A stretch of DNA of 64,000 nt from Escherichia coli (GTDB lineage Bacteria > Pseudomonadota > Gammaproteobacteria > Enterobacterales > Enterobacteriaceae). This document shows positions 1 to 64,000 of this stretch, piece after piece; the first letter of the stretch is position 1, and each line of letters opens with the position of its first letter. The position numbers were made by a program, and so were the translations under genes. The notes beneath the pieces are model-generated. The model did no database searches. It saw only the letters and a list, made by a program, of their open reading frames with translations, and was not told the origin of the DNA. The stretch lies in assembly GCF_024223415.1 (NCBI RefSeq), contig NZ_CP100500.1. The stretch is one strand, 5' to 3'.

Positions 1-602
1 ACGAGGTAGTGAGTAAAAAATGGCAGGGCAGAGCGGTAGTGACCTTCTGTCGTCGCCATATTGGTATTCCGCTGGAGAAAGCGCCAGGGGAGTGGGTACA
101 CAGTGTGGCTGCACCGCATGAGCTACCGGCATTATTGGCGCGTATTTATTTGATCGAGATGGAGAGCGACGATCCTGCTAACGCTCTGACGTCGACGGAC
201 AAAGCGGTCAGCGATAATGACGATATGATGATTCTGGTCGTGGATGATCATCCGATTAACCGACGTCTGCTGGCAGATCAGTTGGGATCGTTGGGCTATC
301 AATGTAAAACCGCGAATGATGGCGTCGATGCGCTTAATGTACTTAGCAAGAATCATATTGATATCGTGCTTAGCGACGTCAACATGCCAAATATGGATGG
401 TTACCGCTTGACGCAACGCATTCGTCAGTTGGGACTGACGTTGCCGGTAATCGGAGTAACTGCTAATGCGTTGGCTGAAGAGAAGCAGCGGTGTCTGGAG
501 TCCGGTATGGACAGCTGCCTCTCGAAGCCGGTAACGCTGGATGTGATAAAACAGACGCTGACGGTATATGCCGAGAGGGTCAGGAAATCGCGGGAATCGT
601 AG
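1..602 (+). CDS. rcsC: Sensor kinase RcsC, C-terminal receiver-domain fragment (5' end lies outside the window)
   Basis: Frame open to window edge; translation contains the response-regulator receiver motif (ILVVDDHPINRRLL...DVNMPNMDGY) and ends ...YAERVRKSRES; convergent with rcsB as in E. coli. Confidence 0.9.
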   Translation, partial: EVVSKKWQGRAVVTFCRRHIGIPLEKAPGEWVHSVAAPHELPALLARIYLIEMESDDPANALTSTDKAVSDNDDMMILVVDDHPINRRLLADQLGSLGYQCKTANDGVDALNVLSKNHIDIVLSDVNMPNMDGYRLTQRIRQLGLTLPVIGVTANALAEEKQRCLESGMDSCLSKPVTLDVIKQTLTVYAERVRKSRES

Positions 603-801
603 GACGGATAAGGTGTTTATGCCGCATCAGGCATTCAGTGCAAATGCCAGATGCGACGCTGACGCGTCTTATCTGGCCTACTTTAATGTAATCTGTTGAA
701 ATAATGGGAATCGTAGGACGGATAAGGCGTTTACGCCGCATCCGGCAATCGGTGCAAATGCCAGATAAGACACTAACGCGTCTTATCTGGCCTACAGGTG
801 A
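603..801. repeat. Two REP/BIME-type palindromic units between convergent rcsC and rcsB
   Basis: Near-identical ~90-bp copies (ggacggataaggtgtttatgccgcatc...gacgcgtcttatctggcctac) at about 603-690 and 710-800. Confidence 0.6.
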
Positions 802-1452
802 TTAGTCTTTATCTGCCGGACTTAAGGTCACTGAAGAGAGATAATTCAGCAGGGCGATATCGTTCTCGACACCCAGCTTCATCATCGCAGATTTCTTCTG
901 GCTACTGATGGTTTTAATACTGCGGTTCAGCTTTTTAGCGATCTCGGTCACCAGGAAGCCTTCCGCAAACAGGCGCAGAACTTCACTCTCTTTTGGCGAG
1001 AGACGCTTGTCACCGTAACCACCAGCACTGATTTTTTCCAACAGGCGAGAAACGCTTTCCGGGGTAAATTTCTTCCCTTTCTGCAGCGCGGCGAGAGCTT
1101 TCGGCAGATCGGTCGGTGCACCTTGTTTCAGCACGATCCCTTCGATATCCAGATCCAATACCGCACTAAGAATCGCCGGGTTGTTGTTCATAGTCAGAAC
1201 AATGATCGACAGGCTTGGGAAATGGCGCTTGATGTACTTGATTAAGGTAATGCCATCGCCGTACTTATCGCCAGGCATGGAGAGATCGGTAATCAACACA
1301 TGCGCATCCAGTTTCGGCAGGTTGTTGATCAGTGCTGTAGAGTCTTCAAATTCGCCGACAACATTCACCCACTCAATTTGCTCAAGTGATTTGCGAATAC
1401 CGAACAAGACTATCGGATGGTCATCGGCAATAATTACGTTCATATTGTTCAT
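802..1452 (-). CDS. rcsB: Response regulator RcsB (LuxR/FixJ family)
   Basis: ORF 802-1497; probable start at MNNMNVIIADDHPIV giving 216 aa; receiver domain plus C-terminal HTH. Confidence 0.95.
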   Translation of the reverse strand: MNNMNVIIADDHPIVLFGIRKSLEQIEWVNVVGEFEDSTALINNLPKLDAHVLITDLSMPGDKYGDGITLIKYIKRHFPSLSIIVLTMNNNPAILSAVLDLDIEGIVLKQGAPTDLPKALAALQKGKKFTPESVSRLLEKISAGGYGDKRLSPKESEVLRLFAEGFLVTEIAKKLNRSIKTISSQKKSAMMKLGVENDIALLNYLSSVTLSPADKD

Positions 1453-1468
1453 GTAATAGGCTACCTTG

Positions 1469-4141
1469 CTACAGCAAGCTCTTGACATAACTGTCAATGT
1501 CGCTGATGTATTTTTCTATTCCTGGAACATCCTTCTCACGAATCAGATGTTCCAGCGTTTCACATAACTGCTTGCCGGGTACCAGATTTAGCATGGCAAA
1601 TACGCCTTTAAGACGATGAGCCGTTTGGGCTAACGCAGCAAAGTCACTGGTTGCTGCTTCAGTATACAGCCTCTTAACATCATCCGGTACTGTGTCTACA
1701 AAGAGCGCATAATAGCCGCTGGCATGGAGTTGCGCATTTTCATCTCCGCCCAGAGGCGATTCTGTCACCTCTTCCTGCGCCAGTTGCACTTCAATTAATT
1801 GTAAGACCGCTTCCTGCATAGCGTTGCTCATATTGAAGTTGACGCACAATTGACCAGGCCCAATTTCTCGTACGCCAGACTCATCATCGCTTAAAAGCAA
1901 GCCAGAGGCAGTAAGATTAGACGGATTATCCGTTAAAAAGATATCATAATCTTGACTAATTAATCTTTCATCGGGTGTGATACAGGTTGCACCCCAATTT
2001 TCTAACTGGCGAGTGACAATATTCCGAATTTCTGCCGAAGTAACATCCACCATTACGCAGACATCATCCAGTAAACGCTCTTCTTCCTCTTCAACTTCCG
2101 GGTCAGCTGCGAGCATTTTGATATGCACAGAGTAGCGTGTACCAAGCCCATCCCGCGTTTTGATGTTTAAATGACCGCCCAGTTTACGTGCCAGTTGATC
2201 GCTCAGCCAGAATGCCAGCGGGTCCGCCTTGCCATAGCGATCGTTTTGGGTCTGGTTGATAAACGGGAAGTGCAAATTATCCATTTCATGAATGCTTACG
2301 CCTTCTCCGGTGTCCAGAATGCGGAACGTCAGGCGGTCTTCGGAGGACTCATCCTGATCAACCTCAAGGGTGATTTTTCCCAATTGCGTTGAGGTCACGG
2401 CATATTGCATCAGTAGCAGCAAAATACGTCGTAAGGCATCGCGATCGCCGCGGCGCATATCGTGTGCTTTCAGATGATTGTTAATCAGCAGTTGCAGACC
2501 TTTACGCTTGATGGCAGGCAACACTGAAGGCACAACTTCATCAATTAAATCCTGCACGGAGAACAGCACCGTCTCACTTTTCCAGCTATCGTCCGCAAGC
2601 ATGTTCGCTAACTGTATTTCATCGACCAGCCGCACCAGCACATCTGCCTGATTCGCCAGTTGTTTGCTTTCCGGGGCGTTGAGTTTAGCCGCGCTCTCCG
2701 CCAGGGACTGTGCAGGTTCTTTCAGCGCATCGCCAATGTTTTTCATAAAGGTCATCCGCCCCTGCTGGTTTTTCTCATACAGACGCTGCGCCTGCTTGAG
2801 TTTCTTGTTTACCAGCACTTCGCGATCCTGATCGCGAATAATGAAAATTTGTGTGCGCGGCGCAACCTGGCTGCGGAACATGCGGATCTCATACAGCTCG
2901 TTATTGATCGTCGCCTGAATAATCCCCTGATGCTGTTCCGCCATGGTGGTGATGTTTTGCAGATTCAAATGCGGCAGCAAATGATCGGCAATTTTGTTAC
3001 TTATGACAGTGCGGTTCGATTCCTGATCGTGAACCAGCAGGCCGAGCGGCAGCAGTGAGACTATCTCTTCATTGATTGCCCGTAAAATGCGCAATTCGTT
3101 ATTGACCGCCGTGCTGGGGACGCTTTCTGTACTGCGGCTGGAGAAATGGCGGAATGTGGTATAGCCAAATAACGCCAGCGCCAGCAAACCGATGTTCAGC
3201 AGCAGTGGCAGCAGAATGTTTTGCAACGTATCCAGCAGTAAGGTGCCATAAGGAACCTGCCAGACCAGTCGCATATCGGTAGAGTTGAGTGCCGAGGAGA
3301 TTTCAATCTTCGTACTGTTAAAGTGGATACTGACGCTATCCGTCCCTTCTTTCTCATTATCATTGTCTCCCGTTGCCGTCGCGTCTGGCTCAAGGCGGAA
3401 ACTGTCCAGCGGCATACCCGGTGGGATCAAATCATTAATCGGCAGATCAAAAGCCACGACCGTTGCCAGATGTCCCGGCTGGTTGAACGTGGTACGCAAG
3501 GTAAAGTAATGACCGTTCTGCCAGGCCAGGCGGCGCATGTTAGAAAAACTTTCGCGTTCATCGAGGGCGTTGGCCTGTTGCAACATCTCTGCACGACGTG
3601 AATCAACAATGTCACTGACGGTCGATTCTTTAAATCCGGAGGTGAGATCTTTGAGGGGCAGGGTTGAGATCAGCACCAGACTGTTATCCTGACCATTCAG
3701 GTAATACATTGACCACGGTACATTTTCTGCGCCCCACAATGTGTCCAGATAGGTGGACATCCGCTGAGTCATCTCAAGCGTTGAGTTGTCGTGAGAGCCA
3801 AAGATTAACGCTTCCGTTTTGCGACGCGGTTTTTCCAGATAGTAGACATCCTGTTTCAGGCGCGTCTCTTGTAAACCTTCGCCGGAGGAGGGGGAGGTCG
3901 TCGCGGCAATGTTGTCGTAGATCTGCCAGGTCACGTAACGCCAGGTATCGACGCGCTTTTGGATAGCGTGGGTAATGTCGACAATCTGGTAACTTTTATC
4001 TTTCAGCCAGGCGTTAACGGCGCTTTGTACCATTACCCCCATCGTCACCAGTAACACAATGATCAACAGTAAAAAGAAGCGGGTAATGCTCCCCGGTAGG
4101 AGTGAAAAGCGGGTCGTGGCCGTTGTCTCTTTCTGACGCAT
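1469..4141 (-). CDS. rcsD: Phosphotransfer intermediate RcsD (YojN)
   Basis: 890-aa ORF directly upstream of rcsB on the same strand; N-terminal membrane segments; length and position match RcsD. Confidence 0.9.
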   Translation of the reverse strand: MRQKETTATTRFSLLPGSITRFFLLLIIVLLVTMGVMVQSAVNAWLKDKSYQIVDITHAIQKRVDTWRYVTWQIYDNIAATTSPSSGEGLQETRLKQDVYYLEKPRRKTEALIFGSHDNSTLEMTQRMSTYLDTLWGAENVPWSMYYLNGQDNSLVLISTLPLKDLTSGFKESTVSDIVDSRRAEMLQQANALDERESFSNMRRLAWQNGHYFTLRTTFNQPGHLATVVAFDLPINDLIPPGMPLDSFRLEPDATATGDNDNEKEGTDSVSIHFNSTKIEISSALNSTDMRLVWQVPYGTLLLDTLQNILLPLLLNIGLLALALFGYTTFRHFSSRSTESVPSTAVNNELRILRAINEEIVSLLPLGLLVHDQESNRTVISNKIADHLLPHLNLQNITTMAEQHQGIIQATINNELYEIRMFRSQVAPRTQIFIIRDQDREVLVNKKLKQAQRLYEKNQQGRMTFMKNIGDALKEPAQSLAESAAKLNAPESKQLANQADVLVRLVDEIQLANMLADDSWKSETVLFSVQDLIDEVVPSVLPAIKRKGLQLLINNHLKAHDMRRGDRDALRRILLLLMQYAVTSTQLGKITLEVDQDESSEDRLTFRILDTGEGVSIHEMDNLHFPFINQTQNDRYGKADPLAFWLSDQLARKLGGHLNIKTRDGLGTRYSVHIKMLAADPEVEEEEERLLDDVCVMVDVTSAEIRNIVTRQLENWGATCITPDERLISQDYDIFLTDNPSNLTASGLLLSDDESGVREIGPGQLCVNFNMSNAMQEAVLQLIEVQLAQEEVTESPLGGDENAQLHASGYYALFVDTVPDDVKRLYTEAATSDFAALAQTAHRLKGVFAMLNLVPGKQLCETLEHLIREKDVPGIEKYISDIDSYVKSLL

Positions 4142-4452
4142 TCGTGTTTATGACCTGTTAAAACTTCGCGAAGTGATAGGGCAGTATAAAGGGTACAGTG
4201 TGAAATTCCAGACTCTTACCTGATTGATGATTCTCTATTCTCCCGTGATATTTATCATCCTGCATTGGGGGAAATAGATGTACAAGCGCCATTTTGCTGT
4301 ACAAATAACCTACAAAAAGCCCAACGAAAATAATTGCAAATAAACAAAGATTGCTGGAAATTATGCTGATGTTAATTATTTGTGAAATAGTTAACAAGCG
4401 TTATAGTTTTTCTCTGGTAGCACAGAATAATGAAAAGTGTGTAAAGAAGGGT

Positions 4453-4545
4453 AAAAAAAACCGGATGCGAGGCATCCGGTTGAAATAGGGGTAAACAGAC
4501 ATTCAGAAATGAATGACGGTAATAAATAAAGTTAATGATGATAGC
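4453..4545 (-). ncRNA. micF: micF antisense sRNA
   Basis: Reverse complement reads GCTATCATCATTAACTTTATTTATTACCGTCATTCATTTCTGAATGTCTGTTTACCCCTATTTCAACCGGATGCCTCGCATCCGGTTTTTTTT with a terminal hairpin and U-run; divergent from ompC. Confidence 0.85.
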
Positions 4546-4879
4546 GGGAGTTATTCTAGTTGCGAGTGAAGGTTTTGTTTTGACATTCAGTGCTGTCAAA
4601 TACTTAAGAATAAGTTATTGATTTTAACCTTGAATTATTATTGCTTGATGTTAGGTGCTTATTTCGCCATTCCGCAATAATCTTAAAAAGTTCCCTTCTA
4701 TTTACATTTTGAAACATCTATAGCGATAAATGAAACATCTTAAAAGTTTTAGTATCATATTCGTGTTGGATTATTCTGCATTTTTGGGGAGAATGGACTT
4801 GCCGACTGATTAATGAGGGTTAATCAGTATGCAGTGGCATAAAAAAGCAAATAAAGGCATATAACAGAGGGTTAATAAC
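4546..4879. promoter_or_regulatory. Divergent micF/ompC control region (OmpR-regulated promoters expected)
   Basis: AT-rich ~330-bp intergenic region between micF and ompC starts; individual binding sites not mapped here. Confidence 0.5.
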
Positions 4880-5992
4880 ATGAAAGTTAAAGTACTGTCC
4901 CTCCTGGTCCCAGCTCTGCTGGTAGCAGGCGCAGCAAACGCTGCTGAAGTTTACAACAAAGACGGCAACAAATTAGATCTGTACGGTAAAGTAGACGGCC
5001 TGCACTATTTCTCCGACAACGATAAGGTTGATGGCGACAAGACCTACATGCGTCTTGGCTTCAAAGGTGAAACTCAGGTTACTGACCAGCTGACCGGTTA
5101 CGGCCAGTGGGAATATCAGATCCAGGGCAACGCTCCTGAAAGCGAAAACAACTCCTGGACCCGTGTGGCATTTGCTGGTCTGAAATTCCAGGACGTTGGT
5201 TCTTTCGACTACGGTCGTAACTACGGCGTTGTTTACGACGTAACCTCCTGGACCGACGTGCTGCCAGAATTCGGTGGCGACACCTACGGTTCTGACAACT
5301 TCATGCAGCAGCGTGGTAACGGCTTCGCGACCTACCGTAACACCGACTTCTTCGGTCTGGTTGACGGCCTGAACTTTGCTGTTCAGTACCAGGGCAAAAA
5401 CGGTAGCGTAAGCGGCGAAGGCATGACCAACAACGGTCGTGATGCTCTTGAGCAGAACGGTGACGGTGTTGGTGGTTCTATCACTTATGACATCGGTGAA
5501 GGCTTCAGCTTCGGTGGTGCGATCTCCAGCTCCAAACGCACCGCAGAGCAGAACAACAGTGCTCGTTTCATCGGTAATGGTGATCGTGCAGAAACCTACA
5601 CTGGTGGTCTGAAATACGACGCTAACAACATCTACCTGGCTGCTCAGTACACCCAGACTTATAACGCAACTCTGGCTGGTGATTTAGGCTGGGCGAACAA
5701 AGCCCAGAACTTTGAAGTGGTTGCCCAGTATCAGTTCGACTTCGGTCTGCGTCCTTCTGTTGCTTACCTGCAGTCCAAAGGTAAAAATCTGAATGCCAAC
5801 ATCGCTGGTCGTACTTACGACGACGAAGATCTGGTGAAATATGTTGATGTTGGTGCTACCTACTACTTCAACAAAAACATGTCCACCTATGTTGATTACA
5901 AAATCAACCTGCTGGACGACAATAACTTCACCCGCGCTGCTGGCATCAACACTGATGACATCGTAGCTCTGGGTCTGGTTTACCAGTTCTAA
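4880..5992 (+). CDS. ompC: Outer membrane porin OmpC
   Basis: 370-aa ORF, signal peptide [21 protein letters not shown], porin motifs, C-terminal ...LGLVYQF; strong SD (gaggg) upstream. Confidence 0.95.
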
Positions 5993-6010
5993 TCTCGATT
6001 TCTATCGAAC

Positions 6011-6034
6011 AAAGGGCCTGCGGGCCCTTTTTTC
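6011..6034 (+). terminator. Rho-independent terminator after ompC
   Basis: Hairpin gggcctgcgggccc followed by a T-run. Confidence 0.6.
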
Positions 6035-6103
6035 ATTGTTTTCAGCGTACAAACTCAGTTTTTTGGTGTACTCTTGCGACCGTTCGCATGAGGATAATCA
6101 CGT

Positions 6104-7159
6104 ATGGAAATAAGCTTTACCCGCGTGGCACTGCTGGCTGCCGCGCTCTTCTTTGTTGGTTGCGATCAAAAACCACAACCCGCCAAAACCCACGCTACTG
6201 AAGTTACCGTTCTTGAAGGCAAAACTATGGGTACCTTCTGGCGTGCCAGCATCCCGGGCATTGACGCCAAACGCAGCGCCGAACTTAAAGAAAAGATTCA
6301 GACCCAGCTGGACGCCGACGATCAGCTGCTTTCGACCTATAAAAAAGATTCCGCGCTGATGCGCTTTAACGATTCGCAAAGTTTATCGCCGTGGCCGATA
6401 AGTGAAGCGATGGCCGAAATCGTCACTACCTCGCTGCGCATTGGCGCAAGGACCGATGGCGCGATGGATATAACCGTCGGGCCGCTGGTGAATCTGTGGG
6501 GCTTTGGCCCGGAACAACAGCCGGTTCAAATTCCGAGCCAGGAACAGATCGATGCGATGAAAGCCAAAACCGGCTTACAGCACCTGACGGTCATTAATCA
6601 GTCGCATCAGCAATATCTGCAAAAAGACCTGCCGGATTTATATGTCGATCTCTCCACCGTCGGTGAAGGTTATGCGGCGGATCACCTGGCACGCTTGATG
6701 GAGCAGGAAGGGATTTCCCGCTATCTGGTGTCGGTGGGCGGCGCGCTGAACAGCCGTGGTATGAACGGTGAAGGCCAGCCGTGGCGGGTAGCGATTCAAA
6801 AGCCAACCGATAAAGAAAATGCGGTTCAGGCCGTGGTGGATATCAACGGTCATGGTATTAGCACCTCTGGCAGCTACCGTAACTATTACGAACTGGACGG
6901 CAAACGTCTTTCCCATGTTATCGATCCGCAAACCGGGCGTCCCATCGAACACAATCTGGTATCTGTGACGGTGATTGCTCCGACGGCGCTGGAAGCCGAT
7001 GCCTGGGATACTGGCTTGATGGTCCTCGGGCCGGAGAAAGCCAAAGAGGTTGTTCGCCGGGAAGGGCTGGCGGTTTATATGATCACCAAAGAAGGCGATA
7101 GCTTTAAAACCTGGATGTCACCACAGTTTAAAAGCTTCCTTGTCAGCGAAAAAAATTAA
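6104..7159 (+). CDS. apbE: FAD:protein FMN transferase ApbE (lipoprotein)
   Basis: 351-aa ORF with lipobox (LFFVGC); position between ompC and ada. Confidence 0.85.
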   Translation: MEISFTRVALLAAALFFVGCDQKPQPAKTHATEVTVLEGKTMGTFWRASIPGIDAKRSAELKEKIQTQLDADDQLLSTYKKDSALMRFNDSQSLSPWPISEAMAEIVTTSLRIGARTDGAMDITVGPLVNLWGFGPEQQPVQIPSQEQIDAMKAKTGLQHLTVINQSHQQYLQKDLPDLYVDLSTVGEGYAADHLARLMEQEGISRYLVSVGGALNSRGMNGEGQPWRVAIQKPTDKENAVQAVVDINGHGISTSGSYRNYYELDGKRLSHVIDPQTGRPIEHNLVSVTVIAPTALEADAWDTGLMVLGPEKAKEVVRREGLAVYMITKEGDSFKTWMSPQFKSFLVSEKN

Positions 7160-7232
7160 AGCGCAAGATTGTTGGTTTTTGCGTGATGGTGGCCGGGCAG
7201 ACTAAAGGCTATCCTTAACCAGGGAGCTGATT

Positions 7233-8297
7233 ATGAAAAACGCCACATGCTTAACTGACGATCAACGCTGGCAATCTGTCTTAGCCCGCGACCCGAATGC
7301 CGACGGCGAATTCGTTTTCGCCGTGCGCACCACAGGCATCTTTTGCCGTCCGTCTTGCCGCGCCAGACATGCTTTGCGGGAAAACGTCTCCTTCTACGCA
7401 AATGCCAGCGAGGCACTCGCCGCCGGATTTCGCCCCTGCAAACGCTGCCAACCTGATAAAGCCAATGCCCAGCAACATCGGTTGGATAAAATCACCCACG
7501 CGTGTCGACTGCTGGAACAGGAAACGCCTGTAACGCTGGAAGCCTTAGCCGACCAGGTGGCGATGAGTCCGTTCCATCTGCATCGGTTGTTTAAAGCGAC
7601 TACCGGAATGACGCCTAAAGCCTGGCAACAGGCCTGGCGCGCTCGCCGTTTGCGCGAATCGCTGGCGAAAGGGGAGAGCGTGAAGACGTCTATTCTTAAT
7701 GCCGGATTCCCCGACAGCAGCAGTTACTACCGCAAAGCCGATGAAACGCTGGGCATGACGGCTAAACAATTCCGTCACGGTGGCGAAAATCTGGCGGTGC
7801 GTTACGCGCTGGCTGATTGTGAGCTGGGTCGTTGCCTGGTGGCAGAAAGCGAGCGGGGGATTTGCGCGATATTGCTGGGCGATGATGACGCGACACTAAT
7901 CAGCGAGTTGCAGCAGATGTTTCCCGCTGCCGACAACGCGCCTGCCGATCTGACGTTTCAGCAACATGTGCGTGAAGTGATCGCCAGCCTCAATCAACGC
8001 GATACGCCGCTGACGTTACCGCTGGATATTCGCGGCACTGCTTTTCAGCAACAAGTCTGGCAGGCACTGCGCACGATACCTTGCGGTGAAACCGTCAGTT
8101 ATCAGCAACTGGCTAACGCCATCGGCAAACCGAAAGCGGTACGGGCCGTTGCCAGTGCCTGTGCCGCCAACAAGCTGGCTATCGTAATTCCCTGTCATCG
8201 AGTGGTCCGTGGTGATGGCACACTTTCCGGTTACCGCTGGGGCGTGTCGCGTAAAGCGCAACTGCTGCGCCGCGAAGCTGAAAATGAGGAGAGGTAA
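7233..8297 (+). CDS. ada: Ada: O6-methylguanine-DNA methyltransferase / transcriptional regulator
   Basis: 354-aa ORF; N-terminal Cys cluster (FCRPSCRARHA), AraC-type HTH, C-terminal PCHRV active site. Confidence 0.9.
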   Translation: MKNATCLTDDQRWQSVLARDPNADGEFVFAVRTTGIFCRPSCRARHALRENVSFYANASEALAAGFRPCKRCQPDKANAQQHRLDKITHACRLLEQETPVTLEALADQVAMSPFHLHRLFKATTGMTPKAWQQAWRARRLRESLAKGESVKTSILNAGFPDSSSYYRKADETLGMTAKQFRHGGENLAVRYALADCELGRCLVAESERGICAILLGDDDATLISELQQMFPAADNAPADLTFQQHVREVIASLNQRDTPLTLPLDIRGTAFQQQVWQALRTIPCGETVSYQQLANAIGKPKAVRAVASACAANKLAIVIPCHRVVRGDGTLSGYRWGVSRKAQLLRREAENEER

Positions 8298-8947
8298 TGT
8301 TGGATCTGTTTGCCGATGCTGAACCGTGGCAAGAGCCACTGGCGGCTGGTGCGGTGATTTTACGGCGTTTTGCTTTTAACGCTGCAGAGCAACTAATCCG
8401 CGATATTAATGACGTTGCCAGCCAGTCGCCGTTTCGCCAGATGGTCACCCCCGGGGGATATACCATGTCGGTGGCGATGACCAACTGTGGGCATCTGGGC
8501 TGGACGACCCATCGGCAAGGTTATCTCTATTCGCCCATTGATCCGCAAACAAATAAACCGTGGCCCGCCATGCCGCAGAGTTTTCATAATTTATGTCAAC
8601 GTGCGGCTACGGCGGCGGGCTATCCAGATTTCCAGCCAGATGTTTGTCTTATCAACCGCTACGCTCCTGGCGCGAAACTGTCGCTGCATCAGGATAAAGA
8701 CGAACCGGATCTGCGCGCGCCAATTGTTTCTGTTTCTCTGGGCTTACCCGCGATTTTTCAATTTGGTGGCCTGAAACGTAATGATCCGCTCAAACGTTTG
8801 TTGTTGGAACATGGCGATGTGGTGGTATGGGGCGGTGAATCGCGGCTGTTTTATCACGGTATTCAACCGTTGAAAGCGGGGTTTCATCCACTCACCACCG
8901 ACTGCCGCTACAACCTGACATTCCGTCAGGCAGGTAAAAAAGAATAA
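8297..8947 (+). CDS. alkB: Alpha-ketoglutarate-dependent dioxygenase AlkB
   Basis: 216-aa ORF overlapping the ada stop (ATG/TAA overlap); HxD...H motif (LHQDKDE). Confidence 0.9.
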   Translation: MLDLFADAEPWQEPLAAGAVILRRFAFNAAEQLIRDINDVASQSPFRQMVTPGGYTMSVAMTNCGHLGWTTHRQGYLYSPIDPQTNKPWPAMPQSFHNLCQRAATAAGYPDFQPDVCLINRYAPGAKLSLHQDKDEPDLRAPIVSVSLGLPAIFQFGGLKRNDPLKRLLLEHGDVVVWGGESRLFYHGIQPLKAGFHPLTTDCRYNLTFRQAGKKE

Positions 8948-9022
8948 AAATAAGAATTATTATTGCTGTGCGCGCGAAGATGTTTAAACTGCGGGCTGTA
9001 ATTCATTGTCCGGGTTTTCTGC

Positions 9023-10666
9023 ATGGAACTTCTTGTACTTGTCTGGCGGCAGTATCGCTGGCCATTTATCAGTGTGATGGCGCTAAGCCTCGCCAGTGCG
9101 GCTTTAGGCATTGGCTTAATTGCTTTTATCAATCAGCGCCTTATCGAAACGGCGGATACCAGTCTGCTGGTGTTGCCGGAGTTTCTGGGATTATTGCTGC
9201 TGTTGATGGCAGTCACTCTCGGATCGCAACTGGCGCTCACCACTTTGGGGCATCACTTCGTTTACCGACTGCGTAGTGAATTTATCAAGCGGATTCTGGA
9301 TACCCACGTCGAGCGCATTGAACAACTCGGTAGCGCCTCGTTGCTGGCGGGATTAACCAGCGATGTGCGCAATATCACCATTGCTTTTGTGCGTCTGCCG
9401 GAACTGGTGCAGGGGATCATTCTCACTATCGGTTCCGCGGCGTATCTGTGGATGCTGTCGGGCAAAATGTTGCTGGTAACGGCTATCTGGATGGCAGTCA
9501 CCATCTGGGGCGGTTTTGTGCTGGTGGCGCGGGTGTACAAACATATGGCGACCCTGCGTGAAACCGAAGACAAGCTGTACACGGATTTTCAAACTGTACT
9601 TGAAGGGCGCAAAGAGCTGACTCTGAACCGGGAACGCGCCGAGTATGTGTTTAACAACCTCTACATTCCTGATGCGCAAGAGTATCGCCATCATATTATT
9701 CGCGCAGACACCTTCCATCTTAGTGCCGTGAACTGGTCAAACATCATGATGCTGGGCGCTATCGGCCTGGTGTTCTGGATGGCGAACAGTCTCGGTTGGG
9801 CTGATACCAACGTTGCCGCGACCTATTCGTTGACGCTTTTATTCCTGCGTACGCCGCTGCTTTCGGCGGTTGGCGCATTGCCGACGCTGCTGACGGCGCA
9901 GGTGGCGTTTAACAAGCTGAACAAATTCGCGCTCGCGCCTTTCAAAGCAGAATTTCCGTGCCCGCAGGCGTTTCCAAACTGGCAAACGCTGGAGCTGCGT
10001 AATGTGACGTTTGCTTATCAGGATAACGCGTTTTCCGTTGGTCCGATTAATCTCACCATCAAACGTGGCGAGCTGCTGTTTCTGATTGGCGGCAACGGTA
10101 GCGGAAAATCGACGCTGGCGATGTTGTTGACGGGCTTGTATCAGCCACAAAACGGCGAAATCTTGCTGGATGGCAAACCTGTCAGCGGCGAACAACCGGA
10201 AGATTATCGCAAACTGTTTTCGGCAGTGTTTACCGATGTCTGGCTGTTTGATCAACTGCTGGGGCCGGAGGGTAAACCCGCTAACCCGCAACTGGTTGAG
10301 AAGTGGCTGGCGCAGCTGAAAATGGCTCATAAGCTTGAGTTAAGCAACGGGCGTATTGTTAACCTGAAGTTATCAAAAGGGCAGAAAAAACGCGTGGCGC
10401 TGTTGCTGGCGCTGGCAGAAGAACGCGATATTATCCTGCTGGATGAATGGGCGGCGGATCAGGATCCACACTTCCGTCGTGAGTTTTATCAGGTGTTGCT
10501 GCCGCTGATGCAGGAGATGGGTAAAACTATTTTCGCTATCAGTCATGATGATCATTACTTTATCCACGCCGACCGCCTGCTGGAAATGCGCAACGGGCAA
10601 CTTAGCGAGCTGACGGGCGAAGAGCGCGATGCTGCTTCGCGTGATGCCGTTGCCCGGACGGCATAA
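9023..10666 (+). CDS. yojI: ABC transporter permease/ATPase YojI
   Basis: 547-aa ORF; N-terminal TM domain, C-terminal Walker A (GGNGSGKST) and ABC signature. Confidence 0.85.
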
Positions 10667-10871
10667 TATTACGACGCTGACCTGGCGGACTGCTGCCGCC
10701 AGGTCAATATGCTACAAATCCCTTCATTTCTAATAACCCTATAATTAATCAACGAAATTATAATGTTTCTAAAATTAGAATATAATTTATAAACATTATT
10801 TAAATGTTGTTACTTAAGTGTTACCGTTGATGCCGCGCAAATCTCACCTGCAATAAAGCGACTAAAAGTAA

Positions 10872-12530
<1,659 letters not shown>

Positions 12531-12534
12531 TGAT

Positions 12535-12927
12535 GTGCCACATCCGGCATGGTATGCCGGATGTGGCGTATGCTGATAAGACGCGCCAGCGTCGCATCAG
12601 GCAACCGGCTTGGGTGTTAGATGTCGGATGCGGCGTAACCGACTTATTCGACCTACGGGGTGGAGCACTTCACAGCGGTGTAGGCCTGATAACACGCGTC
12701 AGCGTCGCATCAGGCAACCGGCTCGGGTGTTAGATGTCGGATGCGGCGTAACCGACTTATTCGACCTACGGGGTGGAGCACTTCACAGCGGTGTAGGCCT
12801 GATAAGACGCGTCAGCGTCGCATCAGGCAACCGGCTCGGACGTTGGATGTCGGATGCGGCGTAACCGCCTTATCCGACCTACGGGGTGGAGCACTTCACA
12901 GCGGTGTAGGCCTGATAACACGCGTCA
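12535..12927. repeat. Tandem BIME/REP array (about three ~130-bp units)
   Basis: Repeated units ...gatgtcggatgcggcgtaaccgacttattcgacctacggggtggagcacttcacagcggtgtaggcctgataa.acgcgtcagcgtcgcatcaggcaaccggctcgg... Confidence 0.7.
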
Positions 12928-12969
12928 TGAACTGCACCCCAAATGTTGGACATAATCTGACATCTGAAG

Positions 12970-13500
12970 GTGCAGTTTATGAAACATTCATTTGAAGTAA
13001 AACTTGCCGCTGTAAATCATTACCTGGCCGGTCATGCAGGCATCATTTCTACGGCAAAACTCTTTCAACTTTCTCACACCAGCCTCTCACACTGGATTAA
13101 TCTTTTTCTTCTTCACGGTCCTCAGGCACTGGATTGCAGACACAAGCGTAGCTATTCTCCTGAAGATAAACTTTGCGTGGTTCTTTATGCTCTCGGGCAT
13201 TCTGAGTCTCTACCCCGGGTAGCTGCCCGGTTTAACATTCCCAGCCACAACATGGTTAAAAACTGGATAAAAGGCTACCGCAAATCTGGTAATGAGGCCT
13301 TTATCAGGCGCAGGAAGGAGAAAAGCATGACCCGTTCTGATGATACCCATGAAAACGAGGCAAACATGACGCCGGAAGAGATGAAGAATGAGCTGCGTTA
13401 TCTTCGCGCAGAAAATGCATATCTGAAAGCCATGCAGGAGCATCTCCTGGAAAAAAAGCGCCAGGAGCTGGAGAAAAAACGAAAGTCATCCAGAGCCTGA
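12970..13500 (+). CDS. IS3-family transposase OrfA (HTH / leucine-zipper part)
   Basis: 176-aa ORF inside the IS, N-terminal HTH, C-terminal coiled-coil (LRYLRAENAYLKAMQEHLLEKK). Confidence 0.8.
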   Translation: MQFMKHSFEVKLAAVNHYLAGHAGIISTAKLFQLSHTSLSHWINLFLLHGPQALDCRHKRSYSPEDKLCVVLYALGHSESLPRVAARFNIPSHNMVKNWIKGYRKSGNEAFIRRRKEKSMTRSDDTHENEANMTPEEMKNELRYLRAENAYLKAMQEHLLEKKRQELEKKRKSSRA

Positions 13501-13604
13501 AGTGCGGACACTGCCAGTCTGACCTGTTAAAGGCTGCAGGGCTGGCCAGAAGCACGCTGTACTACCAGCTGTCACTGCAGAAGGCTAAGGACAAGTATGC
13601 TGAT

Positions 13605-14359
<755 letters not shown>

Positions 14360-14452
14360 GTCAGCGTCGCATCAGGCAACCGGCTCGGGCGTTAGATGTC
14401 GGATGCGGCGTGACCGCTTTATCCAACCTACGGGGTGCCGCACTTCACGGCA
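14360..14452. repeat. REP unit, right flank of the IS insertion
   Basis: gtcagcgtcgcatcaggcaaccggctcgggcgttagatgtcggatgcggcg... continues the interrupted REP. Confidence 0.55.
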
Positions 14453-14454
14453 GT

Positions 14455-14943
14455 TTAGCGAACTACCGCGTTGTCAATTTTCTCTTCCGCCTTCCAGACG
14501 CGGTACTTCACATCTACATTGTCTGGCGTATACACCACGATCGGCAGCTTGCTGTTGTAACGCAGCATTCCAGCATCGCCCAGATACGCGGTGACAAATT
14601 TCTTCTCTTTCTTGCCATCCGGGCAGGCCATCATCGTGGAAACCGGCGAGCTAACTTTATCAAAGACATAATAATCATAGCCCCAGCCTTCCAGCGTTTT
14701 GCTTTCCAGCTTCCCGCCGAGACGATGCAAATTGCAATCGACTTCCAGCGTCTGACCGATTAACAGTTCTACTTTCAGGGTAGATTCATCTTCTTGCGGG
14801 GTTAACTGAATCACCTGACGCTTCATGCCTTTTTCAGCTTGTGGATAAGGCGCGATTTTTTCCAGTGGCTGGACGCTCTCTGCCGCCCAGGCGGAAGTGG
14901 TGGCGAAAGCGGCAAACAATACTGCAGGTAGAATGGTCTTCAT
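14455..14943 (-). CDS. eco: Ecotin (periplasmic serine protease inhibitor)
   Basis: 162-aa ORF with signal peptide [20 protein letters not shown]; sequence recognisable as ecotin. Confidence 0.9.
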
Positions 14944-15349
14944 TTTTTGCTTTCCTTCTTCATTTATAGGTTTGCACCGATGATGTCGCTGAAGGTTAAC
15001 ATATTCATCAGATTTATTAATTTGCTTTATGAATAACTTAAAGAATATTCAGACAATTTTACCTGCTCTTTTAGTGTTAAATTCTGATGAGAGAGCAAAC
15101 CAGCAGAAATATCTCTGGTGAATTAATCGCTATATAAATATATTTATAACCATTTGAAATGTGAGCAAAAGCCCGTTTTTGCCACGCTTCCCGCCACTCT
15201 TTTGATCCTGCTACAGGTTTTACCTCGATCGGGGTATGCATCTTTGACACATCCTTTAATATCTTAGCGGCTATAAAAATGGCTTATTAATTATGCGGTT
15301 TATTTGGTCGCTCTCAATTTTCAGAGCGCGTTAATGATGGAAGGTCAAT
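14944..15349. promoter_or_regulatory. eco/napF divergent intergenic region (nap operon promoter expected)
   Basis: ~400-bp AT-rich region upstream of napF; regulator sites expected from known nap regulation but not mapped. Confidence 0.4.
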
Positions 15350-15844
15350 GTGAAGATTGATGCATCCCGTCGGGGCATACTCACTGGTCGCTGGCGCAAA
15401 GCCAGTAACGGTATCCGTCCGCCCTGGTCCGGTGATGAATCTCATTTTCTGACCCATTGCACCCGCTGCGACGCCTGTATTAATGCTTGTGAAAACAACA
15501 TCCTGCAACGCGGCGCGGGCGGCTATCCGAGCGTTAATTTCAAAAATAACGAGTGCAGCTTCTGTTACGCCTGCGCGCAGGCTTGCCCCGAATCGCTATT
15601 TTCTCCGCGCCACACCAGGGCCTGGGATTTGCAGTTCACCATTGGGGACGCGTGCCTGGCGTATCAGTCAGTTGAATGCCGCCGCTGTCAGGATAGCTGT
15701 GAGCCAATGGCAATTATCTTTCGCCCGACGCTCTCCGGGATCTACCAGCCGCAACTTAATAGCCAACTTTGCAACGGATGTGGAGCATGTGCAGCCAGCT
15801 GTCCGGTATCAGCCATAACTGCGGAGTATCTCCATGCACACTAA
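15350..15844 (+). CDS. napF: Ferredoxin-type protein NapF
   Basis: 164 aa, multiple CxxCxxCxxxCP 4Fe-4S motifs. Confidence 0.9.
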   Translation: MKIDASRRGILTGRWRKASNGIRPPWSGDESHFLTHCTRCDACINACENNILQRGAGGYPSVNFKNNECSFCYACAQACPESLFSPRHTRAWDLQFTIGDACLAYQSVECRRCQDSCEPMAIIFRPTLSGIYQPQLNSQLCNGCGACAASCPVSAITAEYLHAH

Positions 15845-16097
15845 CTGGCAAGTTTGCAGCCTGGTCGTGCAGGCCAAAAGCGAACGAATTTCAGACATCA
15901 GCACCCAACTGAACGCCTTTCCCGGCTGTGAAGTTGCTGTCAGCGACGCGCCGAGCGGTCAGTTGATTGTGGTGGTGGAAGCAGAAGACAGCGAAACGCT
16001 GATCCAAACCATTGAGTCAGTACGCAACGTAGAGGGCGTGCTGGCGGTGTCGCTGGTTTATCACCAGCAGGAAGAGCAAGGTGAGGAAACACCATGA
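15834..16097 (+). CDS. napD: NapA chaperone NapD
   Basis: 87 aa, overlaps napF end and napA start. Confidence 0.9.
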
Positions 16098-18580
16098 AAC
16101 TCAGTCGTCGTAGCTTTATGAAAGCTAACGCCGTTGCGGCCGCTGCGGCGGCTGCCGGTCTCAGCGTGCCGGGCGTTGCCCGCGCCGTTGTTGGTCAGCA
16201 GGAAGCCATTAAATGGGACAAAGCGCCGTGCCGTTTCTGCGGTACTGGTTGCGGCGTTCTGGTCGGAACGCAGCAGGGGCGTGTGGTGGCCTGTCAGGGC
16301 GACCCGGACGCACCGGTTAACCGTGGCCTGAACTGCATTAAGGGCTATTTCCTGCCCAAGATCATGTACGGTAAAGACCGTTTGACGCAGCCGCTGCTGC
16401 GTATGAAAAACGGTAAATATGACAAAGAAGGCGAATTTACCCCAATCACCTGGGATCAAGCCTTCGATGTGATGGAAGAGAAATTCAAAACCGCCCTGAA
16501 AGAAAAAGGGCCGGAATCGATCGGTATGTTCGGTTCTGGTCAGTGGACTATCTGGGAAGGTTATGCCGCGTCCAAGCTGTTTAAAGCGGGCTTCCGTTCG
16601 AACAACATCGACCCGAACGCGCGTCACTGTATGGCGTCGGCAGTAGTTGGCTTTATGCGTACCTTTGGTATGGATGAGCCGATGGGCTGCTATGACGACA
16701 TCGAGCAGGCTGACGCGTTTGTGCTGTGGGGTGCAAACATGGCGGAGATGCACCCGATCCTCTGGTCACGCATCACTAACCGTCGTCTCTCTAACCAGGA
16801 CGTCACCGTGGCGGTGCTTTCAACCTACCAGCATCGTAGCTTCGAGCTGGCGGATAACGGCATCATCTTTACGCCACAGTCTGACCTGGTGATCCTGAAC
16901 TACATCGCCAATTATATCATTCAAAACAATGCGATAAATCAGGACTTCTTCAGCAAACACGTTAACCTGCGCAAAGGGGCGACGGACATCGGCTACGGTT
17001 TACGTCCGACCCATCCGCTGGAAAAAGCAGCGAAGAATCCGGGTTCTGACGCCTCCGAACCGATGAGCTTTGAAGATTACAAAGCCTTCGTTGCTGAGTA
17101 TACGCTGGAAAAAACCGCTGAAATGACTGGCGTACCAAAAGATCAGCTGGAACAACTGGCGCAGCTGTATGCCGATCCGAACAAGAAAGTCATCTCCTAC
17201 TGGACGATGGGCTTCAACCAGCATACTCGTGGCGTGTGGGCCAACAACCTGGTCTACAACCTGCACCTGCTGACCGGCAAAATTTCCCAGCCGGGTTGCG
17301 GTCCGTTCTCCCTGACCGGGCAGCCTTCCGCGTGTGGTACTGCGCGTGAAGTGGGCACCTTTGCTCACCGTCTGCCTGCGGACATGGTGGTAACTAACGA
17401 GAAACATCGTGATATCTGCGAGAAGAAGTGGAATATCCCGAGCGGCACCATTCCGGCAAAAATCGGTCTGCACGCGGTGGCACAAGACCGTGCGCTGAAA
17501 GACGGCAAGCTGAATGTTTACTGGACCATGTGTACCAACAACATGCAGGCCGGGCCGAACATTAATGAAGAGCGTATGCCGGGCTGGCGCGATCCGCGCA
17601 ACTTCATCATCGTCTCCGATCCGTATCCGACAGTCAGTGCGCTGGCAGCGGACTTGATCCTGCCGACCGCAATGTGGGTAGAGAAAGAGGGCGCTTACGG
17701 TAACGCCGAACGCCGTACTCAGTTCTGGCGTCAGCAGGTACAGGCGCCAGGCGAAGCGAAATCGGACCTCTGGCAGTTAGTCCAGTTCTCCCGCCGCTTC
17801 AAAACTGAAGAAGTATGGCCGGAAGAGCTGCTGGCGAAGAAACCGGAACTGCGTGGCAAAACGCTGTACGAAGTTCTGTATGCCACCCCCGAAGTGAGCA
17901 AATTCCCGGTATCCGAACTGGCGGAAGATCAGCTGAACGATGAATCACGCGAGCTGGGCTTCTATCTGCAAAAAGGGCTGTTCGAAGAGTACGCATGGTT
18001 TGGTCGCGGTCACGGTCACGATCTCGCGCCGTTTGATGACTACCACAAAGCGCGCGGTCTGCGCTGGCCGGTGGTGAACGGTAAAGAAACGCAGTGGCGT
18101 TACAGCGAAGGTAACGACCCGTACGTGAAAGCGGGCGAAGGCTATAAGTTCTACGGTAAACCGGATGGTAAAGCGGTGATCTTCGCGCTGCCGTTCGAAC
18201 CGGCGGCAGAAGCACCGGATGAAGAGTACGACCTGTGGCTCTCTACCGGACGCGTCCTGGAGCACTGGCACACCGGCAGTATGACTCGCCGTGTGCCGGA
18301 ACTGCACCGCGCCTTCCCGGAAGCGGTCCTGTTTATTCACCCGCTGGATGCGAAAGCGCGCGATCTGCGCCGTGGCGACAAAGTGAAAGTGGTTTCTCGC
18401 CGTGGCGAAGTGATCTCGATTGTCGAAACGCGCGGTCGTAACCGTCCGCCGCAGGGCCTGGTGTACATGCCGTTCTTCGACGCCGCACAGCTGGTTAACA
18501 AACTGACGCTGGATGCGACCGATCCGCTCTCGAAAGAGACGGACTTCAAGAAGTGCGCGGTCAAACTGGAGAAGGTGTAA
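16094..18580 (+). CDS. napA: Periplasmic nitrate reductase catalytic subunit NapA
   Basis: 828 aa, Tat signal ([20 protein letters not shown]), N-terminal Cys cluster. Confidence 0.95.
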
Positions 18581-18586
18581 GCCATT

Positions 18587-19282
18587 ATGTCCCGGTCAGC
18601 GAAACCTCAAAATGGCCGCCGCCGCTTTCTGCGCGATGTCGTTCGCACAGCAGGCGGGCTGGCTGCCGTGGGTGTGGCGCTGGGGTTACAACAGCAAACC
18701 GCACGCGCATCTGGCGTGCGGTTGCGCCCGCCCGGAGCCATAAACGAGAACGCCTTTGCCAGTGCCTGTGTGCGTTGCGGTCAGTGTGTTCAGGCTTGCC
18801 CTTACGACACCTTAAAACTGGCGACGCTGGCTTCTGGCCTGTCGGCGGGCACGCCATATTTTGTCGCACGGGATATTCCTTGCGAAATGTGTGAGGACAT
18901 TCCGTGCGCCAAAGTGTGCCCGAGCGGTGCGCTGGATCGTGAGATCGAATCGATCGACGAAGCGCGGATGGGGCTGGCGGTACTGGTGGACCAGGAAAAC
19001 TGTCTCAACTTTCAGGGGCTGCGCTGCGATGTTTGTTATCGCGAATGCCCGAAAATTGATGAGGCCATCACCCTAGAGCTGGAGCGCAACACGCGTACCG
19101 GTAAGCACGCCCGCTTTCTGCCGACGGTTCACAGCGACGCCTGTACCGGCTGCGGTAAGTGCGAAAAAGTGTGCGTGCTGGAACAACCGGCAATCAAGGT
19201 GTTACCGCTGTCACTGGCGAAAGGGGAGTTAGGTCACCATTACCGCTTCGGCTGGCTGGAGGGGAACAATGGCAAATCGTAA
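18587..19282 (+). CDS. napG: Ferredoxin-type protein NapG
   Basis: 231 aa, Tat-like N-terminus, four Fe-S Cys motifs. Confidence 0.9.
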
Positions 19283-20132
19283 ACGTGACGCCGGGCGCGA
19301 GGCGCTGGAGAAAAAAGGCTGGTGGCGCAGTCACCGTTGGCTGGTGTTACGTCGCCTTTGTCAGTTCTTCGTGCTGGGGATGTTTTTTAGCGGTCCGTGG
19401 TTTGGTGTGTGGATCTTGCACGGCAACTACAGCAGTAGCCTGTTATTCGACACCGTTCCGCTGACCGATCCGCTGATGACGCTGCAAAGTCTTGCCAGTG
19501 GTCATCTGCCTGCCACGGTGGCGTTGACCGGTGCGGTGATTATCACCGTGCTCTACGCCCTGGCAGGAAAGCGATTATTTTGCAGCTGGGTCTGCCCGCT
19601 GAACCCGATTACCGACTTAGCGAACTGGTTACGCAGGCGCTTTGACCTCAATCAGTCTGCGACGATCCCTCGCCACATTCGCTACGTGCTGTTGGTGGTC
19701 ATTCTGGTGGGATCAGCCTTAACTGGCACGCTCATCTGGGAATGGATCAACCCCGTTTCCCTGATGGGGCGTAGCCTGGTAATGGGCTTCGGCAGCGGCG
19801 CGCTGCTTATTCTCGCGCTGTTTTTATTTGATCTACTGGTCGTTGAACACGGCTGGTGCGGGCACATTTGTCCGGTTGGCGCGCTGTATGGCGTGCTGGG
19901 TAGCAAAGGTGTGATTACCGTTGCGGCCAGCGATCGGCAGAAATGTAACCGCTGTATGGATTGTTTTCATGTTTGCCCGGAACCGCATGTGCTACGTGCC
20001 CCGGTGCTGGATGAACAAAGCCCGGTGCAGGTCACCAGCCGCGATTGCATGACGTGCGGTCGCTGCGTGGATGTCTGTTCTGAGGATGTATTTACAATAA
20101 CTACACGATGGAGTTCGGGAGCGAAATCATGA
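19269..20132 (+). CDS. napH: Membrane ferredoxin-type protein NapH
   Basis: 287 aa, TM segments plus C-terminal Cys clusters. Confidence 0.9.
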
Positions 20133-20578
20133 AAAGCCATGACCTGAAGAAAGCGCTGTGTCAATGGACGGCGATGCTGGCCCTGGTGGTAAGCGGCGCG
20201 GTTTGGGCGGCTAATGGCGTCGATTTTAGCCAGTCGCCGGAAGTATCCGGGACGCAGGAAGGGGCCATTCGGATGCCAAAAGAGCAGGATCGGATGCCGC
20301 TGAACTATGTGAATCAGCCGCCAATGATCCCGCATAGCGTTGAAGGTTATCAGGTAACGACCAATACCAACCGCTGCTTGCAGTGCCACGGTGTCGAAAG
20401 CTATCGCACCACTGGCGCGCCGCGTATCAGTCCTACTCACTTTATGGACAGCGACGGCAAAGTGGGCGCGGAAGTGGCTCCGCGTCGTTATTTCTGTCTG
20501 CAATGTCACGTACCGCAGGCCGATACCGCGCCAATCGTGGGGAATACCTTTACCCCATCAAAAGGTTACGGGAAATAA
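20129..20578 (+). CDS. napB: Dihaem cytochrome c NapB
   Basis: ORF 20108-20578; likely start MKSHDLKK (149 aa); two CxxCH motifs. Confidence 0.85.
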   Translation: MKSHDLKKALCQWTAMLALVVSGAVWAANGVDFSQSPEVSGTQEGAIRMPKEQDRMPLNYVNQPPMIPHSVEGYQVTTNTNRCLQCHGVESYRTTGAPRISPTHFMDSDGKVGAEVAPRRYFCLQCHVPQADTAPIVGNTFTPSKGYGK

Positions 20579-20587
20579 GAGGTTATT

Positions 20588-21190
20588 ATGGGAAATTCTG
20601 ACCGTAAGCCTGGTCTGATTAAGCGCCTGTGGAAATGGTGGCGTACCCCCAGCCGTCTGGCGCTGGGGACGCTGCTGTTGATCGGTTTTGTCGGCGGCAT
20701 CGTCTTCTGGGGCGGCTTTAACACCGGGATGGAAAAAGCCAATACCGAAGAGTTCTGCATTAGCTGCCACGAAATGCGTAACACGGTGTATCAGGAATAC
20801 ATGGATTCCGTGCACTACAACAACCGTAGCGGCGTCCGTGCGACCTGTCCGGATTGTCACGTTCCGCACGAGTTTGTGCCGAAGATGATACGCAAGCTCA
20901 AAGCAAGTAAAGAGCTGTATGGTAAAATTTTTGGCGTTATTGACACGCCGCAGAAATTTGAAGCTCATCGTCTGACGATGGCACAGAATGAGTGGCGGCG
21001 CATGAAGGACAATAACTCGCAGGAGTGCCGTAACTGTCACAACTTCGAGTATATGGATACAACCGCCCAGAAATCGGTTGCCGCGAAGATGCATGACCAG
21101 GCGGTGAAAGATGGGCAAACCTGTATTGATTGCCATAAAGGGATAGCGCACAAGCTGCCCGATATGCGTGAAGTCGAGCCAGGTTTTTAA
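20588..21190 (+). CDS. napC: Tetrahaem cytochrome c NapC
   Basis: 200 aa, N-terminal TM anchor, four CxxCH motifs. Confidence 0.9.
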   Translation: MGNSDRKPGLIKRLWKWWRTPSRLALGTLLLIGFVGGIVFWGGFNTGMEKANTEEFCISCHEMRNTVYQEYMDSVHYNNRSGVRATCPDCHVPHEFVPKMIRKLKASKELYGKIFGVIDTPQKFEAHRLTMAQNEWRRMKDNNSQECRNCHNFEYMDTTAQKSVAAKMHDQAVKDGQTCIDCHKGIAHKLPDMREVEPGF

Positions 21191-21202
21191 CAGGGTTATT
21201 GC

Positions 21203-21826
21203 GTGGGTATGCTTGAAGTCAGAGAGTTACTTTGTGAGCGGGATGAACGAACCTTATTTAGTGGCTTGTCATTTACGCTGAACGCAGGAGAGTGGGTACA
21301 AATCACCGGTAGCAACGGCGCGGGGAAGACAACGCTTCTCCGTTTGCTGACGGGGTTGTCTCGCCCTGACGCAGGCGAGGTTCTCTGGCAAGGGCAGCCC
21401 TTGCATCAGGTACGCGACAGCTACCATCAAAACCTGTTATGGATAGGCCATCAGCCGGGGATCAAAACCCGGCTGACGGCGTTAGAAAATCTGCACTTTT
21501 ATCATCGCGATGGCGATACCGCACAATGTCTGGAAGCCCTGGCGCAGGCCGGGCTTGCCGGATTCGAAGATATTCCGGTAAATCAACTTTCTGCCGGGCA
21601 ACAACGCCGCGTCGCTTTAGCGCGTCTGTGGCTGACCCGTGCCACGTTATGGATCCTCGACGAGCCTTTTACCGCGATTGACGTCAACGGCGTCGATCGT
21701 CTGACCCAGCGTATGGCGCAGCATACGGAGCAGGGGGGGATTGTGATTCTGACTACCCACCAGCCGCTCAACGTTGCTGAAAGTAAAATTCGCCGCATTT
21801 CACTGACGCAAACGAGGGCTGCATGA
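21203..21826 (+). CDS. ccmA: Haem exporter ATPase CcmA
   Basis: 207 aa, Walker [13 protein letters not shown] signature. Confidence 0.9.
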
Positions 21827-22485
21827 TGTTCTGGCGCATTTTCCGTCTTGAGCTGCGCGTAGCGTTTCGCCATAGCGCCGAAATCGCCAACCCGCTGTGG
21901 TTCTTCCTGATTGTAATTACCCTTTTTCCGCTCAGTATCGGTCCGGAGCCGCAACTGCTGGCGCGTATTGCACCGGGCATTATCTGGGTTGCTGCGCTGC
22001 TTTCATCCTTGCTGGCGCTGGAACGACTGTTCCGTGACGATTTGCAGGACGGCAGTCTTGAACAATTGATGTTGTTGCCGTTACCCTTGCCCGCCGTTGT
22101 GCTGGCGAAGGTGATGGCGCACTGGATGGTAACCGGTCTGCCGTTACTCATCCTTTCGCCCCTGGTAGCAATGCTACTGGGAATGGATGTTTATGGCTGG
22201 CAAGTGATGGCGTTAACGCTACTGCTGGGAACGCCTACGCTTGGCTTTCTTGGTGCACCGGGCGTGGCGCTGACAGTGGGACTTAAGCGCGGTGGTGTGC
22301 TGCTCAGCATACTGGTGTTACCGCTGACTATCCCATTACTCATCTTTGCCACCGCCGCGATGGACGCGGCTTCTATGCATTTGCCCGTTGACGGGTATCT
22401 GGCAATTTTAGGCGCGTTGCTGGCAGGCACCGCGACATTAAGTCCTTTTGCGACGGCGGCAGCGTTACGAATCAGCATTCAATAA
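21823..22485 (+). CDS. ccmB: Haem exporter permease CcmB
   Basis: 220 aa, polytopic membrane protein, overlaps ccmA stop. Confidence 0.9.
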
Positions 22486-22526
22486 CGCTGGATTACTGAT
22501 TTTTGTTCGAGTCTGGTATCGAAACT

Positions 22527-23264
22527 ATGTGGAAAACACTGCATCAACTGGCGATCCCACCACGGCTGTATCAAATCTGTGGCTGGTTTATACCGTGGCT
22601 GGCAATTGCCAGTGTGGTCGTGCTTACCGTCGGCTGGATCTGGGGATTCGGCTTTGCTCCGGCTGATTATCAACAGGGAAATAGCTACCGCATTATTTAC
22701 CTGCATGTGCCTGCGGCGATCTGGTCGATGGGCATTTATGCATCAATGGCGGTGGCGGCGTTTATTGGCCTTGTCTGGCAGATGAAAATGGCCAACCTGG
22801 CGGTGGCGGCGATGGCCCCCATTGGTGCCGTGTTTACCTTTATTGCCCTGGTTACCGGCTCTGCATGGGGAAAACCGATGTGGGGCACCTGGTGGGTATG
22901 GGATGCACGTCTGACTTCTGAACTGGTGCTGCTGTTTTTGTATGTGGGTGTGATTGCCCTGTGGCACGCCTTCGACGACCGCCGTCTGGCGGGCCGTGCG
23001 GCAGGTATCCTGGTGCTGATTGGCGTGGTGAATCTGCCGATTATTCATTACTCCGTGGAGTGGTGGAACACCCTGCATCAGGGATCAACGCGGATGCAGC
23101 AAAGTATCGATCCGGCGATGCGTTCGCCGCTGCGCTGGTCGATTTTTGGCTTCCTGCTCCTGTCTGCCACGCTGACGCTGATGCGGATGCGTAATTTGAT
23201 TTTGCTGATGGAAAAACGCCGTCCGTGGGTGAGTGAACTGATACTGAAAAGAGGCCGTAAATGA
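22527..23264 (+). CDS. ccmC: Haem exporter CcmC
   Basis: ORF 22503-23264; likely start MWKTLHQLA (245 aa); WGxxWxWD motif. Confidence 0.85.
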   Translation: MWKTLHQLAIPPRLYQICGWFIPWLAIASVVVLTVGWIWGFGFAPADYQQGNSYRIIYLHVPAAIWSMGIYASMAVAAFIGLVWQMKMANLAVAAMAPIGAVFTFIALVTGSAWGKPMWGTWWVWDARLTSELVLLFLYVGVIALWHAFDDRRLAGRAAGILVLIGVVNLPIIHYSVEWWNTLHQGSTRMQQSIDPAMRSPLRWSIFGFLLLSATLTLMRMRNLILLMEKRRPWVSELILKRGRK

Positions 23265-23470
23265 CCCCTGCATTTGCTTCCTGGAATGAATTTTTCGCAA
23301 TGGGCGGTTACGCCTTTTTTGTCTGGCTGGCGGTGGTGATGACCGTTATTCCGCTGGTGGTTTTGGTCGTGCACTCGGTGATGCAGCATCGCGCAATTCT
23401 GCGTGGTGTGGCGCAACAGCGGGCGCGTGAGGCGCGTTTACGTGCTGCGCAACAGCAGGAGGCTGCATGA
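23261..23470 (+). CDS. ccmD: CcmD
   Basis: 69-aa single-TM protein with overlapping start/stop codons to neighbours. Confidence 0.85.
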
Positions 23471-23946
23471 ATATTCGCCGTAAAAACCGCTTGTGGATTG
23501 CCTGTGCCGTGTTGGCAGGGCTGGCGCTGACTATCGGTCTGGTGCTATATGCGCTGCGCTCGAATATCGATCTCTTTTATACGCCGGGGGAAATTCTCTA
23601 CGGCAAGCGTGAAACTCAGCAGATGCCGGAAGTCGGTCAGCGTCTGCGCGTTGGCGGGATGGTGATGCCGGGTAGCGTGCAGCGCGATCCCAATTCGCTG
23701 AAAGTGACCTTCACCATTTACGATGCTGAAGGCTCAGTGGATGTCTCTTACGAAGGCATTTTGCCGGATCTGTTCCGTGAAGGGCAGGGCGTTGTGGTGC
23801 AGGGCGAGCTGGAAAAAGGCAATCATATCCTCGCAAAAGAAGTGCTGGCGAAACATGATGAAAATTATACGCCGCCAGAAGTTGAGAAAGCGATGGAAGC
23901 TAACCATCGTCGCCCGGCGAGTGTTTATAAGGACCCAGCATCATGA
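23467..23946 (+). CDS. ccmE: Haem chaperone CcmE
   Basis: 159 aa, N-terminal anchor, OB-fold region. Confidence 0.9.
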
Positions 23947-25886
23947 TGCCGGAAATTGGAAACGGGCTGCTGTGCCTGGCGTTAGGGATTGCGCTGCTGC
24001 TGTCCGTGTATCCGCTATGGGGCGTGGCGCGCGGAGATGCGCGCATGATGGCGTCTTCCCGCTTGTTTGCCTGGCTGCTGTTTATGTCTGTGGCTGGCGC
24101 ATTTCTGGTGCTGGTCAATGCTTTCGTGGTCAACAACTTTACCGTCACCTATGTTGCCAGCAACTCCAATACCCAGCTTCCGGTGTGGTATCGCGTGGCG
24201 GCTACCTGGGGCGCGCATGAAGGTTCGCTTCTGCTGTGGGTGCTGCTGATGAGCGGCTGGACCTTTGCGGTGGCGATTTTTAGTCAGCGTATTCCGCTGG
24301 ATATTGTGGCCCGTGTACTGGCGATAATGGGGATGGTCAGCGTCGGCTTTTTGCTGTTCATTCTCTTTACCTCTAACCCGTTCTCACGCACGCTGCCGAA
24401 CTTCCCGATTGAAGGGCGCGATCTTAACCCGCTGTTACAGGATCCGGGGCTGATCTTCCATCCGCCTCTGCTCTATATGGGGTACGTGGGTTTCTCGGTG
24501 GCGTTTGCTTTTGCCATTGCTTCTTTGTTGAGCGGGCGTCTGGACAGCACTTATGCGCGTTTTACTCGTCCGTGGACACTGGCAGCGTGGATCTTTCTGA
24601 CGCTCGGCATTGTGCTCGGTTCCGCATGGGCCTATTACGAACTCGGCTGGGGCGGCTGGTGGTTCTGGGATCCGGTAGAAAACGCCTCATTTATGCCGTG
24701 GTTGGTGGGGACTGCGCTGATGCACTCACTGGCGGTCACTGAACAACGCGCCAGCTTCAAAGCGTGGACATTACTGCTGGCAATCAGTGCCTTCTCGTTG
24801 TGTCTGTTGGGGACTTTCCTCGTGCGTTCCGGCGTGCTGGTATCGGTACACGCGTTTGCGTCTGATCCGGCGCGCGGTATGTTTATCCTCGCCTTTATGG
24901 TGCTGGTGATTGGCGGTTCGCTGCTGCTGTTTGCCGCGCGTGGACACAAAGTTCGCTCACGCGTAAACAATGCGCTGTGGTCGCGGGAATCTCTGCTGTT
25001 AGCGAACAACGTTTTGCTGGTCGCCGCGATGCTGGTGGTGTTGCTGGGGACGCTGCTGCCGCTGGTGCACAAGCAACTGGGACTAGGCAGTATTTCGATT
25101 GGCGAACCGTTCTTCAACACCATGTTTACCTGGCTGATGGTGCCGTTTGCGCTACTGCTGGGTGTCGGTCCTCTGGTGCGCTGGGGGCGCGATCGCCCAC
25201 GTAAAATCCGCAATTTATTGATTATCGCCTTCATCTCTACGCTGGTGCTGTCTCTGCTGTTGCCGTGGCTGTTCGAAAGCAAAGTTGTGGCGATGACGGT
25301 GCTCGGCCTGGCAATGGCCTGCTGGATTGCGGTGCTGGCAATTGCGGAAGCTGCGCTACGTATTTCACGCGGCACGAAAACCACCTTCAGTTATTGGGGG
25401 ATGGTGGCGGCTCACCTGGGGCTGGCAGTGACAATTGTTGGCATTGCCTTTAGCCAGAATTATAGCGTTGAGCGTGATGTGCGCATGAAGTCCGGCGATA
25501 GCGTCGATATTCATGAATATCGCTTCACCTTCCGTGATGTCAAAGAGGTGACTGGCCCGAACTGGCGTGGCGGTGTGGCGACTATCGGCGTAACGCGAGA
25601 GGGTAAACCGGAAACGGTGCTGTATGCGGAAAAACGTTATTACAACACTGCCGGGTCGATGATGACCGAAGCGGCGATTGACGGCGGCATCACCCGTGAC
25701 CTGTACGCCGCGCTCGGTGAAGAACTGGAAAACGGTGCCTGGGCTGTTCGTCTCTACTACAAACCTTTTGTTCGCTGGATCTGGGCGGGCGGGCTGATGA
25801 TGGCGCTGGGCGGGCTGCTGTGCCTGTTTGATCCTCGCTATCGTAAGCGCGTGAGCCCGCCAAAAACTGCGCCGGAGGCTGTATGA
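23943..25886 (+). CDS. ccmF: Cytochrome c haem lyase subunit CcmF
   Basis: 647 aa polytopic membrane protein with the [12 protein letters not shown] motif. Confidence 0.9.
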
Positions 25887-26440
25887 AGCGCAAAGTATTG
25901 TTAATTCCGTTGATTATCTTCCTGGCGATTGCCGCGGCGCTGCTGTGGCAGCTGGCGCGTAATGCCGAAGGGGATGATCCGACCAATCTGGAATCGGCGC
26001 TCATTGGCAAGCCTGTGCCGAAGTTTCGTCTCGAATCACTGGACAATCCGGGGCAGTTTTATCAGGCGGATGTGCTGACTCAGGGCAAACCTGTGCTGCT
26101 TAACGTCTGGGCGACCTGGTGTCCGACCTGCCGTGCGGAACATCAATATCTGAATCAGCTTTCTGCGCAGGGCATCCGCGTGGTCGGCATGAACTATAAA
26201 GACGATCGCCAGAAGGCAATCAGCTGGCTGAAAGAGCTGGGCAATCCTTACGCGCTAAGCCTGTTTGATGGCGACGGCATGTTAGGGCTGGATCTCGGTG
26301 TCTATGGCGCGCCAGAAACGTTCCTTATTGACGGCAACGGCATCATTCGCTATCGCCATGCGGGCGATCTGAATCCTCGCGTCTGGGAAGAAGAGATCAA
26401 GCCGCTGTGGGAGAAATACAGTAAGGAGGCCGCACAATGA
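25883..26440 (+). CDS. ccmG: Thiol:disulfide interchange protein CcmG (DsbE)
   Basis: 185 aa, thioredoxin motif WCPTC. Confidence 0.9.
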   Translation: MKRKVLLIPLIIFLAIAAALLWQLARNAEGDDPTNLESALIGKPVPKFRLESLDNPGQFYQADVLTQGKPVLLNVWATWCPTCRAEHQYLNQLSAQGIRVVGMNYKDDRQKAISWLKELGNPYALSLFDGDGMLGLDLGVYGAPETFLIDGNGIIRYRHAGDLNPRVWEEEIKPLWEKYSKEAAQ

Positions 26441-27489
26441 GGTTTTTATTGGGCGTGCTGATGCTGATGATCTCCGGCTCAGCGCTGGCGACCATCGACG
26501 TGTTGCAGTTTAAAGATGAAGCACAGGAACAACAGTTCCGTCAGCTCACTGAAGAACTGCGCTGCCCGAAATGTCAGAATAACAGCATTGCCGATTCCAA
26601 CTCGATGATTGCCACCGACCTGCGCCAGAAAGTGTATGAACTGATGCAGGAAGGCAAAAGTAAGAAAGAGATTGTCGATTATATGGTGGCGCGTTACGGC
26701 AACTTCGTCACTTACGATCCGCCGTTAACGCCGCTGACCGTGCTGCTGTGGGTGCTTCCGGTAGTGGCTATTGGTATTGGCGGTTGGGTCATTTACGCCC
26801 GCTCGCGGCGTCGGGTACGCGTGGTACCGGAAGCGTTTCCTGAACAAAGCGTGCCGGAAGGTAAGCGTGCCGGATATGTTGTTTATCTGCCGGGTATTTT
26901 AGTGGCGTTAATTGTAGCTGGCGTCAGCTACTACCAGACTGGCAATTATCAGCAGGTGAAAATCTGGCAGCAGGCCACGGCACAGGCTCCGGCGTTGCTG
27001 GACAGGGCGCTGGATCCGAAAGCCGATCCGCTCAACGAAGAAGAGATGTCGCGCCTTGCGCTGGGGATGCGTACTCAACTGCAAAAAAATCCGGGAGATA
27101 TAGAAGGCTGGATTATGTTGGGCCGCGTTGGCATGGCGCTGGGTAACGCCAGTATCGCCACCGATGCATACGCTACTGCGTATCGCCTCGATCCGAAAAA
27201 CAGCGATGCCGCACTGGGTTATGCTGAAGCGTTGACACGTTCATCTGATCCCAACGACAACCGCCTCGGCGGCGAACTGCTGCGCCAGTTGGTGAGAAGC
27301 GACCACAGCAATATCCGTGTGTTAAGCATGTATGCGTTTAATGCCTTTGAGCAGCAGCGATTTGGCGAAGCCGTTGCCGCGTGGGAGATGATGTTGAAAC
27401 TCTTACCTGCCAACGATACTCGCCGTGCGGTGATTGAACGTAGTATCGCGCAGGCGATGCAACATTTGTCGCCGCAGGAGAGTAAATAA
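26437..27489 (+). CDS. ccmH: Cytochrome c maturation protein CcmH
   Basis: 350 aa, N-terminal LRCPKCQN motif, C-terminal TPR-like region. Confidence 0.9.
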   Translation: MRFLLGVLMLMISGSALATIDVLQFKDEAQEQQFRQLTEELRCPKCQNNSIADSNSMIATDLRQKVYELMQEGKSKKEIVDYMVARYGNFVTYDPPLTPLTVLLWVLPVVAIGIGGWVIYARSRRRVRVVPEAFPEQSVPEGKRAGYVVYLPGILVALIVAGVSYYQTGNYQQVKIWQQATAQAPALLDRALDPKADPLNEEEMSRLALGMRTQLQKNPGDIEGWIMLGRVGMALGNASIATDAYATAYRLDPKNSDAALGYAEALTRSSDPNDNRLGGELLRQLVRSDHSNIRVLSMYAFNAFEQQRFGEAVAAWEMMLKLLPANDTRRAVIERSIAQAMQHLSPQESK

Positions 27490-27492
27490 AAA

Positions 27493-27523
27493 GAGGCCCG
27501 ATGGTGATGCCATCGGGCTATTT
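27493..27523. terminator. Bidirectional terminator between ccmH and narP
   Basis: Hairpin gcccgatggtgatgccatcgggc flanked by A-run and T-run. Confidence 0.6.
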
Positions 27524-28171
27524 TTATTGTGCCCCGCGTTGTTGCAGGAACAGAATGGTGGCTGCCACGCGTGAGCGGACATTGAGTTTGCGCAGCAGAT
27601 TGCGAATATGTACTTTTACTGTCTGCTCGGAAATATTCAACACCGAGGCAATCTGTTTATTTGACAGCCCCTGTGCCAGCTCGTGCAGAACATCCAGCTC
27701 GCGCTCCGTCAGCACGCTGAAGGGATCTTCTTCCGCGCCAAACATTTCACGTTCATGTAAGTACTGATTGACGCGTTCGCTAAAGACTTTGCTGCCTTTC
27801 GCTCCGGCACGAATCGCTTCCAGCAACACTTCCGGGTCGCTGTCTTTCAACAGATAACCGTCTGCGCCTGCGTCTATCAGCGCAAAGACATCGCTGGAGG
27901 CATCTGATACGGTCAGGATAATAATTTGCGCGGTAACGCCATCCCTGCGCAAGGCATTGAGGGTATCCAGGCCACTCATACCTTTCATATTGAGATCCAG
28001 CAAGATCACGTCGATATCCAGTCTATTCGCCAGATCGATCGCGCTCGCGCCGTCGCCTGCTTCGGCGACCACTTCAAAGCCACGATCAAGCTCCAGTAAC
28101 TGACGAACACCGCGTCGCATAAGTGGATGATCATCCACAATCATCACCTGAAAAGGCGTTGCTTCAGGCAT
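27524..28171 (-). CDS. narP: Nitrate/nitrite response regulator NarP
   Basis: ORF 27524-28201; probable start MPEATPFQVMIVDDHPLMRRG (215 aa); receiver plus LuxR HTH. Confidence 0.9.
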   Translation of the reverse strand: MPEATPFQVMIVDDHPLMRRGVRQLLELDRGFEVVAEAGDGASAIDLANRLDIDVILLDLNMKGMSGLDTLNALRRDGVTAQIIILTVSDASSDVFALIDAGADGYLLKDSDPEVLLEAIRAGAKGSKVFSERVNQYLHEREMFGAEEDPFSVLTERELDVLHELAQGLSNKQIASVLNISEQTVKVHIRNLLRKLNVRSRVAATILFLQQRGAQ

Positions 28172-28490
28172 AGTAGTCTCCTGAGGTTTTATTAGAATCA
28201 TTATGTTTGAGCGTAGCGTTGGTAACGCTACCAGGCGCGTGAATGTTACCCCATTTTATGTATGGACATGTAGCGAAAACTACAACCTTGTCGTTCGCTT
28301 TGGCATCATTTTCATTATAAAGACGGAATTTTGCATCAGCTTCTCATCAAGAAAAACAACTAAAAAATCAATCACAATACTTGTGCATTTCTTTAAACAG
28401 TTTTTAAAAACTGACTCCGGGTATGGAGCTATGGGTATTTTCTCTACCCAATGCTTTTAACAGCAATTAATTTCATAGGATGAAAGCTCA

Positions 28491-31082
28491 ATGCATCAAT
28501 CTGGTTCTGTTTCTCTTTGTCGTTCCGCAATATCTGTTCTGGTGGCTACAGCGTTATATTCACCCATAGCATTGGCATCAACAGTTGAGTATGGTGAGAC
28601 AGTTGATGGTGTTGTCCTGGAAAAAGATATCCAGCTGGTTTATGGGACCGCCAATAATACGAAAATCAATCCTGGCGGAGAACAGCATATTAAAGAATTT
28701 GGTATAAGTAGTAATACTGAAATTAACGGCGGGTATCAGTACATTGAAATGAATGGCACCGCAGAATACTCAGTATTAAATGATGGTTATCAAATTGTTC
28801 AAATGGGTGGCGCGGCAAACCAGACTACGCTCAATAATGGTGTGCTACAGGTTTATGGCGCGGCGAATGATCCCACGATTAAAGGCGGGCGCTTAATTGT
28901 TGAAAAAGATGGGATTGCCGTCTTTGCCGCTATCGAAAAGGGAGGATTACTGGAGGTTAAAGACGGGGGATTAGCATTTGCGGTAGATCAGAAGGCAGGC
29001 GGTGCTATTAAAGCAACCACGCGGGTCATGGAGGTATTCGGAACAAACCGTCTCGGTCAGTTCGATATCAAGAATGGAATTGCAAACAATATGCTGTTGG
29101 AAAACGGCGGAAGTTTGCGAGTTGAAGAAAATGACTTCGCTTATAATACTACTGTAGATAGTGGCGGCTTACTGGAGGTTATGGATGGCGGGACTGCAAC
29201 TGGCGTTGATAAAAAAGCAGGCGGAAAATTAATTGTCTCAACGAATGCGCTGGAAGTGAGTGGTACAAACAGTAAAGGCCAATTTAGTATAAAAGATGGT
29301 GTGTCAAAAAATTATGAACTGGATGATGGTTCCGGGCTTATTGTTATGGAGGACACGCAGGCCATTGACACTATCCTTGATGAGCATGCCACTATGCAAT
29401 CGCTGGGAAAGGATACTGGGACGAGAGTGCAGGCAAATGCGGTATATGATCTCGGTCGATCAGATCAGAATGGAAGTATCACGTATTCCTCAAAAGCCAT
29501 CTCTGAAAATATGGTTATCAACAATGGCCGCGCTAACGTCTGGGCTGGCACAATGGTTAACGTGTCAGTCAGAGGGAATGATGGCATTCTTGAGGTCATG
29601 AAGCCGCAAATAAATTATGCACCCGCAATGTTGGTGGGTAAGGTAGTGGTTTCTGAGGGCGCTTCTTTTAGAACGCATGGTGCCGTGGATACCAGCAAAG
29701 CGGACGTTTCGCTCGAAAATAGCGTATGGACCATCATTGCCGATATCACTACGACGAACCAAAACACCCTCCTCAACTTAGCCAACCTTGCGATGTCTGA
29801 CGCAAATGTGATTATGATGGATGAGCCAGTGACTCGTTCATCAGTGACGGCAAGTGCGAAAAATTTCATTACGTTGACCACCAATACCCTGTCGGGAAAC
29901 GGCAATTTTTATATGCGTACCGATATGGCTAATCATCAGAGCGATCAGCTCAACGTCACCGGTCAGGCAACAGGTGATTTCAAAATATTCGTGACGGACA
30001 CCGGTGCCAGCCCGGCAGCAGGAGATAGCCTTACACTGGTAACAACGGGCGGCGGTGATGCTGCATTTACGTTGGGCAATGCCGGAGGTGTTGTTGATAT
30101 CGGTACGTATGAATATACCTTGCTGGATAATGGCAACCATAGCTGGAGTCTGGCAGAGAATCGCGCGCAAATTACCCCTTCAACCACTGATGTGCTGAAT
30201 ATGGCGGCCGCACAACCGCTGGTATTTGATGCAGAACTGGACACCGTGCGTGAGCGTCTTGGTAGCGTAAAAGGCGTTAGTTACGATACGGCGATGTGGA
30301 GTTCGGCAATTAACACCCGCAACAACGTGACCACTGATGCGGGAGCTGGTTTTGAGCAAACATTGACGGGCCTGACGCTCGGTATCGATAGCCGTTTCTC
30401 CCGTGAAGAAAGCAGCACAATTCGCGGCTTGTTCTTTGGTTACTCTCATTCTGATATTGGTTTTGATCGCGGCGGCAAAGGCAATGTCGATAGCTATACC
30501 CTGGGTGCTTATGCCGGTTGGGAGCATCAGAACGGTGCCTATGTTGATGGGGTGGTGAAAGTTGACCGTTTTGCCAACACCATCCATGGCAAGATGAGTA
30601 ATGGGGCAACAGCGTTTGGAGATTACAATAGTAACGGCGCGGGTGCTCATGTTGAGAGCGGGTTCCGTTGGGTTGACGGATTGTGGAGTGTTAGACCCTA
30701 TCTGGCCTTTACCGGCTTTACCACAGATGGTCAGGACTACACGTTATCAAACGGCATGCGCGCGGACGTGGGAAATACCCGGATATTACGCGCTGAAGCG
30801 GGAACGGCGGTAAGCTATCACATGGACCTGCAAAACGGTACGACGCTGGAACCCTGGCTGAAAGCCGCCGTGCGTCAGGAATACGCCGATTCTAACCAGG
30901 TGAAAGTTAATGACGATGGCAAATTTAATAATGATGTGGCTGGAACCAGTGGCGTTTATCAGGCTGGGATAAGGTCATCGTTTACCCCGACGTTAAGCGG
31001 TCATTTGTCAGTCAGCTATGGCAATGGCGCAGGGGTAGAATCGCCGTGGAATACCCAGGCGGGTGTGGTCTGGACGTTCTGA
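28491..31082 (+). CDS. yejO: Autotransporter YejO (apparently intact; passenger plus C-terminal beta-barrel)
   Basis: 863-aa ORF with signal peptide, repetitive passenger domain and C-terminal barrel ending ...GVVWTF; adjacent to narP as in E. coli. Confidence 0.8.
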   Translation: MHQSGSVSLCRSAISVLVATALYSPIALASTVEYGETVDGVVLEKDIQLVYGTANNTKINPGGEQHIKEFGISSNTEINGGYQYIEMNGTAEYSVLNDGYQIVQMGGAANQTTLNNGVLQVYGAANDPTIKGGRLIVEKDGIAVFAAIEKGGLLEVKDGGLAFAVDQKAGGAIKATTRVMEVFGTNRLGQFDIKNGIANNMLLENGGSLRVEENDFAYNTTVDSGGLLEVMDGGTATGVDKKAGGKLIVSTNALEVSGTNSKGQFSIKDGVSKNYELDDGSGLIVMEDTQAIDTILDEHATMQSLGKDTGTRVQANAVYDLGRSDQNGSITYSSKAISENMVINNGRANVWAGTMVNVSVRGNDGILEVMKPQINYAPAMLVGKVVVSEGASFRTHGAVDTSKADVSLENSVWTIIADITTTNQNTLLNLANLAMSDANVIMMDEPVTRSSVTASAKNFITLTTNTLSGNGNFYMRTDMANHQSDQLNVTGQATGDFKIFVTDTGASPAAGDSLTLVTTGGGDAAFTLGNAGGVVDIGTYEYTLLDNGNHSWSLAENRAQITPSTTDVLNMAAAQPLVFDAELDTVRERLGSVKGVSYDTAMWSSAINTRNNVTTDAGAGFEQTLTGLTLGIDSRFSREESSTIRGLFFGYSHSDIGFDRGGKGNVDSYTLGAYAGWEHQNGAYVDGVVKVDRFANTIHGKMSNGATAFGDYNSNGAGAHVESGFRWVDGLWSVRPYLAFTGFTTDGQDYTLSNGMRADVGNTRILRAEAGTAVSYHMDLQNGTTLEPWLKAAVRQEYADSNQVKVNDDGKFNNDVAGTSGVYQAGIRSSFTPTLSGHLSVSYGNGAGVESPWNTQAGVVWTF

Positions 31083-31143
31083 TAACAGACAATAAACAGG
31101 CCGTGATGTGTCGCGGTCTGTTTATCGAATTAAATGCAGATAT

Positions 31144-31176
31144 AAAAAAACCAACCTTTACGGTTGGTTTTTTTTG
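31144..31176. terminator. Terminator hairpin after yejO
   Basis: aaaaaaaccaacctttacggttggtttttttt. Confidence 0.6.
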
Positions 31177-31183
31177 GGATTTT

Positions 31184-31196
31184 TGGTCCACGAGAG
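31184..31196. other. Putative distal att site (degenerate repeat of tRNA-Pro 3' end)
   Basis: tggtccacgagag versus tRNA 3' end tggtcggcacgagagg; imperfect, so the exact boundary is uncertain. Confidence 0.35.
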
Positions 31197-31257
31197 TAGT
31201 TTAATTGAGTGTGTAACCACATGATTTTAAATAATATGCTTGATTCAACTTTTAAAT

Positions 31258-31284
31258 CGTATAACCAAACGTATAACTAAAATC
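31258..31284. promoter_or_regulatory. Putative integrase arm-type repeats (left island end)
   Basis: cgtataaccaaacgtataactaaaatc; same motif recurs at 42233-42290 next to int. Confidence 0.4.
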
Positions 31285-31447
31285 ATTTGCTGAAAAAGTG
31301 TACAATTTAAAGGCGAGTTTTCCCAGAGGTTTATTAAACTACGAAAATTTCGTAGTTTGTGAATATATTCCGGCCTGCTGGTTAACAGTCCTCAGATGTG
31401 AGGGATGTAGCCAGCGCAATTTTGCGCTTTGCTTTAATCTCAGTCAG

Positions 31448-31729
31448 TTATCGCCGTAACCGCTCCGGCTTCTTCCAGTGGTACGTAATTTTTTCTTTCT
31501 CCCGATACAGTTCAACGCGGCGATTGTAGGCCAGCATTTCCAGAACGCGGATCCGTATGTCGCGCATATCCACGCCGTTAAGCTCAATACCGTCACGGCG
31601 CATCACCTCAGCAACCACACGCGCATAATTTTCGGCGGTCACGCTGTCCGGCTGCGTGGCCTGTTCGTCAGCCTGCTGGCTGATTCCGGCAACGCGACGG
31701 ATTAATCGCAGTAGTTCGGCTTCTGTCAT
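31448..31729 (-). CDS. Hypothetical protein, cos-adjacent
   Basis: 93-aa ORF, plausible composition; no family recognised. Confidence 0.45.
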   Translation of the reverse strand: MTEAELLRLIRRVAGISQQADEQATQPDSVTAENYARVVAEVMRRDGIELNGVDMRDIRIRVLEMLAYNRRVELYREKEKITYHWKKPERLRR

Positions 31730-31761
31730 TGTGCCCCCATCGTTCTGATAGTCTGGTGTCG

Positions 31762-31836
31762 TCGGGTCCTTCCTGGAATTATGGCCCGTTACGGGGCGTC
31801 GACCTCGCGGTTTTTCGCTATTTATGAGATTTTTTG
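31762..31836 (+). other. Lambda-like cos site, copy 1 (cosQ-cosN-cosB start, + orientation)
   Basis: cgggtccttcctgg...cccgttacg|GGGCGTCGACCT|cgcggtttttcgctatttatgag resembles lambda ACGGGTCCTTTCCGG...GGTTACG|GGGCGGCGACCT|CGCGGGTTTTCGCTATTTATGAAAA (lambda sequence from memory). Confidence 0.6.
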
Positions 31837-32285
31837 AGGGGGTGGTTGTTGTTTAATTGTTTGGTATATCTAATTGATAAGTAAGGTAAAAATAAAATAA
31901 ATACAACAACCTTACGGTGTATTTTGATGTCATTAATGTGAAAAAATTCAATGATATCAAATGGTTTTGTAAAAACATATGGTTGTTGTATCGCGTATTT
32001 GATGGCGTAACAGAAAGTGATTTTTAACTTTACCGCTCTGTAACTACGGATTATTCCATGCTGGCACGGAGAACGGCTACGGCATGACGCCACCCAGCCT
32101 ATACAGAACAGTAAAGCCGATAAATTGTTAATCACGCGCAGCAATGCGTGTGATTTTTGCACACTTCCGGTTAACGGGTACGATGTCCGGTTTGTTTGTA
32201 CATTTTTTGCACATGTCCGGTTCGCAGAAAGCATGTTTTTATATTTTTCATATAGTTAACTTGCAGAGAAACCGGACATGGATCC

Positions 32286-32360
32286 CGAAAAATTTTCATA
32301 AATAGTGAAAACGCGCGAGGTCGACGCCCCGTAACGGGTCCACATGCCGGAAAGGACCCG
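32286..32360 (-). other. Lambda-like cos site, copy 2 (inverted; reads cosQ-cosN-cosB on the minus strand)
   Basis: Minus strand reads cgggtcctttccggcatgtggacccgttacg|GGGCGTCGACCT|cgcgcgttttcactatttatgaaaattttt; closer to lambda than copy 1. Confidence 0.65.
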
Positions 32361-32384
32361 CAAAAAAAGCCGGATTTCTCCGGC
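32361..32384 (-). terminator. Terminator after the capsid-module operon
   Basis: Minus strand gccggagaaatccggc followed by a T-run. Confidence 0.5.
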
Positions 32385-32390
32385 CTTGTC

Positions 32391-32804
32391 TCAGATGGTT
32401 TTCAGTATGCGATCGATGTTGCCGTCATCGACCGGGTTTCTGCCATCGTATGCCATGCCAGCTGATACGGCTTTCGGGCTGTGCATGTCCATAAAGTTTT
32501 CAAAGGCTGAAGTAAGCTGTGGTGCAACCTTCGGGCGTTCCTGCTCTATGGTCATGCTAAGGATGCTTTTAGCCGTACCAACATCGATACAAGGCACGTT
32601 AGCCATTGCACGTAACAGCGGCTGGTAGTCGTCAGATTCATGAAGCGCCATAATCGCATCAGCGCGCTGCTTGTCCTGTTCTTCCAGTTTGTTTAGTCGG
32701 TGTATGGCCTCGTAGGTTGATAAACCTCTGTCAGCCATTGCCCGCGCTTCGGCTTTAAATTTACTCGCCAGCGGTAGCGTCATGATACTTTCATTCGTTG
32801 CCAT
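32391..32804 (-). CDS. Hypothetical protein, last gene of the capsid-module operon
   Basis: 137-aa ORF immediately downstream of the gpD-like gene; no family recognised. Confidence 0.55.
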   Translation of the reverse strand: MATNESIMTLPLASKFKAEARAMADRGLSTYEAIHRLNKLEEQDKQRADAIMALHESDDYQPLLRAMANVPCIDVGTAKSILSMTIEQERPKVAPQLTSAFENFMDMHSPKAVSAGMAYDGRNPVDDGNIDRILKTI

Positions 32805-32816
32805 CGTTCCCCCTGC

Positions 32817-33152
32817 TTATCGGGCCAGCGGCTGAACGGATACGCCGGAACCCGCAAAGGCGGCGCATTTTTTCGCATCGGTGTCGACGCTGTCAGGCCA
32901 GTTAACGGCGGCAATATTGAATATCCCCGTTTTGTAACACTGTGCTGATTTCTGCTTTGACGTGTCCACGGGGTGCGAAGTCAGATAAACAGCTTTGCCA
33001 GATTCCTGACCATCCCACGCCTTAAACTCGCCATTGTCTGCCAGCATCAGCGGGGTAAATTCCTGAATAACGCCAGCATCAGCGGCAAAATGTACCAGCG
33101 TCGTGGATACCTGCTGGCTGCCTGCAAATAACTCAATATATGGAGCGTCCAT
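32817..33152 (-). CDS. Head decoration protein, lambda gpD-like
   Basis: 111 aa; conserved blocks shared with lambda gpD as recalled (TPLMLxD...AWDG...YKxGxF...WP...KKxAFAG). Confidence 0.65.
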   Translation of the reverse strand: MDAPYIELFAGSQQVSTTLVHFAADAGVIQEFTPLMLADNGEFKAWDGQESGKAVYLTSHPVDTSKQKSAQCYKTGIFNIAAVNWPDSVDTDAKKCAAFAGSGVSVQPLAR

Positions 33153-33163
33153 AGAATCCCCCG

Positions 33164-34219
33164 TTAAGCAATTTTGACGGTAACAAATTTGCGAATATCT
33201 GCCGGTACCGGCTGCGGTGCGCTGTGCGTCTGCACGTACTCAATCGCCGGATCGCCGTCCTCAATCCAGTTTTTCGGGTAGTACATGTTTTGCGTTGCGC
33301 CCGTTCTTACCGCTTCCTGATCCATAATCGCACCATATGCCACAAGCCCTTTATTGTTGGTGTTACCCAGGACAAGCAAATCAGGCTCAAGGAAATATTT
33401 TTCGGTGCCGTCGCTGTCAGTGTATTTGCCGGAATAGACGATAAGGGCCAGATCACCAAGATAGCCTTTAAAGCTCACCACTTCGCCCAGGTTTTTACAG
33501 GCCAGCTCGGCGGCGGATTCTGAGCCACGGTAAAGATCGTACAGTTCACGGAATTTTTTAAAGCTGCGTAATGTGCGCCATGCCTCACCGCCCATAATCA
33601 TGACGTTGGCGGGGCAACCTGCCTGATCAGCATAAAGCTCGATGTCATAGATTGGGTCGTGCATGTCTTTATCCTGCTGGGACCATTTTTTACCACTGGC
33701 CTGCTGTATGATGCAGTTTTCCGGTATTTTCCAGTCGATTTCATAGCGTTCTATGCCTTCGCCCTCAATGATGTTTTTTCCGGTCGTTACCGCATTCACC
33801 GCCAGCCATTCCACGCGCGCCTTAATGGCGTTTATCTGGCGGCGCATGTTGCCAGTAATCAGGCGCATACGGCGGTAAGTTGGATCGTTAAGCTGTGCCG
33901 GATCTTCTCCAGCCATGCGCATGATGGTCTTTGTTGGATCGATTTCGTGCTTTGGCTTCATGTAGCCTGGTTTAATCGTGCTGGTTTCGTACCCTTTATC
34001 GCGCTGGACCTGACTACCCACCATAGGAGAACAGAACGCTGACATCGTAACCTCTTCAATGTCCAGGGTGTCCAGCATGATGTTTTGGGTGTTGAAGGTC
34101 GCCACGTTCGGGAAAAACAGCGTGGTAAACAGCGGACTAAATTTAAATTCCGAAATATCCCCGCGATTCAGGTACGCGAAAAGCTGGTTAGTTGTAAGTG
34201 CCGTTGCTTTGCCTGTCAT
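33164..34219 (-). CDS. Major capsid protein, lambda gpE-like
   Basis: 351 aa; blocks shared with lambda gpE as recalled (FKFxPLF, PGYMKPKHE, DPxYRRMR, YSGxY, YPKNW, GDPA). Confidence 0.8.
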   Translation of the reverse strand: MTGKATALTTNQLFAYLNRGDISEFKFSPLFTTLFFPNVATFNTQNIMLDTLDIEEVTMSAFCSPMVGSQVQRDKGYETSTIKPGYMKPKHEIDPTKTIMRMAGEDPAQLNDPTYRRMRLITGNMRRQINAIKARVEWLAVNAVTTGKNIIEGEGIERYEIDWKIPENCIIQQASGKKWSQQDKDMHDPIYDIELYADQAGCPANVMIMGGEAWRTLRSFKKFRELYDLYRGSESAAELACKNLGEVVSFKGYLGDLALIVYSGKYTDSDGTEKYFLEPDLLVLGNTNNKGLVAYGAIMDQEAVRTGATQNMYYPKNWIEDGDPAIEYVQTHSAPQPVPADIRKFVTVKIA

Positions 34220-34425
34220 TATTCACCTCCGTGAACCTGATTGATACCCAGCGCCGCACGTAAATAGGTACGCACCTGCCAGCCTGTTGACGGCTCAACC
34301 ATCGCCAGCGGATCAAGTCCTGCCGCAATGCCTGCTTTTACATTCTGCTGGTGGCGTTCCTTGAGCGCCTCCACGATGTCGGGGCTTATGTAGACCGTCA
34401 CCCCGCCTTTTTTCTCTTCTGCCAT
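34219..34425 (-). CDS. Hypothetical small protein, first gene of the capsid-module operon
   Basis: 68-aa ORF whose stop overlaps the gpE-like start. Confidence 0.45.
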   Translation of the reverse strand: MAEEKKGGVTVYISPDIVEALKERHQQNVKAGIAAGLDPLAMVEPSTGWQVRTYLRAALGINQVHGGE

Positions 34426-34592
34426 AGTCAGAAATTCCTCTTTGACTTAAAAAATCATAACTGGATGTTCATCCAGTCCTGATTATAATCATGATTGCAT
34501 TTTGCGCAACAATATTGAGTTACGTTGCAAATTATGAAATGATTATCCCGATCATGTGTGCCAGTGCACCATAAAAAACCTCGTATACAAAA

Positions 34593-34660
34593 GCCCGATA
34601 AGCCCCCTGTGACCTTATCGGGCTTTTTTTAGGCGTAAAAAAGCCGGATTGCTCCGGCTT
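34593..34660. terminator. Pair of terminator hairpins between the finO-like gene and the capsid operon
   Basis: gcccgataagccccctgtgaccttatcgggc + T-run, and agccggattgctccggct preceded by an A-run. Confidence 0.5.
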
Positions 34661-34683
34661 CGTCTCTTCATGTGGTCAGGGTT

Positions 34684-35268
34684 TTATGCTTTCCGTACGC
34701 CCGAGGAACTGGCATTTTTCAGAATAATATTATGCCCTGCTGGTGGCTTACCGTTATGCTTATTTTCTGCCTTCATGTTTCTGCGCTCCTGCTGTTTTTT
34801 CTTCATCTCATCCAGTCGCTTCCCCGCGTTCAACTGGTGCTCCTGTGTCACCTCCCCGCACGGATGGCCTTTCAGGTCGTAACGCACGCCACCAGCCATC
34901 AGGGAACGGTAATATCGCACTGAACTGACATAATACGCCAGCGTTGCGCGAAGCGCTCCCTGACCTAATGAAATACCTCTCGCAGTAATATCCTCCATCA
35001 GGTCATCAAATATGCCAACCTTAAGCGGTCTGGGCGATTCCTGGCTGAAAAGTTCAGGCCAGAGCGCGGCAAGGCGTTCAACGCGTCTGATATTTTTTTT
35101 CCGGCTCTTTTCTGATTTGCGTTTTGCTGCCGTCTTCTGTTGTGTTTTCTGCTCGCGGCTCTGCTTTTGCGCTGGTGTGGTTTTATCCGGCTGTTCAGCC
35201 TCCTGCGTCTTTTTCTGCGGTGTGCCGTATATGCCTTTTGGTTTTCGGTTAATGGTCAGCTTTGTCAT
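34684..35268 (-). CDS. FinO/ProQ-domain RNA-binding protein with a basic N-terminal extension
   Basis: Likely start MTKLTINRKPK (SD ggggagaa upstream); C-terminal region shares blocks with the ProQ N-terminal FinO domain as recalled (LWPELF, RPLKVGIFDDL, DLxGxPCGE). Confidence 0.65.
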   Translation of the reverse strand: MTKLTINRKPKGIYGTPQKKTQEAEQPDKTTPAQKQSREQKTQQKTAAKRKSEKSRKKNIRRVERLAALWPELFSQESPRPLKVGIFDDLMEDITARGISLGQGALRATLAYYVSSVRYYRSLMAGGVRYDLKGHPCGEVTQEHQLNAGKRLDEMKKKQQERRNMKAENKHNGKPPAGHNIILKNASSSGVRKA

Positions 35269-35347
35269 GTTCTCCCCCTTTGTGCTGTTCCACCAGCGGC
35301 ATCTGCTACCCCGTGTCGCTCCCGCTGGTGTCGTGTTTCCCCGCCTG

Positions 35348-35668
35348 TTAATAACCGTCATCATTTACGTTATCAGGGTAATCACGCCATATTTCATCAG
35401 TAAGCGACGGTAGCCCCATCTGTTGTATTGTCCTGTCTGCGGCCCTTCTGACTGCGTGAACATCATAACGGTTTTCAGGTATCGGGCGCTTTGCCTTCCT
35501 GATACATTCCCTTGCTCTCATTGCCGCAAGTTCTCTGTGCCTGTCTTCCTGAAGAGTAATCATCACATCCTGCCACCTTCTGGCAGCCCGTCGCCACAGT
35601 CCCCTGCTCTCGAGTTCTTCTGCTGTCGCGTCGCTTATTGTCCGGTTCTTCGGTGTGCTGTTGTTCAT
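35348..35668 (-). CDS. PerC-family transcriptional activator-like protein
   Basis: 106 aa with AEELESRGLWRRAARRWQDVM, resembling the conserved PerC/Pch motif as recalled. Confidence 0.5.
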   Translation of the reverse strand: MNNSTPKNRTISDATAEELESRGLWRRAARRWQDVMITLQEDRHRELAAMRARECIRKAKRPIPENRYDVHAVRRAADRTIQQMGLPSLTDEIWRDYPDNVNDDGY

Positions 35669-35685
35669 GTTGCTCCCCGCCTGAT

Positions 35686-36096
35686 TCAGAAGGGTATATC
35701 ATCTCCGTAGGGGTCATCGCCTCCCGCTGGTGGCTCATTCCCCTGTGTGCCTGTGGTTTTGCGTCTGTTCCCGCCATGACGTGCCGCACGCGCACTGATT
35801 ACGCTGTCTGCGATAACCTGCCAGCCCTGCCGCGTTTCCCCGTTCTGTCCGGTCCACTGGCTCACCTGCATGTTACCCGCCACGCTCAGGAGTTCACCTT
35901 TGCGGTGCTTTGCCAGTGCTTCGGCCTGTCTGCCAAACGCCAGCACAGATAACCACATCGTCGCCGTTCCGTCATCTGCCTGGCTGCACGGAAGGGGGAC
36001 CGCCATACTCGCCATCGCCATTTGTGTCCCCTTGCTGGTGGTCTTTAACTGCGGGTCAGCCACCAGCCGCCCGTAAGCCGCTATCTGTGCTGTCAT
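35686..36096 (-). CDS. ssb: Single-stranded DNA-binding protein (phage-type SSB)
   Basis: 136 aa; OB-fold pattern (GRLVADPQLK...WLSVLAFGRQAE...) and acidic C-terminal tail GDDIPF typical of SSB. Confidence 0.7.
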   Translation of the reverse strand: MTAQIAAYGRLVADPQLKTTSKGTQMAMASMAVPLPCSQADDGTATMWLSVLAFGRQAEALAKHRKGELLSVAGNMQVSQWTGQNGETRQGWQVIADSVISARAARHGGNRRKTTGTQGNEPPAGGDDPYGDDIPF

Positions 36097-36344
36097 GCTG
36101 TATGCTCTCCGGTTTTAACGTTGATGGTTGTCACCTGTTCCGCTCCGGCAATCTCCCGTTCTGTCAGCGTGGCAAAATTTGCCGCTACCGTTGTCATGAA
36201 TGCGCTTATCAGTTCGGGATGTGCTTTCGCGTATCCTTCTCCCGCGTGGCGGTCTATCGTTCTGATTGCCACCTTTAAGGCGTGCTCTGTCATGTCTAAC
36301 GCTTTATATTTTGGCGCTGTCTTATCTCTGGTTTTTCTGTTCAT
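36093..36344 (-). CDS. Hypothetical protein
   Basis: ORF 36093-36374; likely start MNRKTRDK, just downstream of the iterons. Confidence 0.45.
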   Translation of the reverse strand: MNRKTRDKTAPKYKALDMTEHALKVAIRTIDRHAGEGYAKAHPELISAFMTTVAANFATLTEREIAGAEQVTTINVKTGEHTA

Positions 36345-36560
36345 TCCCCACCACTCCCCACTTTTGCTCCCCACTTTTTAAATTCCCCACTTGCTCCCCA
36401 CCTCGTTTTTTGAGTGAATCTAATGCTTTGTTTTTCATTGCGTTTTTTACTCCCCACTTTTTTGGATGTATACAGGTGGGAAAGTGGGGAATTATGTTTC
36501 AATTTTGTTAAATTCCCCACTCTCCCCACTTTTACTACCCACTTTTTACAGTGGGTAAAC
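36344..36560. repeat. Iteron cluster, putative island replication origin
   Basis: At least nine direct and inverted copies of (a/c)TCCCCAC(TTTT), e.g. actccccactttt, gctccccactttt, attccccacttg, plus inverted gtgggaaagtgggga, next to the primase/helicase gene. Confidence 0.6.
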
Positions 36561-37961
36561 ATCATCCCCATCGACACAAATCACGCCGTCTTTTTCCAGC
36601 TTGGACAGCCAGCGCCGGAAGTGCTTCATCTCATACCCCAGCTTTTTCATATCGTCGCGGAGAAGGGCGATAGTGCATGGCTCTTTGTGTGCCGTCCGCG
36701 TTCTGATGCACTGCCATAGCGCGGTATGGTTTTCCGTCTTGTTGCCTGCCTCCTCGATGCGCTCCAGTTCAACGGGAGAGCGCGGCTTATCAACCACCAC
36801 CAGCGACGTGATTAACTCCCCGTCAGCGTCGGTAAAAAGCTCCACCACGCGTAAATCGTAGGCGGCCTCTTTCAGTTCCTCCGCGTCCTTCATTTTGGTG
36901 CAGGATATAACCAGGGCTTTACTGTCTGCACCTTCTCGGCGAATACGGTATTCAGCGTCCAGAGATGCACGAAATGCACTGGAACCACGCGCCCCCTTTG
37001 TTTCATCCTTGCCGGAATGGTGGACCACCAGCACCGTGGCCCCTGTGCGTCGTTTCAGGTCGTCACATCCACGGATAAACGCCCCCATATCCCGCGCGTC
37101 ATTTTCATCATTACCGCCAAAGCAACGCGCCAGCGTATCCAGAATAATCATGCGTACCGGTTTACCCGTTTCCCGTTCAACCTGGCGGGAAGCGATAACC
37201 ATTTCATCAACATCAAGCGGGGCTGCCGGAAAAATCGGGCGGTTTACCAGGTACAGATTTTTCACCCGTTCATCATTAACGATTTCCCATGCCTTGATAC
37301 GACGGGGGACACCAATGCCACCTTCACCGACAACATACATCACCGAACCATGCGCCACCCTGCGGCCTCCCCAGTGGCGCCCCGTGGCAACATGACACGC
37401 CCAGGAACACGCAAGGAATGATTTATAGGAACCGCTCGCACCGTATGTGCTGCACAATGAATTAGCCGGAATCACGCCCTTAACGACATAATCAAGCTGT
37501 GTGTCGTATCCTGCAGATCCAATGCTCATGGGTAGCGTGGTTTTTCGCTGGCTGTATTGCTCATCAGTAAGTATTTCCCCGCGCTCTGCCTGTTCGCGGA
37601 TCCGTTGCAGGTAGTCGCGCCATTCCTCCCGCTTCTGGCTGTGCATTCCCTCGGGGTAATAACTCGCATCCCGTATACCTGCCGCCGCCAGTTTTTGCCC
37701 GATGGCATTAATATTTGATGGCTTGATGTGGCCTGCCTTGTACAGCCGGACACAATAGCGACCATCGTCGATAATTTTCAGGTCTGCCAGTTCGTCAAGC
37801 TGACTGTCTCCCAGCCATACTGGCGGGACGTTATCGCCAGCAAGTCGCCCGTCCTGTTCCTGCCATTGTTTTGCGTGCGCCCAGGCATCACTACCTGCAA
37901 AAATAATGACTTCGGTCATTTTGTTGTGTGGCTGTTTTTTTAAGTTCGGTGCCAGTTTCAT
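36546..37961 (-). CDS. Replication protein: putative primase/helicase (RecA-like NTPase, AAA_25/RepA-like)
   Basis: 471 aa; P-loop-like GASGSYKSF and Walker B-like MIILDTLARCF; position typical of satellite pri-rep genes. Confidence 0.55.
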   Translation of the reverse strand: MKLAPNLKKQPHNKMTEVIIFAGSDAWAHAKQWQEQDGRLAGDNVPPVWLGDSQLDELADLKIIDDGRYCVRLYKAGHIKPSNINAIGQKLAAAGIRDASYYPEGMHSQKREEWRDYLQRIREQAERGEILTDEQYSQRKTTLPMSIGSAGYDTQLDYVVKGVIPANSLCSTYGASGSYKSFLACSWACHVATGRHWGGRRVAHGSVMYVVGEGGIGVPRRIKAWEIVNDERVKNLYLVNRPIFPAAPLDVDEMVIASRQVERETGKPVRMIILDTLARCFGGNDENDARDMGAFIRGCDDLKRRTGATVLVVHHSGKDETKGARGSSAFRASLDAEYRIRREGADSKALVISCTKMKDAEELKEAAYDLRVVELFTDADGELITSLVVVDKPRSPVELERIEEAGNKTENHTALWQCIRTRTAHKEPCTIALLRDDMKKLGYEMKHFRRWLSKLEKDGVICVDGDDVYPL

Positions 37962-38257
37962 TTTTTATCCCTGAATCCGTTAATCATGGTTTTCATCTTC
38001 TGAATATTGGCGCGTGCTTTCTCCCTGCTGGTTGGTTTACTGCGGGGCGCTGCCTGTACCAGAGAAAAATCACGCCGGAACTGATAAACAGGCATCACGC
38101 AGTCATATTCGTAGCCATCACGGCGGTAAGTGATGCGCCGTTCTGCCACGCCTTTAATCGTTACCGTACCGCCGTAGTTATCACGGAAAATATCGCCGGG
38201 ACGGATTTCAGGCCGAGCGGGGCCGCTGGCAGTAAAGCCAGAATTTTTCTTTTTCAT
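37958..38257 (-). CDS. Hypothetical protein
   Basis: 99-aa ORF overlapping the primase start (ATGA). Confidence 0.45.
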   Translation of the reverse strand: MKKKNSGFTASGPARPEIRPGDIFRDNYGGTVTIKGVAERRITYRRDGYEYDCVMPVYQFRRDFSLVQAAPRSKPTSREKARANIQKMKTMINGFRDKK

Positions 38258-38261
38258 GGTT

Positions 38262-38462
38262 TTATTTTCCTGTCAGTGATTCCGGCTTTATTCCGGCGCG
38301 AATACAGGCTTCAGAAAAAAAAGCCAGAGAACCAATAACCTCATTATTTCTAAGGCGGCATTGCGATTTCACTTTCCCTTTATCCAGGAATATCAAAACG
38401 CGCCCCGTATAATCAGATGGCACATTAAGCACTACAGGTAAGTGCGCTTCATGATTATTCAT
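38262..38462 (-). CDS. Hypothetical small protein
   Basis: ORF 38262-38531; likely start MNNHEAH (66 aa). Confidence 0.35.
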   Translation of the reverse strand: MNNHEAHLPVVLNVPSDYTGRVLIFLDKGKVKSQCRLRNNEVIGSLAFFSEACIRAGIKPESLTGK

Positions 38463-38742
38463 GGCTAACCACCTCCTGGAATTTTCTTCTGTAACGCGCC
38501 TCTGCCACATATTCAGCATAGTCCGACGCAATATTGAGAATATCGCTACCCGTTCCTGAATGTTCGGCGGTTTCCAGTAAAAAACATGCAGCTTTTACCA
38601 TGTCAGCAACACATAACAGCGCAATATCTGTATCTTCCGGTGTGCCATCAAATTCCTGTTTCAGGGCATTAAAACGATCATCACGCATAACCCCATATTC
38701 ACAATCAGCAATCAGGATGGCTTTGGCCTCATTCAGTGCCAT
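38455..38742 (-). CDS. Hypothetical protein (C-terminal, protein-like part of a 595-aa stop-free frame; true start uncertain, could extend to about 38898)
   Basis: Last ~95 codons of frame 38455-40242 are acidic and helix-like; upstream part looks non-protein-like. Confidence 0.4.
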   Translation of the reverse strand: MALNEAKAILIADCEYGVMRDDRFNALKQEFDGTPEDTDIALLCVADMVKAACFLLETAEHSGTGSDILNIASDYAEYVAEARYRRKFQEVVSHE

Positions 38743-38896
38743 ATCAGCGGTAAGCTGTGCGTAGGCCAGCAAATGCGGGATTATTGCCCCTGTATATTCC
38801 GGCTCTCTGATAATGTGGTCGGATGTGTTGATTAAATAGTTTGTGCGAAAAATGCACCTGTAACCATCAGTTAACAACGGATATACAGGGGGGACC

Positions 38897-39067
38897 ATGA
38901 ATGATAAGGGGGTGCCGTTTGATGTGCTCCTGCAAAAGCTGAATGCTGCACGCGCCGCAAGGGAACGTGAGCGCATGAGTAATAACCCTGTCCCTCCTGA
39001 ATTACCTCGCCCTGAACATTTTCCGCTTGAGGATTTCATCAGGGGACGAATCCGAACAAAACGATAA
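38897..39067 (+). CDS. Small ORF a (56 aa); paralogous to ORF c
   Basis: MNDKGVPFDVLLQKLNAARAARERERMSNNPVPPELPRPEHFPLEDFIRGRIRTKR; G-rich SD-like sequence upstream; shares the FPLE-FI / RERER motif with ORF c. Confidence 0.3.
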   Translation: MNDKGVPFDVLLQKLNAARAARERERMSNNPVPPELPRPEHFPLEDFIRGRIRTKR

Positions 39068-39310
39068 CCGCCGCCGTGATATGAGGCATCACGACGCAAT
39101 GCATTACAGGTGAGCACCATGAACAAATCCATATTATCCCCCACAGTTCTGGACGTAAACACAAAGCAGCGACAGATATTATTACGCGCCGTCATTAAAG
39201 CCAGACACGAGAAATTAAACCAAATCTTAAAATAAGATACGCCGCTACCGCTGTAAGTCTTCATCAGAAACAGAAAACGCCAGAGCAGATGAGCACGGAG
39301 GTAACTCTTT

Positions 39311-39505
39311 ATGAAAATAAACGAATCAGGGGAAATTACCGAAGCCAGCGTGGTACGCCAGCGGAGGCGGGAACGACGGGTACGGCCCCCCGCGCCATCC
39401 GATAATTTCCCGCTTGAGCGCTTCATCAGTGAACGGCCCCGCATACGCTGGAACGGCACAACCCCATACCCCGAGGAGAGACAGACAAAAAACAAACAGC
39501 GATGA
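39311..39505 (+). CDS. Small ORF c (64 aa); paralogous to ORF a
   Basis: SD ggagg 8 nt upstream; contains RRRERRVRPPAPSDNFPLERFISERP. Confidence 0.3.
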   Translation: MKINESGEITEASVVRQRRRERRVRPPAPSDNFPLERFISERPRIRWNGTTPYPEERQTKNKQR

Positions 39506-39681
39506 TGAAATCTGGAGGCCAATACCATCACGCAGCCATCAGGAGATTGCTGACGCGCTTCCTGTTCGCTGGTGGCCTCGATGGTAATCACGCGCGGTTG
39601 TGCAGTGCTCAGGGCGATAAAACGCCACACAAAGGCCGTTTGTGTGTGCGCAAGGCGTGGGGTATGCTGTGTTCCAGCCAT
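39460..39681 (-). CDS. Icd-like (host cell division inhibitor-like) protein; 3' end undefined because the frame has no stop until 38455
   Basis: Strong SD (aggag, 9-nt spacer) before ATG at 39681; MAGTQHTPRLAHTQTAFVWRFIALS...TSEQEARQQ... resembles Icd-like proteins of satellite elements as recalled. Confidence 0.35.
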
Positions 39682-39808
39682 AATCGTTACTCCTGTTAAC
39701 GGTTTGGTTAGACGCCCTGCATGTGTGCCACCACTGCGGGGCGTTGTTTTTGTGGTGTCATTGGTATACATTGTCACCTTAATGGCATTATCACTACAGA
39801 GGTTTATC

Positions 39809-39985
39809 ATGTCAACCAATGACAACAAAAAAGAAAGATTTTCCGTACAACTACGCCTAGACGCAGATTTGTTCGAGCGTTTAAGTATTGCCATGAAAGA
39901 AGATGGCGACGATAACCGATCTGGATGGATCAAAAGGCTTTTACGACGCGAATTAGATAAACGCGGCATTGAGTCAAAAAGCTGA
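39809..39985 (+). CDS. Ribbon-helix-helix (Arc/Mnt-like) DNA-binding protein
   Basis: 58 aa; ERFSVQLRLDADLFERLSIAMKEDGDDNRSGWIKRLLRRE parallels the Arc repressor pattern (beta-strand then two helices) as recalled. Confidence 0.5.
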   Translation: MSTNDNKKERFSVQLRLDADLFERLSIAMKEDGDDNRSGWIKRLLRRELDKRGIESKS

Positions 39986-40078
39986 CAGCCAACCAGCAAG
40001 CCAGCACACTGATCACATTGCCCACCAGCCGCAAATGTGGCATTGTTGGTGATGCTTTTGTTTTCCCTTGTTCCCACT

Positions 40079-40108
40079 GGCGACCCTTTTGCGGTCGCCT
40101 TTGTTTTG
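40079..40108 (+). terminator. Rho-independent terminator after the RHH gene
   Basis: ggcgacccttttgcggtcgcc + tttgtttt. Confidence 0.55.
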
Positions 40109-40202
40109 CCTGTTATCCGGCAATTGTGGCGCTTCGCCACACGGTTTATATAACCCCACTGCTCAGATTCATTTTTTGCGCAGTAGGTTAATTGTTCGCA
40201 AG

Positions 40203-40231
40203 GGCGGCTCCTTATCGGGGCCGCTTTTTTC
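40203..40231 (+). terminator. Second plus-strand terminator before alpA
   Basis: gcggctccttatcggggccgc + tttttt. Confidence 0.5.
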
Positions 40232-40256
40232 GTGTTTGTCATATCTGTGATACCCG

Positions 40257-40463
40257 TTAAGCAGCCGTTCCGCGTGCTTCCTGTTCGCGTTCTTTCTGCC
40301 AGGCCAACACATCATCCTCATACCATCCGCGACGGCGTAAACCAACGCGAAAACCCTGCGGAAATTCTCCGGCGTTGATCATGCTTTGCAGCGTGCTGTC
40401 TGCCTTGATGTGGATAATTTTTTTTACTTCCTGGCGAAAGATAATTTTTCTGATTGCTTCCAT
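40257..40463 (-). CDS. alpA: AlpA-family regulator / excisionase-like protein
   Basis: 68 aa; HTH region LQSMINAGEFPQGFRVGLRRRGWYEDDVLAW typical of AlpA-family proteins. Confidence 0.7.
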   Translation of the reverse strand: MEAIRKIIFRQEVKKIIHIKADSTLQSMINAGEFPQGFRVGLRRRGWYEDDVLAWQKEREQEARGTAA

Positions 40464-40593
40464 CGTGATTTACCTTGTGAATCCGGTGTATTCCGGTGAC
40501 AAATACGGTAAATCATCGGATATGGGTAAAAACAGTTCCCACCGTTTTTAAACGGTATACACCGTTTTTTATATTGATGATTTGAAATGGAAT

Positions 40594-40622
40594 TATAAAA
40601 AAAGCGGCATTTCTGCCGCTTC
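40594..40622 (-). terminator. Terminator between the int-proximal ORF and alpA
   Basis: Minus strand agcggcagaaatgccgct followed by a T-run. Confidence 0.45.
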
Positions 40623-40630
40623 CAGGATTG

Positions 40631-40882
40631 TTACCGCCATTTTTTGGGCCTGCCTCCGATCTTCATAGATGCCGGACGTACGACCTTATCAATACTTACC
40701 GCCAGATTTCTGGAAGCGCCACGGGATACCAGAAAATCTACTACCTGTTTTTTTGATGGGGCCGTCGTCCTGTCCTCCGGATCGTAGGTTGACCAAAATT
40801 CATGCTGAACCATCAGGGCCAGTTGCAGCCCGTCGCAATTGCATCTGATATTTTTTTGCATCTTAACGGTTTCATGTTTCAC
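40631..40882 (-). CDS. Hypothetical protein between int and alpA
   Basis: 83-aa ORF with basic C-terminus (GGRPKKWR). Confidence 0.4.
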   Translation of the reverse strand: MKHETVKMQKNIRCNCDGLQLALMVQHEFWSTYDPEDRTTAPSKKQVVDFLVSRGASRNLAVSIDKVVRPASMKIGGRPKKWR

Positions 40883-40959
40883 GGCCTTGTCGTTAAATTT
40901 GATGCAATTATACGACGGTTTTACATGGTTTTCGTAGTTTTTACTGGTTTTCTGTACAG

Positions 40960-42219
40960 CTACACGGCTCGGATACCCCTTTTACCACTGGCGAGGGTTA
41001 CGCCCGTCGCCGCAGCCTCGACAAATTCGCCCCACCAGCGCATCAGCACGATGCGTTTTTCTATGTAGTTGCTCCGGTTGTATGCCCGTCTAACTTCGTT
41101 GGTGTCGACGTGGGCAAGTGCCGCCTCTATTACGTCCGGCTCGAATCCTTCCTCGTTCGCTGCTGTGCTGAATATGGCGCGTAATCCATGAGACACCAGC
41201 ACGCCAGCGAATCCCATACGCCGCAATGCTGCGTTAGCTGTCTGGCTGTTCATCGGCTGCTGTGGGTCTTTCAGACTTGGGAAAACGTAATTGCGGTGGT
41301 GGCTGATTGGTTTCATGGCCTCCAGCACCGCCATAGCCTGACCGGAAAGCGGGATAACGTGATCCCTGCGCATCTTCATGCGTCCGGCAGGTATCGTCCA
41401 TTGCTTCGCGTCCAGGTTGATTTCATCCCACCGCGTTGATGACGCTTCGGCGGGACGGGTTACGGTCAGTAACTGCCATTCAATCAGTAATCTGGTCTGC
41501 CGTTCTGTTGCCGATACTGATAAAGCCTGCATAAGCTCGGGCAGCTGTTCGGGGCGGATTGTTGGCATATGTTTTTTTACAGGTGAGGGAAACGCCTTAC
41601 GCACATTCATAGCCGGATTGGCATCAATCAGCCCACTGTTGGCGGCGTAATCCATTACCTCATTAACGCGCTGTAAAACCCGCTTGAGTGTTTCCAGGTT
41701 GCCGCGCTCCTTGATGGGGGTAAGCACTTCAACGAACCTTCGGGCGGTGAGGGTATCTATTGGCGTGTTGCCGATGAACGGGAATACATATTTATCCAGC
41801 GAACGCCAGATGTCTTTAATCGTGTTGGGGGCCAGATTCTGGCTGATTTTCACCTGGTACCATGCCGCCGCCACATTTTCGAACGTGTTCCCTTGTCTTC
41901 GGGCCTCTGTCTCTCTTTTTTGCCTCTCGTGGTCCTGCGGGTCAGTTCCGGCACTGATTAACGTCCTGTACTCGCTACGGCGTTTTCTGGCATCAGCCAG
42001 GGAAACATCTTCAAGCGATCCAAAACTCAGCAATATTCTTTTTTTGTCCGATGGTCGGTAGTAGGAAAATCTCCAGAGTTTTGATCCAGACGGTTTGACC
42101 AGGAGAAAAAGCCCTCCGCCGTCCTGCAGGGTGTACTCCTTTTGCGCTGGTCTGGCTGCTTTGATCTGCACTGTGGTTAATGGGTGTGTTTTTCTCGCCA
42201 TATGTCTATGATTCCACAC
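40960..42219 (-). CDS. int: Tyrosine recombinase / integrase (P4-type)
   Basis: 419 aa adjacent to tRNA-Pro; N-terminal arm-binding region (LFLLVKPSGSKLWRFSYY) and C-terminal catalytic domain (HGLRAIFST...LAHV...RAYNRSNY). Confidence 0.9.
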   Translation of the reverse strand: MWNHRHMARKTHPLTTVQIKAARPAQKEYTLQDGGGLFLLVKPSGSKLWRFSYYRPSDKKRILLSFGSLEDVSLADARKRRSEYRTLISAGTDPQDHERQKRETEARRQGNTFENVAAAWYQVKISQNLAPNTIKDIWRSLDKYVFPFIGNTPIDTLTARRFVEVLTPIKERGNLETLKRVLQRVNEVMDYAANSGLIDANPAMNVRKAFPSPVKKHMPTIRPEQLPELMQALSVSATERQTRLLIEWQLLTVTRPAEASSTRWDEINLDAKQWTIPAGRMKMRRDHVIPLSGQAMAVLEAMKPISHHRNYVFPSLKDPQQPMNSQTANAALRRMGFAGVLVSHGLRAIFSTAANEEGFEPDVIEAALAHVDTNEVRRAYNRSNYIEKRIVLMRWWGEFVEAAATGVTLASGKRGIRAV

Positions 42220-42232
42220 GAAAAAACAGGGT

Positions 42233-42290
42233 TTTAGTTATACGGCTTTAGTTATACGTCAGCCCGTATAACTAAACGTATAACTAAAAA
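42233..42290. promoter_or_regulatory. Cluster of putative integrase arm-type sites
   Basis: ttagttatacg x2 (inverted) and cgtataactaaacgtataactaaaa between int and the tRNA. Confidence 0.4.
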
Positions 42291-42419
42291 ATCCGGCTGA
42301 TAGCTTATAAATCCGGTGATGTTCGGTGACTAAAAAACATAAAAAAACCCGCCAATCAAGTGATTAGCGGGTTATCCCTGTCTTATCCGGTGCTTTCCGG
42401 TGATATCCGGTGGGCGATT

Positions 42420-42496
42420 TGGTCGGCACGAGAGGATTTGAACCTCCGACCCCCGACACCCCATGACGGTGCGCTACCAGGCTGCGCTACGTGCCG
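42420..42496 (-). tRNA. proL: tRNA-Pro (proL-type)
   Basis: Reverse complement reads CGGCACGTAGCGCAGCCTGGTAGCGCACCGTCATGGGGTGTCGGGGGTCGGAGGTTCAAATCCTCTCGTGCCGACCA (77 nt, cloverleaf-compatible). Confidence 0.9.
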
Positions 42497-42570
42497 ACTC
42501 GTGGCTGTTAATACTACCGTTTTCCACACCGATTGCAAGTAAGATATTTCGCTAACTGATTTATAATTAA

Positions 42571-44331
42571 TCAGTTAGCGATAAAACGCTTCTCGTCTGT
42601 CAGTACTTGCAATAACAAACTTAACTGTGGTTTTTCATCTTTCACTCTTTCACCACGTAAGTTGTAAGTGCGGTATTTACCGTTATTGTTCAGCACCAGC
42701 GTCTTTTTCGGGGTGGTAATTGCCAGCGTATCGTTATCCGCTGCGGTAACCCAGTAATGACGGCGTTGAGGGTTGAACAAATCCTGACCTTGCGAATATT
42801 CGCTGGCAGGTGTGCTGACATGTAGCAGGCGTTGCATCAGCGTCGTCATCAGATCGGTATGATCAGTCAGCGCATTAATACGCTGCGCCGGCGTGCCTGG
42901 CCAGTGAATCACTAATGGCACCTGCAGGTGACCGTGGGACCAGTCAAAGGTTTCTTCCTCTTCGCTCAGTGGAATACCCCGACCGGCAGTGATAATCACC
43001 ACCGTATTGCCCAGTTTGCCAGAATCACGCAGTGCATTGAGCACGCGGTTGATCTGGTCATCGACATTGCCTGCCGCCCGGCTATATTTCCGTGCAAATG
43101 CCTGCTGATTGCTGTCGTCAATGTTGGTGCCATTGAAAGAGACCCACGAGAACCAGCGGTTATCTTCTTGTGCGTAGCGTCCCAGCCAGTTGATCCACTG
43201 CGTGGCGGTCTGCTCGTCGGATTGGGTGCGTACGCTCGGCATCGAGAAATCTGACAACAATGCCTGACGATAAAGCGGACTGGTAAAGCCATCTGACGAG
43301 AATAGGCCCAACTGATAGCCTTGCTGGTTGAGAGCGGTAATTAACGCCGCAGGCGTACGGGTCGACAGAATGCCGTCCATATAGCTCGGTGAGATGCCAT
43401 AGAACAGGCCAAAGATGCCGTTGTCTGTAGTGTTGCCGGAGCTCATATGGCGCGTGAACGAAATATTTTGCTCAGCAAAACCTGCCAGCGCAGGCATCTG
43501 CTTCTCGAAGCGTGAGTAGTTCAGGCCATCGACAGTAATCAACAAGACATTCTGCCCGGTGCCCATATCGCGATAGCGCAGTTCGCTTAACGGATACTGA
43601 ACGGAAACGGCGTCTGGATTACCTTGCTCAATAAGACGGCGTTGATACTCCTGTGCATCAAGCAGGCCATGCTTTTCAAGAAAACGTCGCGCCGTCATCG
43701 GGTACGAAAGCGGCAGGTTAGCGCGCTGCATGGTGATCGGGCGATAGAAGTTGGCATCGGCCCAGATATACACCACATGCGAGGCGATAAAGGCGATAAA
43801 TAAGAATGCGGCCAGCGGACGCGCGAAGCGCCGACGACGCGTCAGGCTGCGCAGCTTTTGCCAGCTCCACGTCGCAAACACCAGTTCAAGCAATAAAATA
43901 ACCGGCACGCTGATGAACATCAGCTGCCAGTCGCGCGCCATCTCATTTTCGTCTGGGTTGATAACCAGTTGCCAGACGATGGGATTAAGATGGAGATGGA
44001 AACGAGTAAAGACTTCGCTATCGATCAGTAATAGCGTCATTCCCGCCGTTGCCAGAATGACGGACAAAAACCTCATCAGCCTCTGGGAGCCGACGATAAA
44101 GGTCAGCGGGAAGAGGATCAGCAAGTAGGTGGCGAACACCAGGAAGCTGAAATGGCCGATAATGCTTACGTAGGAATAAATGCGACCAGCAAGCGTGGTC
44201 GGCCAGTCGGCGATAAACAGGTAACGGCTGCCAATGACGAGCGAAAGCAGAATATTGAACAGTGCAAACCAGTGCCCCCAACTGACCATCTGGGAGACTT
44301 TTTCACGGTAGCGCTGACGATGAGTTACCAT
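42571..44331 (-). CDS. yejM: Inner membrane protein YejM (LapC), sulfatase-like
   Basis: 586 aa, N-terminal TM helices and periplasmic sulfatase-like domain. Confidence 0.9.
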   Translation of the reverse strand: MVTHRQRYREKVSQMVSWGHWFALFNILLSLVIGSRYLFIADWPTTLAGRIYSYVSIIGHFSFLVFATYLLILFPLTFIVGSQRLMRFLSVILATAGMTLLLIDSEVFTRFHLHLNPIVWQLVINPDENEMARDWQLMFISVPVILLLELVFATWSWQKLRSLTRRRRFARPLAAFLFIAFIASHVVYIWADANFYRPITMQRANLPLSYPMTARRFLEKHGLLDAQEYQRRLIEQGNPDAVSVQYPLSELRYRDMGTGQNVLLITVDGLNYSRFEKQMPALAGFAEQNISFTRHMSSGNTTDNGIFGLFYGISPSYMDGILSTRTPAALITALNQQGYQLGLFSSDGFTSPLYRQALLSDFSMPSVRTQSDEQTATQWINWLGRYAQEDNRWFSWVSFNGTNIDDSNQQAFARKYSRAAGNVDDQINRVLNALRDSGKLGNTVVIITAGRGIPLSEEEETFDWSHGHLQVPLVIHWPGTPAQRINALTDHTDLMTTLMQRLLHVSTPASEYSQGQDLFNPQRRHYWVTAADNDTLAITTPKKTLVLNNNGKYRTYNLRGERVKDEKPQLSLLLQVLTDEKRFIAN

Positions 44332-44350
44332 AACCTGTTATCTGTTTCCC

Positions 44351-44578
44351 TTAGTGCGCTTTGTCTTCGTTGATAGAGGACTGTAAGGCGCGGGCAAAAG
44401 AGTTGGCAATTGCCTGGCGTTGGGCCGGGGCAATGCTGGTGTTGATAAGGTTAGTGACCATGTTGCCTAACACCATCAGGGAAAGGTCGGTCGGAGCCTT
44501 ATGTTTTTCCAGTACGTTGAGCAGCTCTGCGAGCAATTGTTCAACCTGTTCATCACTGTAGCGGGAAATTTGTGGCAT
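44351..44578 (-). CDS. yejL: UPF0352 protein YejL
   Basis: 75-aa ORF upstream of yejM on the same strand. Confidence 0.85.
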
Positions 44579-44759
44579 AAATCGAAATCAGTTAGTTGAT
44601 GAAAGGGCAACATATTACCGTAGCAACGGTTTTTTTTCTGCTTTTTTATGCGTTAAATCATTCTCGTTACGCTGCCTTCTGTAAAATGACCGCCATCTTT
44701 TATTGCGTCGCTTAACCGGCGGTGGTTGAATACCGCCCGGTCTTAAAGGAGAGTTTATC

Positions 44760-45767
44760 ATGAGTCTGGATATCAACCAGATTGCTCTGCACCAGCTTAT
44801 CAAGCGTGATGAGCAGAACCTTGAGCTGGTGTTGCGCGATTCATTGCTGGAACCGACAGAAACCGTCGTTGAGATGGTGGCAGAACTGCATCGGGTCTAT
44901 AGCGCCAAAAATAAAGCTTACGGCTTGTTTAGCGAAGAGAGTGAACTGGCGCAGACGCTGCGCTTACAGCGTCAGGGCGAAGAGGACTTTCTGGCATTTA
45001 GCCGCGCGGCAACCGGTCGCCTGCGTGACGAATTAGCGAAATATCCTTTTGCTGACGGTGGATTCGTGCTGTTTTGCCACTACCGTTATCTGGCGGTGGA
45101 GTATCTGCTGGTGGCAGTTCTGAGCAACCTGAGCAGTATGCGCGTTAACGAAAATCTCGACATCAACCCAACCCATTATCTTGATATCAATCATGCGGAT
45201 ATTGTTGCGCGTATCGATTTAACCGAATGGGAAACCAATCCAGAGTCGACCCGCTATCTCACTTTCCTGAAAGGGCGAGTAGGGCGCAAAGTGGCGGATT
45301 TCTTTATGGATTTCCTCGGGGCCAGCGAAGGATTGAACGCGAAAGCGCAAAACCGTGGGCTGTTGCAAGCGGTTGATGATTTCACTGCCGAAGCACAACT
45401 GGATAAAGCAGAGCGACAGAACGTGCGCCAGCAGGTTTATAGCTACTGTAATGAGCAGCTGCAGGCAGGCGAAGAGATCGAACTGGAATCGCTGTCGAAA
45501 GAGCTGGCAGGCGTCAGCGAAGTGAGCTTCACGGAGTTTGCGGCTGAAAAAGGCTACGAACTGGAAGAGAGCTTCCCGGCAGACCGTAGCACACTGCGTC
45601 AGTTGACGAAGTTTGCCGGTAGCGGCGGTGGCTTGACTATTAATTTTGATGCGATGCTGTTGGGCGAACGGATTTTCTGGGATCCGGCGACCGATACCCT
45701 GACTATTAAAGGCACGCCGCCGAATTTGCGCGATCAATTGCAGCGCCGGACGTCCGGCGGCAATTAA
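44760..45767 (+). CDS. yejK: Nucleoid-associated protein YejK (NdpA)
   Basis: 335-aa ORF divergent from yejL. Confidence 0.9.
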
Positions 45768-45861
45768 TCGGTTTTGTGTTATGAATGCCAGATGCGGCGT
45801 GAACGCCTTATCTGGCCTGCAAAAAATAGCAATATCGTAATCAGGCATAATCTGCAGATAC

Positions 45862-45890
45862 AAAAAACCCCGCCGGAGCGGGGTTTTTTA
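45862..45890. terminator. Bidirectional terminator between yejK and rplY
   Basis: aaaaaaccccgccggagcggggtttttt. Confidence 0.6.
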
Positions 45891-45905
45891 CAACTTATTC
45901 AGCAA

Positions 45906-46298
<393 letters not shown>

Positions 46299-46314
46299 TC
46301 AATCAAAACTACCA

Positions 46315-48075
46315 TTAACCGCGTAATTCGTGTGCCCGACGAAAACGACCTTCGTAATCGAACACTTTTTCACGCACTTGCCAGTACTGACCTTTCATGC
46401 GGGCAACGACAAAATCCGGGTGTCGCAATAAGGCTTGCTGGGCGAGGATATCGGCGGCGGTGATCCAGCGCAGAGGGATGCCCGGTGTGCGCGTATGCGG
46501 GCGGATAAAAAGCTGCTCGAAGGCAGTTCGCTGGGCGGGCGTTTGCAGACGGAAACGCTCACTCACATCCGCGCCGTCTTCATCGTAATAGGTGATTTTC
46601 AACCATTCGCCTTTCTCGTCGTGCCCATGCTGCAAAGACATGCCGCTACAGCGTAATACCAGCGCATCTTTCAGTCGTAGCGCCGCTTTTAACATATCAT
46701 CCGGATCAACCAGTACCGTGTCACATTCGCGGCAGCGGCGAGCGGCAATATCATTTTCTGCGTTACATTGCGGGCAATTTTTAAAACGGAAACGGAAGTC
46801 ACACTGTTCGCGATGACCGTCGTCATCTTCAAACCATCCCTGACAGCGGCGACCAAAGTGTTCAATCAATGTCCCGTCGGCGGTCGTTTTCCCCCAAAAG
46901 GTGTTGGCAAAACCGCAGGCAGGGCAGAAAACCTGTACCGGAACGTTGTCACTTTTGCCTTTCGGTGTACCAACTTCCGGCGCGTAGAGATCGTGAGGAT
47001 TACCCGCATAATCAAGAATTAAGCAATCAGTCTTGCCAGGAGCGAGACGCAGACCGCGCCCGACAATTTGTTGGTAAAGACTCACTGATTCGGTAGGGCG
47101 CAGAATGGCGATAAGATCGACGTGCGGGGCGTCAAATCCGGTGGTCAGTACCGCGACGTTGACCAGATAGCGAAAACGCTGGGCTTTAAAATCTTCAATT
47201 AACACATCGCGCTCAGCGCCGGGGGTGTCGCCAGTAATCAGTGCAGCATCTTCGGCGGGTAGTAATCCCACAATCTCTTTTGCGTGTTCAACGGTGGCGG
47301 CGAAAATCATCACCCCTTTGCGCGTTGCAGCAAACTCCATAATCTGGCTGATGATGTGCGGGGTAATACGTTGTTGTTTTTTTAGCTCGCGGTTGAGATC
47401 GGCTTCGCTGAATAGCCCGTTACTCTGTGCCTGCAAGCGGCTGAAATCGTATTGCACTACTGGCATATCCAGTCGTTCTGGCGGCGTCAGATAGCCGTGT
47501 TTAATCATATAACGCAGCGGCAGTTCATAAATGCAGTCACGGAAAAGGGCTTTCTCATCGCCGCGTACCATGCCGTGATAATGGAACTGGTAGATCCAGC
47601 CTTTGCCCAGTCGAAAAGGCGTGGCAGTCAGCCCCAGCAGGCGTAAGTGGGGATTCACTTTTGTCAGGTGAGTGAGGATTTGCTGATACTGGCTCTCTTC
47701 ATCGTCACCAATACGGTGACATTCATCGACAATCAACAGCGAAAATTCACCCTGAAAGGCATCAAGATTACGGGCGACCGACTGCACGCTGCCAAATACC
47801 ACTTTACCGTGGCTCTCTTTGCGCTTTAGCCCGGCGGCAAAAATATCGGCTTCCAGCCCCAGCGCCTGATACTTTGCATGGTTTTGCGCCACCAGTTCTT
47901 TAACGTGTGCCAGCACCAGCACGCGACCACGAGCCAGCCGCGCAAGTTCCGCTATCACCAGGCTTTTACCTGCACCGGTGGGCAGCACGATAACGGCAGG
48001 GGTTTTATGATGACGAAAATGGTTGAGCGTGGCATCCACGGCTTCTTGCTGATATGGGCGAAGTGTAAAAATCAT
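46315..48075 (-). CDS. radD: ATP-dependent helicase RadD (YejH)
   Basis: 586 aa, Walker A LPTGAGKS, DExH box LIVDECH, C-terminal zinc-finger Cys motifs. Confidence 0.9.
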
Positions 48076-48224
48076 GGTCTCGCGTAGGTAGATTATTCTG
48101 CTAATAGTATGCCACGGATCTTTTTCCCTTGAGGGATGTTATTAGACCGCTATACTGGGCAGACAACAGTTCAGATTTTCGGGTCATTACCCGACCTCCG
48201 TTTTTTACAGGCAAAATCACACAC

Positions 48225-48920
48225 ATGCGACTTGATAAATTTATCGCACAGCAACTCGGCGTTAGCCGTGCTATTGCCGGGCGTGAAATCCGCGGCAATC
48301 GTGTCACCGTCGATGGCGAAATCGTCCGTAATGCAGCGTTCAAACTGCTTCCTGAACATGATGTCGCTTATGATGGCAACCCGCTGGCGCAGCAACACGG
48401 TCCACGTTACTTCATGCTCAATAAGCCTCAGGGCTATGTTTGCTCCACGGACGACCCTGATCACCCAACGGTGCTCTATTTTCTAGATGAACCAGTGGCG
48501 TGGAAACTGCACGCCGCAGGGCGGCTGGATATCGATACCACCGGTCTGGTGCTAATGACTGATGATGGTCAGTGGTCGCACCGCATTACTTCTCCGCGCC
48601 ATCATTGCGAGAAGACCTATCTGGTGACGCTGGAATCACCCGTAGCTGACGATACGGCAGAGCAATTTGCTAAAGGCGTGCAGCTGCATAACGAAAAAGA
48701 TCTCACTAAGCCGGCGGTGCTGGAAGTGATTACCCCAACGCAGGTTCGTCTGACCATCAGCGAAGGGCGTTATCATCAGGTGAAACGCATGTTCGCCGCT
48801 GTGGGTAACCATGTGGTTGAGCTGCATCGTGAACGTATTGGCGGCATTACGCTGGATGCTGATTTAGCCCCCGGTGAATATCGTCCGTTAACTGAAGAAG
48901 AAATTGCCAGCGTCGTCTAA
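48225..48920 (+). CDS. rsuA: 16S rRNA pseudouridine516 synthase RsuA
   Basis: ORF 48129-48920; likely start [15 protein letters not shown] (231 aa); S4 domain plus pseudouridine synthase core. Confidence 0.85.
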
Positions 48921-48947
48921 CTTTTCAATGACTTTCAGGAGCCCGTT

Positions 48948-50138
48948 GTGACCACCCGACAGCATTCGTCGTTTGCTATTGTTTTTATCCTTGGCCTGCT
49001 GGCCATGTTGATGCCGCTGTCGATTGATATGTATCTGCCCGCGCTACCGGTAATTTCAGCGCAGTTTGGCGTACCGGCGGGCAGTACGCAGATGACCCTC
49101 AGTACTTATATTCTGGGCTTTGCGTTGGGGCAGTTAATCTACGGGCCGATGGCAGACAGCTTCGGGCGTAAGCCGGTGGTTCTTGGCGGTACGCTGGTGT
49201 TTGCCGCCGCCGCGGTGGCGTGTGCGTTGGCACAAACCATCGATCAGCTGATTGTGATGCGTTTCTTCCACGGGCTGGCGGCGGCTGCGGCCAGCGTGGT
49301 TATCAACGCCTTGATGCGTGATATCTACCCGAAAGAAGAGTTCTCGCGGATGATGTCGTTTGTCATGCTGGTGACAACCATTGCACCGCTGATGGCACCG
49401 ATAGTTGGCGGCTGGGTGCTGGTGTGGCTGAGCTGGCATTACATCTTCTGGATCCTCGCCGTGGCGGCGATTTTGGCTTCGGCAATGATCTTCTTTCTGA
49501 TCAAAGAAACCTTACCACCGGAGCGTCGCCAGCCTTTTCACATTCGTACCACTATTGGTAACTTTGCGGCGCTGTTCCGCCATAAACGTGTCCTGAGCTA
49601 CATGCTTGCCAGTGGTTTCAGCTTTGCCGGGATGTTCTCGTTCTTAAGCGCCGGACCGTTTGTCTACATTGAAATTAACCACGTCGCGCCGGAAAACTTT
49701 GGTTATTACTTTGCACTAAACATTGTTTTCCTGTTCGTGATGACCATCTTTAATAGCCGCTTCGTCCGCCGTATTGGCGCGTTAAATATGTTCCGCTCTG
49801 GGTTGTGGATACAATTTATTATGGCAGCGTGGATGGTCATCAGTGCGCTGCTGGGGCTGGGATTTTGGTCGCTGGTGGTTGGCGTTGCGGCGTTTGTGGG
49901 CTGCGTGTCGATGGTGTCATCCAATGCGATGGCGGTCATTCTTGATGAGTTTCCCCATATGGCGGGAACGGCATCTTCGCTGGCAGGAACCTTCCGTTTT
50001 GGCATAGGGGCAATTGTTGGCGCATTGCTTTCTCTTGCGACCTTTAACTCTGCATGGCCGATGATTTGGTCAATTGCATTCTGCGCAACCAGCTCCATTC
50101 TCTTCTGTCTGTACGCCAGTCGGCCGAAAAAACGGTGA
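48948..50138 (+). CDS. bcr: MFS efflux transporter Bcr
   Basis: 396-aa 12-TM MFS protein. Confidence 0.9.
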
Positions 50139-50470
50139 TCTATTGCACAACGAGGAAGCTAAAAGGCTTCCTTTGTTGATGCATGTCAACCACAAATCTA
50201 TCATTCCCCCGATATATGTTTATTTTATGTAAAATCAATTTATGTAAAAAGTCACATCATTGTAGTTAAAAAGGTTGAGTTAGATCGCAGAAACGGGTAC
50301 ATATAGCCCCGCAAACGTGACCACGCCCGCAGATATTACTTAAATCAGAGCCATAGAGGCCACGCAGGCGAGGCATCAATCTTTACGATCTGTATAAAGA
50401 CGGATTGTTGATGATGTGTTAAAATTGATGTAAACAAATTGTGAAGTAAATGTGCTTCCGGGGAAAATAA

Positions 50471-50815
50471 GTGACTTCATTACAACTCTCAATCGTCCAT
50501 CGACTGCCGCAGAACTATCGCTGGTCTGCTGGTTTCGCAGGTTCGAAGGTTGAACCGATTCCGCAAAATGGACCGTGCGGTGACAACAGCCTGGTGGCGC
50601 TTAAATTGCTTAGCCCGGATGGTGATAATGCATGGTCGGTGATGTATAAACTAAGCCAGGCGTTAAGCGACATCGAAGTTCCATGTTCGGTGCTGGAGTG
50701 TGAAGGTGAGCCGTGCCTGTTTGTAAATCGCCAGGACGAGTTTGCTGCAACATGCCGATTGAAAAATTTTGGTGTGGCAATTGCCGAACCCTTTTCAAAC
50801 TACAATCCTTTTTAA
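50471..50815 (+). CDS. yejG: Uncharacterised protein YejG
   Basis: 114-aa ORF between bcr and yejF. Confidence 0.8.
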
Positions 50816-50818
50816 GCG

Positions 50819-52408
50819 TCAGCTCAACGCCAGTAGCTGACGCGTATACTCCTGCTGCGGTGTGGCAAACACGCGCGCGCACGGTCCTTGTTCCACTACT
50901 TCCCCTTGTCGCAGTACGATAACCTGATGACATAACGCGCGGACAACGTGCAAATCATGGCTGATAAACAAATAGGCCAGTTGATGCTTTTGTTGCAATG
51001 ATTTCAATAGCGTTAATATTTGCGCCTGTACCGTTTTGTCGAGTGATGATGTCGGTTCATCAAGTATGATCAGCGAGGGCTTAAGAATTAATGCCCTGGC
51101 AATCGCAATACGTTGTCGCTGACCACCAGAGAACTCCGCCGGATAACGGTGGCGTGTTTCAGGATCTAATCCCACTTCATGCATCACGGCTATCACTTGT
51201 TGTTCGCGTTGTGCGGCAGAAAGCGTCGGCTGGTGAACCCGTAAGCCTTCCTCAATAATCTGCAAAACGTTGAGTCGTGGGTTGAGCGAGGAGTTTGGAT
51301 CCTGAAATACCACCTGAATGCGATGACGAATAGGTAACAGCTGGCGGCGATTTAAATTTTGCAGTGGCTGACCGTCAAAGATGATGCTGCCCTGAGAATT
51401 AATCAGTCGCAGCAGCGCCAGTCCCGTCGTGCTTTTCCCGGAACCGGACTCGCCCACTAAACCCAGTGTTTCACCCGCCCGTAACGTAAAACTGATGTTT
51501 TTCACCACCACATTATGATCCACAATGCGCTTCAAAATCCCTTTGCGAATGGGGAAGGCAACCTGAAGCTGTTCAACATCCAGCAACGTTGAGGCAGGTT
51601 CTGGCAATGGCACCGGGTCGCCTGACGGTTCACTGTTGAGTAGCTTTTGTGTGTAAGGATGAGTGGGTGAGGCAAATAGCGTAGCGGCGTTATTTTGCTC
51701 GACACAGCGACCGTTTTGCATTACCGCCACGCGGTGGGCCAGTTTTCTGACAATGCTGAGATTATGAGTAATAAACAGCATGCCCATATTCAGCTCGCCT
51801 TGCAGTTCGCGCAACAGCTGTAAAATCTGCGCCTGGACAGAGACGTCCAGTGCGGTGGTCGGTTCATCGGCAATTAATAATTCCGGTCGCGTTAACAGTG
51901 CCATCGCAATCATCACCCGCTGGCGTTCGCCGCCGGAGAGCTGATGCGGATAATCTGTCAGCCGTTTTGCCGCCTGGCGGATACCGACGCGATCAAGGCA
52001 GTTAAGAATTTCGCCACGAGCCGCTTCCCGACGCATCCCGCGGTGGAGTGAAAGCACTTCATAAAGCTGTTTTTCCAGGGTATGCAATGGATTTAACGAC
52101 ACCATCGGCTCCTGAAAAATCATGGCGATCTTATTACCGCGTACACCGCGCAACGTTTGATCGCTGGCATGAAGCAGCGATTCGCCATGAAAACGAATAT
52201 CGCCGGAGAGATATTCAACCGGCGGGGAAGGGAGCAGGCGTAAAATTGACAGCGCGGTAACGCTTTTGCCTGAACCTGACTCACCCACCAGCGCCAGCGT
52301 TTCGCCAGCCTCAATCTGTAGTGAAACATCATTTACTACTGTACGTACGGTTTGCTGATGGCGAAAACCCACCGACAAATCTTCAATCGCTAACAGAGTT
52401 TGCGTCAT
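50819..52408 (-). CDS. yejF: ABC transporter ATPase YejF (two ATP-binding domains)
   Basis: ORF 50819-52456; probable start [11 protein letters not shown] (529 aa); duplicated Walker A (GESGSGKS). Confidence 0.9.
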
Positions 52409-52409
52409 G

Positions 52410-53435
52410 CTACACCGCCTTATTAGGATCAAATGCGTCGCGGACGGCTTCACCAATAAAGATCAGCAAAGACAATAATATCGCCACCGACAAGAAGGCG
52501 GTGATCCCAAGCCACGGGGCCTGAAGGTTATTTTTCCCTTGTAACAGCAGTTCACCGAGTGACGGTGAACCGAGCGGCAGACCGAAGCCGAGGAAATCGA
52601 GTGAGGTCAGGGTGGTTATCGAACTACATAAAATAAACGGTAAAAAGGTGAGGGTCGCGACCATGGCATTAGGCAACATATGACGCAGGATGATACTGCG
52701 ATCGCTGACGCCAAGCGCCTGCGCCGCACGAATGTAGTCGAAATTACGGGTACGTAAAAACTCCGCCCGCACCACGCCGACCAGACTCATCCAGCCAAAC
52801 AAGACAGTAATTGCCAGCAGCCACCAGAAGTTAGGCTGTACGACGCTGGAAAGTAAAATAATCAAAAACAGCGTCGGCATCCCCGACCATACTTCAATAA
52901 AGCGCTGCCCCCAGAGATCGACCTTACCGCCGTAATAGCCTTGTAGCGCCCCCGCCAGCACGCCCATCACGCTGGAACAAAGAGTCAGCATCAGGCCAAA
53001 CAGAACCGAGATCCGCGTGCCATAGAGAATACGTGCCAGCACATCGCCGCCGTTGGCATCCGTTCCCAGCCAGTTTTGCCGGGAGGGGGGAGAAGGGAAG
53101 GGCTTATCGGTAGCAAAGTTGATACTGGTAGCACCAAAGCGAATCGGTGCCCACAGTACCCAGCCATTATTTTCCAGCCGTTGTTTCAGCCACGGGTCCT
53201 GATAATCAGCCTGACTTGCCAGAGGGCCGCCAAAATCGCTTTCACTGTAATTTTTCAACAACGGGAAATACCAACTGCCGTCATAACGCACCAGCAACGG
53301 TTTATCGTTGGCGATAAGTTCAGAACACAAACTCAAACCAAACAAAACGAGGAAAATCCATAACGACCAGTAGCCGCGACGGTTATGGCGAAAACGCGCC
53401 CAACGGGTCTGATTGACGGGGCTGAGTCGCGACAT
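52410..53435 (-). CDS. yejE: ABC transporter permease YejE
   Basis: 341-aa polytopic permease. Confidence 0.9.
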   Translation of the reverse strand: MSRLSPVNQTRWARFRHNRRGYWSLWIFLVLFGLSLCSELIANDKPLLVRYDGSWYFPLLKNYSESDFGGPLASQADYQDPWLKQRLENNGWVLWAPIRFGATSINFATDKPFPSPPSRQNWLGTDANGGDVLARILYGTRISVLFGLMLTLCSSVMGVLAGALQGYYGGKVDLWGQRFIEVWSGMPTLFLIILLSSVVQPNFWWLLAITVLFGWMSLVGVVRAEFLRTRNFDYIRAAQALGVSDRSIILRHMLPNAMVATLTFLPFILCSSITTLTSLDFLGFGLPLGSPSLGELLLQGKNNLQAPWLGITAFLSVAILLSLLIFIGEAVRDAFDPNKAV

Positions 53436-54529
53436 TAACGTCCCTCAAAATCTATACGCGGATCGACCAGCGTATAGCTGATATCACTGACAATATTCAG
53501 CAGCAGGCCAATCAGGGTGAAAATATACAAGGTACCAAACATTACAGGATAATCGCGCGAGACGGTCGCTTCGTAGCCCAGTAAGCCAAGACCATTGAGT
53601 GAAAACATCACCTCAATCAGCAGCGAGCCGGTAAAAAACATGCTGATAAACGTCGCCGGAAAACCGGCAATCACCAGCAGCATGGCGTTGCGGAACACAT
53701 GTTTCCAGAGAATATTTTTTTCACTTACCCCTTTCGCACGCGCGGTCACCACGTATTGCTTGCGCACTTCATCAAGGAATGAGTTTTTTGTCAGCATAGT
53801 CAGCGCCGCAAAGCCACCAATCACCGTCGCCAGCACCGGCAGCGTGATATGCCACAGATAATCGGTGATTTTCTGATACCACGGCAGCGAATCAAAGTTA
53901 GCGGAAACCAGGCCGCGTAGAGGGAACAGGTCGAAATAGCTGCCGCCTGCGAAGAAGACAATCAGCAGGATGGCAAACAAAAAGGCCGGAATGGCGTAGC
54001 CGATGATGATAAATGCGCTACTCCAGACGTCAAAGCGGCTCCCATTATAAACAGCTTTGCGAATGCCTAACGGAATCGACACCAGATAGATAATCAGCGT
54101 GCTCCACAATCCGAGGGTGATGGAAACCGGCAGACTGTCTTTAATCAGCGTCAGCACCGAGGCGCTGCGAAACAGGCTATCGCCAAAATCAAAGCGGATG
54201 TAGTCCCAGAGCATTTTGAAGTAACGTTCATGGATCGGCTTATCGAAACCGTAGCGATGAGTGATCTCGGCGATCACTTCTGGATCTAATCCGCGTCCGC
54301 CACGGTAATTACTGTCGCTGATATTGCCGACACCCGTTTGCGCATGGCTGGCACGAACACCTTCACCGCCTGCGCCGGGTAATACTCCGGCATTACCAAA
54401 CTCAATGGCGGCGATGGCCTGGTCGACCGGACCGCCAGGCGCAATTTGCACGATGAAAAAGTTGATAGTGATAATCGCCCATAACGTTGGGATCACCAGC
54501 AACAGACGGCGAATCAGATAAGCGCCCAT
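53435..54529 (-). CDS. yejB: ABC transporter permease YejB
   Basis: 364-aa polytopic permease. Confidence 0.9.
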
Positions 54530-56350
54530 CTACTCTCCCTGTTGTCTGGCTGACGGCAGTTTGGCCGCTTTATTAACGTCATACCACCAGGTATCGATAC
54601 CCAGGCTGTAAACAGGGCGTACAGCGGGTTGGGAGAATTTATCCCACCAGGCGAGACGGTCTTCCGCCATGTACCACATTGGCAGCATGTAATAATTCCA
54701 CGTTAATACGCGATCCAGTGCTCGCCCCAACGGCAGTAATTTTTCTTTATTTCCCTGCGCGGCAATAATTTGGTTGATCAGCGAGTCGATAACCGGGCTT
54801 TGCACGCCGGGGGCATTATAAGTGGAATTGATATATTCCGATGACCAGGAAATCTGTAAATCGGAACTGGGCCACGGCATCGCCCGCCATACGCGCGGCA
54901 TCATGTCATAGTCGCGATTGCGCATGCGGTTGGTGATTTGCGAGTTATCCACCTTGCGAATGTCCATGTTGATACCCAGCCGTTGCAGGCTGTACTGGAA
55001 CGGCAATACCCACTGACTATTGCTGCTTGCAGGAAGCAATAATTCAAAGCTGAGCGGCTGACCCGTAGTGGCATTAACGCGTTGCTGACCTTTCAGCACC
55101 CAGCCTGCTTCGTTAAGAAGTTTGTCGGCTTTTAACAGGTTGTCACGATCGTAGCCATCGCCTTTAGATACCGGCGGCTGGTAGATTTGTGTGAAGACTT
55201 CTGACGGTAGATCTTTTTTCATTGGTGCCAGAAGCACCAGCTCCGCGGCGTCGGGGTAATTTCTGGCCGCGTATTCGGTATTCTGAAAATAACTGTTCGT
55301 GCGACTCCAGGCATTGTAAAACAACGCCTTGTTCATCCATTCAAAGTCAAAGGCGAGGGTGATTGCTTCCCGGACCCGGCGATCGCTGAATACCAGACGT
55401 TGGATATTAAACGCCAGCCAGCGCGTATCCTGGGCTGATTCGTTCTTTTGCTCATCTTTGATGATGTATTTTTTATCGAAATTTTTACCGGTATAACGCG
55501 TGGCCCAGTTTTTAGCGTCGTTTTCCATACGCAAATCAAAAGCACCTGCTTTAAACGCTTCAAAGGCGACATTATCATCGAGGTAATAATCGTAGCGAAT
55601 GGTGTCGAAATTCCAGCGTCCACGGTTTACCGGTAAGTTTGCTGCCCAGTAATCTTTCACGCGGGAATAGACAATATTTTGCCCCATTTTCCAGGACGTA
55701 ATTCGGTACGGACCACTGGCAAGCGGAGGCGTGGCGAGCGGATCGCTAAGTTTGTGATCCTTCCAGTACTTTTCTGGAAATACCGGCAGCGAAAACAGAC
55801 TCAACATATCTTCTTTGCCGGGTTTAGCTAACTCAATGCGCACGGTTAACGGCGCAATGGCTTTGACGGTGGTGCCTTTGTAGACCAGACGAAATTGCGG
55901 CACGCCTTCGGTCATAAATTTTTGAAAAGTAAACTCTACATCGCGGGCAGTAATGGGCGAACCATCATGAAAACGGGCGCGCGGATTAATAGCGACCTCC
56001 ACCCAGGAATAATCGTCAGCATAGCGTGCACTTTCAGCAATCAGCGGGTAATAACTGCCTGGTTCGTCATCGGAAGTCGTAAATAGCGTGTCGTACAGCT
56101 GCTCGGTGCGTGCGCCCGGGTTGCCGCGCAGTGCATAGCGGTTGAAATTATCGAAGGTACCGAGGGCTGACAACGTTATCTGCCCACCTTTTGGCGCGGC
56201 GGGGTTCACATAATCAAAATGGTTGAAATTAAACGCGTACCGGGGTTCGCCCAGCACGGCAAAGACATAGCTTTCCTTGATAGCCTGCGCCTGCGCACCA
56301 AAGGTGAACAGAGCGATAAACAGCAGCAGTATGCGCACAATCATCTGCAA
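54530..56350 (-). CDS. yejA: Periplasmic substrate-binding protein YejA
   Basis: 606-aa ORF with signal peptide (start may be 2 codons downstream). Confidence 0.9.
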
Positions 56351-56425
56351 CGGATTTCCTTTTACTCATCATTAGCCGCAATCCGGCATGCTTTCACTAT
56401 GAATAATAAGGGACGTAAGCACACC

Positions 56426-57982
56426 TTACCACTGCGGCGTATACGGTTTCTTCAGCCAGCGGACAAAATCGTCCAGCGGTAACGGGCGACTAATCCAGTA
56501 GCCTTGCATGAAATTAACGCCGCGTTCGCTTAGCCATCGCGCCTGTTCCGGCGTTTCGACCCCTTCAGCAACCGTCAGCATATTGAGGCGTTTCGCCAGC
56601 GTCAGCACCGCGTCAAGTACGGGGGAAGTGATCGTTTCCGTACCGATGGCGTTGATAAATCCACGGTCAATTTTCAGATAATCGAGCGTAAAACGCTCAA
56701 GATAGATAAGCGCGCTGTGCCCGGTGCCGAAGTCATCAATAGCAATTTCTATGCCGACCGAGTGCAGCCAGGCGAAGAGTTGTGTGGCTTCTTGCTCTTT
56801 CAGCATATCGCGCTCGGTAATTTCCAGCACAATCTGGAAATGGTGTGCGGGTAGGGAAGTGAGCAGTTTCTGGATATCTGCTTTAAAGCTTTCGCTGTGC
56901 AGATGGTCCGGCGCAATGTTAATGCCAAATTTGACGCCTACCGGCAGAACTTTTTCTAATTCTGCGGCATCGCGGGCAATTAACTCAAACAGGTGCTGAG
57001 TCAGCGGCACAATCATCTTTTGCGATTCGGCAAAGTTAATGAAGGCATCCGGGGGAATTTCTCCCGCGACAGGATGCCGCCAGCGTAGCAGTACTTCCAG
57101 GCCCGTTACTCGCAAAGCTTGTGTATCCACCACCGGTTGATACGCCACGTAAAATTGTTCGCGCTTGATGGCGGTCATGATTTCTCTGCCGGGGCGCATA
57201 CGTACGCTCATCAGGTAATAGCAGAGCAGGCCAACGACAGTTCCACTCATGCCGCCCAGTAAAAATGCGTACCACACATCGTTCCATGTCCAGTCATCTG
57301 CATAAAGCCGAACGGTCAGAGGAATGCCCGCAATTTTAGTTTCACGGACTGGCATGTCGGTTAATTCGTTAACGTTCATCAAACGTGAAGAAAAGGTAGA
57401 TAGCGCAGTATTGCCAATAATGAGGGCGACGCCATCGTAATCTTCCTGCCGTGAACTATAAAAGAGTGAAGGCGTCAGGTTGAGATTCAGAGCGGCAAAG
57501 ACGCCGCTATTTTTCAGCAAAGGGTTGCGATACCAGATGACGATTGCGGGTTTGTTCGGCACCATCGGCGTGCCGGGTAAGATCGCCATATCGACATTTT
57601 TATTAATGTCGAGCGCCGGAATCAATTCATTGAGTGGAATGTCCATCTCACCGGTCGCAGATGAACAGAATGTTTTTTTATCTTTCACCAGCACAAACGT
57701 ACGGACATTCATGCTAAACGCCGCGCGGGCGGTCAGTTCGGGGTTAGCCTGCTGGCAGGTATCTAAGGTCAGCGGCTGAAGCCGGTCAGTAGTGGATTTC
57801 AGGTCGGCAAAATAGGTATCGAGATACTTTTGTACGTCGGTAATCAGTGTGTCGTATTTGACTTCGTGCTTATGCCAGGCCACCAAAAACTGAAGGCAGC
57901 TCACCAGTATCGCAATCATCACGCCTGCAACAATGCAGGTAAGCAGGAGCTTACGTCCAGAATTGGGAGCGCGTATGAACAT
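56426..57982 (-). CDS. pdeN: Cyclic-di-GMP phosphodiesterase PdeN (Rtn), EAL domain
   Basis: 518 aa, N-terminal TM/periplasmic region and C-terminal EAL domain. Confidence 0.85.
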   Translation of the reverse strand: MFIRAPNSGRKLLLTCIVAGVMIAILVSCLQFLVAWHKHEVKYDTLITDVQKYLDTYFADLKSTTDRLQPLTLDTCQQANPELTARAAFSMNVRTFVLVKDKKTFCSSATGEMDIPLNELIPALDINKNVDMAILPGTPMVPNKPAIVIWYRNPLLKNSGVFAALNLNLTPSLFYSSRQEDYDGVALIIGNTALSTFSSRLMNVNELTDMPVRETKIAGIPLTVRLYADDWTWNDVWYAFLLGGMSGTVVGLLCYYLMSVRMRPGREIMTAIKREQFYVAYQPVVDTQALRVTGLEVLLRWRHPVAGEIPPDAFINFAESQKMIVPLTQHLFELIARDAAELEKVLPVGVKFGINIAPDHLHSESFKADIQKLLTSLPAHHFQIVLEITERDMLKEQEATQLFAWLHSVGIEIAIDDFGTGHSALIYLERFTLDYLKIDRGFINAIGTETITSPVLDAVLTLAKRLNMLTVAEGVETPEQARWLSERGVNFMQGYWISRPLPLDDFVRWLKKPYTPQW

Positions 57983-58085
57983 GATTCCGTTAATTTCCTG
58001 AAATTACGACAACATTTAAAAGATAACAATGACCGGACTATAGCCTGGATCAAGACGCGGAAACATCATTTTCTCTGATGAATGA

Positions 58086-58116
58086 AAACAAAAAAGCACT
58101 GCCTAAGCAGTGCTTT
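58086..58116 (-). terminator. Terminator after mepS
   Basis: Hairpin aagcactgcctaagcagtgctt followed by a T-run on the minus strand. Confidence 0.55.
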
Positions 58117-58162
58117 CAGTTAACTCGTCAGGATAGCCAAGGGATTGCATCCAAACGGTTTA

Positions 58163-58729
58163 TTAGCTGCGGCTGAGAACCCGGCGTGCTTCGTTGTAAC
58201 GCTTCTTCCAGTACGGTTCATTCATGCTGGAAATAATAACACCACTGCTGGTGGAAGCATGGACAAACTGATTGTTGCCGATATAAATACCGACATGGCG
58301 TCCCGTTGAACCGGCACGGAACAGAACTAAATCACCCGTACGCAAATTACTGCGGGAAACAGATTTACCCATTTCCTGCTGTTCGTAAGTCGAACGCGGA
58401 AGTTCTAAGCCAAATTGCTCACGGAATGTACGCTGTACGAAACCAGAACAATCGATACCTTTTTTAGTGCTGCCGCCCAGACGATAACGTACGCCTTTCC
58501 AGTCAGCATACTGATCCATAATTCGCGATTTTACGTCGACATTACGAACCAGGTTTTCAAATTCATCCTGAGAAGCTTGCAGTGATGATGTTTCACTACC
58601 CACTGCACGTGTCTCAGGATGCATATTCTTTGCGGTGTTATTTGCACTACATGCAGAAAGCAGAACCGCTACTGCAATCGCGGGGATCCCGCGCAAGATA
58701 TATCTCAAAATCGGTTGAGATTTGACCAT
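58163..58729 (-). CDS. mepS: Murein DD-endopeptidase MepS (Spr), NlpC/P60 lipoprotein
   Basis: 188 aa, lipobox LLSAC, NlpC/P60 Cys and His motifs. Confidence 0.9.
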
Positions 58730-59140
58730 GTTGTTTGTTTTCCCTTGAAGTCCTTAACGACAAATATCGTTATAAAAAAATGCCAAGCGACACGAGACTA
58801 ATTACCTGGGCATGTTGAAACAATTCCTTAAGGCCAAATCTGTGGACTAACGCACAAAATTATATGCTGTGAGGATAATCTACCGCCGAGGCAAAACGAG
58901 TTCGAGATTACCCGATTGGTGCGGTCTTGGCGAGCGGTTTTACATGATTTTTTATAAGAAAAAGTGATACAGAAAGTTAATAAGCGGGATTGGTCAATTA
59001 AAGTACGATTGAGTGAAACGCATGCAATCCATTCATTTACTTAGAGAATGATTTTTGCTTTCGATGGATGAAAGCACGGTGCGCATCATCAGGATTATCC
59101 TCACTATAAAAATAAACCTGATGATGTTAATTACTGTGAG

Positions 59141-59854
59141 TTATTTGTTTTGGAAATGTTTGTTTTTTCCCGGTAGTGATTTGTCAAAAAAGGTGATTAA
59201 TCGATCACTTAATGGCGTCAGCAACACCCAGGGCAAACCGATCAATATCACGGTCATCGAACCGACAATGATGTCAGTAAACCAGTGTGCGCCAATCATT
59301 ACTCTGGGAAACGCAAAAACCACAAAAATAATAAGGGCGATAAGACCTGCAACTTTGCCGAAATAACGCCACATGAATGCCGAAAAAATAAGCAGCATCA
59401 TGCCGTGATCGCCGGGAAAGCTATCTCGTGAGGCATCTTTCGTGGGGACAGAGAGCAGTTCGCTGACGCAGTTAATATCGGTAAAAGTCAATGTTGGGCT
59501 GGCCCGTTTTACAGGAATTAATGCCTGACCCAGCTGGTTTAATACCACTGCAGTTAATAGCATGACCAGACCAATAATCACGATACGTCGTCTGCCTGGG
59601 GCGTTTTCTTTCAGCCAGAAACTCAGCATCAACATTCCCATCGCCAGCAGTGAACAACCGTCGAAAGCGCGATTGTTGGTCAATGCAACCAGCCACAAAA
59701 AGGCCTTACTTTCGACCAGTTTCTGATTAAAGAAATAAAAAATATCCGCATCAATCGGCAACCAGAATCCATGATTAACGGGAATATACCAGGAAAGAAA
59801 CAGCGCGAGGCCGACAATATTCAACAACACTATTTGCGGCAAATTTTTAATCAT
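59141..59854 (-). CDS. lpxT: Lipid A 1-diphosphate synthase LpxT (YeiU)
   Basis: ORF 59141-59890; probable start MIKNLPQIVLL (237 aa); PAP2 membrane protein. Confidence 0.85.
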   Translation of the reverse strand: MIKNLPQIVLLNIVGLALFLSWYIPVNHGFWLPIDADIFYFFNQKLVESKAFLWLVALTNNRAFDGCSLLAMGMLMLSFWLKENAPGRRRIVIIGLVMLLTAVVLNQLGQALIPVKRASPTLTFTDINCVSELLSVPTKDASRDSFPGDHGMMLLIFSAFMWRYFGKVAGLIALIIFVVFAFPRVMIGAHWFTDIIVGSMTVILIGLPWVLLTPLSDRLITFFDKSLPGKNKHFQNK

Positions 59855-59892
59855 ATTTTCTCTAATTATCTTACTGAAAAACGCAGGCAACC

Positions 59893-60879
59893 TTACGCGG
59901 TAGTCGCTAAACGAAGCTTCAACAGCGCGCTCTGCAAGGCATTCCAGTCAGCTTCGCTGCTGGAAATCAGCTCAATACGGCTGTCCGGTGGCGCAACGTT
60001 TTGCGTTTCAATGTGCAGGTCATCGCCCTGACGGTTGATTCGCACCAGCCCTTCGGGAATACGCAGCACGCCTTTGACGCGTTCCACCGGTGCAAGTCGC
60101 GCCCATTCCAGAATGCCAATGGTGTCGAATACCGTATCAGCGTCGAATATCCAGCCGCAGGCCTGATGTCCTTGTCCACTGTTCAGACTGCGACGCCAGC
60201 GTTGATGCTCTGGCAGGCTTAACGCTGCTAACCCTTTTTTCACGACATGCTGATGAGAATGCGCGGCGCTGGCGGGCAACTCGGCTAAATTGCGACGCGG
60301 CAAATCCAGAAGATGACCGTCAACTTTCCCATGCTCACTGTGAATTAATTGCCGATCGCCACCATTTTGCTGCCACCAGCGCTGTAGCGCTTGCTCGCTT
60401 TCAGGTGTCGCACGGTCGGATTTATTGGCGACAATGATGTCTGCGGCAGCCAGCTGGTCACGGAAGTTTTCATTGCTGGCGCTTTTTTCGGCCAGCAGCA
60501 GGCGTGGATCGAGAATGCACAACGTGGCGCGTAGATCTATCCACGGTTCATAGACTGGTGCGGTTAACAGATCGAGGATCTGTTTCGGATGGCCCAGCCC
60601 AGTCGGCTCTATCAACAAGCGGTCTGGTTTTCCCTGACGCAGTAAGGTATTCAACCCTACCTGCATGGGTAAACCATTAACGCAGCACATGCAGCCGCCG
60701 GGGATCTCTTTCAGCAATGCGCCGCTATCGGCGAGCAAAGCACCATCAATTCCGACTTCCCCAAATTCATTAACCAGTACCGCCCATTTTTCGTTGGGAT
60801 CTTTATGGGCTAACAGATGAAGAATCGACGTGGTTTTCCCGCTGCCGAGAAAACCGGTGATGAGGTTGGTCCTGGTCAC
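59893..60879 (-). CDS. yeiR: Zinc-binding GTPase YeiR (CobW/COG0523)
   Basis: 328 aa, P-loop GFLGSGKTT and CxCC metal-binding motif. Confidence 0.9.
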   Translation of the reverse strand: MTRTNLITGFLGSGKTTSILHLLAHKDPNEKWAVLVNEFGEVGIDGALLADSGALLKEIPGGCMCCVNGLPMQVGLNTLLRQGKPDRLLIEPTGLGHPKQILDLLTAPVYEPWIDLRATLCILDPRLLLAEKSASNENFRDQLAAADIIVANKSDRATPESEQALQRWWQQNGGDRQLIHSEHGKVDGHLLDLPRRNLAELPASAAHSHQHVVKKGLAALSLPEHQRWRRSLNSGQGHQACGWIFDADTVFDTIGILEWARLAPVERVKGVLRIPEGLVRINRQGDDLHIETQNVAPPDSRIELISSSEADWNALQSALLKLRLATTA

Positions 60880-60996
60880 AACGGCTCCGCAATACTCTGG
60901 TAAGTTAACTGAGCGTTAATCCTGGCTAAAAACGGCAGAAAAGAGAAGGGGAGAGCGGACGAAGGCGAGTTTCATCCGCTTTAACCGCAGAAATCG

Positions 60997-62472
60997 TTAA
61001 ATTTTGAGGGTGTTTAATAGCGCCTGATGTGCGCCGAATTGTACGATTTGTTGCCAGGCTTGTTCGATGGCCTGCACAAAATGCGGGTTATCTGGCAGAT
61101 CATCACCGAAAACTTCACGCAGGGAAAGCAGGGCGGTGACGCGTTGTTCACTGCTGCTGCCCGCAACAAGTTCGCGAATTTTATCGCTAAGCGGATCGCG
61201 AACATCAATGGCATTTCCGGCATCATCAACGCCGCTGACGTAACGCATCCAGCCTGCAACGCCTAATGCCAGCAACGACCAGTCCGTTTCGCGCCCCAGA
61301 TGTATGCGAATACCTGCCAGCATGCGTTGCGGTAATTTCTGGCTGCCATCCATCGCGATTTGCCAGGTCTTATGTTTCAGCGCCGGATTAGCAAAACGTG
61401 CAATTAACTTATCCGAATATTGTGTTAAATCGACATCTTTAATCCGCAGTGTCGGCGCTTGCTCATCCAGCATTAATGTTCTGGCAGCATGGCGAAATGC
61501 GCGATCCTGCATGCAATCACTGATATGGGCGAATCCTGAGAGGTAACCCAGATAAGCGAGAAAAGAGTGGCTGCCATTAAGCATACGCAGTTTCATCTCT
61601 TCCCATGGCAGGACATCATTCACCATTTGTACACCTGCGACTTCCCAGGCAGGACGCCCAGCGACGAAGTTATCTTCCACCACCCACTGGATAAACGGTT
61701 CGCAGCTAATCGCGCAGGGATCATTTACCCCCAGATGCTGGCTGATTTCTGCCAGTGATTCGTCGGTTGCAGCCGGAACAATGCGGTCGACCATGGTTCC
61801 CGGAAAACTGACGTGTTCTTTTATCCACCCGGCGAGTTCTGGCGAACGTTTTTCTGCCATTCCCAGCACCGCGTTTTTCACCACATGGCCATTGTCGGGA
61901 ATATTGTCGCAGGAGAGCACGGTAAACGGTGTAAGGCCGCGCTCACGGCGGCGTTTCAGTGCTTCGACGAGAATACCCGGTGCGGAGTGAGGTTCTTCAG
62001 GGGTTTGTAGATCGTGAATAATCCGCGGATTGCTGGTGTCGAGTGCACCGGTGGCCGGGTCAATACAATAGCCTTTTTCGGTAATCGTCAGGGAAACAAT
62101 TGCCACCTGTGGCTCGCAAAATTTCTCAATAATTGCCGCTAAGGAATCCAGTTTTGCATTCAGGCATTCGTGAACGGCACCGACAATTATCGCCTGATTG
62201 CCGTCCGCCCCTTTCTCCAGCACGGTATATAAATGGTTCTGTGCGCGGAGCTGGCTCATCAGTTGATCACCGCTGAACAAGCTGATTTCACAGATCCCCC
62301 AGTCGCCGCCCTGGGCATTCAGCACACGATCGGTCAGTAACGCCTGATGTGCGCGGTGAAAGGCTCCAAAGCCAAAATGAACGATACGTGATTGCAACTG
62401 CTGGCGATCGTAGCGTGGAGCGTGTACATGATGCGGGAGCGTAACGGAGGCGATTGTATTCATAGGAGTCAC
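60997..62472 (-). CDS. yeiQ: Mannitol dehydrogenase-family oxidoreductase YeiQ
   Basis: 491 aa, NAD-binding Rossmann N-terminus. Confidence 0.85.
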   Translation of the reverse strand: MTPMNTIASVTLPHHVHAPRYDRQQLQSRIVHFGFGAFHRAHQALLTDRVLNAQGGDWGICEISLFSGDQLMSQLRAQNHLYTVLEKGADGNQAIIVGAVHECLNAKLDSLAAIIEKFCEPQVAIVSLTITEKGYCIDPATGALDTSNPRIIHDLQTPEEPHSAPGILVEALKRRRERGLTPFTVLSCDNIPDNGHVVKNAVLGMAEKRSPELAGWIKEHVSFPGTMVDRIVPAATDESLAEISQHLGVNDPCAISCEPFIQWVVEDNFVAGRPAWEVAGVQMVNDVLPWEEMKLRMLNGSHSFLAYLGYLSGFAHISDCMQDRAFRHAARTLMLDEQAPTLRIKDVDLTQYSDKLIARFANPALKHKTWQIAMDGSQKLPQRMLAGIRIHLGRETDWSLLALGVAGWMRYVSGVDDAGNAIDVRDPLSDKIRELVAGSSSEQRVTALLSLREVFGDDLPDNPHFVQAIEQAWQQIVQFGAHQALLNTLKI

Positions 62473-62685
62473 GTCTTAGTAACGATTAATTAACAATGAC
62501 AGTGTAAAGTTATATGACAGCAATTGAAATTGGTCTGGATTGTTAATGCGATGAAGTGTGAGGGCGATCAATCAACGAGTGAAAATTGAGGGCGTAAGGT
62601 GTTCAGGAAGCGCAAAATAGAAGATTGGTATAATAAATTAAAAAAGGGACAGCCTGAGCTATCCCTTTTCTGCATGCGGCTGAAG

Positions 62686-63258
62686 TTAGTCAGCACGCCC
62701 CATATAACGGCGTTCTTCGATATGGATACGAATTTTTTCGCCCGGGCTTAAATATTCTGGTACCTGAATCACCAGACCAGTGCTCAATGTCGCCGGTTTG
62801 TTACGGGCGCTTGCAGATGCCCCTTTGATGCCTGGTGCGGTTTCAACGATTTCCAGATCAACGGTCTGCGGCAGCTCAAGCGCCAGCAGTTGACCGTCCC
62901 AGGTCAGCACCTGCATGTCCGGCATGCCGCCCTCTGGCATAAACAGCAACTCTTCTTCAATCTGATCTTTGGTGAAGGTATACGGGGTATAGTCTTCTTT
63001 ATCCATAAAGACATATTCGTTGCCATCGACATAGGAGAAGTCAACGTAACGGCGGGTCAGCGTCACGGTGTCAACGATATCATCACCTTTGAAACGCTCT
63101 TCTACTTTCAGCCCGGTACGGACATCAGAAAAACGCATTTTGTACAGCGTAGCGGCACCGCGGGCAGTGGGCGACTGAATATCAATGTCCTTAACCAGCA
63201 GCAGTTTGCCGTTGTAATTCAGTACCATACCTTTTTTAATTTCGTTCGCTCTTGGCAT
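62686..63258 (-). CDS. yeiP: Elongation factor P-like protein YeiP
   Basis: ORF 62686-63513; probable start [13 protein letters not shown] (190 aa); EF-P fold. Confidence 0.85.
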
Positions 63259-63412
63259 CGAAAAATTCCTGTAGTCGAAAATGTCAAAAATATCGCGACA
63301 AAGTACTCGCGACGGGCCTTTCGGGCAAGTGGTATTCGCACTTTTGCTGGTGCAAAAAAGGTGGTACTGTGCGCGCTCATCAATCCGGTGGTTAACCTTA
63401 AGAGAACAACGT

Positions 63413-63667
63413 ATGGAATGCCGTCCGGGTTGCGGGGCGTGTTGCACTGCCCCTTCAATTTCCAGCCCTATTCCCGGTATGCCTGATGGCAAGCCCGCCA
63501 ATACTCCCTGCATTCAGCTTGATGAACAGCAACGCTGTAAAATTTTCACCTCGCCACTGCGGCCGAAAGTCTGTGCAGGCTTACAAGCCAGCGCTGAAAT
63601 GTGCGGTAACTCGCGTCAGCAGGCAATGACCTGGCTTATCGATCTGGAAATGCTGACCGCGCCTTAA
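63413..63667 (+). CDS. yeiW: YeiW (UPF0153 Cys-rich protein)
   Basis: ORF 63281-63667; probable start [11 protein letters not shown] (84 aa). Confidence 0.75.
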
Positions 63668-64000
63668 ACATCTTTAATCCGCAGTAAGCAAAACAGAGTG
63701 GCGATAATCATCACCATCGCAAACCAGAACACAGCGTGATAATTCCAGATCTCGGCGACGATGCCCGCCACTGATCCTGCGATGATCCAGCCCACGCGCG
63801 ACGTGTTGGTATAGAGCGTGGTGGCTGAACCCGCTTGACCGGGCATCAGATCCTGAAAATAGAGCATCCCGATGCCGCCCAGAATGCCAATAAAAATAGC
63901 ATTTAGCAGCTGCAAGCCCAACAGAATGGCAGGTGAATGCGCCATCAGCATTCCTGCGTAAAAACAGACGCCACCCACGGCAGCAACGCGCATTAAGAAA
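63664..64000 (-). CDS. setB: Sugar efflux transporter SetB, C-terminal fragment (5' end lies beyond the window)
   Basis: MFS C-terminal TM helices; frame runs to the window edge. Confidence 0.7.

Follow-up and report, generated by a model that had tools for sequence, protein, structure and literature searches.

An intact allele of the conserved autotransporter gene yejO next to an occupied tRNA-Pro integration site in Escherichia coli

The window analyzed here (64,000 nucleotides of Escherichia coli contig NZ_CP100500.1, assembly GCF_024223415.1) contains ccmH, narP on the minus strand, yejO on the plus strand, a satellite-like island, a tRNA-Pro gene on the minus strand and then an open reading frame (ORF) of 586 amino acids (42571 to 44331). 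This last ORF has the size and strand of yejM, which is annotated at this place in K-12, O157 and EC1515; these three genomes have in common the order ccmF-dsbE-ccmH, narP, yejO, tRNA-Pro and yejM. The yejO coding sequence (28491 to 31082, plus strand) is a single uninterrupted ORF from ATG to TGA, with 863 codons plus the stop, and the ORF listing gave no in-frame start upstream of the ATG at 28491. Its product is 100% identical, with 0 differences, to RefSeq WP_000554203.1 (“autotransporter YejO,” from strain EC1515), and the O157:H7 protein (WP_000554210.1) can be aligned to it over all 863 residues, gap-free and with 98.4% identity. Therefore, there is no internal frameshift or truncation with respect to full-length homologues. 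The protein groups with the main 90%-identity cluster, which comprises 16,859 sequences under the name autotransporter YejO. Both its position, between narP and tRNA-Pro (proL)/yejM, and its high full-length identity to proteins of that name identify it as the YejO orthologue, and an 863-residue ORF with the domain scores given below is far beyond what could be expected by chance. The first-pass annotation, made from the sequence letters, had proposed an intact yejO at this place, to be judged by alignment to full-length homologues, and the ORF, the Pfam domains and the alignments to O157 and EC1515 all agree with it. We consider it very probable that this ORF represents the conserved chromosomal yejO in an ordinary, intact state, and that its product belongs to the classical type Va autotransporters, being of the AIDA-I/Ag43 structural kind. 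Compared with the YejO of E. coli in RefSeq, the locus, length and domain order are the same, and nothing of substance is different.

A Sec signal peptide is predicted at amino acids (aa) 1 to 29 (28491 to 28577, plus strand) by heuristic criteria, i.e., hydropathy and inspection of the sequence. The N terminus reads MHQSGSVSLCRSAISVLVATALYSPIALA before the S that follows the cleavage point, with a basic residue (Arg11), a hydrophobic core (aa 12 to 26) and an A-L-A cleavage motif (aa 27 to 29); across aa 1 to 27, the AF2 pLDDT is <50. In the AF2 model as a whole (mean pLDDT, 86.7), a beta-helix is joined through a linker helix to a barrel of 12 strands. The passenger domain (aa 30 to 560; 28578 to 30170, plus strand) is predicted to be a right-handed beta-helix from this model and from Foldseek and phmmer matches. 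Within it, there are two tandem 74-aa AIDA-type repeats (aa 151 to 224 and 225 to 298; 28941 to 29384, plus strand), detected as two PF16168 domains (E 5e-53) and three TIGR04415 matches, with 51% identity between the two units when their protein sequences are aligned. Tandem Repeats Finder gave no repeats over the yejO coding sequence, and the units were recognized through Pfam and through a natural variant of 789 aa in isolate 2-101, from which a 222-nt in-frame deletion has removed one of them. A pertactin-like (autochaperone/junction) domain follows at aa 431 to 555 (29781 to 30155, plus strand; PF03212, E 4e-45) and matches pertactin 1DAB; together with the predicted beta-helix and the AIDA repeats, it makes the passenger one of the AIDA-I type. 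A predicted alpha-helical linker (aa 563 to 592; 30177 to 30266, plus strand), resolved by DSSP on the AF2 model into helices 563 to 572 and 574 to 592, would occupy the barrel pore. The 12-stranded beta-barrel translocator comes last (aa 600 to 863; 30288 to 31079, plus strand), with an autotransporter beta-domain (PF03797, aa 602 to 841, E 6e-46), a longer TIGR01414 match (aa 456 to 863, E 5e-111) and 12 long strands in the model, and the protein ends in AGVVWTF, a beta-signal with a terminal aromatic residue. The signal peptide (still a heuristic call) and the C-terminal barrel announced by the first-pass annotation were thus recovered by hydropathy, by both domain models and by the predicted structure and, with the linker helix and the aromatic beta-signal, they place YejO among the classical type Va autotransporters. 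PADLOC gave no defense-system match for YejO.

In K-12, yejO is an IS-disrupted pseudogene, as stated in the first reading; this is what the RefSeq annotation of a K-12 O16:H48 genome, the junction sequences and the literature (PMC11005336) indicate, the element being IS5. The element follows nt 67 (codon 23), inside the signal peptide segment, and is accompanied by a 4-bp duplication. Removing the IS5 in silico gives an intact ORF of 863 codons, and 18 of the 863 residues encoded differ from the window protein. The window allele has neither the IS5 insertion of the K-12 pseudogene (b2190), nor the large deletions of B2/UPEC strains, nor the TGG-to-TGA mutation (W789*) of about one-fifth of the sampled genomes. 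The gene, its family and its status as a K-12 pseudogene were already documented, and the exact protein was already in RefSeq; an intact yejO here is unremarkable because the gene is well known, and broken in K-12 and many other lineages.

The locus is present in 5424 of 5426 complete E. coli genomes. The gene with its flanks (2983 nt) was matched at 99.9% in ca. 18 of them, and EC1515, the one checked among these, encodes the identical protein. A systematic sample of 38 complete E. coli genomes was used for a census of lesions. An intact gene of 863 codons was found in 13, O157:H7 among them, including YPE3 and PRO_A-1374, in which PGAP places the start later; this is an annotation choice, since codons 1 to 30 do not differ from those of the window. 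The W789* stop, common to several genomes, accounted for 8, insertions of IS1, IS2 or IS5 for 5, B2-type deletion remnants for another 8, 1-nt deletions for 2 and the in-frame loss of one repeat for the remaining 2. In the earlier description of YejO as a strain-specific surface protein beside a mobile-element hotspot, the hotspot stands but “strain-specific” is wrong, given that the locus is nearly universal and intact in 13 of the 38.

The divergent intergenic region between narP and yejO (28172 to 28490), presumed to contain the regulatory region of yejO, is AT-rich (36.7% GC versus 51% for the window); for the initial 1.5 kb of yejO, the value is 45%. A Shine-Dalgarno-like AGGA (28478 to 28481, plus strand) can be read 9 nt from the ATG. 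A consensus scan of positions 28100 to 31400 gave no sigma-70-like promoter upstream of yejO on the plus strand, and Rfam, at a permissive E-value, gave no RNA family between 27400 and 31600. The upstream region has no GATC sites and the coding sequence no homopolymers of 7 nt or longer, so a Dam/OxyR-type phase switch like that of agn43 is ruled out. The expression signal of the disrupted yejO of K-12 is very low, near the bottom of a compendium of 3,376 data sets (PMC10392735). Expression of YejO under laboratory conditions is probably poor.

Inactivation in ca. 60% of the sampled genomes could mean that yejO is dispensable or cryptic. It is possible, though rather doubtful, that the window allele belongs to a decaying gene that has not yet suffered a lesion in this lineage and that is silent, perhaps repressed by H-NS, contributing nothing to the phenotype. 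Disabling lesions of several independent kinds in 23 of the 38 genomes fit this reading, as do the second lesion acquired by W789* genomes (start codon ATG to ATT), the low GC content of the upstream region and of the first part of the gene, the promoter scan and the K-12 expression values. However, these values derive from an IS-disrupted gene, and pairwise dN/dS among eight yejO alleles is 0.15 to 0.31, with substitutions concentrated in the passenger, which points to purifying selection on the coding sequence. Besides, indel-free alleles of 863 codons persist in O157:H7 and in poultry, swine, human and seawater isolates.

As for the relation of YejO to known autotransporters, Antigen 43 (Flu/Ag43), a self-associating autotransporter, is the best structural and sequence match of the passenger in the PDB. 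Foldseek gave the Ag43 structures 7KOH, 7KO9 and 4KH3 as top matches (E 1e-24), and phmmer against the PDB gave Ag43 (E 4e-37), TibA, Vag8, BrkA and pertactin. Ag43 and YejO are both type Va proteins with a beta-helical passenger carrying AIDA-type repeats, but the identity over the aligned passenger is merely 20 to 25%. With only 132.9 bits against the Ag43/Cah equivalog NF033177, whose cut-off is 1200, YejO as an Ag43 orthologue is ruled out; the AIDA-I model NF033176 gave 73.1 bits, again versus a cut-off of 1200. With both scores so far under the cut-offs, YejO is a distinct orthologous group. AIDA-I and TibA (4MEE and 4Q1Q) have in common with YejO the AIDA stalk repeats (PF16168 and three TIGR04415) and a similar transport unit, although the repeats are far fewer in YejO and its passenger is shorter. 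TIGR04415 describes strand-loop-strand repeats of the type targeted by heptosylation, and AIDA-I and TibA are glycosylated adhesins with a dedicated heptosyltransferase (Aah/TibC) encoded beside the gene. No heptosyltransferase gene of the aah/tibC kind adjoins yejO, whose neighbors are narP on one side and the terminator, att site and island on the other. To the SAAT class (Ag43, AIDA-I and TibA), defined by passenger-passenger interactions that lead to cell aggregation or biofilm, YejO is linked by its structural resemblance to Ag43. The barrel, in turn, matched the BrkA beta-domain (3QQ2) and those of EspP, NalP and AIDA-I (4MEE), with TM values of 0.72 to 0.90 versus BrkA, EspP and NalP. 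The Bordetella proteins pertactin, BrkA and Vag8 have a pertactin-like junction and a 12-strand barrel like those of YejO, but the likeness is limited to the C-terminal ca. 400 residues, and the N-terminal passenger of YejO is unrelated.

Homology and the predicted fold make adhesion or cell-cell aggregation, as in the Ag43/AIDA-I kind, the most likely role of this type Va autotransporter. The literature searched yielded no experimental study of what YejO does. If established autotransporter biology applies, the 29-residue signal peptide would direct YejO through Sec, and BAM would insert the C-terminal 12-strand barrel (aa ca. 600 to 863, with the beta-signal VVWTF) into the outer membrane. 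The passenger would then be threaded outward, C terminus first, with folding starting at the pertactin-like autochaperone and giving a beta-helix of ca. 530 residues, while helix 563 to 592 would remain in the barrel pore. The beta-helix displayed at the surface would carry the two AIDA-type repeats. It is very unlikely that the passenger is instead non-adhesive, i.e., an enzyme, a toxin or a serum-resistance factor, like the SPATE proteases, EstA or BrkA. The barrel is closest to that of BrkA (TM 0.90) and Vag8 is a strong sequence match, both being complement-resistance factors of Bordetella, but these matches span the barrel and junction only (aa 459 to 863), the passenger itself matches the adhesins Ag43, AIDA and TibA, and Pfam found no protease (peptidase) or lipase domain in it.

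Downstream of this putative adhesin gene, at the boundary with the island, there is a hairpin resembling an intrinsic terminator (ACCAACC-TTTAC-GGTTGGT) followed by a T-run (31144 to 31183, plus strand), identical in sequence in the empty site of EC1515. The attL core, TGGTCCACGAGAG (31184 to 31196), reproduces the tRNA-Pro 3' end in degenerate form. Beginning 101 nt 3' of the yejO stop codon, it marks the left boundary of the island, and in most genomes the BLAST match stops at window position 31196. The island itself (31197 to 42419, minus strand; 11.2 kb) was annotated through PHROGs, which identified a major capsid gene (33164 to 34219), a primase/helicase (36546 to 37961), an integrase (40960 to 42219), an SSB, an AlpA-like activator and a head-decoration gene. 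Next to it, ARAGORN located tRNA-Pro(GGG) (42420 to 42496, minus strand), whose 3' end is the attR core, TGGTCGGCACGAGAG (42420 to 42434). The att sites escaped a direct-repeat search, given how short and degenerate the attL core is, and were located by comparing the window with the unoccupied site in EC1515. The sequence next to the island on the yejO side is identical to that of the empty site: the island is integrated into the tRNA-Pro 3' end, beyond the yejO terminator, and the gene is unaltered. The use of this site is recurrent, as the first reading had suspected. Some insertion occupies the tRNA-Pro 3' end in ca. 4 of 39 sampled genomes, related islands are found at the same tRNA-Pro site in other strains, and in Shigella flexneri the tRNA-Pro 3' end is reported to contain a prophage remnant (PMC4924310). 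That yejO is cargo of the satellite or regulated by it, and hence effectively strain specific, is hardly credible: the sole support is adjacency (ca. 100 nt past the stop codon), whereas genomes with an empty att site have yejO at the same position, which effectively refutes it; a terminator lies between the two; the island genes next to it are encoded on the other strand; and strain GF4 has a 100% identical island at the same site but a yejO allele only 98.3% identical, so the island and yejO have separate histories.

This rough census indicates that ca. one-third of the sampled complete genomes keep an intact yejO, the others having lost it in six or more separate ways, and corrects the idea of the intact gene as strain specific. 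The coexistence of intact alleles under purifying selection with repeated independent inactivation might reflect an adaptive polymorphism under antagonistic selection instead of neutral decay, with the window strain on the “ON” side, although we regard this as unlikely. If true, YejO would be useful in some niches, e.g., in gut colonization or aggregation, and costly elsewhere, e.g., in extraintestinal lineages, where phages might use it as a receptor or the immune system might target it. In any case, strains with an intact yejO, such as that of the window, are the right background for functional work.

The autotransporter gene yejO is encoded by a single unbroken ORF of 863 codons (window 28491-31082, + strand) that runs from ATG to TGA, with an AGGA motif 9 nt 5' of the ATG and no in-frame start further upstream in the ORF listing. 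The N-terminus of the protein (MHQSGSVSLCRSAISVLVATALYSPIALA/S) is a predicted Sec signal peptide, to judge from its basic, hydrophobic and A-x-A arrangement. Pfam recognized two AIDA stalk repeats (PF16168, E value of 5e-53), a pertactin domain (aa 431-555, 4e-45) and an autotransporter beta-domain (aa 602-841, 6e-46), NCBIfam added TIGR01414 (aa 456-863, 5e-111), and the C-terminus (...VVWTF) is a typical outer-membrane beta-signal. All of this agrees with the first-pass annotation, which had described an uninterrupted autotransporter with signal peptide and C-terminal barrel. In an AlphaFold2 model obtained from an 82-sequence alignment (mean pLDDT 86.7), the signal peptide (aa 1-27) is disordered and a long beta-helix spans aa ~30-560, followed by helices at aa 563-592 and, from aa 600 to 862, by twelve long strands. 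Compared with the PDB by Foldseek, the passenger matched the Ag43 structures 7KOH, 7KO9 and 4KH3 (E values down to 1e-24) and the barrel those of BrkA (TM 0.90), EspP, NalP, Hbp and AIDA-I, while phmmer searches of PDB sequences retrieved Ag43, an AIDA-I-family adhesin, TibA, Vag8, BrkA and pertactin. By analogy with established autotransporter biology, the protein would be exported by Sec and its barrel inserted by BAM, the passenger would be secreted C-terminus first, with folding starting at the pertactin-like autochaperone, and the end product would be a beta-helix displayed on the surface. Because Pfam detected no enzyme domain in the passenger, its most likely role, to judge from the proteins it resembles, would be adhesion or self-aggregation; our literature search found no functional study of YejO. 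It is neither an Ag43 nor an AIDA-I orthologue (133 and 73 bits, respectively, versus a cut-off of 1200 for both). Unlike agn43, yejO has no GATC sites upstream, and there is no adjacent heptosyltransferase gene. GC content is 36.7% in the narP-yejO intergenic region and 45% in the first 1.5 kb of yejO, versus 51% in the window, and no consensus promoter was found for the gene in a promoter scan. E. coli adhesin genes silenced by H-NS typically have such a low GC content. The K-12 gene, disrupted in that strain, ranks among the lowest in an RNA-seq compendium (PMC10392735). The same AT-rich intergenic region is occupied by an 85-aa ORF (window 28203-28460, + strand), which lacks annotation in every RefSeq genome examined and is probably spurious.

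This yejO is an already known gene in its ordinary state. The gene order in the window is ccmF-dsbE-ccmH, narP (-), yejO (+), an 11.2-kb insert, tRNA-Pro(GGG) (-) and yejM, and yejO holds the same position in K-12, O157:H7 and EC1515, a strain with an empty attachment site. There were no differences between the window protein and that of EC1515 (WP_000554203.1, "autotransporter YejO"), with only two synonymous nucleotide differences, and its alignment to the O157:H7 protein was gap-free (98.4%), so that the gene is intact, as proposed. In a large protein collection, the protein belongs to a 90%-identity cluster whose 16,859 member sequences bear the name YejO, and the closest proteins beyond this group have at most 45% identity. 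The remark that K-12 yejO is an IS-disrupted pseudogene was also correct. In a K-12 O16:H48 genome, the RefSeq annotation shows an N-terminal fragment of 69 nt, an IS5 transposase and a yejO that is incomplete at its N-terminus, and the junction sequences place the 1195-bp IS5 after nt 67 (codon 23), within the signal-peptide coding region and flanked by a 4-bp duplication. In-silico removal of IS5 and one duplication copy restored an intact 863-codon ORF, whose product is identical to YejO of strains E2 and GF4.

In empty-site genomes, tRNA-Pro comes directly after yejO (...GGGATTTTTGGTCGGCACGAGAGGATTTGAACC). Here, the satellite-like island (window 31184-42434) lies between attL (31184-31196), where the tRNA 3' end recurs in degenerate form (TGGTCCACGAGAG), and attR (42420-42434), the intact tRNA end, an interval of 11,223 bp. 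The insertion point is 101 nt beyond the yejO stop, past a terminator hairpin at 31144-31174, and the yejO-side sequence is the same as at the empty site, so the island left the gene untouched. The island codes for an integrase, a primase/helicase, an SSB, an AlpA-like activator, a lambda-E-like major capsid protein, a D-like head-decoration protein and a 595-aa protein with a repressor-like domain; neither a portal nor a large terminase was found among the ten island ORFs scanned. Strain GF4 has a 100% identical island at the same site and a yejO only 98.3% identical (1.7% different), indicating that the island and yejO have separate histories and implying that the island was recently transferred horizontally. 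The description of this place beside yejO as a mobile-element hotspot is justified: related islands occupy this tRNA-Pro site in other strains, and a prophage remnant does so in Shigella flexneri 1c (PMC4924310). Three copies of TTTTACTCCCCACTTTTT (window 36335-36548, 83-85 bp spacing) adjoin the start of the primase/helicase gene (36546-37961, - strand) and look like replication-origin iterons. The motifs ATCCGGTG and TTCCGGTGA, repeated beside attR (42301-42407) with a further copy ~1.8 kb into the island (40471-40503), may be sites of the arm type to which integrase or excisionase binds.

The one description that failed was "strain-specific." By Megablast with yejO plus flanks, the locus was present in 5424 of 5426 complete E. 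coli genomes, with query coverage of at least 80% in 4281 and a 99.9% match in ~18. From an evenly spaced listing of the BLAST matches (39 chromosomal rows, 38 checked), the state of yejO was established by annotation and our own alignment and translation. The 863-codon ORF was intact in 13 of the 38 genomes, so intact yejO is neither strain-specific nor universal. Two of these (YPE3, locus L014, and PRO_A-1374-6M-A_ESBL, L022) are annotated by RefSeq/PGAP from the GTG at codon 18 (846 aa), a start that would leave the protein with little of its signal peptide; their upstream ATG and first 30 codons are the same as in the window, and the GTG start is an annotation inconsistency. Another two, one of them (H31) assigned from its identical BLAST pattern, carry an in-frame deletion of exactly 222 nt that removes one 74-aa AIDA repeat and leaves a 789-aa protein. 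The natural variant at L005 (WP_000554212.1; yejO nt 451-734, window 28941-29224) arose when nearly identical 62-nt stretches of the two AIDA units recombined, and it shows that passenger repeat number varies. Eight genomes (L007, L010, L015, L016, L018, L023, L024 and L025) share the same TGG-to-TGA stop at W789 (window 30855-30857), with loss of the last barrel strands. Four of them also have ATG changed to ATT at the start and a fifth (L025) a +1 frameshift, which looks like stepwise decay following a first hit. Incidentally, the 771-aa truncated form (W789*) represents the YejO cluster in a 50%-identity protein library (P0059). There were also single-base deletions (2/38, one in an A6 run of a hybrid assembly and possibly an assembly error), IS insertions (5/38: IS2 twice, IS1 once and IS5 in two K-12 derivatives) and large-deletion remnants (8/38) of the kind known from B2 strains such as clone D i14, an annotated pseudogene and the member of this class checked individually. 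These figures agree with a statement in PMC3426408, for which Wells et al. 2010 are credited, that commensal and diarrhoeagenic genomes have YejO but that it is truncated in UPEC, and with a report that ST131 lacks it (PMC5654935). Among eight alleles, pairwise dN/dS was 0.15-0.31 and amino acid changes clustered in the passenger (aa 72-460), a pattern indicative of purifying selection on intact copies. The census, only a mildly interesting by-product of this analysis, thus shows that yejO has been inactivated repeatedly across E. coli, yet is under purifying selection when intact.

Follow-up and report, generated by a model that had tools for sequence, protein, structure and literature searches.

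The segment between yejO and proL in the window (the whole 64-kb stretch of E. coli DNA that was analysed) is very probably a classical Gram-negative PICI which belongs to the EcCICFT073 family and appears to be intact, i.e. a helper-dependent satellite of lambda-like cos phages whose own tyrosine integrase inserted it at the very 3' end of proL. This PICI family is already known and has been described since 2018. EcCICFT073, an E. coli PICI that was experimentally mobilised and serves as the model Gram-negative PICI, is induced by phage, depends on AlpA, is packaged at cos and is mobilised by lambda and phi80 (PMC6092414, PMC6739421).

The gene content was established by profile and structure searches (PHROGs, NCBIfam, Pfam and PDB). 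The island is syntenic with EcCICFT073 along its full length, gene for gene: int, alpA and an eta/icd-like region are followed by DUF4222, the helicase gene with its iterons, SSB and PerC, and then by lambda-type capsid, decoration and scaffold-like genes and two inverted cos sites. From the 83-aa protein through the late module, protein identity with EcCICFT073 reaches 71-95%, with the exception of PerC (45%) and of a ProQ/FinO gene absent there. The core ORFs are all full length compared to EcCICFT073. Of the five PICI core components of SatelliteFinder the island has four, and it has no forbidden component. None of the island ORFs matched terminase, portal, tail or lysis families, and no terminase, portal or tail genes adjoin the segment. 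The sequence-only reading had already noted the lack of such genes and proposed a satellite rather than a prophage, which is supported by the synteny and by the set of core components.

Boundaries, integration and early region

Both junctions were aligned with the empty site of K-12, where proL and yejO are neighbours separated by about 100 bp, as the sequence-only reading had stated. The island measures 11,236 bp, its flanks in the window being yejO and yejM, and its ends differ by at most 2 bp from those first proposed (about 11.2 kb, 31184-42419, at tRNA-Pro). The comparison also defined the att core, as had been recommended: the 7-bp crossover sequence TTTGGTC was placed at 31182-31188 and 42418-42424. 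In the left junction (31182-31196) the core is followed by the attP-derived CACGAGAG, which resembles the tRNA 3' end and is 2 bp shorter. In the right junction (42418-42496, minus strand) it overlaps the 3' end of an intact tRNA-Pro(GGG) gene (42420-42496, minus strand). Integrase arm-type repeats occur as two tandem copies of CGTATAACYAAA (31258-31281, plus strand) and four copies of CGTATAACTAAA, two inverted and two direct (42233-42288). All six perfect copies, against 0.33 expected by chance in the window, lie within about 190 bp of the att cores. The repeat ATCCGGTGnnnnYCGGTGA was found three times (0.00 expected), once directly upstream of alpA (40481-40499, plus strand) and twice between the arm sites and the att core (42311-42329, 42385-42403), suggesting putative AlpA/Xis binding sites.

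The presence of a P4-type integrase beside the tRNA 3' end was confirmed. The tyrosine integrase (40960-42201, minus strand) has an arm-binding domain and the P4/CP4-57 type architecture (Pfam Arm-DNA-bind_3, Phage_int_M and Phage_integrase), and exceeds the NCBIfam cut-off of NF007246 (E 6e-166). It is present in 434 of 5426 genomes and shares only 24% identity with the integrase of EcCICFT073. In Nissle 1917, a sister island with the same int occupies the same site. Between int and alpA, a gene for a 76-aa protein (40631-40861, minus strand) is followed by a terminator-like hairpin (40600-40623, terminator scan). This gene has no counterpart in EcCICFT073 and accompanies the integrase module; the annotations of strain 135 and of the Nissle island list an identical protein, and no PHROG, NCBIfam or PADLOC match was obtained for it. 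The predicted AlpA was recovered as an AlpA-like regulator/excisionase (40257-40463, minus strand; phrog_66, phrog_2790) with a PHROG E value of 5e-7 and a weak Pfam Phage_AlpA match covering the full model (i-E 0.004). It sits at the same position as alpA of EcCICFT073, with 42% identity across 31 aa.

A stop-free frame of 595 codons (38455-40242, minus strand) begins 14 nt past the alpA stop. The probability of such a frame lacking stops is about 1e-13 from base composition, and in each of the five islands that were compared the same frame has no stop between those of alpA and icd. PHROG and NCBIfam matches are confined to aa 188-246 and 474-594; the frame contains an Icd/Kil-like gene nested at 39520-39681 and a 3' part that resembles phrog_2512 (38455-38820). 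By analogy with the P4 eta/kil model (PMC10111431), the frame may be read as the counterpart of eta with nested kil. A candidate sigma-70-like promoter within the frame, TTGACA-17-GATAAT (39787-39815, minus strand; consensus match only), fits 11 of 12 consensus positions and has the nested icd start about 105 nt downstream; the equivalent place in EcCICFT073 reads TTGACG-18-TATAGT. Antisense to the frame and convergent with alpA lies a 58-aa ribbon-helix-helix-like gene of the YlcI/YnfO family (39809-39985, plus strand), with weak PHROG matches only (Arc-like repressors, E 0.04-0.2). Genes of this family are annotated in RefSeq at the same position in Nissle, B771 and CFT073. The adjoining 260 nt (39986-40245) are strongly structured, with six or seven hairpins, among them plus-strand terminator-like hairpins (terminator scan), and folding z-scores of -4.6 (plus strand) and -3.8 (minus strand). 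The core of this segment is conserved in a four-island alignment, and 288 of 5426 genomes contain a core of 116 nt. A related PICI has two C4/CI-type immunity RNAs, whereas a search of the proL island found none, so that the P4-like regulatory model is only partly supported.

Replication, regulatory and capsid genes

The replication protein (36546-37961, minus strand), noted earlier as a 'primase/helicase', joins a conserved N-terminal domain (aa 1-134) to a helicase of the AAA_25 RepA type. The 134-aa domain has only a predicted TOPRIM-like fold, so that primase activity is not established. The proposed iteron origin agrees with a putative origin of nine AGTGGGGA-type iterons directly downstream of the rep gene (36354-36543), a stretch of 190 bp with 9 of the 16 such matches in the window. 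At the equivalent position EcCICFT073 and the Nissle island have TCTACC/GGTAGA iterons instead. Since both helicase type and iteron sequence are unlike those of EcCICFT073, the rep-ori module was swapped as a unit. The neighbouring genes, all on the minus strand, encode a conserved 83-aa protein (36093-36344, phrog_1231, 71% identical to its EcCICFT073 counterpart), the expected single-stranded DNA-binding protein (SSB; 35686-36096, TIGR00621 above cut-off, phrog_44, 82% identity with the SSB of EcCICFT073), a DUF4222 protein (37958-38257, RefSeq, phrog_285, 74% identical to its counterpart) and a 66-aa protein (38262-38462, phrog_340).

The remaining genes are likewise on the minus strand. 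A PerC-family regulator (35348-35668) was identified by phrog_994, transcriptional-activator PHROGs and RefSeq annotation. The ProQ/FinO-domain protein (34684-35268) matched NCBIfam ProQ and FinO with E about 5e-21, under the curated cut-offs, and is annotated as such in RefSeq; the gene is absent from the Nissle island as well as from EcCICFT073, and in this form was found in 9 of 5426 genomes. Capsid genes, also noted earlier, were detected. The major capsid protein (33164-34219) belongs to the lambda gpE family (phrog_29, E 3.5e-109; PDB 3BQW, E 6e-229; lambda gpE 7VI9, E 8e-82) and is 95% identical to c1499 of EcCICFT073. The head decoration protein (32817-33152; gpD/SHP family, phrog_49, E 1.5e-27) matched PDB 1TD0 (E 5e-13) and lambda gpD (E 4e-9) and is 95% identical to c1500. 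Upstream of the capsid gene lies a conserved 68-aa protein (34219-34425, phrog_3255, 93% identical to its EcCICFT073 counterpart). A 137-aa scaffold-like protein (32391-32804, phrog_1999, 91%) matches the C-terminal scaffold part of the head maturation protease phrog_53, with 36% identity to residues 416-484 of a lambdoid S49 protease. The conserved 93-aa PICI protein (31448-31729, phrog_1561, 89%) has 994 homologues, almost all from E. coli and unnamed, and gave no match in PDB or PADLOC.

The suggestion that unassigned ORFs carry accessory or anti-phage cargo was not supported, as these are mostly conserved family genes. EcCICFT073 has counterparts of four of the six listed ranges and of part of another, but none of the sixth (40631-40861), and PADLOC found no defence gene among ten island proteins. 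The range 37958-38742, taken for one ORF, holds DUF4222, the 66-aa gene and the 3' part of the 595-codon frame.

Packaging sites and proposed life cycle

The cos sites noted earlier are two inverted, inward-facing sites of lambda type, whose cosN sequences at 31791-31809 (plus strand) and 32314-32332 (minus strand) are the sole matches in the window (0.01 expected by chance). The right-pointing cos1 (31764-31994, plus strand) comprises a cosQ-like GGGTCCTT (31764-31771), cosN and cosB1 to about 31994. Together, cos1 and cosB1 share 95-99% identity with cos-cosB of one lineage of lambdoid phages, and 95-97% by BLAST over 232 bp in the case of L015/L016, with few mismatches between cosN and about 31994, and the match ends about 28 nt short of the phage terS start. 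Both also have the rare cosN variant G6T, GGGCGTCGACCT. Phage cos of this type with terS and terL was found in 219 of 5426 E. coli genomes, and a related PICI (L012) shares one IMG/VR source genome with the matching phage (L015). The left-pointing cos2 (32183-32359, minus strand) comprises cosB2, with three CCGGACAT-type (R-like) repeats (32183-32190, 32213-32220 and, inverted, 32272-32279), cosN and a cosQ-like AAGGACCC (32352-32359). Over 184 bp it shares 88.6% identity with the PhiR12_1 phage cos region, which includes three R-like repeats and ends 49 nt upstream of Nu1. Compared to the EcCICFT073 cos on the side of the 93-aa gene, cos2 is 86-90% identical and inverted. Each site carries a complete cosB of phage type, the two being copies from separate lambdoid lineages.

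Between the cos sites, the only protein-like ORF is a 3' remnant of rppA (32033-32098, minus strand), whose 22 codons correspond to residues 123-144 of EcCICFT073 RppA (tblastn, 73% identity, E 9e-5); the same search gave no island match for residues 1-122. The remnant adjoins a junction with an inverted 22-bp duplication in a rearranged mosaic segment, which could equally signal decay. In the EcCICFT073 family, rppA is the only known packaging-redirection and interference gene. No TerS is present in the island, no helper prophage lies within the window, and a second copy of cosB1 was not found in strain 135, the closest host genome, so that the matching phage is not resident there. From the cos sequences we infer that the island may be packaged by an unmodified helper terminase via cos mimicry. 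Four island units total 44.9 kb, a length that would fill one lambda-sized head.

The examples of EcCICFT073 and P4 suggest a life cycle by analogy. A lambdoid helper phage would switch on alpA, and AlpA, bound to the ATCCGGTGnnnnYCGGTGA repeats, would excise the island together with Int, which would use TTTGGTC as its core and CGTATAACYAAA as its arm sites. Translation of the eta-like frame, coupled to alpA, may let transcription continue through the icd-like gene and reach those for replication. The RepA-type helicase and SSB would then replicate the circle from the AGTGGGGA iterons, and the helper's own terminase would cut and package concatemers at the cos sites. Having neither Rpp nor TerS, the island would rely on its two phage-type cos/cosB instead.

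Alternative origins and comparison with EcCICFT073

Four complete genomes, of chicken and human origin and from two continents, have near-identical copies (99.1-99.9%), as do IMG/VR contigs. With 4 genomes at a coverage of at least 80%, the exact island counts as rare, and genomes that carry it have up to 8 places matching the island query. This rarity would suit a decaying, immobile relic which is inherited only vertically, the loss of rppA and the scrambling between the cos sites having ended preferential packaging. The 22-codon remnant beside the inverted duplication and the missing TerS point the same way, and the cos recognised through Rpp is the required one in EcCICFT073 (PMC6739421). 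Such a relic is nevertheless rather unlikely: the other 17 genes are all intact and of full length, the element has perfect att junctions at both ends and six perfect arm sites, and isolates of different hosts and countries share near-identical copies. Moreover, cosB1 differs very little from a phage cosB that is common in E. coli; this speaks for recent acquisition or maintenance and against drift. It is quite improbable that packaging needs another PICI of the same cell to provide TerS or Rpp in trans, a role for which the additional query matches, possibly other PICIs, would offer candidates. The cosB1 type does sit upstream of a PICI-borne terS in Nissle (83% identity), whose product is 49% identical to TerS of phage L015; however, cosB1 is far closer to the phage version, making the phage's own TerS the simpler partner.

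The lambda type of the capsid, decoration and scaffold-like proteins and of cos could also suggest the remnant of a lambdoid prophage that retained head genes and cos. This origin is highly improbable given that the capsid protein is only 45% identical to its lambdoid prophage homologue and so much closer to that of EcCICFT073, that the order 68-aa gene, E, D, scaffold-like gene differs from lambda's, and that int-alpA-icd-rep form a backbone of the PICI/P4 type. Both the size and the clean att sites suit a complete 11-kb element, and the same layout is found again at other att sites. A P4-like satellite with a P2-type helper would share int, alpA, the icd-like genes and the eta-like frame, and a capsid-forming PICI (cf-PICI) would also encode a capsid protein, yet either assignment is hardly credible. 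No ORF matched sid, psu, delta, epsilon or the alpha primase, cos is of lambda and not P2 type, and the island lacks the genes by which cf-PICIs are defined (portal, protease, head-tail connectors, HNH and terL).

An EcCICFT073-family PICI is retained as the preferred reading. True variation in the island is found in the ProQ/FinO gene, in the replicon, downstream of alpA and in the inter-cos segment. Five differences separate it from EcCICFT073: the integrase and att site are unrelated, the replicon is swapped (AAA_25 helicase, AGTGGGGA iterons), the ProQ/FinO gene is an addition, rppA is cut to its 22-codon remnant and the inter-cos segment is rearranged. Within this known family, the island is unusual only in the loss of rppA and in its near-exact copies of packaging sites from two different lambda-like phages.

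Integration site and gene content of the island

In E. coli K-12 MG1655, yejO and proL are neighbours separated by about 100 bp, which bears out the adjacency stated in the sequence-only reading and provides the empty site. Alignment of both window junctions to this site showed that the chromosome is interrupted exactly at TTTGGTC, and the comparison of the proL region thereby gave a 7-bp att core. The left copy of the crossover core occupies 31182-31188; the right copy, 42418-42424, overlaps the last bases of an intact tRNA-Pro(GGG) identified by ARAGORN and Rfam (42420-42496, minus strand). On its right side, the left core is followed by island-borne CACGAGAG, which imitates the 3' end of the tRNA but is 2 bp shorter. 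Core and shorter mimic together confine the crossover to the 7-bp core, and the native tRNA stays intact. The island unit measures 11,236 bp, and the coordinates first proposed for a phage satellite (31184-42419) agree within 2 bp with this core-to-core unit. It is flanked by yejO and yejM, both core genes, and no prophage was found in the window. yejO itself (28491-31082) is a single 863-codon ORF in the window; it is split by IS5 in K-12 and marked as frameshifted by RefSeq in the near-identical strain 135. A sub-threshold match to the OrzO-P antitoxin RNA (31102-31174; 27.9 bits vs a gathering score of 60) is probably meaningless; it coincides with a bidirectional terminator hairpin located between yejO and the island.

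The integrase is of the tyrosine type (NF007246, E 6e-166; domains Arm-DNA-bind_3, Phage_int_M and Phage_integrase) and is present in 434 of 5426 complete E. coli genomes. Six perfect repeats of CGTATAACYAAA occur exclusively at both island ends (0.33 expected by chance), a distribution that corresponds to the pattern of integrase arm-type sites. The motif ATCCGGTGnnnnYCGGTGA is repeated three times (0 expected), in the stretch from the int-side arm sites to the core and also just upstream of alpA; by likeness to the sites of other excisionases, these repeats are read as candidate AlpA/Xis sites. As is characteristic of PICIs, an integrase is encoded by the island itself, and direct repeats at either end mark a specific att site.

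All genes but one small gene are encoded on the minus strand. The integration and regulation genes comprise the tyrosine integrase, a 76-aa ORF for which the searched libraries contain no known relative, an AlpA-like regulator and a 595-codon frame with an Icd-like domain. The regulator matched a PHROG excisionase/regulator family (E 5e-7) and the full Pfam Phage_AlpA model, yet the latter with an i-E of only 0.004. It is located downstream of int on the same strand, as expected for a PICI, and in synteny with alpA of EcCICFT073, the prototype of Gram-negative cos PICIs (Fillol-Salom et al., 2018, PMC6092414; 2019, PMC6739421). DUF4222, a 66-aa gene, a 471-aa replication protein, an 83-aa gene and SSB make up the replication genes, accompanied by a PerC-family regulator and a ProQ/FinO-domain protein. 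The late module contains a 68-aa gene, the major capsid, the decoration protein, a 137-aa protein and a 93-aa conserved protein. Homologues of capsid-morphogenesis proteins, another feature of PICIs, are found there: the major capsid is of lambda gpE type (E 8e-82 to 7VI9; E 6e-229 to PDB 3BQW, deposited as "putative capsid protein of prophage"), the decoration protein is of gpD/SHP type, and the 137-aa protein is similar to the scaffold part located C-terminally in lambdoid head proteases.

PHROG scans covering every annotated ORF gave no family match for terminase, portal, tail, holin or endolysin, and the tail, holin, portal and head-tail connector genes that PICIs do not carry are likewise missing here. 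For the small terminase subunit, tblastn with PICI and phage TerS reached only the non-coding cosB part. Of the five core components in the SatelliteFinder PICI model (de Sousa, 2023), the island counts four, terS being the missing one; none of the forbidden components occurs, and the island would be classified as 'Type B'. EcCICFT073 likewise has no TerS (PMC6092414).

Junctions, att core and gene content confirmed the satellite island at tRNA-Pro, and its reading as helper-dependent is supported by the synteny with EcCICFT073 and by the lack of terminase, portal and tail genes among its ORFs. The element is thus best assigned, from its sequence, as a putative helper-dependent PICI-type satellite of the EcCICFT073 family. 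This family was already described in 2018-2019 and the island is a further member of it. The additional proposal of accessory or anti-phage cargo is not supported: PADLOC was negative on ten unassigned proteins and no NCBIfam or PHROG name refers to defence. The six ORFs or ranges originally left unassigned belong mostly to the family core, not to cargo: four and part of a fifth were matched in EcCICFT073, while no EcCICFT073 counterpart exists for the sixth, a 76-aa gene located between int and alpA that moves with the integrase module. For annotation purposes, the locus can be entered as a proL-integrated PICI of the EcCICFT073 family; its "hypothetical" genes are family core and not defence cargo.

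The exact island is rare. Near-identical copies were found in four complete genomes from chicken and human sources (99.1-99.9% identity), and IMG/VR contigs carry it at 99.8-100% identity. No resident helper was found in the window, and strain 135, the host genome nearest to it, has no second cosB1 copy. Induction, excision, replication and packaging of the island are predicted by analogy with EcCICFT073 and P4.

Packaging module with two facing cos sites

Exactly two lambda-type cosN are present in the window, in inverted orientation and with 523 bp between their starts; cosQ was also identified at the island cos sites. The first site, cos1 (31764-31994), faces right and has its nearest phage cos in the IMG/VR lambdoid phages L015 and L016 (95-97% by BLAST over 232 bp), with few mismatches from cosN to position ~31994; the match stops ~28 nt before the phage terS start. 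The second, cos2 (32183-32359), faces left and is nearest to PhiR12_1 (88.6% over 184 bp), the match stopping 49 nt before Nu1. It contains CCGGACAT three times, one copy being inverted relative to the other two. Both cosN copies (31791-31809 and 32314-32332) display the G-to-T variant GGGCGTCGACCT, which creates a SalI site; lambda cosN reads GGGCGGCGACCT, and this change is absent from lambda, PhiR12, EcCICFT073 and the PICI of E. coli Nissle 1917. The variant was detected in only seven IMG/VR contigs, namely four PICI-like ones and three lambdoid phages, and is shared by L015 and L016. The related PICI L012 and phage L015 originate from the same source genome. The L015/L016-type phage cos, accompanied by terS and terL, occurs in 219 of 5426 genomes.

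In EcCICFT073, rppA (c1503), which encodes the packaging-redirection protein Rpp, lies between the equivalent cos sites; in Nissle, a terS takes this place. Six-frame inspection of the region 31150-32420 revealed neither a credible ORF nor a wHTH ORF in the inter-cos segment of the island. A hidden Rpp or TerS was not found by this inspection, by PDB searches of the 93- and 137-aa proteins, or by tblastn with RppA, Nissle TerS and L015 TerS; the sole find of these searches was an rppA remnant. Only the last 22 codons of rppA survive, the recognisable part corresponding to RppA residues 123-144, and this remnant is joined to the neighbouring sequence at an inverted junction. Within 32028-32116, the rppA 3' remnant and the adjoining EcCICFT073-like segment lie in opposite orientation. 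The same stretch forms an inverted duplication of ~22 bp with a 45-bp spacer, the scar of the rearrangement that removed rppA. Compared with the EcCICFT073 cos on the side of the 93-aa gene, cos2 shows 86-90% identity but opposite orientation, and the cosQ flanks are exchanged between cos1 and cos2 relative to EcCICFT073. Such an exchange is the expected product of recombination between inverted cos repeats.

Cos PICIs of the Rpp type encode an Rpp that retargets the helper TerS and have a cosB unlike that of the helper (Fillol-Salom, 2019). The island encodes no such protein, and both of its cosB regions match phage cosB. The terminase would then no longer be redirected, and each of two helper lineages would simply be offered a complete phage cos site. 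Four island units amount to 44.9 kb, or 93% of the lambda genome (48,502 bp), and three units to 69%. The lambda packaging window includes 93% of genome length and excludes 69%. DNA of EcCICFT073 has been found in phage-sized heads (PMC6092414). The island represents a natural variant without Rpp and without TerS, in which near-exact copies of the cos-cosB regions from two distinct lambdoid lineages face each other. If it is mobile, E. coli PICIs could switch between Rpp, their own TerS and plain cos mimicry via cassette exchange between inverted cos repeats, and the cosB sequences would indicate candidate helpers.

Replicon and region downstream of alpA

The replicon of the island is swapped as one unit relative to EcCICFT073. 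The replication protein (36546-37961, minus strand) keeps its N-terminal 134 residues (60% identity to EcCICFT073), followed by an AAA_25 RepA-type helicase, and nine AGTGGGGA-type iterons form the origin directly downstream of rep; at this position, EcCICFT073 and Nissle have TCTACC/GGTAGA iterons. The N-terminal domain (1-134) is found fused to several helicase types (AAA_25, D5_N), with 49-98% identity in most hits. It is labelled 'DNA primase' by NCBI. A fold search with the predicted structure gave TOPRIM-like matches of moderate Z only, and the canonical acidic motifs were not obvious. The earlier primase/helicase call stands for the helicase, and its primase part is putative. A ProQ/FinO-domain gene (34684-35268) encoding a lysine-rich N-terminus is inserted between perC and the late genes; it is missing from EcCICFT073 and from the Nissle island, and the form carried here is present in nine genomes. 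ProQ/FinO-like regulators were noted in episomal Vibrio satellites in a 2026 paper (PMC13230959).

After alpA, RefSeq calls a 595-aa "Icd-like protein" (38455-40242, minus strand). Homologues of this frame were obtained only at residues 188-246 (Icd-like, NF033153) and 474-594 (phrog_2512), and the composition of the remainder is un-protein-like. The possibility of an annotation artefact was dropped, as the same frame is open in five of five islands (the one in the window and the islands L002, L009, L010 and L011). In all of them, the icd frame opens 1-37 nt past the alpA stop (14 nt in the window) and stays open to the icd stop or beyond. The open runs span 359, 433, 599, 599 and 235+417 codons, against 20-52 stops in the other frames, and from base composition alone 595 stop-free codons have a probability of ~1e-13. 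The sequence of strain B771 is identical to the window over 38400-39651 and differs only upstream. RefSeq labels for the long frame vary, from 595-aa 'Icd-like protein' to pseudogene, 'ash family protein' or no annotation at all. Antisense genes are annotated inside it, and most of its length is without protein homologues.

In satellite P4, kil is a truncated form of eta nested within it in the same frame, eta contains a constitutive promoter, and eta translation blocks premature termination (PMC10111431). The layout of the island after alpA is, as far as sequence can tell, that described for eta/kil: a long alpA-coupled ORF, an in-frame nested kil/icd and an internal promoter were all found. 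The predicted promoter is near-consensus (TTGACA-17-GATAAT, 39815-39787, 11/12) and located ~105 nt before the nested icd start; EcCICFT073 has a near-consensus promoter at the matching place. A 24-nt inverted repeat (39748-39832, 83% complementary) brackets the internal promoter. One of its arms corresponds to the first 24 nt of a YlcI/YnfO-like ORF, whose start codon overlaps the -35 hexamer of the opposing promoter. Three plus-strand ORFs (38897-39067, 39110-39235 and 39311-39505) were considered as novel genes and rejected, having neither a PHROG hit nor a codon-usage signal. The 64-aa ORF among them, the sole one searched, had no homologue among 5.8 billion proteins. These small ORFs are probably not genes.

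The 260-nt segment that separates alpA from the antisense YlcI/YnfO-like gene (39986-40245) forms a string of hairpins with z values of -4.6 and -3.8 vs shuffled controls, on both strands. Plus-strand terminator hairpins are antisense to the start of the long frame, one of them (40200-40238) being opposite its first codons. A 116-nt core is strongly conserved across islands with unrelated integrases and occurs in 288 E. coli genomes. The element matched no Rfam family, and one of 37 pairs was compensatory in a covariation analysis for which the sequences are too conserved to discriminate. A 21-nt inverted repeat (39616-39636 / 40097-40117; 81% complementary, 460 nt apart) joins this structured region to the interior of the icd-like CDS. 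No C4, isrK or other Rfam RNA was matched in the island, C4 and isrK being absent even at E up to 10; C4 models detected two copies in the related island L011, and EcCICFT073 and the Nissle island gave no C4 hit at the gathering threshold. The immunity RNA of CI/C4 type with its target sites, which belongs to the eta/kil arrangement, was thus not found in the island.

We consider it rather improbable that an undescribed RNA switch in the 260-nt element governs quiescence and induction, with the ProQ/FinO protein as chaperone and the loss of Rpp offset by a wider helper range. Such a switch would work through a plus-strand transcript of the YlcI/YnfO-like gene, which could block eta translation and cause premature termination, as do P4 CI RNA and F FinP. 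The extra ProQ/FinO protein of the island would be the chaperone of this RNA, and the two phage-derived cos-cosB cassettes would make more helpers usable. How Gram-negative PICIs stay silent was a question left open in 2018 (PMC6092414); the long frame and the structured element are a place to look for PICI silencing.

Comparison with known satellites

Three features deserve attention: the dual-cos layout without Rpp and TerS, the modular exchange of the replicon along with the ProQ/FinO gene, and, after alpA, the conserved open frame with its structured element. Capsid-forming cf-PICIs such as EcCIEDL933 (Alqurainy et al., 2023) share the int-alpA-rep type of backbone and also encode a capsid protein. 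Unlike the island, they build their own capsids and encode portal, protease, head-tail connectors, HNH, TerS and TerL; no portal, protease, head-tail adaptor/connector, HNH, TerS or TerL was found among the island ORFs. SaPIbov5, a cos PICI of S. aureus, carries the helper cos for packaging and encodes a capsid-protein homologue (PMC6092414), but its host is Gram-positive, its regulation is of Stl type, its sequences are unrelated and it has a single cos; the likeness would be a functional analogy only.

With P4, the island has in common an integrase with the same kind of arm-binding domain and an AlpA/Vis-type regulator, after which comes a long frame enclosing a cell-division-inhibitor gene and an internal promoter (eta/kil, PMC10111431). 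Packaging by carriage of a helper cos would be a further likeness, if the island is mobile as predicted. In contrast to P4, it has lambda-type instead of P2-type cos and lambda-type capsid genes, lacks sid, psu, delta and epsilon, and has no detectable C4/CI RNA. Neither PHROG nor NCBIfam gave a match in the island to the psu-delta-sid operon, epsilon or alpha primase, which places it outside the P4-like satellites.

EcCICFT073 is located between roxA and phoQ in CFT073 according to RefSeq annotation. Both elements are ~11 kb in size and their gene order is identical from alpA through the last gene. Identity reaches 95% for the capsid (c1499) and decoration (c1500) proteins, 93% for the 68-aa, 91% for the 137-aa and 89% for the 93-aa protein, 82% for SSB, 74% for DUF4222 and 71% for the 83-aa protein. 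Both encode SSB, PerC and DUF4222, and in both a long open frame after alpA encloses an icd-like gene; two inverted lambda-type cos sites, one with a CCGGACAT-type cosB, are likewise shared. The integrase, however, is only 24% identical, with att at proL vs roxA-phoQ, and alpA is 42% identical over 31 aa only. The rep C-terminus is of a primase family in EcCICFT073 and an AAA_25 helicase in the island, and the iterons differ, as does the region from icd to DUF4222. The ProQ/FinO gene is extra in the island, rppA is lost save 22 codons, and the inter-cos segment is inverted and partly replaced by an L016-type phage cosB.

The Nissle 1917 PICI (NZ_CP058217.1, 1695.8-1707.5 kb) differs by a terS between its cos sites, a P4-family primase, TCTACC iterons and the lack of a ProQ/FinO gene. 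It shares with the island the proL att site, an int-alpA end that is 99.5% identical, a capsid module that is ~93% identical and two inverted cos sites.

What the first reader, a model, noticed from the sequence alone, without database searches (positions are those of the whole stretch)
31336..31358. Near-perfect 23-bp palindrome close to the island left end
aaactacgaaaatttcgtagttt (11-bp arms around a single central base) lies between the left arm-type repeats and the 93-aa ORF in otherwise non-coding DNA. It is a plausible dimeric regulator binding site or part of attP architecture.
Basis: seen in the sequence. Interest (0 to 1): 0.3.

Follow-up and report, generated by a model that had tools for sequence, protein, structure and literature searches.

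The report
Antirepressor-gene palindrome kept by a phage satellite
The palindrome is real and is a copy of a 21-24 bp dyad element that temperate phages keep, base for base, inside their antirepressor genes. This phage satellite and several hundred relatives keep it in non-coding DNA, so it is a selected recognition element of unknown partner, not part of the integration site.

Summary
Confirmed: AAACTACGAAA-A-TTTCGTAGTTT at 31336-31358 has perfect 11-bp arms; 0.03 such palindromes are expected per 64 kb.

It lies in an 11.2-kb EcCICFT073-type cos satellite (PICI) inserted at tRNA-Pro, 90 nt past the last gene and about 140 bp from the left att repeat.

It is not attP architecture. Relatives with other integrases and att sites keep it, at roughly 140 to 940 bp from the island end. 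The flanks recombine freely. Two of 23 palindrome columns vary, against 19-20 of 30 in each flank.

The same 24 bp lies inside the coding sequence (LNYENFVV) of Ant/KilAC antirepressor genes in Salmonella, Klebsiella, Hafnia and Xenorhabdus phages. There, 0 of 6 palindrome codons vary synonymously, against 38 of 39 elsewhere. A second Ant family (P1 Ant1/2, Stx2a phages) keeps the inner TACGAAA-N-TTTCGTA while the four outer pairs covary (AAC/GTT, ACC/GGT, GGT/ACC, CAC/GTG), changing amino acids.

The satellite's left flank is a decayed piece of such a gene.

Selection therefore preserves the dyad itself. I slightly favour a protein-recognised stem-loop over a duplex operator; the binder is unknown. 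EcCICFT073 itself lacks the element, so it is dispensable for the basic satellite cycle.

The parts
31336..31358 (.). The palindrome AAACTACGAAA-A-TTTCGTAGTTT (11+1+11).
   Evidence: Read directly. Rarity. Conserved in relatives. Best covariance-model hit in the window at 39.8 bits, with no second copy.
31340..31354 (.). Inner core TACGAAA-N-TTTCGTA. It is almost invariant in every context examined: only pair 6 (A to G) and the innermost pair depart.
   Evidence: Alignment A7 and the pair counts. The four outer pairs (31336-31339 with 31355-31358) are the ones that covary in phage genes.
31334..31357 (+). 24-bp block TTAAACTACGAAAATTTCGTAGTT, identical to codons 52-59 (LNYENFVV) of phage Ant/KilAC genes. 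The plus strand is the antirepressor-sense strand.
   Evidence: 100% blastn matches in Salmonella, Klebsiella and Hafnia phages. Position in the genes. Codon statistics.
31359..31370 (+). Conserved right-flank block GTGAATATATTC. It contains a 10-bp palindrome GAATATATTC (31361-31370) and TATATT (31364-31369), which lies 17 nt after the left arm and could be a -10 hexamer.
   Evidence: L005 has an unrelated right flank yet carries TATCAT at the same offset. The promoter scan found no sigma-70 site here, so this is inference only.
31390..31440 (+). Two further hairpins between the palindrome and the 93-aa gene: CCTCAgatgTGAGG (31390-31403) and AGCGCAattttGCGCT (31413-31428). The second is followed by a T-rich tail and looks like a terminator on the plus strand.
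   Evidence: Terminator scan. Folds with z about -4 on both strands. Stem changes seen in relatives.
31448..31729 (-). 93-aa ORF (phrog_1561, function unknown). It is the last gene of the island and the neighbour of the palindrome in all but one of the palindrome-bearing relatives examined.
   Evidence: It is also present in EcCICFT073, which lacks the palindrome, so gene and palindrome are not an obligate pair.
31184..31196 (.). Left att repeat TGGTCCACGAGAG, an imperfect copy of the tRNA-Pro 3' end at 42420-42434. It marks the left end of the island.
   Evidence: read directly.
31258..31277 (.). Integrase arm-type repeats CGTATAAC, two copies here. The partner copies lie at 42232-42289.
   Evidence: I22-I24. 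They are replaced by other repeats (AACTACACC) in the island with a different integrase.
40930..40940 (-). Third exact copy of the 11-mer AAACTACGAAA, overlapping the -35 position of a TATAAT promoter between int and the 83-aa ORF. Judged not to belong to the element.
   Evidence: Found. In relatives of this module that are 75-84% identical it reads TTTGCATCGCT, TTTGCACTGGT or TTTCCGTCGGT, while the -10 stays invariant.

Best explanation
The palindrome is a selected, portable dyad element that the satellite inherited together with a fragment of a phage antirepressor (Ant/Rha-type) gene. In the phage genes selection acts on the nucleic acid itself. It preserves the base-pairing potential of a 9-11 bp stem with a fixed apical part, (U/T)ACGAAA-N-UUUCGUA, and a freely covarying lower stem. 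My preferred mechanism is that the element works as a stem-loop, in the transcript or in transiently single-stranded DNA of the antirepressor-sense strand. An unidentified protein would recognise its apical part. In phages this would control the antirepressor message. In the satellite the element lies about 90 nt beyond the last gene of the island, so read-through transcripts would carry the same stem-loop. In this island the palindrome is perfect, so either strand would form it. The satellite could then share, or titrate, the factor that acts on antirepressor genes of co-resident temperate phages. Shown: the sequence, its conservation, its descent from an antirepressor gene, nucleotide-level selection, and covariation. 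Inferred: that it acts as a hairpin rather than as duplex DNA, that a trans-acting factor exists, and any role in cross-talk. It is an accessory feature, not needed for integration, replication or packaging.
For: 1. Conservation in the satellites. Two of 23 palindrome columns vary, against 19/30 (left) and 20/30 (right) flank columns, Fisher p about 5e-5 and 2e-5. Left- and right-flank types occur in many combinations.
2. Descent. The 30 nt to the left of the palindrome in most satellites are 57-67% identical, ungapped, to the phage coding sequence upstream of the palindrome. Background is 20-30%. The palindrome itself stayed 96-100% identical, so it has been constrained since the split.
3. 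Selection in phage genes. In 17 distinct family-1 genes (66-99% nucleotide identity), 38 of 39 degenerate codons for invariant residues vary synonymously outside the palindrome and 0 of 6 vary inside it (naive p about 3e-10 treating codons as independent).
4. Covariation. Across 26 distinct sequences the four outer pairs change on both sides in 24 cells, and 94% of cells are paired. None of 500 shuffles reaches the observed score, and slid partners give 28-47% paired. Codon 53 and codon 59 are reverse complements of each other: AAC/GTT, ACC/GGT, GGT/ACC, CAC/GTG. These changes alter the protein.
5. The centre base is A, T or C, and the innermost pair can open (ATC and AAA variants), as expected for a loop.
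6. All three independent one-sided departures give G.U on the antirepressor-sense strand. They would give A.C on the other strand.
7. The element survives alone after the gene has decayed or been truncated in Xenorhabdus and in one metagenome bin labelled Acinetobacter.
8. The stem is stable, -8.9 to -13.1 kcal/mol.
Against: No binder is known.
No transcript data exist for either strand of the satellite region, and the promoter scan found nothing nearby.
About half of the satellites carry the A-to-G variant. That variant would be an A.C mismatch in the transcript of the island's own operon.
Flipping the centre base changes an RNA loop but leaves duplex DNA unchanged, which suits a symmetric DNA-binding dimer better.
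The inner seven pairs stay invariant even in non-coding copies, which pairing alone does not require.
The three G.U cases are too few to be significant (p about 0.1-0.25).
EcCICFT073, a fully functional satellite, lacks the element.
Family-1 genes, whose outer arms the satellite copy matches (the outermost pair aside), are rare in E. coli: 1 of 5426 genomes holds most of the query.
Confidence: 0.4

Rival explanations
1. It is a duplex operator for a symmetric dimer. The 7-1-7 palindrome would be bound as double-stranded DNA by a helix-turn-helix or winged-helix dimer. The binder would be either the Rha-like N-terminal domain of the Ant-type proteins themselves, regulating their own gene, or the regulator that silences antirepressor genes. 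The satellite copy would then be a sensor or a sponge for that phage protein. In this island it may overlap the -35 and spacer of a plus-strand promoter (ACGAAA, 17 nt, TATATT).
For: The dyad is perfect and has an odd centre, the usual form for repressor operators.
The centre base flips between A and T with no other change, which is neutral for duplex DNA.
The element travels with Rha/Ant-type genes in three arrangements. It lies inside two N-terminal domain families. It lies 70-93 nt upstream of the annotated start of a canonical Rha-family gene in Hafnia phage Meifeng. It lies next to truncated canonical Rha N-termini.
The N-terminal domain model has a helix-helix-beta-hairpin-helix-helix order, and the palindrome encodes the hairpin; outer-arm classes go with different hairpin sequences.
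Precedent recalled from memory: HK022 Roi binds a site within its own gene, next to an IHF site (Clerget and Boccard 1996; the citation is confirmed, but the text was not available).
Perfect IHF consensus sites cluster around the palindrome in many satellites.
TATATT here, and TATCAT in the unrelated right flank of L005, lie at the same 17-nt offset.
Against: Symmetric covariation of the four outer pairs through at least five combinations would need repeated co-evolution of the binder.
G.T departures recur.
There is only one site per genome, so no set of operators.
HK022 Roi has a different N-terminus and its gene holds no such palindrome.
This window has no IHF consensus near the site.
No sigma-70 promoter passes the scan.
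Confidence: 0.3
2. In the satellite it is only a relic and a recombination junction. A fragment of an antirepressor gene was captured in the variable, att-proximal cargo region. The palindrome persists because it is the only shared homology at which flanks are exchanged, or because palindromes provoke breakage and template switching. It has no present function in the satellite.
For: The left flank is a decayed gene fragment.
Flank types are reassorted around the palindrome.
Homology with relatives starts or stops within a few bases of it.
In Xenorhabdus a gene is broken 5 nt after it, and short isolated copies exist.
PHROG families of 58 aa correspond to antirepressor N-termini that end just before it.
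EcCICFT073 lacks a ~120-bp segment that holds it, lying between two 24-bp direct repeats.
Against: A neutral relic should have diverged like its flank, which has lost about 35-40% identity. With that divergence the chance of one change or fewer in 23 nt is about 3e-4 (my calculation from the values).
Gene conversion from phage copies is unlikely. Family-1 genes are nearly absent from E. coli, and there is no homology on the right side.
In the phage genes the element is clearly under selection.
Confidence: 0.17
3. It is an end-of-operon signal. The hairpin would terminate, pause or stabilise the 3' end of the island's long minus-strand operon, or insulate it from att and from the neighbouring yejO gene.
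For: It lies about 90 nt after the stop codon of the last gene, in a run of three or four hairpins. The region is more structured than shuffled sequence on both strands, z about -4.
Against: The stem is A+U-rich and no U-tract follows on either strand. The terminator scan lists its neighbours but not this hairpin.
The idea does not explain the identical element inside phage coding sequences.
The A-to-G variant weakens the minus-strand hairpin in about half of the satellites.
Confidence: 0.07
4. It is part of attP or the intasome, or a binding site for the island's own integrase, AlpA or RHH protein.
For: It is close to the left att repeat and to the arm-type repeats in this window.
Against: The element is kept with unrelated integrases and att sites, whose arm-type repeats differ.
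Its distance to the island end varies about sevenfold.
It occurs in phage genes and in Xenorhabdus.
The int-proximal copy of the half-site is not conserved.
Confidence: 0.03

Closest known systems
HK022 Roi binding site within the roi gene (Clerget and Boccard 1996, J Bacteriol 178:4077; content recalled from memory, citation seen)
   Same: A cis site lies inside the coding sequence of a phage Rha/Ant-type (KilAC-domain) regulator gene. In that case it is linked to an IHF site. Many satellites have IHF consensus sites beside the palindrome.
   Different: HK022 Roi has a different N-terminal domain, and the HK022 region examined (28000-40751, which includes roi) contains no such palindrome. Binding of any protein to the present element is untested. 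This window has no IHF consensus nearby.
Operators inside coding regions, such as the PurR site in purB or lac O2 in lacZ (own knowledge)
   Same: A palindromic protein-binding site is embedded in an open reading frame, so that nucleotides are constrained beyond what the protein needs.
   Different: Those sites show no covariation of symmetric positions across homologues and are not found as portable copies in other mobile elements.
Protein-recognised stem-loops with a fixed apical part and a covarying lower stem, such as lambda boxB or the MS2 operator. Aca2, which binds both an inverted repeat in DNA and the hairpin it forms in the mRNA, is also relevant (own knowledge).
   Same: The pattern of conservation matches: invariant upper stem, free centre, covarying base of the stem. 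The element lies in a transcribed region in phages.
   Different: No sequence similarity, no known binder, no Rfam family. In the satellite it is not known which strand, if any, is transcribed.
Repressor and antisense-RNA control of antirepressor genes: P22 Arc/Mnt operators and sar RNA, P1 C4 RNA (own knowledge)
   Same: These are dedicated cis elements that keep an antirepressor gene silent. The present element occurs in P1-type ant1/ant2.
   Different: All of those act at the 5' end or upstream of the gene. This element lies about 150 nt inside the gene (codon 153 of Ant1), and none of the known systems uses this sequence.
EcCICFT073 cos1/cos2 packaging sites (PMC6739421)
   Same: They are the other conserved cis elements at this end of the same kind of satellite. 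cos1 lies about 440 bp from the palindrome.
   Different: The cos sites resemble lambda cos and are needed for transfer. The palindrome has no similarity to cos and is absent from EcCICFT073 itself.

Membership tests
attP / intasome accessory site | The site goes with one integrase type and its arm-type repeats. | tested here: not met
   The same palindrome occurs with three integrase/att types, and the arm repeats differ (CGTATAAC versus AACTACACC).
attP / intasome accessory site | Fixed spacing to the att core. | tested here: not met
   About 140 bp here, roughly 400-460 bp in L001 and roughly 940 bp in L004.
Intrinsic (Rho-independent) terminator | G+C-rich stem followed by a U-tract. | tested here: not met
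   It is not among the 7 terminator-like sites. The stem has 2 G-C pairs of 10, and no T-run follows on either strand.
Palindromic operator of a dimeric DNA-binding protein | Dyad symmetry of the right size (14-23 bp). | tested here: met
   11+1+11 perfect here; 7+1+7 nearly invariant across all contexts.
Palindromic operator of a dimeric DNA-binding protein | A cognate protein that binds it. | not testable with these tools
Palindromic operator of a dimeric DNA-binding protein | Overlap with a promoter that it controls. | tested here: inconclusive
   No sigma-70 site passes the scan. TATATT and TATCAT lie 17 nt after the left arm in two unrelated flanks. In phages the site is inside a gene.
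Structured cis-acting RNA element | Base pairs kept through compensatory changes. | tested here: met
   Four pairs have changes on both sides, in 24 cells. Covariation score is 0.267 against 0.095 in shuffles (0 of 500 reach it). Slid partners give 28-47% paired against 94%.
Structured cis-acting RNA element | Transcribed on the strand that folds. | tested here: inconclusive
   In phages the element lies within annotated coding sequences, on the sense strand. For the satellite no transcript data are available. This window's perfect palindrome folds equally on both strands.
Structured cis-acting RNA element | Membership of a described RNA family. | tested here: not met
   No Rfam match in 30900-42600 at E up to 1, apart from the tRNA and two chance hits elsewhere.
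Site-specific recombination core (inverted binding sites around a short overlap) | Junctions fall inside the core, and a recombinase is linked to the site. | tested here: not met
   Homology breaks lie 0-30 nt outside the arms and at varying points. No recombinase is consistently nearby. The resolvase in L037 belongs to a Tn3-type transposon on the other side.
EcCICFT073-type cos PICI (the island that holds the palindrome) | Integrase next to an att repeat; AlpA-like regulator; replication helicase with an ori; lambda-type capsid genes; two cos sites. | tested here: met
   Pfam and PHROG hits. tRNA-Pro and the att repeat. cos sequences read and compared with EcCICFT073.
EcCICFT073-type cos PICI (the island that holds the palindrome) | An rpp gene (Nu1-like) between the cos sites. 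| tested here: not met
   No such ORF lies in 31830-32295; only the last ~25 nt of the gene remain. It is present in L001 (Phage_Nu1 domain), and a 144-aa hypothetical ORF occupies the same position in CFT073.

The most novel reading that the evidence does not exclude
The 'ant-box' would be a previously undescribed mobile recognition hairpin. Enterobacterial temperate phages write it into the reading frame of their antirepressor genes: codon i and codon i+6 are kept as reverse complements, at the cost of amino-acid changes. Phage satellites have captured it so as to listen to, or interfere with, the control of prophage induction in the same cell. It would then be a direct cis link between satellite and helper regulation, and the first case of a satellite copying a regulatory element from inside a helper-type gene.
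Probability: 0.2. Interest if true: 0.8.

Novelty: new variant of a known kind. Interest (0 to 1): 0.6.

Why it matters
How Gram-negative satellites sense their helper phages is still open, and so is how most antirepressor genes are kept silent.

The element is short, sharply defined and strongly selected. It is shared between antirepressor genes, including P1 ant1/ant2 and Stx2a-phage antirepressors, and several hundred E. coli satellites, many of them in Shiga-toxin-producing strains. That gives both questions a concrete handle that can be mutated.

The codon-level covariation is also a clear example of a nucleic-acid signal overriding protein sequence inside a gene.

If the element proves inert in satellites, it still marks the inner edge of their variable cargo region and the point at which flanks are exchanged.

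Tried and rejected
1. Third copy of the half-site at 40930-40940, overlapping the -35 of a TATAAT promoter before the alpA operon. It looked like a second operator, but the 11-mer is not conserved in relatives that are 75-84% identical, while the -10 is.
2. The 93-aa neighbour as binder. It has no family, no solved relative, and only 'hypothetical' E. coli homologues. It shows no similarity to the Ant N-terminal domain. It is present in EcCICFT073, which has no palindrome.
3. Rfam found nothing.
5. HK022 roi has no such palindrome and a different N-terminus. The paper itself could not be read.
6. IHF sites: perfect consensus sites cluster near the palindrome in relatives, but none lies near it in this window.
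7. More copies per genome: a relaxed motif scan and a covariance model found one copy per element. They found none in the CFT073 satellite-plus-prophage locus or in the HK022 region examined.
8. cos or packaging role: no similarity to cos, and the antirepressor gene sits at different map positions in different phages.
9. LexA, CRP, Fis, LacI-family and invertase (hix) sites were compared by eye from memory. None fits.
10. Literature: no held paper contains the sequence. The PICI and P1 papers read do not mention it.

Full report
**The observation**

The sequence aaactacgaaaatttcgtagttt is at 31336-31358 as reported. It has two exactly complementary 11-bp arms around one central A, and the symmetry stops at the flanking bases. 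Perfect palindromes of this size are rare. The 64-kb window holds two with arms of 11 bp or more and a spacer of 3 or less. First-order Markov simulations give 0.03 per window. As single-stranded RNA, either strand forms a 10-bp stem with a 3-nt loop at -8.9 kcal/mol.

**The setting**

The window is E. coli ccmH-narP-yejO, then an island of about 11.2 kb, then tRNA-Pro(GGG) at 42420-42496 on the minus strand. The 3' end of the tRNA (TGGTCGGCACGAGAG, 42420-42434) is repeated imperfectly at 31184-31196.

All island genes but one run on the minus strand:
- integrase (40960-42219)
- an 83-aa ORF
- an AlpA-like protein
- DUF4222
- a RepA-type helicase (36546-37961), with iteron-like repeats next to it
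- SSB, PerC and a ProQ/FinO-domain protein
- lambda gpE-like capsid and gpD-like decoration proteins
- a 137-aa protein
- two lambda-like cos sites in inverted orientation
- a 93-aa protein (31448-31729)

This is the gene order of EcCICFT073, the E. coli cos-type phage-inducible chromosomal island. [quoted passage not shown] The palindrome lies 90 nt beyond the stop codon of the last gene and about 140 bp from the left att repeat. The integrase arm-type repeats CGTATAAC (31258-31277) lie in between.

**Conservation in related islands, and why it is not attP**

A search of 5426 complete E. coli genomes found the 93-aa gene region in 1552 genomes and the 151 bp around the palindrome in 749. About two thirds of the evenly spaced rows include the palindrome, which suggests roughly 490 genomes; this is a rough count.

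In most of these matches homology starts 1-6 bp before the palindrome. The element is kept in islands at phoQ/roxA, which have a different integrase and different arm repeats. It is also kept in an island at tRNA-Ile, and in an island at the same yejO site whose right flank is unrelated. Its distance to the island end runs from about 140 bp to roughly 940 bp.

Among 16 distinct satellite sequences, 2 of 23 palindrome columns vary, against 19 of 30 on the left and 20 of 30 on the right. Left- and right-flank types occur in many combinations. The common variant is A to G at position 6 of the left arm.

A site that is independent of integrase type and of spacing cannot be part of the attP architecture.

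**The same element inside phage genes**

The 24 bp TTAAACTACGAAAATTTCGTAGTT have 100% matches in Salmonella phages (ST65, Vi II-E1), Klebsiella phages (pKp383) and Hafnia phage Pocitis76. In each case they lie at codons 52-59 (LNYENFVV) of a roughly 232-aa protein with a C-terminal KilAC/ANT antirepressor domain.

In 17 distinct genes of this family (66-99% nucleotide identity), 38 of 39 degenerate codons for invariant residues vary synonymously outside the palindrome. Inside it, 0 of 6 do (naive p about 3e-10).

A second, related family has the motif (H/Y/T/G)YE(I/N)FV. It includes P1-type Ant1/Ant2, an Stx2a-phage antirepressor and Klebsiella phage antirepressors. It carries the same element with the centre base flipped.

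In 80 further loci of the second family the outer arms change in step: AAC/GTT, ACC/GGT, GGT/ACC, CAC/GTG. Codon 53 and codon 59 are therefore kept as reverse complements, although this changes both amino acids. A formal count on 26 distinct sequences gives:
- 94% of cells paired
- four pairs with changes on both sides, in 24 cells
- none of 500 shuffles reaching the observed covariation score
- 28-47% paired when the partners are slid by 1-3 columns
- the inner seven pairs (TACGAAA/TTTCGTA) almost invariant

In Hafnia phage Meifeng the element lies 70-93 nt upstream of the annotated start of a canonical Rha-family regulator gene.

The element occurs once per genome in Pocitis76 and once in this window.

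**Descent of the satellite copy**

In most satellites the 30 nt to the left of the palindrome are 57-67% identical, without gaps, to the phage coding sequence upstream of it. Other flanks give 20-30%. The satellite copy is therefore the remnant of an antirepressor gene fragment.

In this window and in L005 that remnant has been replaced up to the edge of the palindrome. The remnant has lost about 35-40% of its identity, while the palindrome has lost 0-4%. Under neutrality the chance of that is about 3e-4 (my calculation).

Conversion from resident phage genes is an unlikely cause. Only 1 of 5426 E. coli genomes holds most of a family-1 gene.

In Xenorhabdus the element is found in several states: within an intact gene; at the break of a truncated gene; within a decayed gene; in a second variant form (GTTTTACGAAACTTTCGTAAAAC) upstream of an ORF; and as an isolated 35-bp piece. 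A bare 21-bp copy lies in a metagenome bin labelled Acinetobacter.

**What it most likely is**

The data show selection on the dyad itself. They do not name the partner.

Several points favour a hairpin, in RNA or in single-stranded DNA:
- The lower stem covaries freely through at least five combinations.
- The centre is free, and the innermost pair can open.
- All three independent one-sided changes give G.U on the antirepressor-sense strand.

Other points favour a duplex operator:
- The 7-1-7 form is typical of operators.
- The centre flip is neutral for duplex DNA.
- The inner core stays invariant even in non-coding copies.
- The element is persistently linked to Rha/Ant-type genes.
- HK022 Roi offers a precedent (recalled from memory; the citation was seen).
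- IHF consensus sites cluster beside the element in many satellites, though not in this window.

I put the hairpin reading at 0.40 and the operator reading at 0.30. A functionless relic and recombination junction gets 0.17, an end-of-operon signal 0.07, and attP, integrase or AlpA binding 0.03.

In this island TATATT lies 17 nt after the left arm, and a terminator-like hairpin on the plus strand follows at 31413-31440. This could define a short plus-strand RNA under control of the palindrome, but no promoter passes the scan and this is untested.

**Limits**

EcCICFT073, the satellite whose induction, packaging and transfer have been shown experimentally, has the 93-aa gene but not the palindrome. 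Compared with type-c islands it lacks a ~120-bp segment between two 24-bp direct repeats TTYCCGAAAATATCARYGRGTTAG. The element is therefore dispensable for the basic satellite cycle. No paper in the library contains the sequence. Rfam has no family for it.

**Dead ends**

- The exact third copy of the 11-mer at 40930-40940 sits at the -35 of a TATAAT promoter before the alpA operon. It is not conserved in relatives and is probably a chance match.
- The 93-aa protein gave no clue.
- The fold of the Ant N-terminal domain could not be assigned.

**Verdict**

The attP reading is rejected. The regulator-site reading survives only as one of two live mechanisms.

Noticed in passing
window 31786-31830 (+) and 32295-32345 (-): Two lambda-like cosN sites (GGGCGTCGACCT against lambda GGGCGGCGACCT) lie in inverted orientation. 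Each has its own repeat-rich cosB-like side: GGTTGTTGT-type repeats at 31840-31990 and ACCGGACATG-type repeats at 32170-32290. They correspond to the published cos1 and cos2 of EcCICFT073.
   Followed up: partly
window 31830-32295, compared with L146 2590-3270 and L001 13500-14300: The segment between the two cos sites is inverted relative to EcCICFT073 and L001. Recombination between the inverted cos repeats would produce this. The Nu1-like gene at the rpp position is missing except for its last ~25 nt (window about 32093-32115). This satellite therefore seems to lack Rpp, the protein that redirects helper packaging.
   Followed up: partly
window 34684-35364 (-): The island encodes a 226-aa protein with a ProQ/FinO RNA-chaperone domain (Pfam E 2e-26), next to a PerC-family activator and an SSB. 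The RNA partner of a satellite-borne FinO-type protein is unknown. The structured non-coding region at 31330-31445 is one candidate.
   Followed up: no
window 31364-31440 (+): There may be a short plus-strand RNA, antisense to the island's genes. TATATT at 31364-31369 is followed by a long hairpin around CCTCAgatgTGAGG and by the terminator-like AGCGCAattttGCGCT with a T-rich tail. The promoter is not supported by the scan.
   Followed up: partly
L003, L010, L016, L146 3655-3830 and other relatives; degenerate in window 31429-31450: The non-coding DNA around the palindrome is built of repeated units. Each unit is a short G+C hairpin followed by GAAAATATCA(A/G)CNNGTTA, which matches the IHF consensus WATCAANNNNTTR perfectly in many islands. 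There are two or three perfect matches within 700 bp, against about one expected per 32 kb. The last unit overlaps the stop codon of the 93-aa gene.
   Followed up: partly
window 36450-36530: Iteron-like repeats (GGGAAAGTGGGGAATT / AATTCCCCAC, TCCCCACTTTTTTGG) lie directly next to the RepA-type helicase gene. This is probably the island's replication origin.
   Followed up: no
window 40896-40940 (-): A perfect TATAAT, invariant in all relatives, lies 17 nt downstream of the chance 11-mer copy. It sits between the integrase stop and the 83-aa ORF and is the likely promoter of the alpA operon, with a weak -35.
   Followed up: partly
L030 2150-2335 and L032 1758-1946: In Salmonella phage ST65 and Klebsiella phage pKp383, a 61-62-aa ORF just upstream of the palindrome-bearing antirepressor gene is a truncated canonical Rha N-terminus (MSSREIAELTGKRHDHVIRDI). 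PHROG families of 58 aa correspond to antirepressor N-termini that end just before the palindrome. These genes are often broken near it.
   Followed up: partly
L004 1780-1925: The variable region between the att site and the palindrome of the tRNA-Ile island holds a small hydrophobic ORF (MDTLRKGSDLLSARVIAVTGLIAALGNLGLCPIAVVLVCIALVIMLK). It may be a membrane toxin-like cargo gene.
   Followed up: no

Follow-up and report, generated by a model that had tools for sequence, protein, structure and literature searches.

The island and its gene order

We analysed a 64-kb stretch of Escherichia coli DNA (the window), in which a pair of lambda-type cos units lies between two small genes of an integrated island. 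By homology and gene order, the region is assigned to the packaging module of a cos-type PICI of the EcCICFT073 family, about 11.25 kb long and integrated at tRNA-Pro, in line with the satellite setting that the initial annotation had proposed. The closest public sequence to the window is E. coli strain 135 (99.8% identical), and its annotation together with PHROG scans places the island between yejO and tRNA-Pro/yejM, with all island genes on the minus strand. The integration target is tRNA-Pro(GGG) at 42420-42496 (-), whose 3' end (42420-42434) is one att copy; the island-end copy, an att-like repeat of the tRNA-Pro 3' end (TGGTCCACGAGAG), lies at 31184-31196. Close to both island ends, CGTATAAC(TAAA) repeats are found at 31258-31281 and 42237-42288, with two direct CGTATAAC copies at the left end (31258, 31270) and two inverted plus two direct copies beside the integrase. 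These repeats are probably arm-type binding sites of the integrase.

The constant flanks of the cos cassette are a 93-aa gene (31448-31729, minus strand; phrog_1561) and a 137-aa gene (32391-32804, minus strand; phrog_1999), neither with a match in Pfam or the PDB. The 137-aa protein weakly matches the C-terminal part of a head maturation protease/scaffold family (phrog_53, E = 9e-8). Since their position next to cos is constant, a packaging or capsid role is suggested for both genes. Directly 3' of the 137-aa gene, a GC-rich hairpin with a T run (32362-32390, minus strand) is kept in all aligned islands and is likely the terminator of the capsid-gene operon. That operon continues with homologues of head decoration (32817-33152, minus strand; counterpart of c1500) and major capsid proteins (33164-34219, minus strand; counterpart of c1499). 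The rest of the island (34219-42219, minus strand) encodes a 68-aa protein, ProQ/FinO-like, PerC and SSB proteins, a 471-aa primase-helicase (36546-37961, minus strand; phrog_2850/phrog_906), DUF4222 and Icd-like proteins, a 68-aa AlpA-like HTH protein (40257-40463, minus strand; phrog_66/phrog_2790) and the integrase (40960-42219, minus strand). The 595-aa ORF at 38455-40242 (minus strand), called Icd-like in the strain 135 annotation, stands where CFT073 has several small genes; its PHROG matches are limited to residues 188-246 (repressor-like) and 474-594, and the ORF could result from a fusion or have been called too long.

The traits of an EcCICFT073-type PICI present here are an integrase with att sites, the ~10-12 kb size class, an AlpA-type regulator, a primase, and homologues of c1499 and c1500, the capsid and decoration homologues that EcCICFT073 also carries according to the literature. 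The trait absent from the window is an intact rpp beside cos1. No cf-PICI genes (terS, terL, portal) were found in the island, which holds only the capsid and decoration homologues.

Two convergent cos units with unrelated cosB regions

The cos units form an inverted repeat with arms of 73 nt at 31763-31835 (left, plus strand) and 32288-32360 (right, minus strand), 84% complementary and 452 nt apart. They are the two convergent cosQ-cosN units recognised in the initial annotation, and both resemble cos across the entire cosQ-cosN-I2 stretch: compared with lambda over -33..+45 (NC_001416), the left arm is identical at 59/78 positions and the right arm at 65/78. Both arms keep the lambda spacing, with the cosQ heptamer GGGTCCT exactly 30 nt before cosN position 1. 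The left arm has cosQ at 31764-31770, cosN at 31794-31805 and the I2-like element CGCGGTTTTTCGCTATTTATGAG; on the minus strand, the right arm has cosQ at 32353-32359, cosN at 32318-32329 and the I2-like element CGCGCGTTTTCACTATTTATGAA. The arms have in common a perfectly identical 25-nt core, CCCGTTACG-GGGCGTCGACCT-CGCG.

The lambda cohesive end given in the initial annotation was correct (GGGCGGCGACCT in NC_001416), and the cosN of the window, GGGCGTCGACCT, differs from it by one substitution, G6T, which produces a GTCGAC palindrome. There is no third match to GGGCGTCGACCT in the 64-kb window. Because 14/100 shuffles reach at least two matches to this 12-mer at no more than one mismatch, the count alone is weak evidence, but we take the 73-nt repeat and the homology to lambda to exclude chance. 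The G6T variant, observed at both window sites and in L003, L097, L098 and L095, is also present upstream of terS in contigs of genuine phages. Within each island examined, cosN position 6 is the same on both arms (T/T in the window and strain Ch1, G/G in the others), a pattern suggesting that the arms undergo gene conversion or are matched to a helper. In some islands an identical cosQ-side variant on both arms is a further sign of exchange between them.

The spacer had been described as AT-rich and about 450 bp long. The length stands (452 nt), while the AT-richness is confined to the left half, with 30% GC vs 45% in the right half. As had also been noticed, the cosB-side repeat families differ, with GGTTGTTGT on the left and CATGTCCGGTT on the right. 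The left cosB (cosB3; 31836-31996, plus strand) contains R-like 9-mers GGTTGTTGT with AT-rich sequence between them, at 31844-31852 (+51..59), inverted at 31903-31911 (+110..118) and at 31981-31989 (+188..196); three of the five copies in the window, where 0.64 are expected, are within this cosB. The right cosB (cosB2, the EcCICFT073 cos2 type; 32162-32287, minus strand) reads on its own strand CATGTCCGGTT at +50..60, followed by the inverted copies AACCGGACATG (+108..118), AACCGGACATC (+138..148) and AACCGGAAGTG (+158..168), which correspond to window positions 32270 (-), 32212 (+), 32182 (+, one mismatch) and 32162 (+, two mismatches). In both regions the R-like elements take the positions of lambda R3 (about +49..63) and R2 (about +107..122), with R2 inverted, although the orientation pattern of the right cosB, R3 forward and three inverted, is unlike that of lambda. 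Left and right cosB are identical at 28/100 positions and match lambda cosB at 26-35/100, so all are unrelated. Matches to the IHF (I1) motif WATCAANNNNTTR are confined to the left cosB, each with one mismatch (31866, 31879, 31955); the right cosB has none. Thus the window has in common with lambda the cosQ spacing, the 12-nt cohesive-end sequence save one substitution, a conserved I2 and R-like elements near +50 and, inverted, near +110; it differs in that its R elements are unrelated to lambda CGTTTCC, in having two sites instead of one, and in that no Nu1 follows either site.

Compared with phage and prophage cos regions, each arm finds its match upstream of a small terminase gene. The left cos is 210/212 identical, over -9..+203 and with the G6T cosN included, to a prophage contig from IMG/VR (L098), where it is directly upstream of terS. 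Its cosB is also 94-97/100 identical to lambdoid prophages of strains 2015C-3107 and EH01-18-04-A (L008 and L009), directly upstream of terS, terL, W and portal, and the identity stops exactly at the terS start. For the right cos, the match is the cos that precedes Nu1 in phage PhiR12_1 (141/157 identical), and the right cosB is 89/100 identical to the cos2 cosB of CFT073. The phages and prophages themselves carry a single cosN. On this homology, each cosB nearly reproduces that of a different class of natural lambdoid phage.

For lambda and phage 21, Feiss and colleagues defined specificity classes in which the N-terminal wHTH of TerS is paired with matching cosB R sequences. The PhiR12-type and cosB3-type phages resemble that pair in having the same terminase backbone with differing TerS N-termini and cosB repeats: their TerS proteins are identical at 93/102 positions in the C-terminal part and at 15/56 in the N-terminal part. 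In lambda, the N-terminal part is the winged helix that binds cosB (PMC6739421; also established lambda biology). N-terminal divergence with a common C-terminal part is what two packaging-specificity classes that use one terminase backbone should show, and this homology supports the proposal of the initial annotation that two different lambdoid helper terminases could be used. For lambda and phage 21 the specificity determinants are on separate phages, whereas here both are on one satellite.

A separate observation concerns the metagenomic contig IMGVR_UViG_3300008491_000088 (L015/L101), which at ~3120-4330 of L101 joins the 137-aa gene, cosQ and cosN (T) of the island to a cosB2 that is 192/193 identical to the right cos of the window, followed by a PhiR12-type Nu1 (100% identical) and terL. 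The contig may be a chimera assembled across the shared cos, or else a genuine island-phage recombinant; whichever its origin, a phage with this exact cosB2 was present in that metagenome sample.

Cassette history and inversion isomers

The initial annotation considered the arrangement undescribed, and this was wrong: cos1 and cos2 of EcCICFT073 were described and tested in 2018-2019 and published as functional (Fillol-Salom et al., PMC6092414, ISME J; PMC6739421, Mol Cell). Cloned alone, each gives phage-mediated plasmid transfer; with lambda and phi80 as helpers, island transfer is lower without cos1, higher without cos2 and absent when both are deleted (PMC6092414). The cos1 cosB is recognised by a heterocomplex of RppA and helper TerS (PMC6739421), and the published cos2 cosB (supplement) is of the CATGTCCGGTT type found at the right cos of the window. 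The role of cos2 was left open in both papers, and their main texts are silent on orientation or inversion; we found no later literature on cos2, orientation or inversion in the library searched. The CFT073 sequence has a convergent cos pair enclosing rppA, and the slot is again the one bounded by the 137-aa and 93-aa genes. Given the published sites and this same layout, the central observation had already been described. What goes beyond these papers, as read from the sequences, is the loss of rpp, the copying of phage cosB by both cosB regions, and the occurrence of the inter-cosN segment in both orientations.

EcCICFT073 and the island of the window thus belong to one family with the same gene order and slot, and each carries a convergent pair of lambda-type cos sites whose cosB regions are unrelated. 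They differ in what lies between the sites, rppA and the Rpp-specific cosB1 in EcCICFT073 and only an rpp remnant in the window, and in that cosB2 is on the 137-aa side in the window and on the 93-aa side in EcCICFT073, the 93-aa side of the window carrying a third type, cosB3. CFT073 has no resident prophage with cosB2 that could be a helper for cos2, the island being its sole location in that genome. The icd prophage neighbouring EcCICFT073 (L006 34714-34931) has cos repeats CGTGTCGG / GTCCGACATG / CATGTCGGG, related to cosB2 yet distinct, which we take to resemble the R sequences of phage 21. Strain 135, the closest complete genome to the window, has no other lambda-type cos.

Alignments with CFT073 and strains 142, Ch1 and ST130 gave the layout of the cassettes. 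From the 137-aa side to the 93-aa side, CFT073 has cosB1 (CACCACCACCAC), rppA and cosB2; strains 142 and Ch1 have cosB1, rpp and cosB3 (GGTTGTTGT); the window and ST130 have cosB2, an rpp remnant only, and cosB3. The remnant, located by alignment and tblastn at 32033-32098 (minus strand), comprises the last 15-22 rpp codons (...AGWRHAVAVLRASME*). Beyond it, tblastn with three Rpp and four TerS proteins found no rpp or terS in the 64-kb window. Next to the remnant, at 32101-32161 (minus strand), lies the distal end of an imported cosB2 cassette, delimited by alignment with CFT073 and including a hairpin at 32133-32150, and the junction CAGCC|TATACAG at about 32096-32107 has CAGCC microhomology. 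The equivalent hairpin sits just downstream of rppA in CFT073, so the cosB2 of the window derives from a PICI cos2 cassette placed in the opposite orientation. By these alignments the island is rpp-less, with cosB1 and the rest of rpp replaced, and in its cassette a left half like that of strain 142 meets a cos2-type cassette in inverted orientation. A whole-spacer inversion of the CFT073 layout was rejected, as the rpp remnant keeps the CFT073 orientation.

Candidate genes in and beside the spacer were also rejected. A 138-aa ORF (31818-32234, minus strand) has no PHROG or PDB match and no RefSeq annotation, and the sequence that it overlaps is non-coding cosB in phages. None of the 93-aa, 137-aa and 138-aa ORFs is Rpp, since none has a PDB match and the RppC structure is in the PDB. 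Rfam gave no match except the tRNA.

Another rpp-less variant, with a 637-bp cassette (strain 2012C-4221, L063), has cosB2 with the RBS and first codons of a PhiR12-like Nu1, which points to an independent replacement taken directly from a phage; cosB1/rpp has therefore been replaced by cosB2 twice independently. In L014 (strain 2012C-4221; 1804-2013) and L063, the first Nu1 codons are fused in frame to the last ~51 rpp codons, and RefSeq labels the L014 fusion a 69-aa hypothetical protein.

We surveyed the family with 80 IMG/VR loci fetched with the 137-aa protein and 8 genome loci, and both cosN were detectable in 60 islands. In all of these (60/60) the cosN pair is convergent, with a different cosB type on each side. 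An rpp lies between the sites in 22 islands, with cosB1 on the 137-aa side and cosB2 or cosB3 on the 93-aa side. The 24 islands with their own terS between the sites have cosB4 or another type on the 137-aa side and cosB5, a phage-21-like or another type on the 93-aa side. The remaining 14 have no gene between the sites: nine are in the orientation of the window, with cosB2 on the 137-aa side and cosB3 on the 93-aa side, and five are inverted, with these types exchanged.

The inverted isomer of the spacer that the initial annotation had proposed to look for thus exists in other genomes. The complete genomes of STEC2018-607 and JNEC-KY203 match the window only arm to arm, with the strand of this match reversed with respect to the flanking genes. 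In the STEC2018-607 alignment, the cosQ parts stay with their flanks while everything between the cosN sites is inverted, which places the inversion breakpoints within the 25-bp identical core. Close relatives differ in orientation: L073 and L076 are opposite to L072 with 100% identity in the 137-aa-side flank and 99.6% in the interior; L089 is opposite to L092 with 100% and 99.4%, respectively; and L082 is opposite to L087, L093 and STEC2018-607 with 99.6% identity in the flank. As orientation does not track relatedness, flipping of the spacer is recurrent. It is found among gene-less cassettes (9:5), whereas rpp and terS cassettes are uninverted in 46/46 islands (Fisher p = 3.7e-4, phylogeny ignored).

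Proposed packaging by two helper classes and other explanations

We consider it probable that the cassette is a dual-helper cos mimic, with a spacer that recombination at cosN inverts. Induced by a helper, the island would excise and replicate. The right cosB would be bound by the TerS of a PhiR12-like (cosB2) helper and the left one by that of a cosB3 helper; TerL would nick the adjacent cosN, and the concatemer would be packaged away from that site until a cos in the same orientation is reached at head-full, four island units making ~45 kb. We infer cleavage and helper specificity from the homology of each site. With a convergent layout and both cosB in one intergenic spacer, either site alone would package the whole island. 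Rpp retargets helper TerS to cosB1 in EcCICFT073, and with rpp lost the island would rely on direct mimicry of cos from two helper classes. Recombination in the 25-bp core around cosN, possibly stimulated by terminase cuts, would invert the spacer, and both orientations would persist because the cassette has no gene. That cos2 of EcCICFT073 is dispensable with lambda and phi80 and its deletion raised transfer implies that a second cos can be neutral or costly with a non-cognate helper. This counts against the reading, as do the lack of a cosB2 prophage in CFT073 and of a further lambda-type cos in strain 135, the poor IHF matches and the R-element orientations of the right cosB.

It is unlikely, in our judgement, that only one cos is used and that the other is a passenger from island-phage recombination at cos, kept by chance or linkage. 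Cassettes have clearly been shuffled, as the two independent replacements of cosB1/rpp by cosB2 indicate, one of them with the first Nu1 codons; a chimeric island-phage contig exists; and cos2 of EcCICFT073 is dispensable with lambda and phi80 (PMC6092414). A passenger is nevertheless hard to reconcile with the 60/60 islands that retain two sites with intact cosQ, cosN, I2 and R elements, or with a left cos that shows no decay, agreeing with a phage cos at 99% of 212 nt. Moreover, either EcCICFT073 cos sufficed for plasmid transfer when cloned by itself, and it took deletion of both to abolish transfer of the island.

Quite unlikely, we think, is a variant of the preferred reading in which flipping depends on terminase, or on cuts that stimulate it in the 25-bp core, and arises as a by-product of helper infection, the second cos being a swappable "helper adaptor" repeatedly exchanged with phages. 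Terminase cuts at both cosN would release a fragment of ~0.5 kb with the same 12-nt overhang at each end, which could religate either way; alternatively, the cuts would stimulate recombination in the core. All informative differences between isomers are outside the 25-bp core, so homologous recombination and terminase cut-and-rejoin look alike in sequence, and the flipping mechanism of the preferred reading is to that extent one that we infer.

We hold it to be very unlikely that the second cos serves as a decoy, bound and cut by a helper or competitor terminase so that helper packaging falls. PICIs generally interfere with their helpers, a cognate cosB copy would titrate TerS, and as Rpp, the known interference protein of the family, is lost, another mechanism could be expected. 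A decoy would need cosB alone, yet complete cosQ, cosN and I2 are retained, and a replicating island with a cognate cos would be packaged in its own right, so that in sequence decoy and transfer look the same.

The orientation switch raised in the initial annotation, as a regulated phase-variation-type device for packaging direction or gene expression, is scarcely credible. Near-identical islands do occur with either orientation and inverted repeats do border the spacer, but nothing suggests regulation: no invertase gene is adjacent, the sole recombinase being the island integrase ~9 kb away, and the spacer has no intact gene and no sigma-70-like promoter was found in it. The distribution of inversions, 0/46 among rpp/terS cassettes against 5/14 among gene-less ones, looks like neutral flipping tolerated when nothing is disrupted. 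An assembly artefact or a generic palindrome unrelated to cos, for which only the palindromic look could speak, is refuted, since the 661-bp region is unbroken in at least 8 complete E. coli genomes, at no fewer than two integration sites, and the structure recurs in dozens of IMG/VR contigs, and since both arms can be aligned with the cos of lambda and with the cos that phages carry upstream of terS.

If the dual-helper reading is true, a small island gains more than one helper class and could dispense with Rpp. It would also offer a testable answer to the question of cos2, since both cos of the window and cos2 of EcCICFT073 carry what appears to be the cognate cosB of natural lambdoid phages. 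Candidate helpers can be named, namely the PhiR12 phages, which have been isolated, and the cosB3 prophages in sequenced strains. The exchange of cos cassettes between phages and satellites, and their flipping in place, are relevant to the way in which satellites follow shifts in their helper populations and to the use of PICIs as delivery vehicles.

Among other satellites, SaPIbov5, SaPIbov4 and P4 also carry a copy of the helper cos and are packaged by the helper terminase, and SaPIbov4 is said to have two putative cos sites (PMC6092414). Their sequences and hosts are unrelated to those of the window, and dual helper specificity and an invertible spacer are not evidenced there. Nearer to the window are the O157:H7-type islands, which have the same flanking genes and two convergent cos sites but differ in their cosB types and in having their own terS between the sites. 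In the island of O157:H7 SS17 (L010 2960-3900), a 180-aa terS takes the place of rpp between the convergent cos sites, and islands of this type present two further cosB repeat types, GGTGGTGG... and GGATCTG/CAGATCC.

Follow-up and report, generated by a model that had tools for sequence, protein, structure and literature searches.

EcCICFT073 is the model Gram-negative cos PICI, in which Fillol-Salom et al. (2018, PMC6092414) named c1499 the capsid gene and c1500 the decoration gene. Its helpers are lambdoid and comprise lambda, phi80 and CFT073 prophage 4 (PMC6092414). Helper-induced excision, replication and high-frequency transfer have been shown for EcCICFT073 only (PMC6092414, PMC6739421). 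Among the individually cloned genes of this satellite, only rppA (c1503) inhibited lambda, and deletion of rppA restored lambda plaques nearly to the PICI-free titre (PMC6092414, PMC6739421). Rpp does not affect phages whose TerS is unrelated, HK97 being an example (PMC6739421).

Other satellites with a capsid function have also been described. SaPIbov5, which is cos-packaged and has no portal or terminase of its own, encodes Ccm, an HK97-fold homologue of the helper capsid protein that leads to small isometric capsids and a strong helper block. CpmB of SaPI1, an alternative internal scaffold, is a short helical protein in which the C-terminal part of a helper-type scaffold is preserved; it acts on the helper coat, changing T=7 into T=4. 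The capsid-forming PICIs (cf-PICIs) encode TerS, TerL, portal, protease and head-tail connectors in addition to their own capsid protein and rely on the helper for tails alone (Alqurainy et al., 10.1101/2022.09.08.507074). In addition, helper-embedded PICIs with their own E-type capsid gene are found inside prophage late genes (Tommasini et al. 2023, PMC10111431). A capsid gene is reported as the commonest late gene in Gram-negative PICIs, being present in 21 of the 29 reference PICIs, and a backup role has been proposed for the capsid genes of the helper-embedded members (PMC10111431). Here, an Escherichia coli locus with such genes is compared with these systems.

An EcCICFT073-type island at tRNA-Pro

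The window analyzed comprises 64,000 nucleotides of an E. coli chromosome (contig NZ_CP100500.1) and contains a satellite island of approximately 11.2 kb. The island is integrated at tRNA-Pro(GGG), next to yejM, whereas EcCICFT073 lies between roxA and phoQ and the helper-embedded PICIs, which belong to the same satellite family, lie within prophages. Its ends are marked by an imperfect att repeat of 13-15 nt, TGGTC(GG)CACGAGAG, which is found at the 3' end of the tRNA-Pro gene (att core, 42420-42434) and at 31183-31196; the distance between the two repeats agrees with the ~11 kb estimated in an earlier, sequence-only reading of this DNA. All genes described below are on the minus strand. The integrase gene (40960-42219), a gene for an 83-aa protein (40631-40882) and alpA (40257-40463), the first and last by annotation, are followed by a zone of Icd-like small genes (38262-40242), a DUF4222 gene (37958-38257) and a RepA-type helicase gene (36546-37961; phrog_2850, E 1e-248). 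Directly downstream of the helicase gene, three iterons spaced 83-85 nt are present (36362-36547), from which we infer a replication origin at this site. Next are a gene for a 93-aa protein (36093-36374) beside the SSB gene (35686-36096), a PerC-family regulator gene (35348-35668) and a ProQ/FinO-domain gene (34684-35364), the last three according to PHROG, NCBIfam and PGAP annotation. The backbone of integrase, alpA, replication genes, SSB and PerC-family regulator is shared with EcCICFT073, although that satellite has a D5-type primase instead of the RepA-type helicase and does not have the extra ProQ/FinO-domain gene upstream of the capsid operon. The distal end of the island is occupied by a gene for another, conserved 93-aa protein (31448-31729; phrog_1561, E 1e-56), which is also present in CFT073, O157 and the divergent relative L005, with a dN/dS of 0.08-0.20.

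Between this terminal gene and the capsid operon, two inverted lambda-like cos copies are present, as in EcCICFT073. The operon is closed by an intrinsic-terminator-like hairpin read from the sequence, GGCCGGAGAAATCCGGC followed by T7 (32362-32385, minus strand), of which a 90%-identical copy lies upstream of the operon (34637-34666). Copy A, consisting of cosQ/cosN and the start of cosB (32288-32360, minus strand; cosN GGGCGTCGACCT at 32318-32329, ~60 nt further on), adjoins the operon end. Copy B (31763-31835, plus strand; cosN at 31794-31805) is inverted with respect to copy A, and the two form the arms of a 73-nt inverted repeat. Over their first 45 bases, both agree with the lambda left end in ~40 positions, cosN and the first cosB bases being nearly identical, and they diverge afterwards; compared with EcCICFT073, both cosN copies carry a G-to-T change. 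The AT-rich segment between the copies (31836-32287) has no credible gene, and rppA, intact in EcCICFT073, is reduced to its last 22 codons (32033-32098, minus strand). No match to another TerS or Rpp was found in the island, and neither the PerC-like 106-aa protein nor a 93-aa protein, both considered as Rpp candidates, gave a significant match to the solved Rpp chains or to any other PDB entry. An Rfam search of the island returned nothing except the tRNA. Relatives of the island have an rpp or TerS-like gene between their cos copies, but because this gene is characteristic rather than universal, its loss indicates a degraded or variant cos PICI, which may be poorly mobilisable.

No portal, protease, terminase or head-completion genes were found in the island by PGAP and PHROG annotation, and tblastn of lambda Nu1, A, W, B, C, FI and FII against it gave a best E of only 0.3, in line with what the earlier reading had stated for portal, protease and terminase. 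Annotation and tblastn also returned no tail, lysis, portal or large-terminase gene, and no S49 protease is present in the island. No island ORF matches, or is annotated in PHROG, NCBIfam or PGAP as, Sid, Delta or Psu, which distinguishes the island from P4-like satellites with their sid-delta-psu operon for capsid hijacking, and none of the TerS, TerL, portal, protease and head-tail connectors that define cf-PICIs was detected, which sets it apart from that class. The island does combine an integrase and alpA at one end, a specific att site, a size within ~10-15 kb, its own replication gene with an adjacent putative origin, and a helper-type cosN with a divergent cosB, as Gram-negative cos PICIs do. 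It is therefore an EcCICFT073-type Gram-negative cos PICI, of which 32391-34425 is the late "capsid" operon, homologous to c1498-c1501.

The capsid operon and its products

The operon (32391-34425, minus strand) consists of p68, E', D' and Nu3', encoding proteins of 68, 351, 111 and 137 aa, and is identical in gene order and gene lengths to c1498-c1501, with 93.8% DNA identity over the module. The p68 gene (34219-34425; c1498 homologue) is translationally coupled to the E' gene (33164-34219; c1499 homologue), the stop codon of the former overlapping the start codon of the latter (TAATG). The spacers in front of D' (32817-33152; c1500 homologue) and Nu3' (32391-32804; c1501 homologue) are 11 and 12 nt, and a Shine-Dalgarno sequence precedes each of the four genes. 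The tight spacing, the terminator and the position of cosN confirm the four-gene operon ending at cos that had been recognized from the sequence. An upstream control region (34426-34640, minus strand), also read from the sequence, contains a candidate sigma-70 promoter (TTGCGC, 16 nt, TATAAT; -10 hexamer at 34485-34490), as well as the conserved palindromic motifs ATTTGCAAC and ATTGC-N7-GCAAT. In addition, a consensus scan flagged a leader hairpin (34459-34478), behind which a T-run lies. The region is kept in five satellites, the leader hairpin being missing in L005, and it probably functions as the promoter of the operon. The module itself is not new, contrary to what the earlier reading had implied, since its genes were named in 2018 and a crystal structure of the capsid protein has been deposited.

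E' matches the PHROG family "major head protein" (phrog_29) over residues 6-350 with an E of 3.5e-109, and aligned with lambda gpE it shows 43% identity across 343 residues (E 5e-94), with only three gaps of 1-4 residues. A homologue with 84% identity carries a precomputed match to PF03864 (Phage_cap_E). Among solved structures, E' matches the lambda capsid chain 7VI9 (E 8e-82) and, over residues 1-351 of 351, the chain 3BQW_A, "Putative capsid protein of prophage" (E 5.8e-229); PDB 3BQW is the CFT073 capsid protein, to which E' is 95-96% identical. From the deposit and the literature, we take 3BQW to have the HK97 fold. E' is thus a lambda gpE-type (HK97-fold) major capsid protein by homology, with a predicted role in shell assembly. 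D' matches the "head decoration" family phrog_49 (E 1.5e-27), the SHP protein of phage 21 (1TD0, E 4.6e-13) and lambda gpD (1C5E, E 3.9e-9; 7VII, E ~4e-9), and it is 36% identical to lambda gpD. An 85%-identical homologue carries PF02924 (HDPD). These matches identify D' as a head decoration protein of the gpD/SHP type, which is predicted to bind as a trimer to three-fold sites of the expanded shell. The capsid and decoration assignments made in the sequence-only reading are upheld by these family, lambda and PDB-chain matches.

The two remaining proteins had been put forward together as candidates for scaffold or size-determining factors, and only one of them now has support as a scaffold. 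Nu3' belongs to phrog_1999 (E 8e-61), and residues 117-200 of lambda Nu3 match this family profile with an E of 2.7e-26. In addition, Nu3' matches phrog_53, "head maturation protease", at the C-terminal end only (494-566 of 583; E 9e-8), a phmmer search with Nu3' against 1.84 billion proteins gave, at E 6.9e-6, a 195-aa Nu3-like protein that bridges Nu3' and Nu3. The repeat motif and the C-terminal tail common to lambda Nu3 and gpC are retained, and the N-terminal half of Nu3 and the protease domain are missing, so that the architecture is not that of a full-length Nu3. Because only residues 117-200 align and the gene stands alone, Nu3' is regarded as a truncated relative and not as an Nu3 orthologue. 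Its AlphaFold2 model is all-helical, with low confidence in the C-terminal region (residues 109-137); such a model is compatible with an internal scaffold but not diagnostic of one. No matches to Nu3' were obtained by tblastn against 50,697 phage genomes or by a sequence search of the PDB, and Foldseek of the model against BFVD gave nothing significant. Some relatives are named "phage head-tail connector protein" by NCBI; no support for this name was found, and the evidence points to Nu3. The assignment of Nu3' (c1501) as a truncated Nu3 scaffold homologue with a predicted scaffold role is a new point. Pfam and NCBIfam gave nothing for p68 or Nu3'. For p68, a relationship to gpC or Nu3 received an hhalign probability below 1%, and lambda gpW, which is also 68 aa, does not align with it and belongs to a different PHROG.

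The products thus show a matched lambda-type head-shell set by homology, namely a predicted coat (E'), a predicted cement (D') and a shortened putative scaffold (Nu3'), accompanied by p68, which has no counterpart in lambda. The gene coordinates agree with the claim that E precedes D, in reverse of lambda; the lambda order is C/Nu3-D-E and that of the satellite E'-D'-Nu3'. Furthermore, lambda Nu3 lies in frame inside the gene for the gpC protease, whereas Nu3' is a stand-alone gene, and B, C, W, FI, FII, Nu1 and A of lambda are absent from the satellite. The operon also differs from Ccm of SaPIbov5, which is not accompanied by a decoration or scaffold homologue. Nu3' resembles CpmB of SaPI1 in being a short helical satellite protein with the C-terminal part of a helper-type scaffold, but the two have no sequence relationship, and Nu3' travels with its own coat protein.

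Distribution, divergence and selection

Of 5426 complete E. coli genomes, 597 (~11%), including CFT073, Nissle 1917 and O157:H7, carry the capsid module, which is full-length in 593 of the 597. The module genes are conserved across genera; the word-indexed homologue search covered close relatives only. E' proteins are 62-97% identical among satellites and 42-46% identical to phage E proteins, and none of 50,697 phage records has more than 47% identity to E'. D' separates satellite and phage proteins in the same way as E', its phage homologues being at most 45% identical. The record ON470596, a 19.9-kb "phage" with E and D, was considered as a satellite and turned out to be part of a myovirus prophage whose head is of the lambda type. 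In these comparisons, the capsid and decoration genes of satellites form a clade of their own, at 42-46% identity to any phage gpE, which is a second new point, and coat, cement and scaffold have diverged together as a unit.

The satellites L005 and L008 are embedded in the late regions of prophages that have lambda-type head genes; among the embedded satellites, that of Edwardsiella interrupts the portal gene. In this satellite, E' and D' are present and Nu3' is missing, which means that the E'-D'-Nu3' trio is not universal; its host prophage has an E protein with 46-48% identity to E'. These positions, together with the backup role proposed for the capsid genes that 21 of 29 reference PICIs carry (PMC10111431), would agree with a module that arose in satellites integrating in helper late genes, where it replaced interrupted or delayed head functions, and that has little present use in a chromosomal island. 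However, the Edwardsiella satellite interrupts neither E nor D and has E' and D' nevertheless, the 42-48% identity to helper E indicates that the genes are not recent captures, and purifying selection persists in chromosomal islands. An origin as backup copies is therefore considered improbable as an explanation of the module.

The dN/dS values of the four operon genes are 0.08-0.44 (0.08-0.13 for E', 0.10-0.22 for D' and 0.2-0.34 for Nu3') in comparisons with a synonymous divergence of up to about 1-2 substitutions per site, indicating purifying selection. Captured phage late genes that decay without a function could be imagined, given that no laboratory phenotype has been found and that rpp has also been lost here. 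Such a relic would not be expected to keep a dN/dS of 0.08-0.34 in E', D' and Nu3' over that divergence, ORFs that are intact in 593 of 597 genomes and conservation across genera, and this explanation is effectively refuted by the sequence data. At the level of sequence comparison, the shell genes are shown to be an old and widespread satellite-specific lineage under purifying selection. The joint divergence of the set, the selection on it and its clear separation from all phage versions speak for a genuine function that has so far escaped notice.

Possible roles of the satellite shell genes

The sequence-only reading had proposed that the shell genes redirect capsid size in the manner of Ccm. 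In this scenario, E', with Nu3' and p68 as determinants of size, would force the formation of small capsids that have room for a single 11-kb genome and leave out that of the helper, in the way of SaPIbov5 Ccm or SaPI1 CpmB. Several observations would suit this: the capsid-binding motif at the C-terminus of the helper scaffold recurs in CpmB, to which the shortened Nu3' with its C-terminal region is a parallel; the Pasteurella PICI PmCI172, which has a capsid homologue, forms small heads; and by rough volume scaling, an inference only, a T=3 lambda-type shell would hold ~13-14 kb, which is near 11.2 kb. The mechanism has been tested on EcCICFT073, whose module is 94% identical, and was not borne out. 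With lambda as helper, all packaged DNA was phage-sized, and with the native helper, a PICI-monomer band was not seen (PMC6092414). The c1501::tetA marker was considered as a possible disruption of the module, but its primer arms put the tetA insertion directly behind the stop codon of c1501, which means that these published size tests were made with an unbroken module. Neither the small capsids nor the strong helper block known from Ccm were found. Deletion of c1499 or c1500 gave a native-helper transfer of 3.8e3 and 8.7e3 transductants per ml, respectively, versus 8e3, left lambda interference unchanged, and the c1499::cat island, which has no c1499, transfers well with lambda and phi80 (PMC6092414). 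The proteins are thus dispensable under those conditions. Since deletions of cpmAB also leave SaPI transfer intact, a missing transfer phenotype alone is not decisive; the deletions, however, also gave no relief of interference, while that of rppA alone fully restored lambda plaques, and E' is collinear with gpE apart from its three short gaps. Size redirection is therefore hardly probable.

A narrower form of interference deserves somewhat more weight. E', D' and Nu3' could be dominant-negative mimics that co-assemble with the heads of certain rival lambdoid phages and ruin them, as a second line beside Rpp or as protection of the host. The clade is distinct from the helper proteins and recognisably similar to them, as mimics should be, nothing but the C-terminal part of the scaffold is left in Nu3', several interference and immunity functions are common in PICIs, Rpp spares phages such as HK97, whose TerS is unrelated, and the module has been retained in an island without rpp. 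On the other hand, c1503 was the only EcCICFT073 gene whose individual clone inhibited lambda, deletion of rppA brought lambda nearly to the PICI-free titre, it is not obvious why a poison should come with a decoration protein of its own, and phages sensitive to the module are not known. Such mimicry is considered unlikely.

The preferred reading, to which we assign a probability of about 40%, is that the module is a satellite-made shell kit, which would be a partial step toward capsid self-sufficiency and not a small-capsid device. After helper induction, p68, E', D' and Nu3' would be produced from their own promoter and would co-assemble, nucleated on the helper portal and matured by a helper protease of the gpC type. 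This assembly would form lambda-sized heads, or add subunits to them, into which the helper terminase would pack PICI concatemers from cos. The identity of the parts, their joint divergence, the full length of the module in 593 of 597 genomes, the tight coupling of the genes, their ribosome-binding sites, the conserved upstream region, the adjacent lambda-like cos and the purifying selection argue for this shell kit, as does the location of relatives inside prophages with lambda-type head genes, and the phage-sized packaged DNA and lambdoid helpers fit full-size heads. The dispensability of E' and D' in the published deletions, the lack of Nu3' in the Edwardsiella satellite, the loss of rpp from the present island and the unexplained role of p68 stand against it. 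Redundancy with E, D and Nu3 of the helper under laboratory conditions would explain the missing phenotype. With 43% identity to gpE, E' would not necessarily be compatible with the portal and protease of the helper.

A more far-reaching form, a self-contained shell kit in which p68, E', D' and Nu3' build heads with a portal and a protease stolen from certain natural lambdoid helpers, is doubtful; such heads would perhaps have a smaller T number and hold one or two 11-kb genomes. If true, the published negative results would be due to the choice of helpers and of marked islands. Capsid genes are reported as the commonest late genes of Gram-negative PICIs and the module occurs in ~11% of complete E. 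coli genomes, yet the group studying it reports no phenotype. If such satellite-made heads exist, the kit would be an intermediate between the classical PICIs, which steal whole capsids, and the cf-PICIs, which steal only tails.

Island setting and capsid operon

The window is part of the E. coli chromosome, with ccmF-H, narP and yejO on its left side and tRNA-Pro(GGG) and yejM on its right, and the interval from yejO to the tRNA is an island of approximately 11.2 kb in which every gene is on the minus strand. One island end, TGGTC(GG)CACGAGAG, lies within the tRNA 3' end (42420-42434), and an imperfect copy is found at 31183-31196. After the integrase gene (40960-42219) at one end come, in order, an 83-aa gene, alpA (40257-40463), a stretch of small Icd-like genes, genes for a DUF4222 protein and a RepA-type helicase (36546-37961), three iterons directly downstream of the helicase gene (36362-36547), a 93-aa gene, the genes for SSB and a PerC-family regulator, a ProQ/FinO-domain gene (34684-35364), the four capsid-operon genes, a terminator, two inverted cos copies and a conserved 93-aa gene. 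This is the layout of Gram-negative cos PICIs typified by EcCICFT073 of E. coli CFT073, and the window island is a variant of that type of satellite.

The iteron unit TTTTACTCCCCACTTTTT occurs in three copies spaced 83-85 nt apart, with shorter inverted CCCCAC motifs close by, and this region (36362-36547) is probably the replication origin. The 595-aa ORF at 38455-40242 (minus strand; 'host cell division inhibitor Icd-like protein' according to PGAP) is a stop-free run fusing separate small genes; family matches are confined to residues 188-246 (Icd/repressor-like) and 474-594 (phrog_2512), and several small genes occupy its position in relatives. The 93-aa protein at the extreme island end, past the second cos copy (31448-31729, minus strand; phrog_1561), is conserved, also in CFT073, O157 and the E. 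coli L005 satellite, and its dN/dS of 0.08-0.20 indicates purifying selection.

The capsid operon encodes p68 (68 aa; 34219-34425), E' (351 aa; 33164-34219), D' (111 aa; 32817-33152) and Nu3' (137 aa; 32391-32804), all on the minus strand. E' matches the PHROG major-head family (E 3.5e-109), lambda gpE over its full length (43% identity) and solved lambda capsid chains (E 8e-82), and PDB 3BQW ('Putative capsid protein of prophage') is nearly identical to it. D' matches the head-decoration PHROG (E 1.5e-27), phage 21 SHP (1TD0; E 4.6e-13) and also lambda gpD. Whereas D precedes E in lambda, E' precedes D' here. The genes are translationally coupled or 11-12 nt apart, and every one has its own ribosome-binding site; a hairpin and T-run closes the operon, and cos follows after approximately 60 nt. 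No match to lambda Nu1, A, W, B, C, FI or FII was found within the island by tblastn. The sequence-only reading of gpE- and gpD-like proteins in reversed order, encoded in a four-gene operon ending at cos and lacking portal, protease and terminase genes, is therefore correct. The upstream region (34426-34640) is strongly conserved among satellites and holds ATTTCATAATTTGCAAC, the palindrome ATTGC-N7-GCAAT and a perfect TATAAT; it may be an activator site or an antitermination control. A leader hairpin and T-run upstream of the operon is not retained in the divergent L005 satellite.

Cos sites and loss of rpp

Approximately 40 of the first 45 bases of cos are those of the lambda left end, with divergence thereafter. 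In both cosN copies (31794-31805 and 32318-32329), GGGCGTCGACCT is found in place of GGGCGGCGACCT; the G at position 6 of the lambda cohesive end is replaced by T, giving GTCGAC. The lambda sequence is retained in CFT073. The cos copies (31763-31835 and 32288-32360) are the arms of a 73-nt inverted repeat with 84% complementarity. Their cosB-like flanks are apparently swapped compared with CFT073 and MS 21-1: the operon-side flank carries CCGGACAT repeats, as in the CFT073 cos2 flank, and the other resembles the MS 21-1 cos1 flank, which suggests recombination or inversion between the cos arms.

In CFT073, O157 and MS 21-1, an rpp or TerS-like gene sits between the cos copies. Instead, the window has 452 nt of AT-rich DNA (31836-32287) with no credible ORF, in which the final 22 codons are all that is left of rppA (32033-32098, minus strand). 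Transfer by lambda and phi80 was significantly reduced in an EcCICFT073 rppA mutant (PMC6739421), so the rpp-less window island may be poorly mobilisable. This exact variant is present in just 4 of 5426 complete genomes. The ProQ/FinO-domain gene is an insertion in the window island, located between the PerC-like gene and the capsid operon and absent from CFT073, MS 21-1 and O157. Its product, of an RNA-chaperone family, matches the ProQ and FinO models at E ~4e-21, below their cut-offs, and the terminator after the gene (34637-34666) duplicates the capsid-operon terminator (32363-32392) at 90% identity.

Published tests of the EcCICFT073 module

The element and its capsid genes were already known. 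The CFT073 module lies inside EcCICFT073 in the same gene order, and a supplementary table lists c1498 (68 aa), c1499 (capsid, 351 aa) and c1501 (137 aa, no function), with c1500 named as head decoration protein in the main text (Fillol-Salom et al. 2018, PMC6092414). The analogy with Ccm was explicitly raised and tested in that study: particle DNA from an island-bearing lambda lysogen was entirely phage-sized, CFT073 induction gave no PICI-monomer band, and neither the c1499 nor the c1500 deletion restored lambda plaques or altered resident-helper transfer (3.8e3 and 8.7e3 transductants per ml, respectively, vs 8e3). Disruption of the module by the c1501::tetA marker was ruled out as a cause of these negatives; the primer arms put tetA just beyond the c1501 stop codon, which leaves the module intact. 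That the capsid genes are present yet not required was repeated in a review by Dokland (2019) and by Tommasini et al. 2023 (PMC10111431).

The earlier proposal that the operon redirects assembly to small capsids is thus not upheld, given these results for a near-identical module. Size redirection conflicts with the published tests on the model element and is improbable, though it may still operate with helpers other than those used there. When genes downstream of ori were cloned one by one, c1503 (rppA) was the sole inhibitor of lambda, and plaque formation recovered fully once c1503 was deleted (2019 follow-up, PMC6739421). The capsid proteins could also be assembly mimics directed at particular competitor phages, which is unlikely, though less so than size redirection; this explanation fails for lambda.

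Scaffold homologue, lineage and selection

Nu3' has no match in Pfam, NCBIfam or PDB. Profile and motif comparisons show that it is homologous to the lambda scaffold Nu3 but truncated. Lambda Nu3 residues 117-200 match the profile of the Nu3' family, phrog_1999 (E 2.7e-26), and Nu3' itself matches the C-terminal end of a gpC-type 'head maturation protease' profile (E 9e-8). An exhaustive phmmer search of 1.84 billion representatives also yielded a 195-aa bridging protein (E 6.9e-6), which has three Nu3-motif copies and aligns with Nu3 (E 2e-16). In the alignment, Nu3' and Nu3 share the motif IMxL.E...PxxxxxxAKxxL and a C-terminal tail (NPxxDxxIDRILKTI in the satellite vs NPASDAVNDLLNTPV in Nu3). 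The predicted model is helical throughout, and confidence is low in its C-terminal region. Unlike lambda Nu3, Nu3' lacks the N-terminal half and the nesting in a protease gene, and it has no tblastn match among 50,697 phage genomes, indicating a satellite-specific mini-scaffold rather than a Nu3 orthologue. The Nu3-type assignment of c1501 is an addition of the present analysis; a literature search found no relevant paper on Nu3 in connection with PICIs.

Both small proteins had been proposed as candidate scaffold or size-determining factors; the scaffold-like reading holds for the 137-aa protein as a Nu3 homologue, and p68 showed no relationship to gpC or Nu3. p68 is conserved and remains coupled to E' in the absence of Nu3'; searches gave it neither a family match nor, from a modest-quality model, a significant fold match. 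A relationship to gpW was also sought and not found. The L008 satellite of Edwardsiella tarda (1810-11606) carries p70, E' and D' and no Nu3-like gene. The L005 satellite (5469-15502), which like that of L008 is embedded in a prophage, adjoins P2-type baseplate and tail genes and has a 115-aa Nu3-like version just 42% identical to Nu3' of the window.

Of 5426 complete E. coli genomes, 597 carry the module (32340-34480), 593 of them at full length. DNA identity is 90-95% in nearly all cases, and CFT073 (93.8%), Nissle 1917 and O157:H7 are among the carriers. By sequence identity, E' and D' are members of a satellite-specific lineage. No phage record is more than 47% identical to E' or 45% to D', and E' is 62-97% identical among E. 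coli and Edwardsiella satellites; phage E proteins share 55-59% with each other vs 42-46% with satellite E'. The dN/dS values of E' (0.08-0.13), D' (0.10-0.22), Nu3' (0.2-0.34, leaving out pairs with fewer than 4 synonymous changes) and p68 (0.12-0.44) indicate purifying selection on all four genes, and simple decay of the module, a poorer fit to the data, is highly improbable.

The lambda-type scaffold, coat and cement proteins are a matched, co-diverged set under selection, encoded next to a lambda-compatible cos and with their own conserved upstream region. Tentatively, with a probability of about 0.4, they would assemble together on the helper portal and protease, forming or contributing to full-size heads into which PICI concatemers are packaged, and under laboratory conditions helper proteins would make them redundant. 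In E. tarda, a lambda-like prophage has the satellite inserted in its portal gene, and the satellite E' is just 46-48% identical to the E of that prophage. A backup role tied to such a helper-embedded lifestyle fits the data less well than co-assembly on the helper portal and is about as doubtful as size redirection. The present analysis adds evidence that the capsid operon as a whole is a selected, satellite-specific unit.
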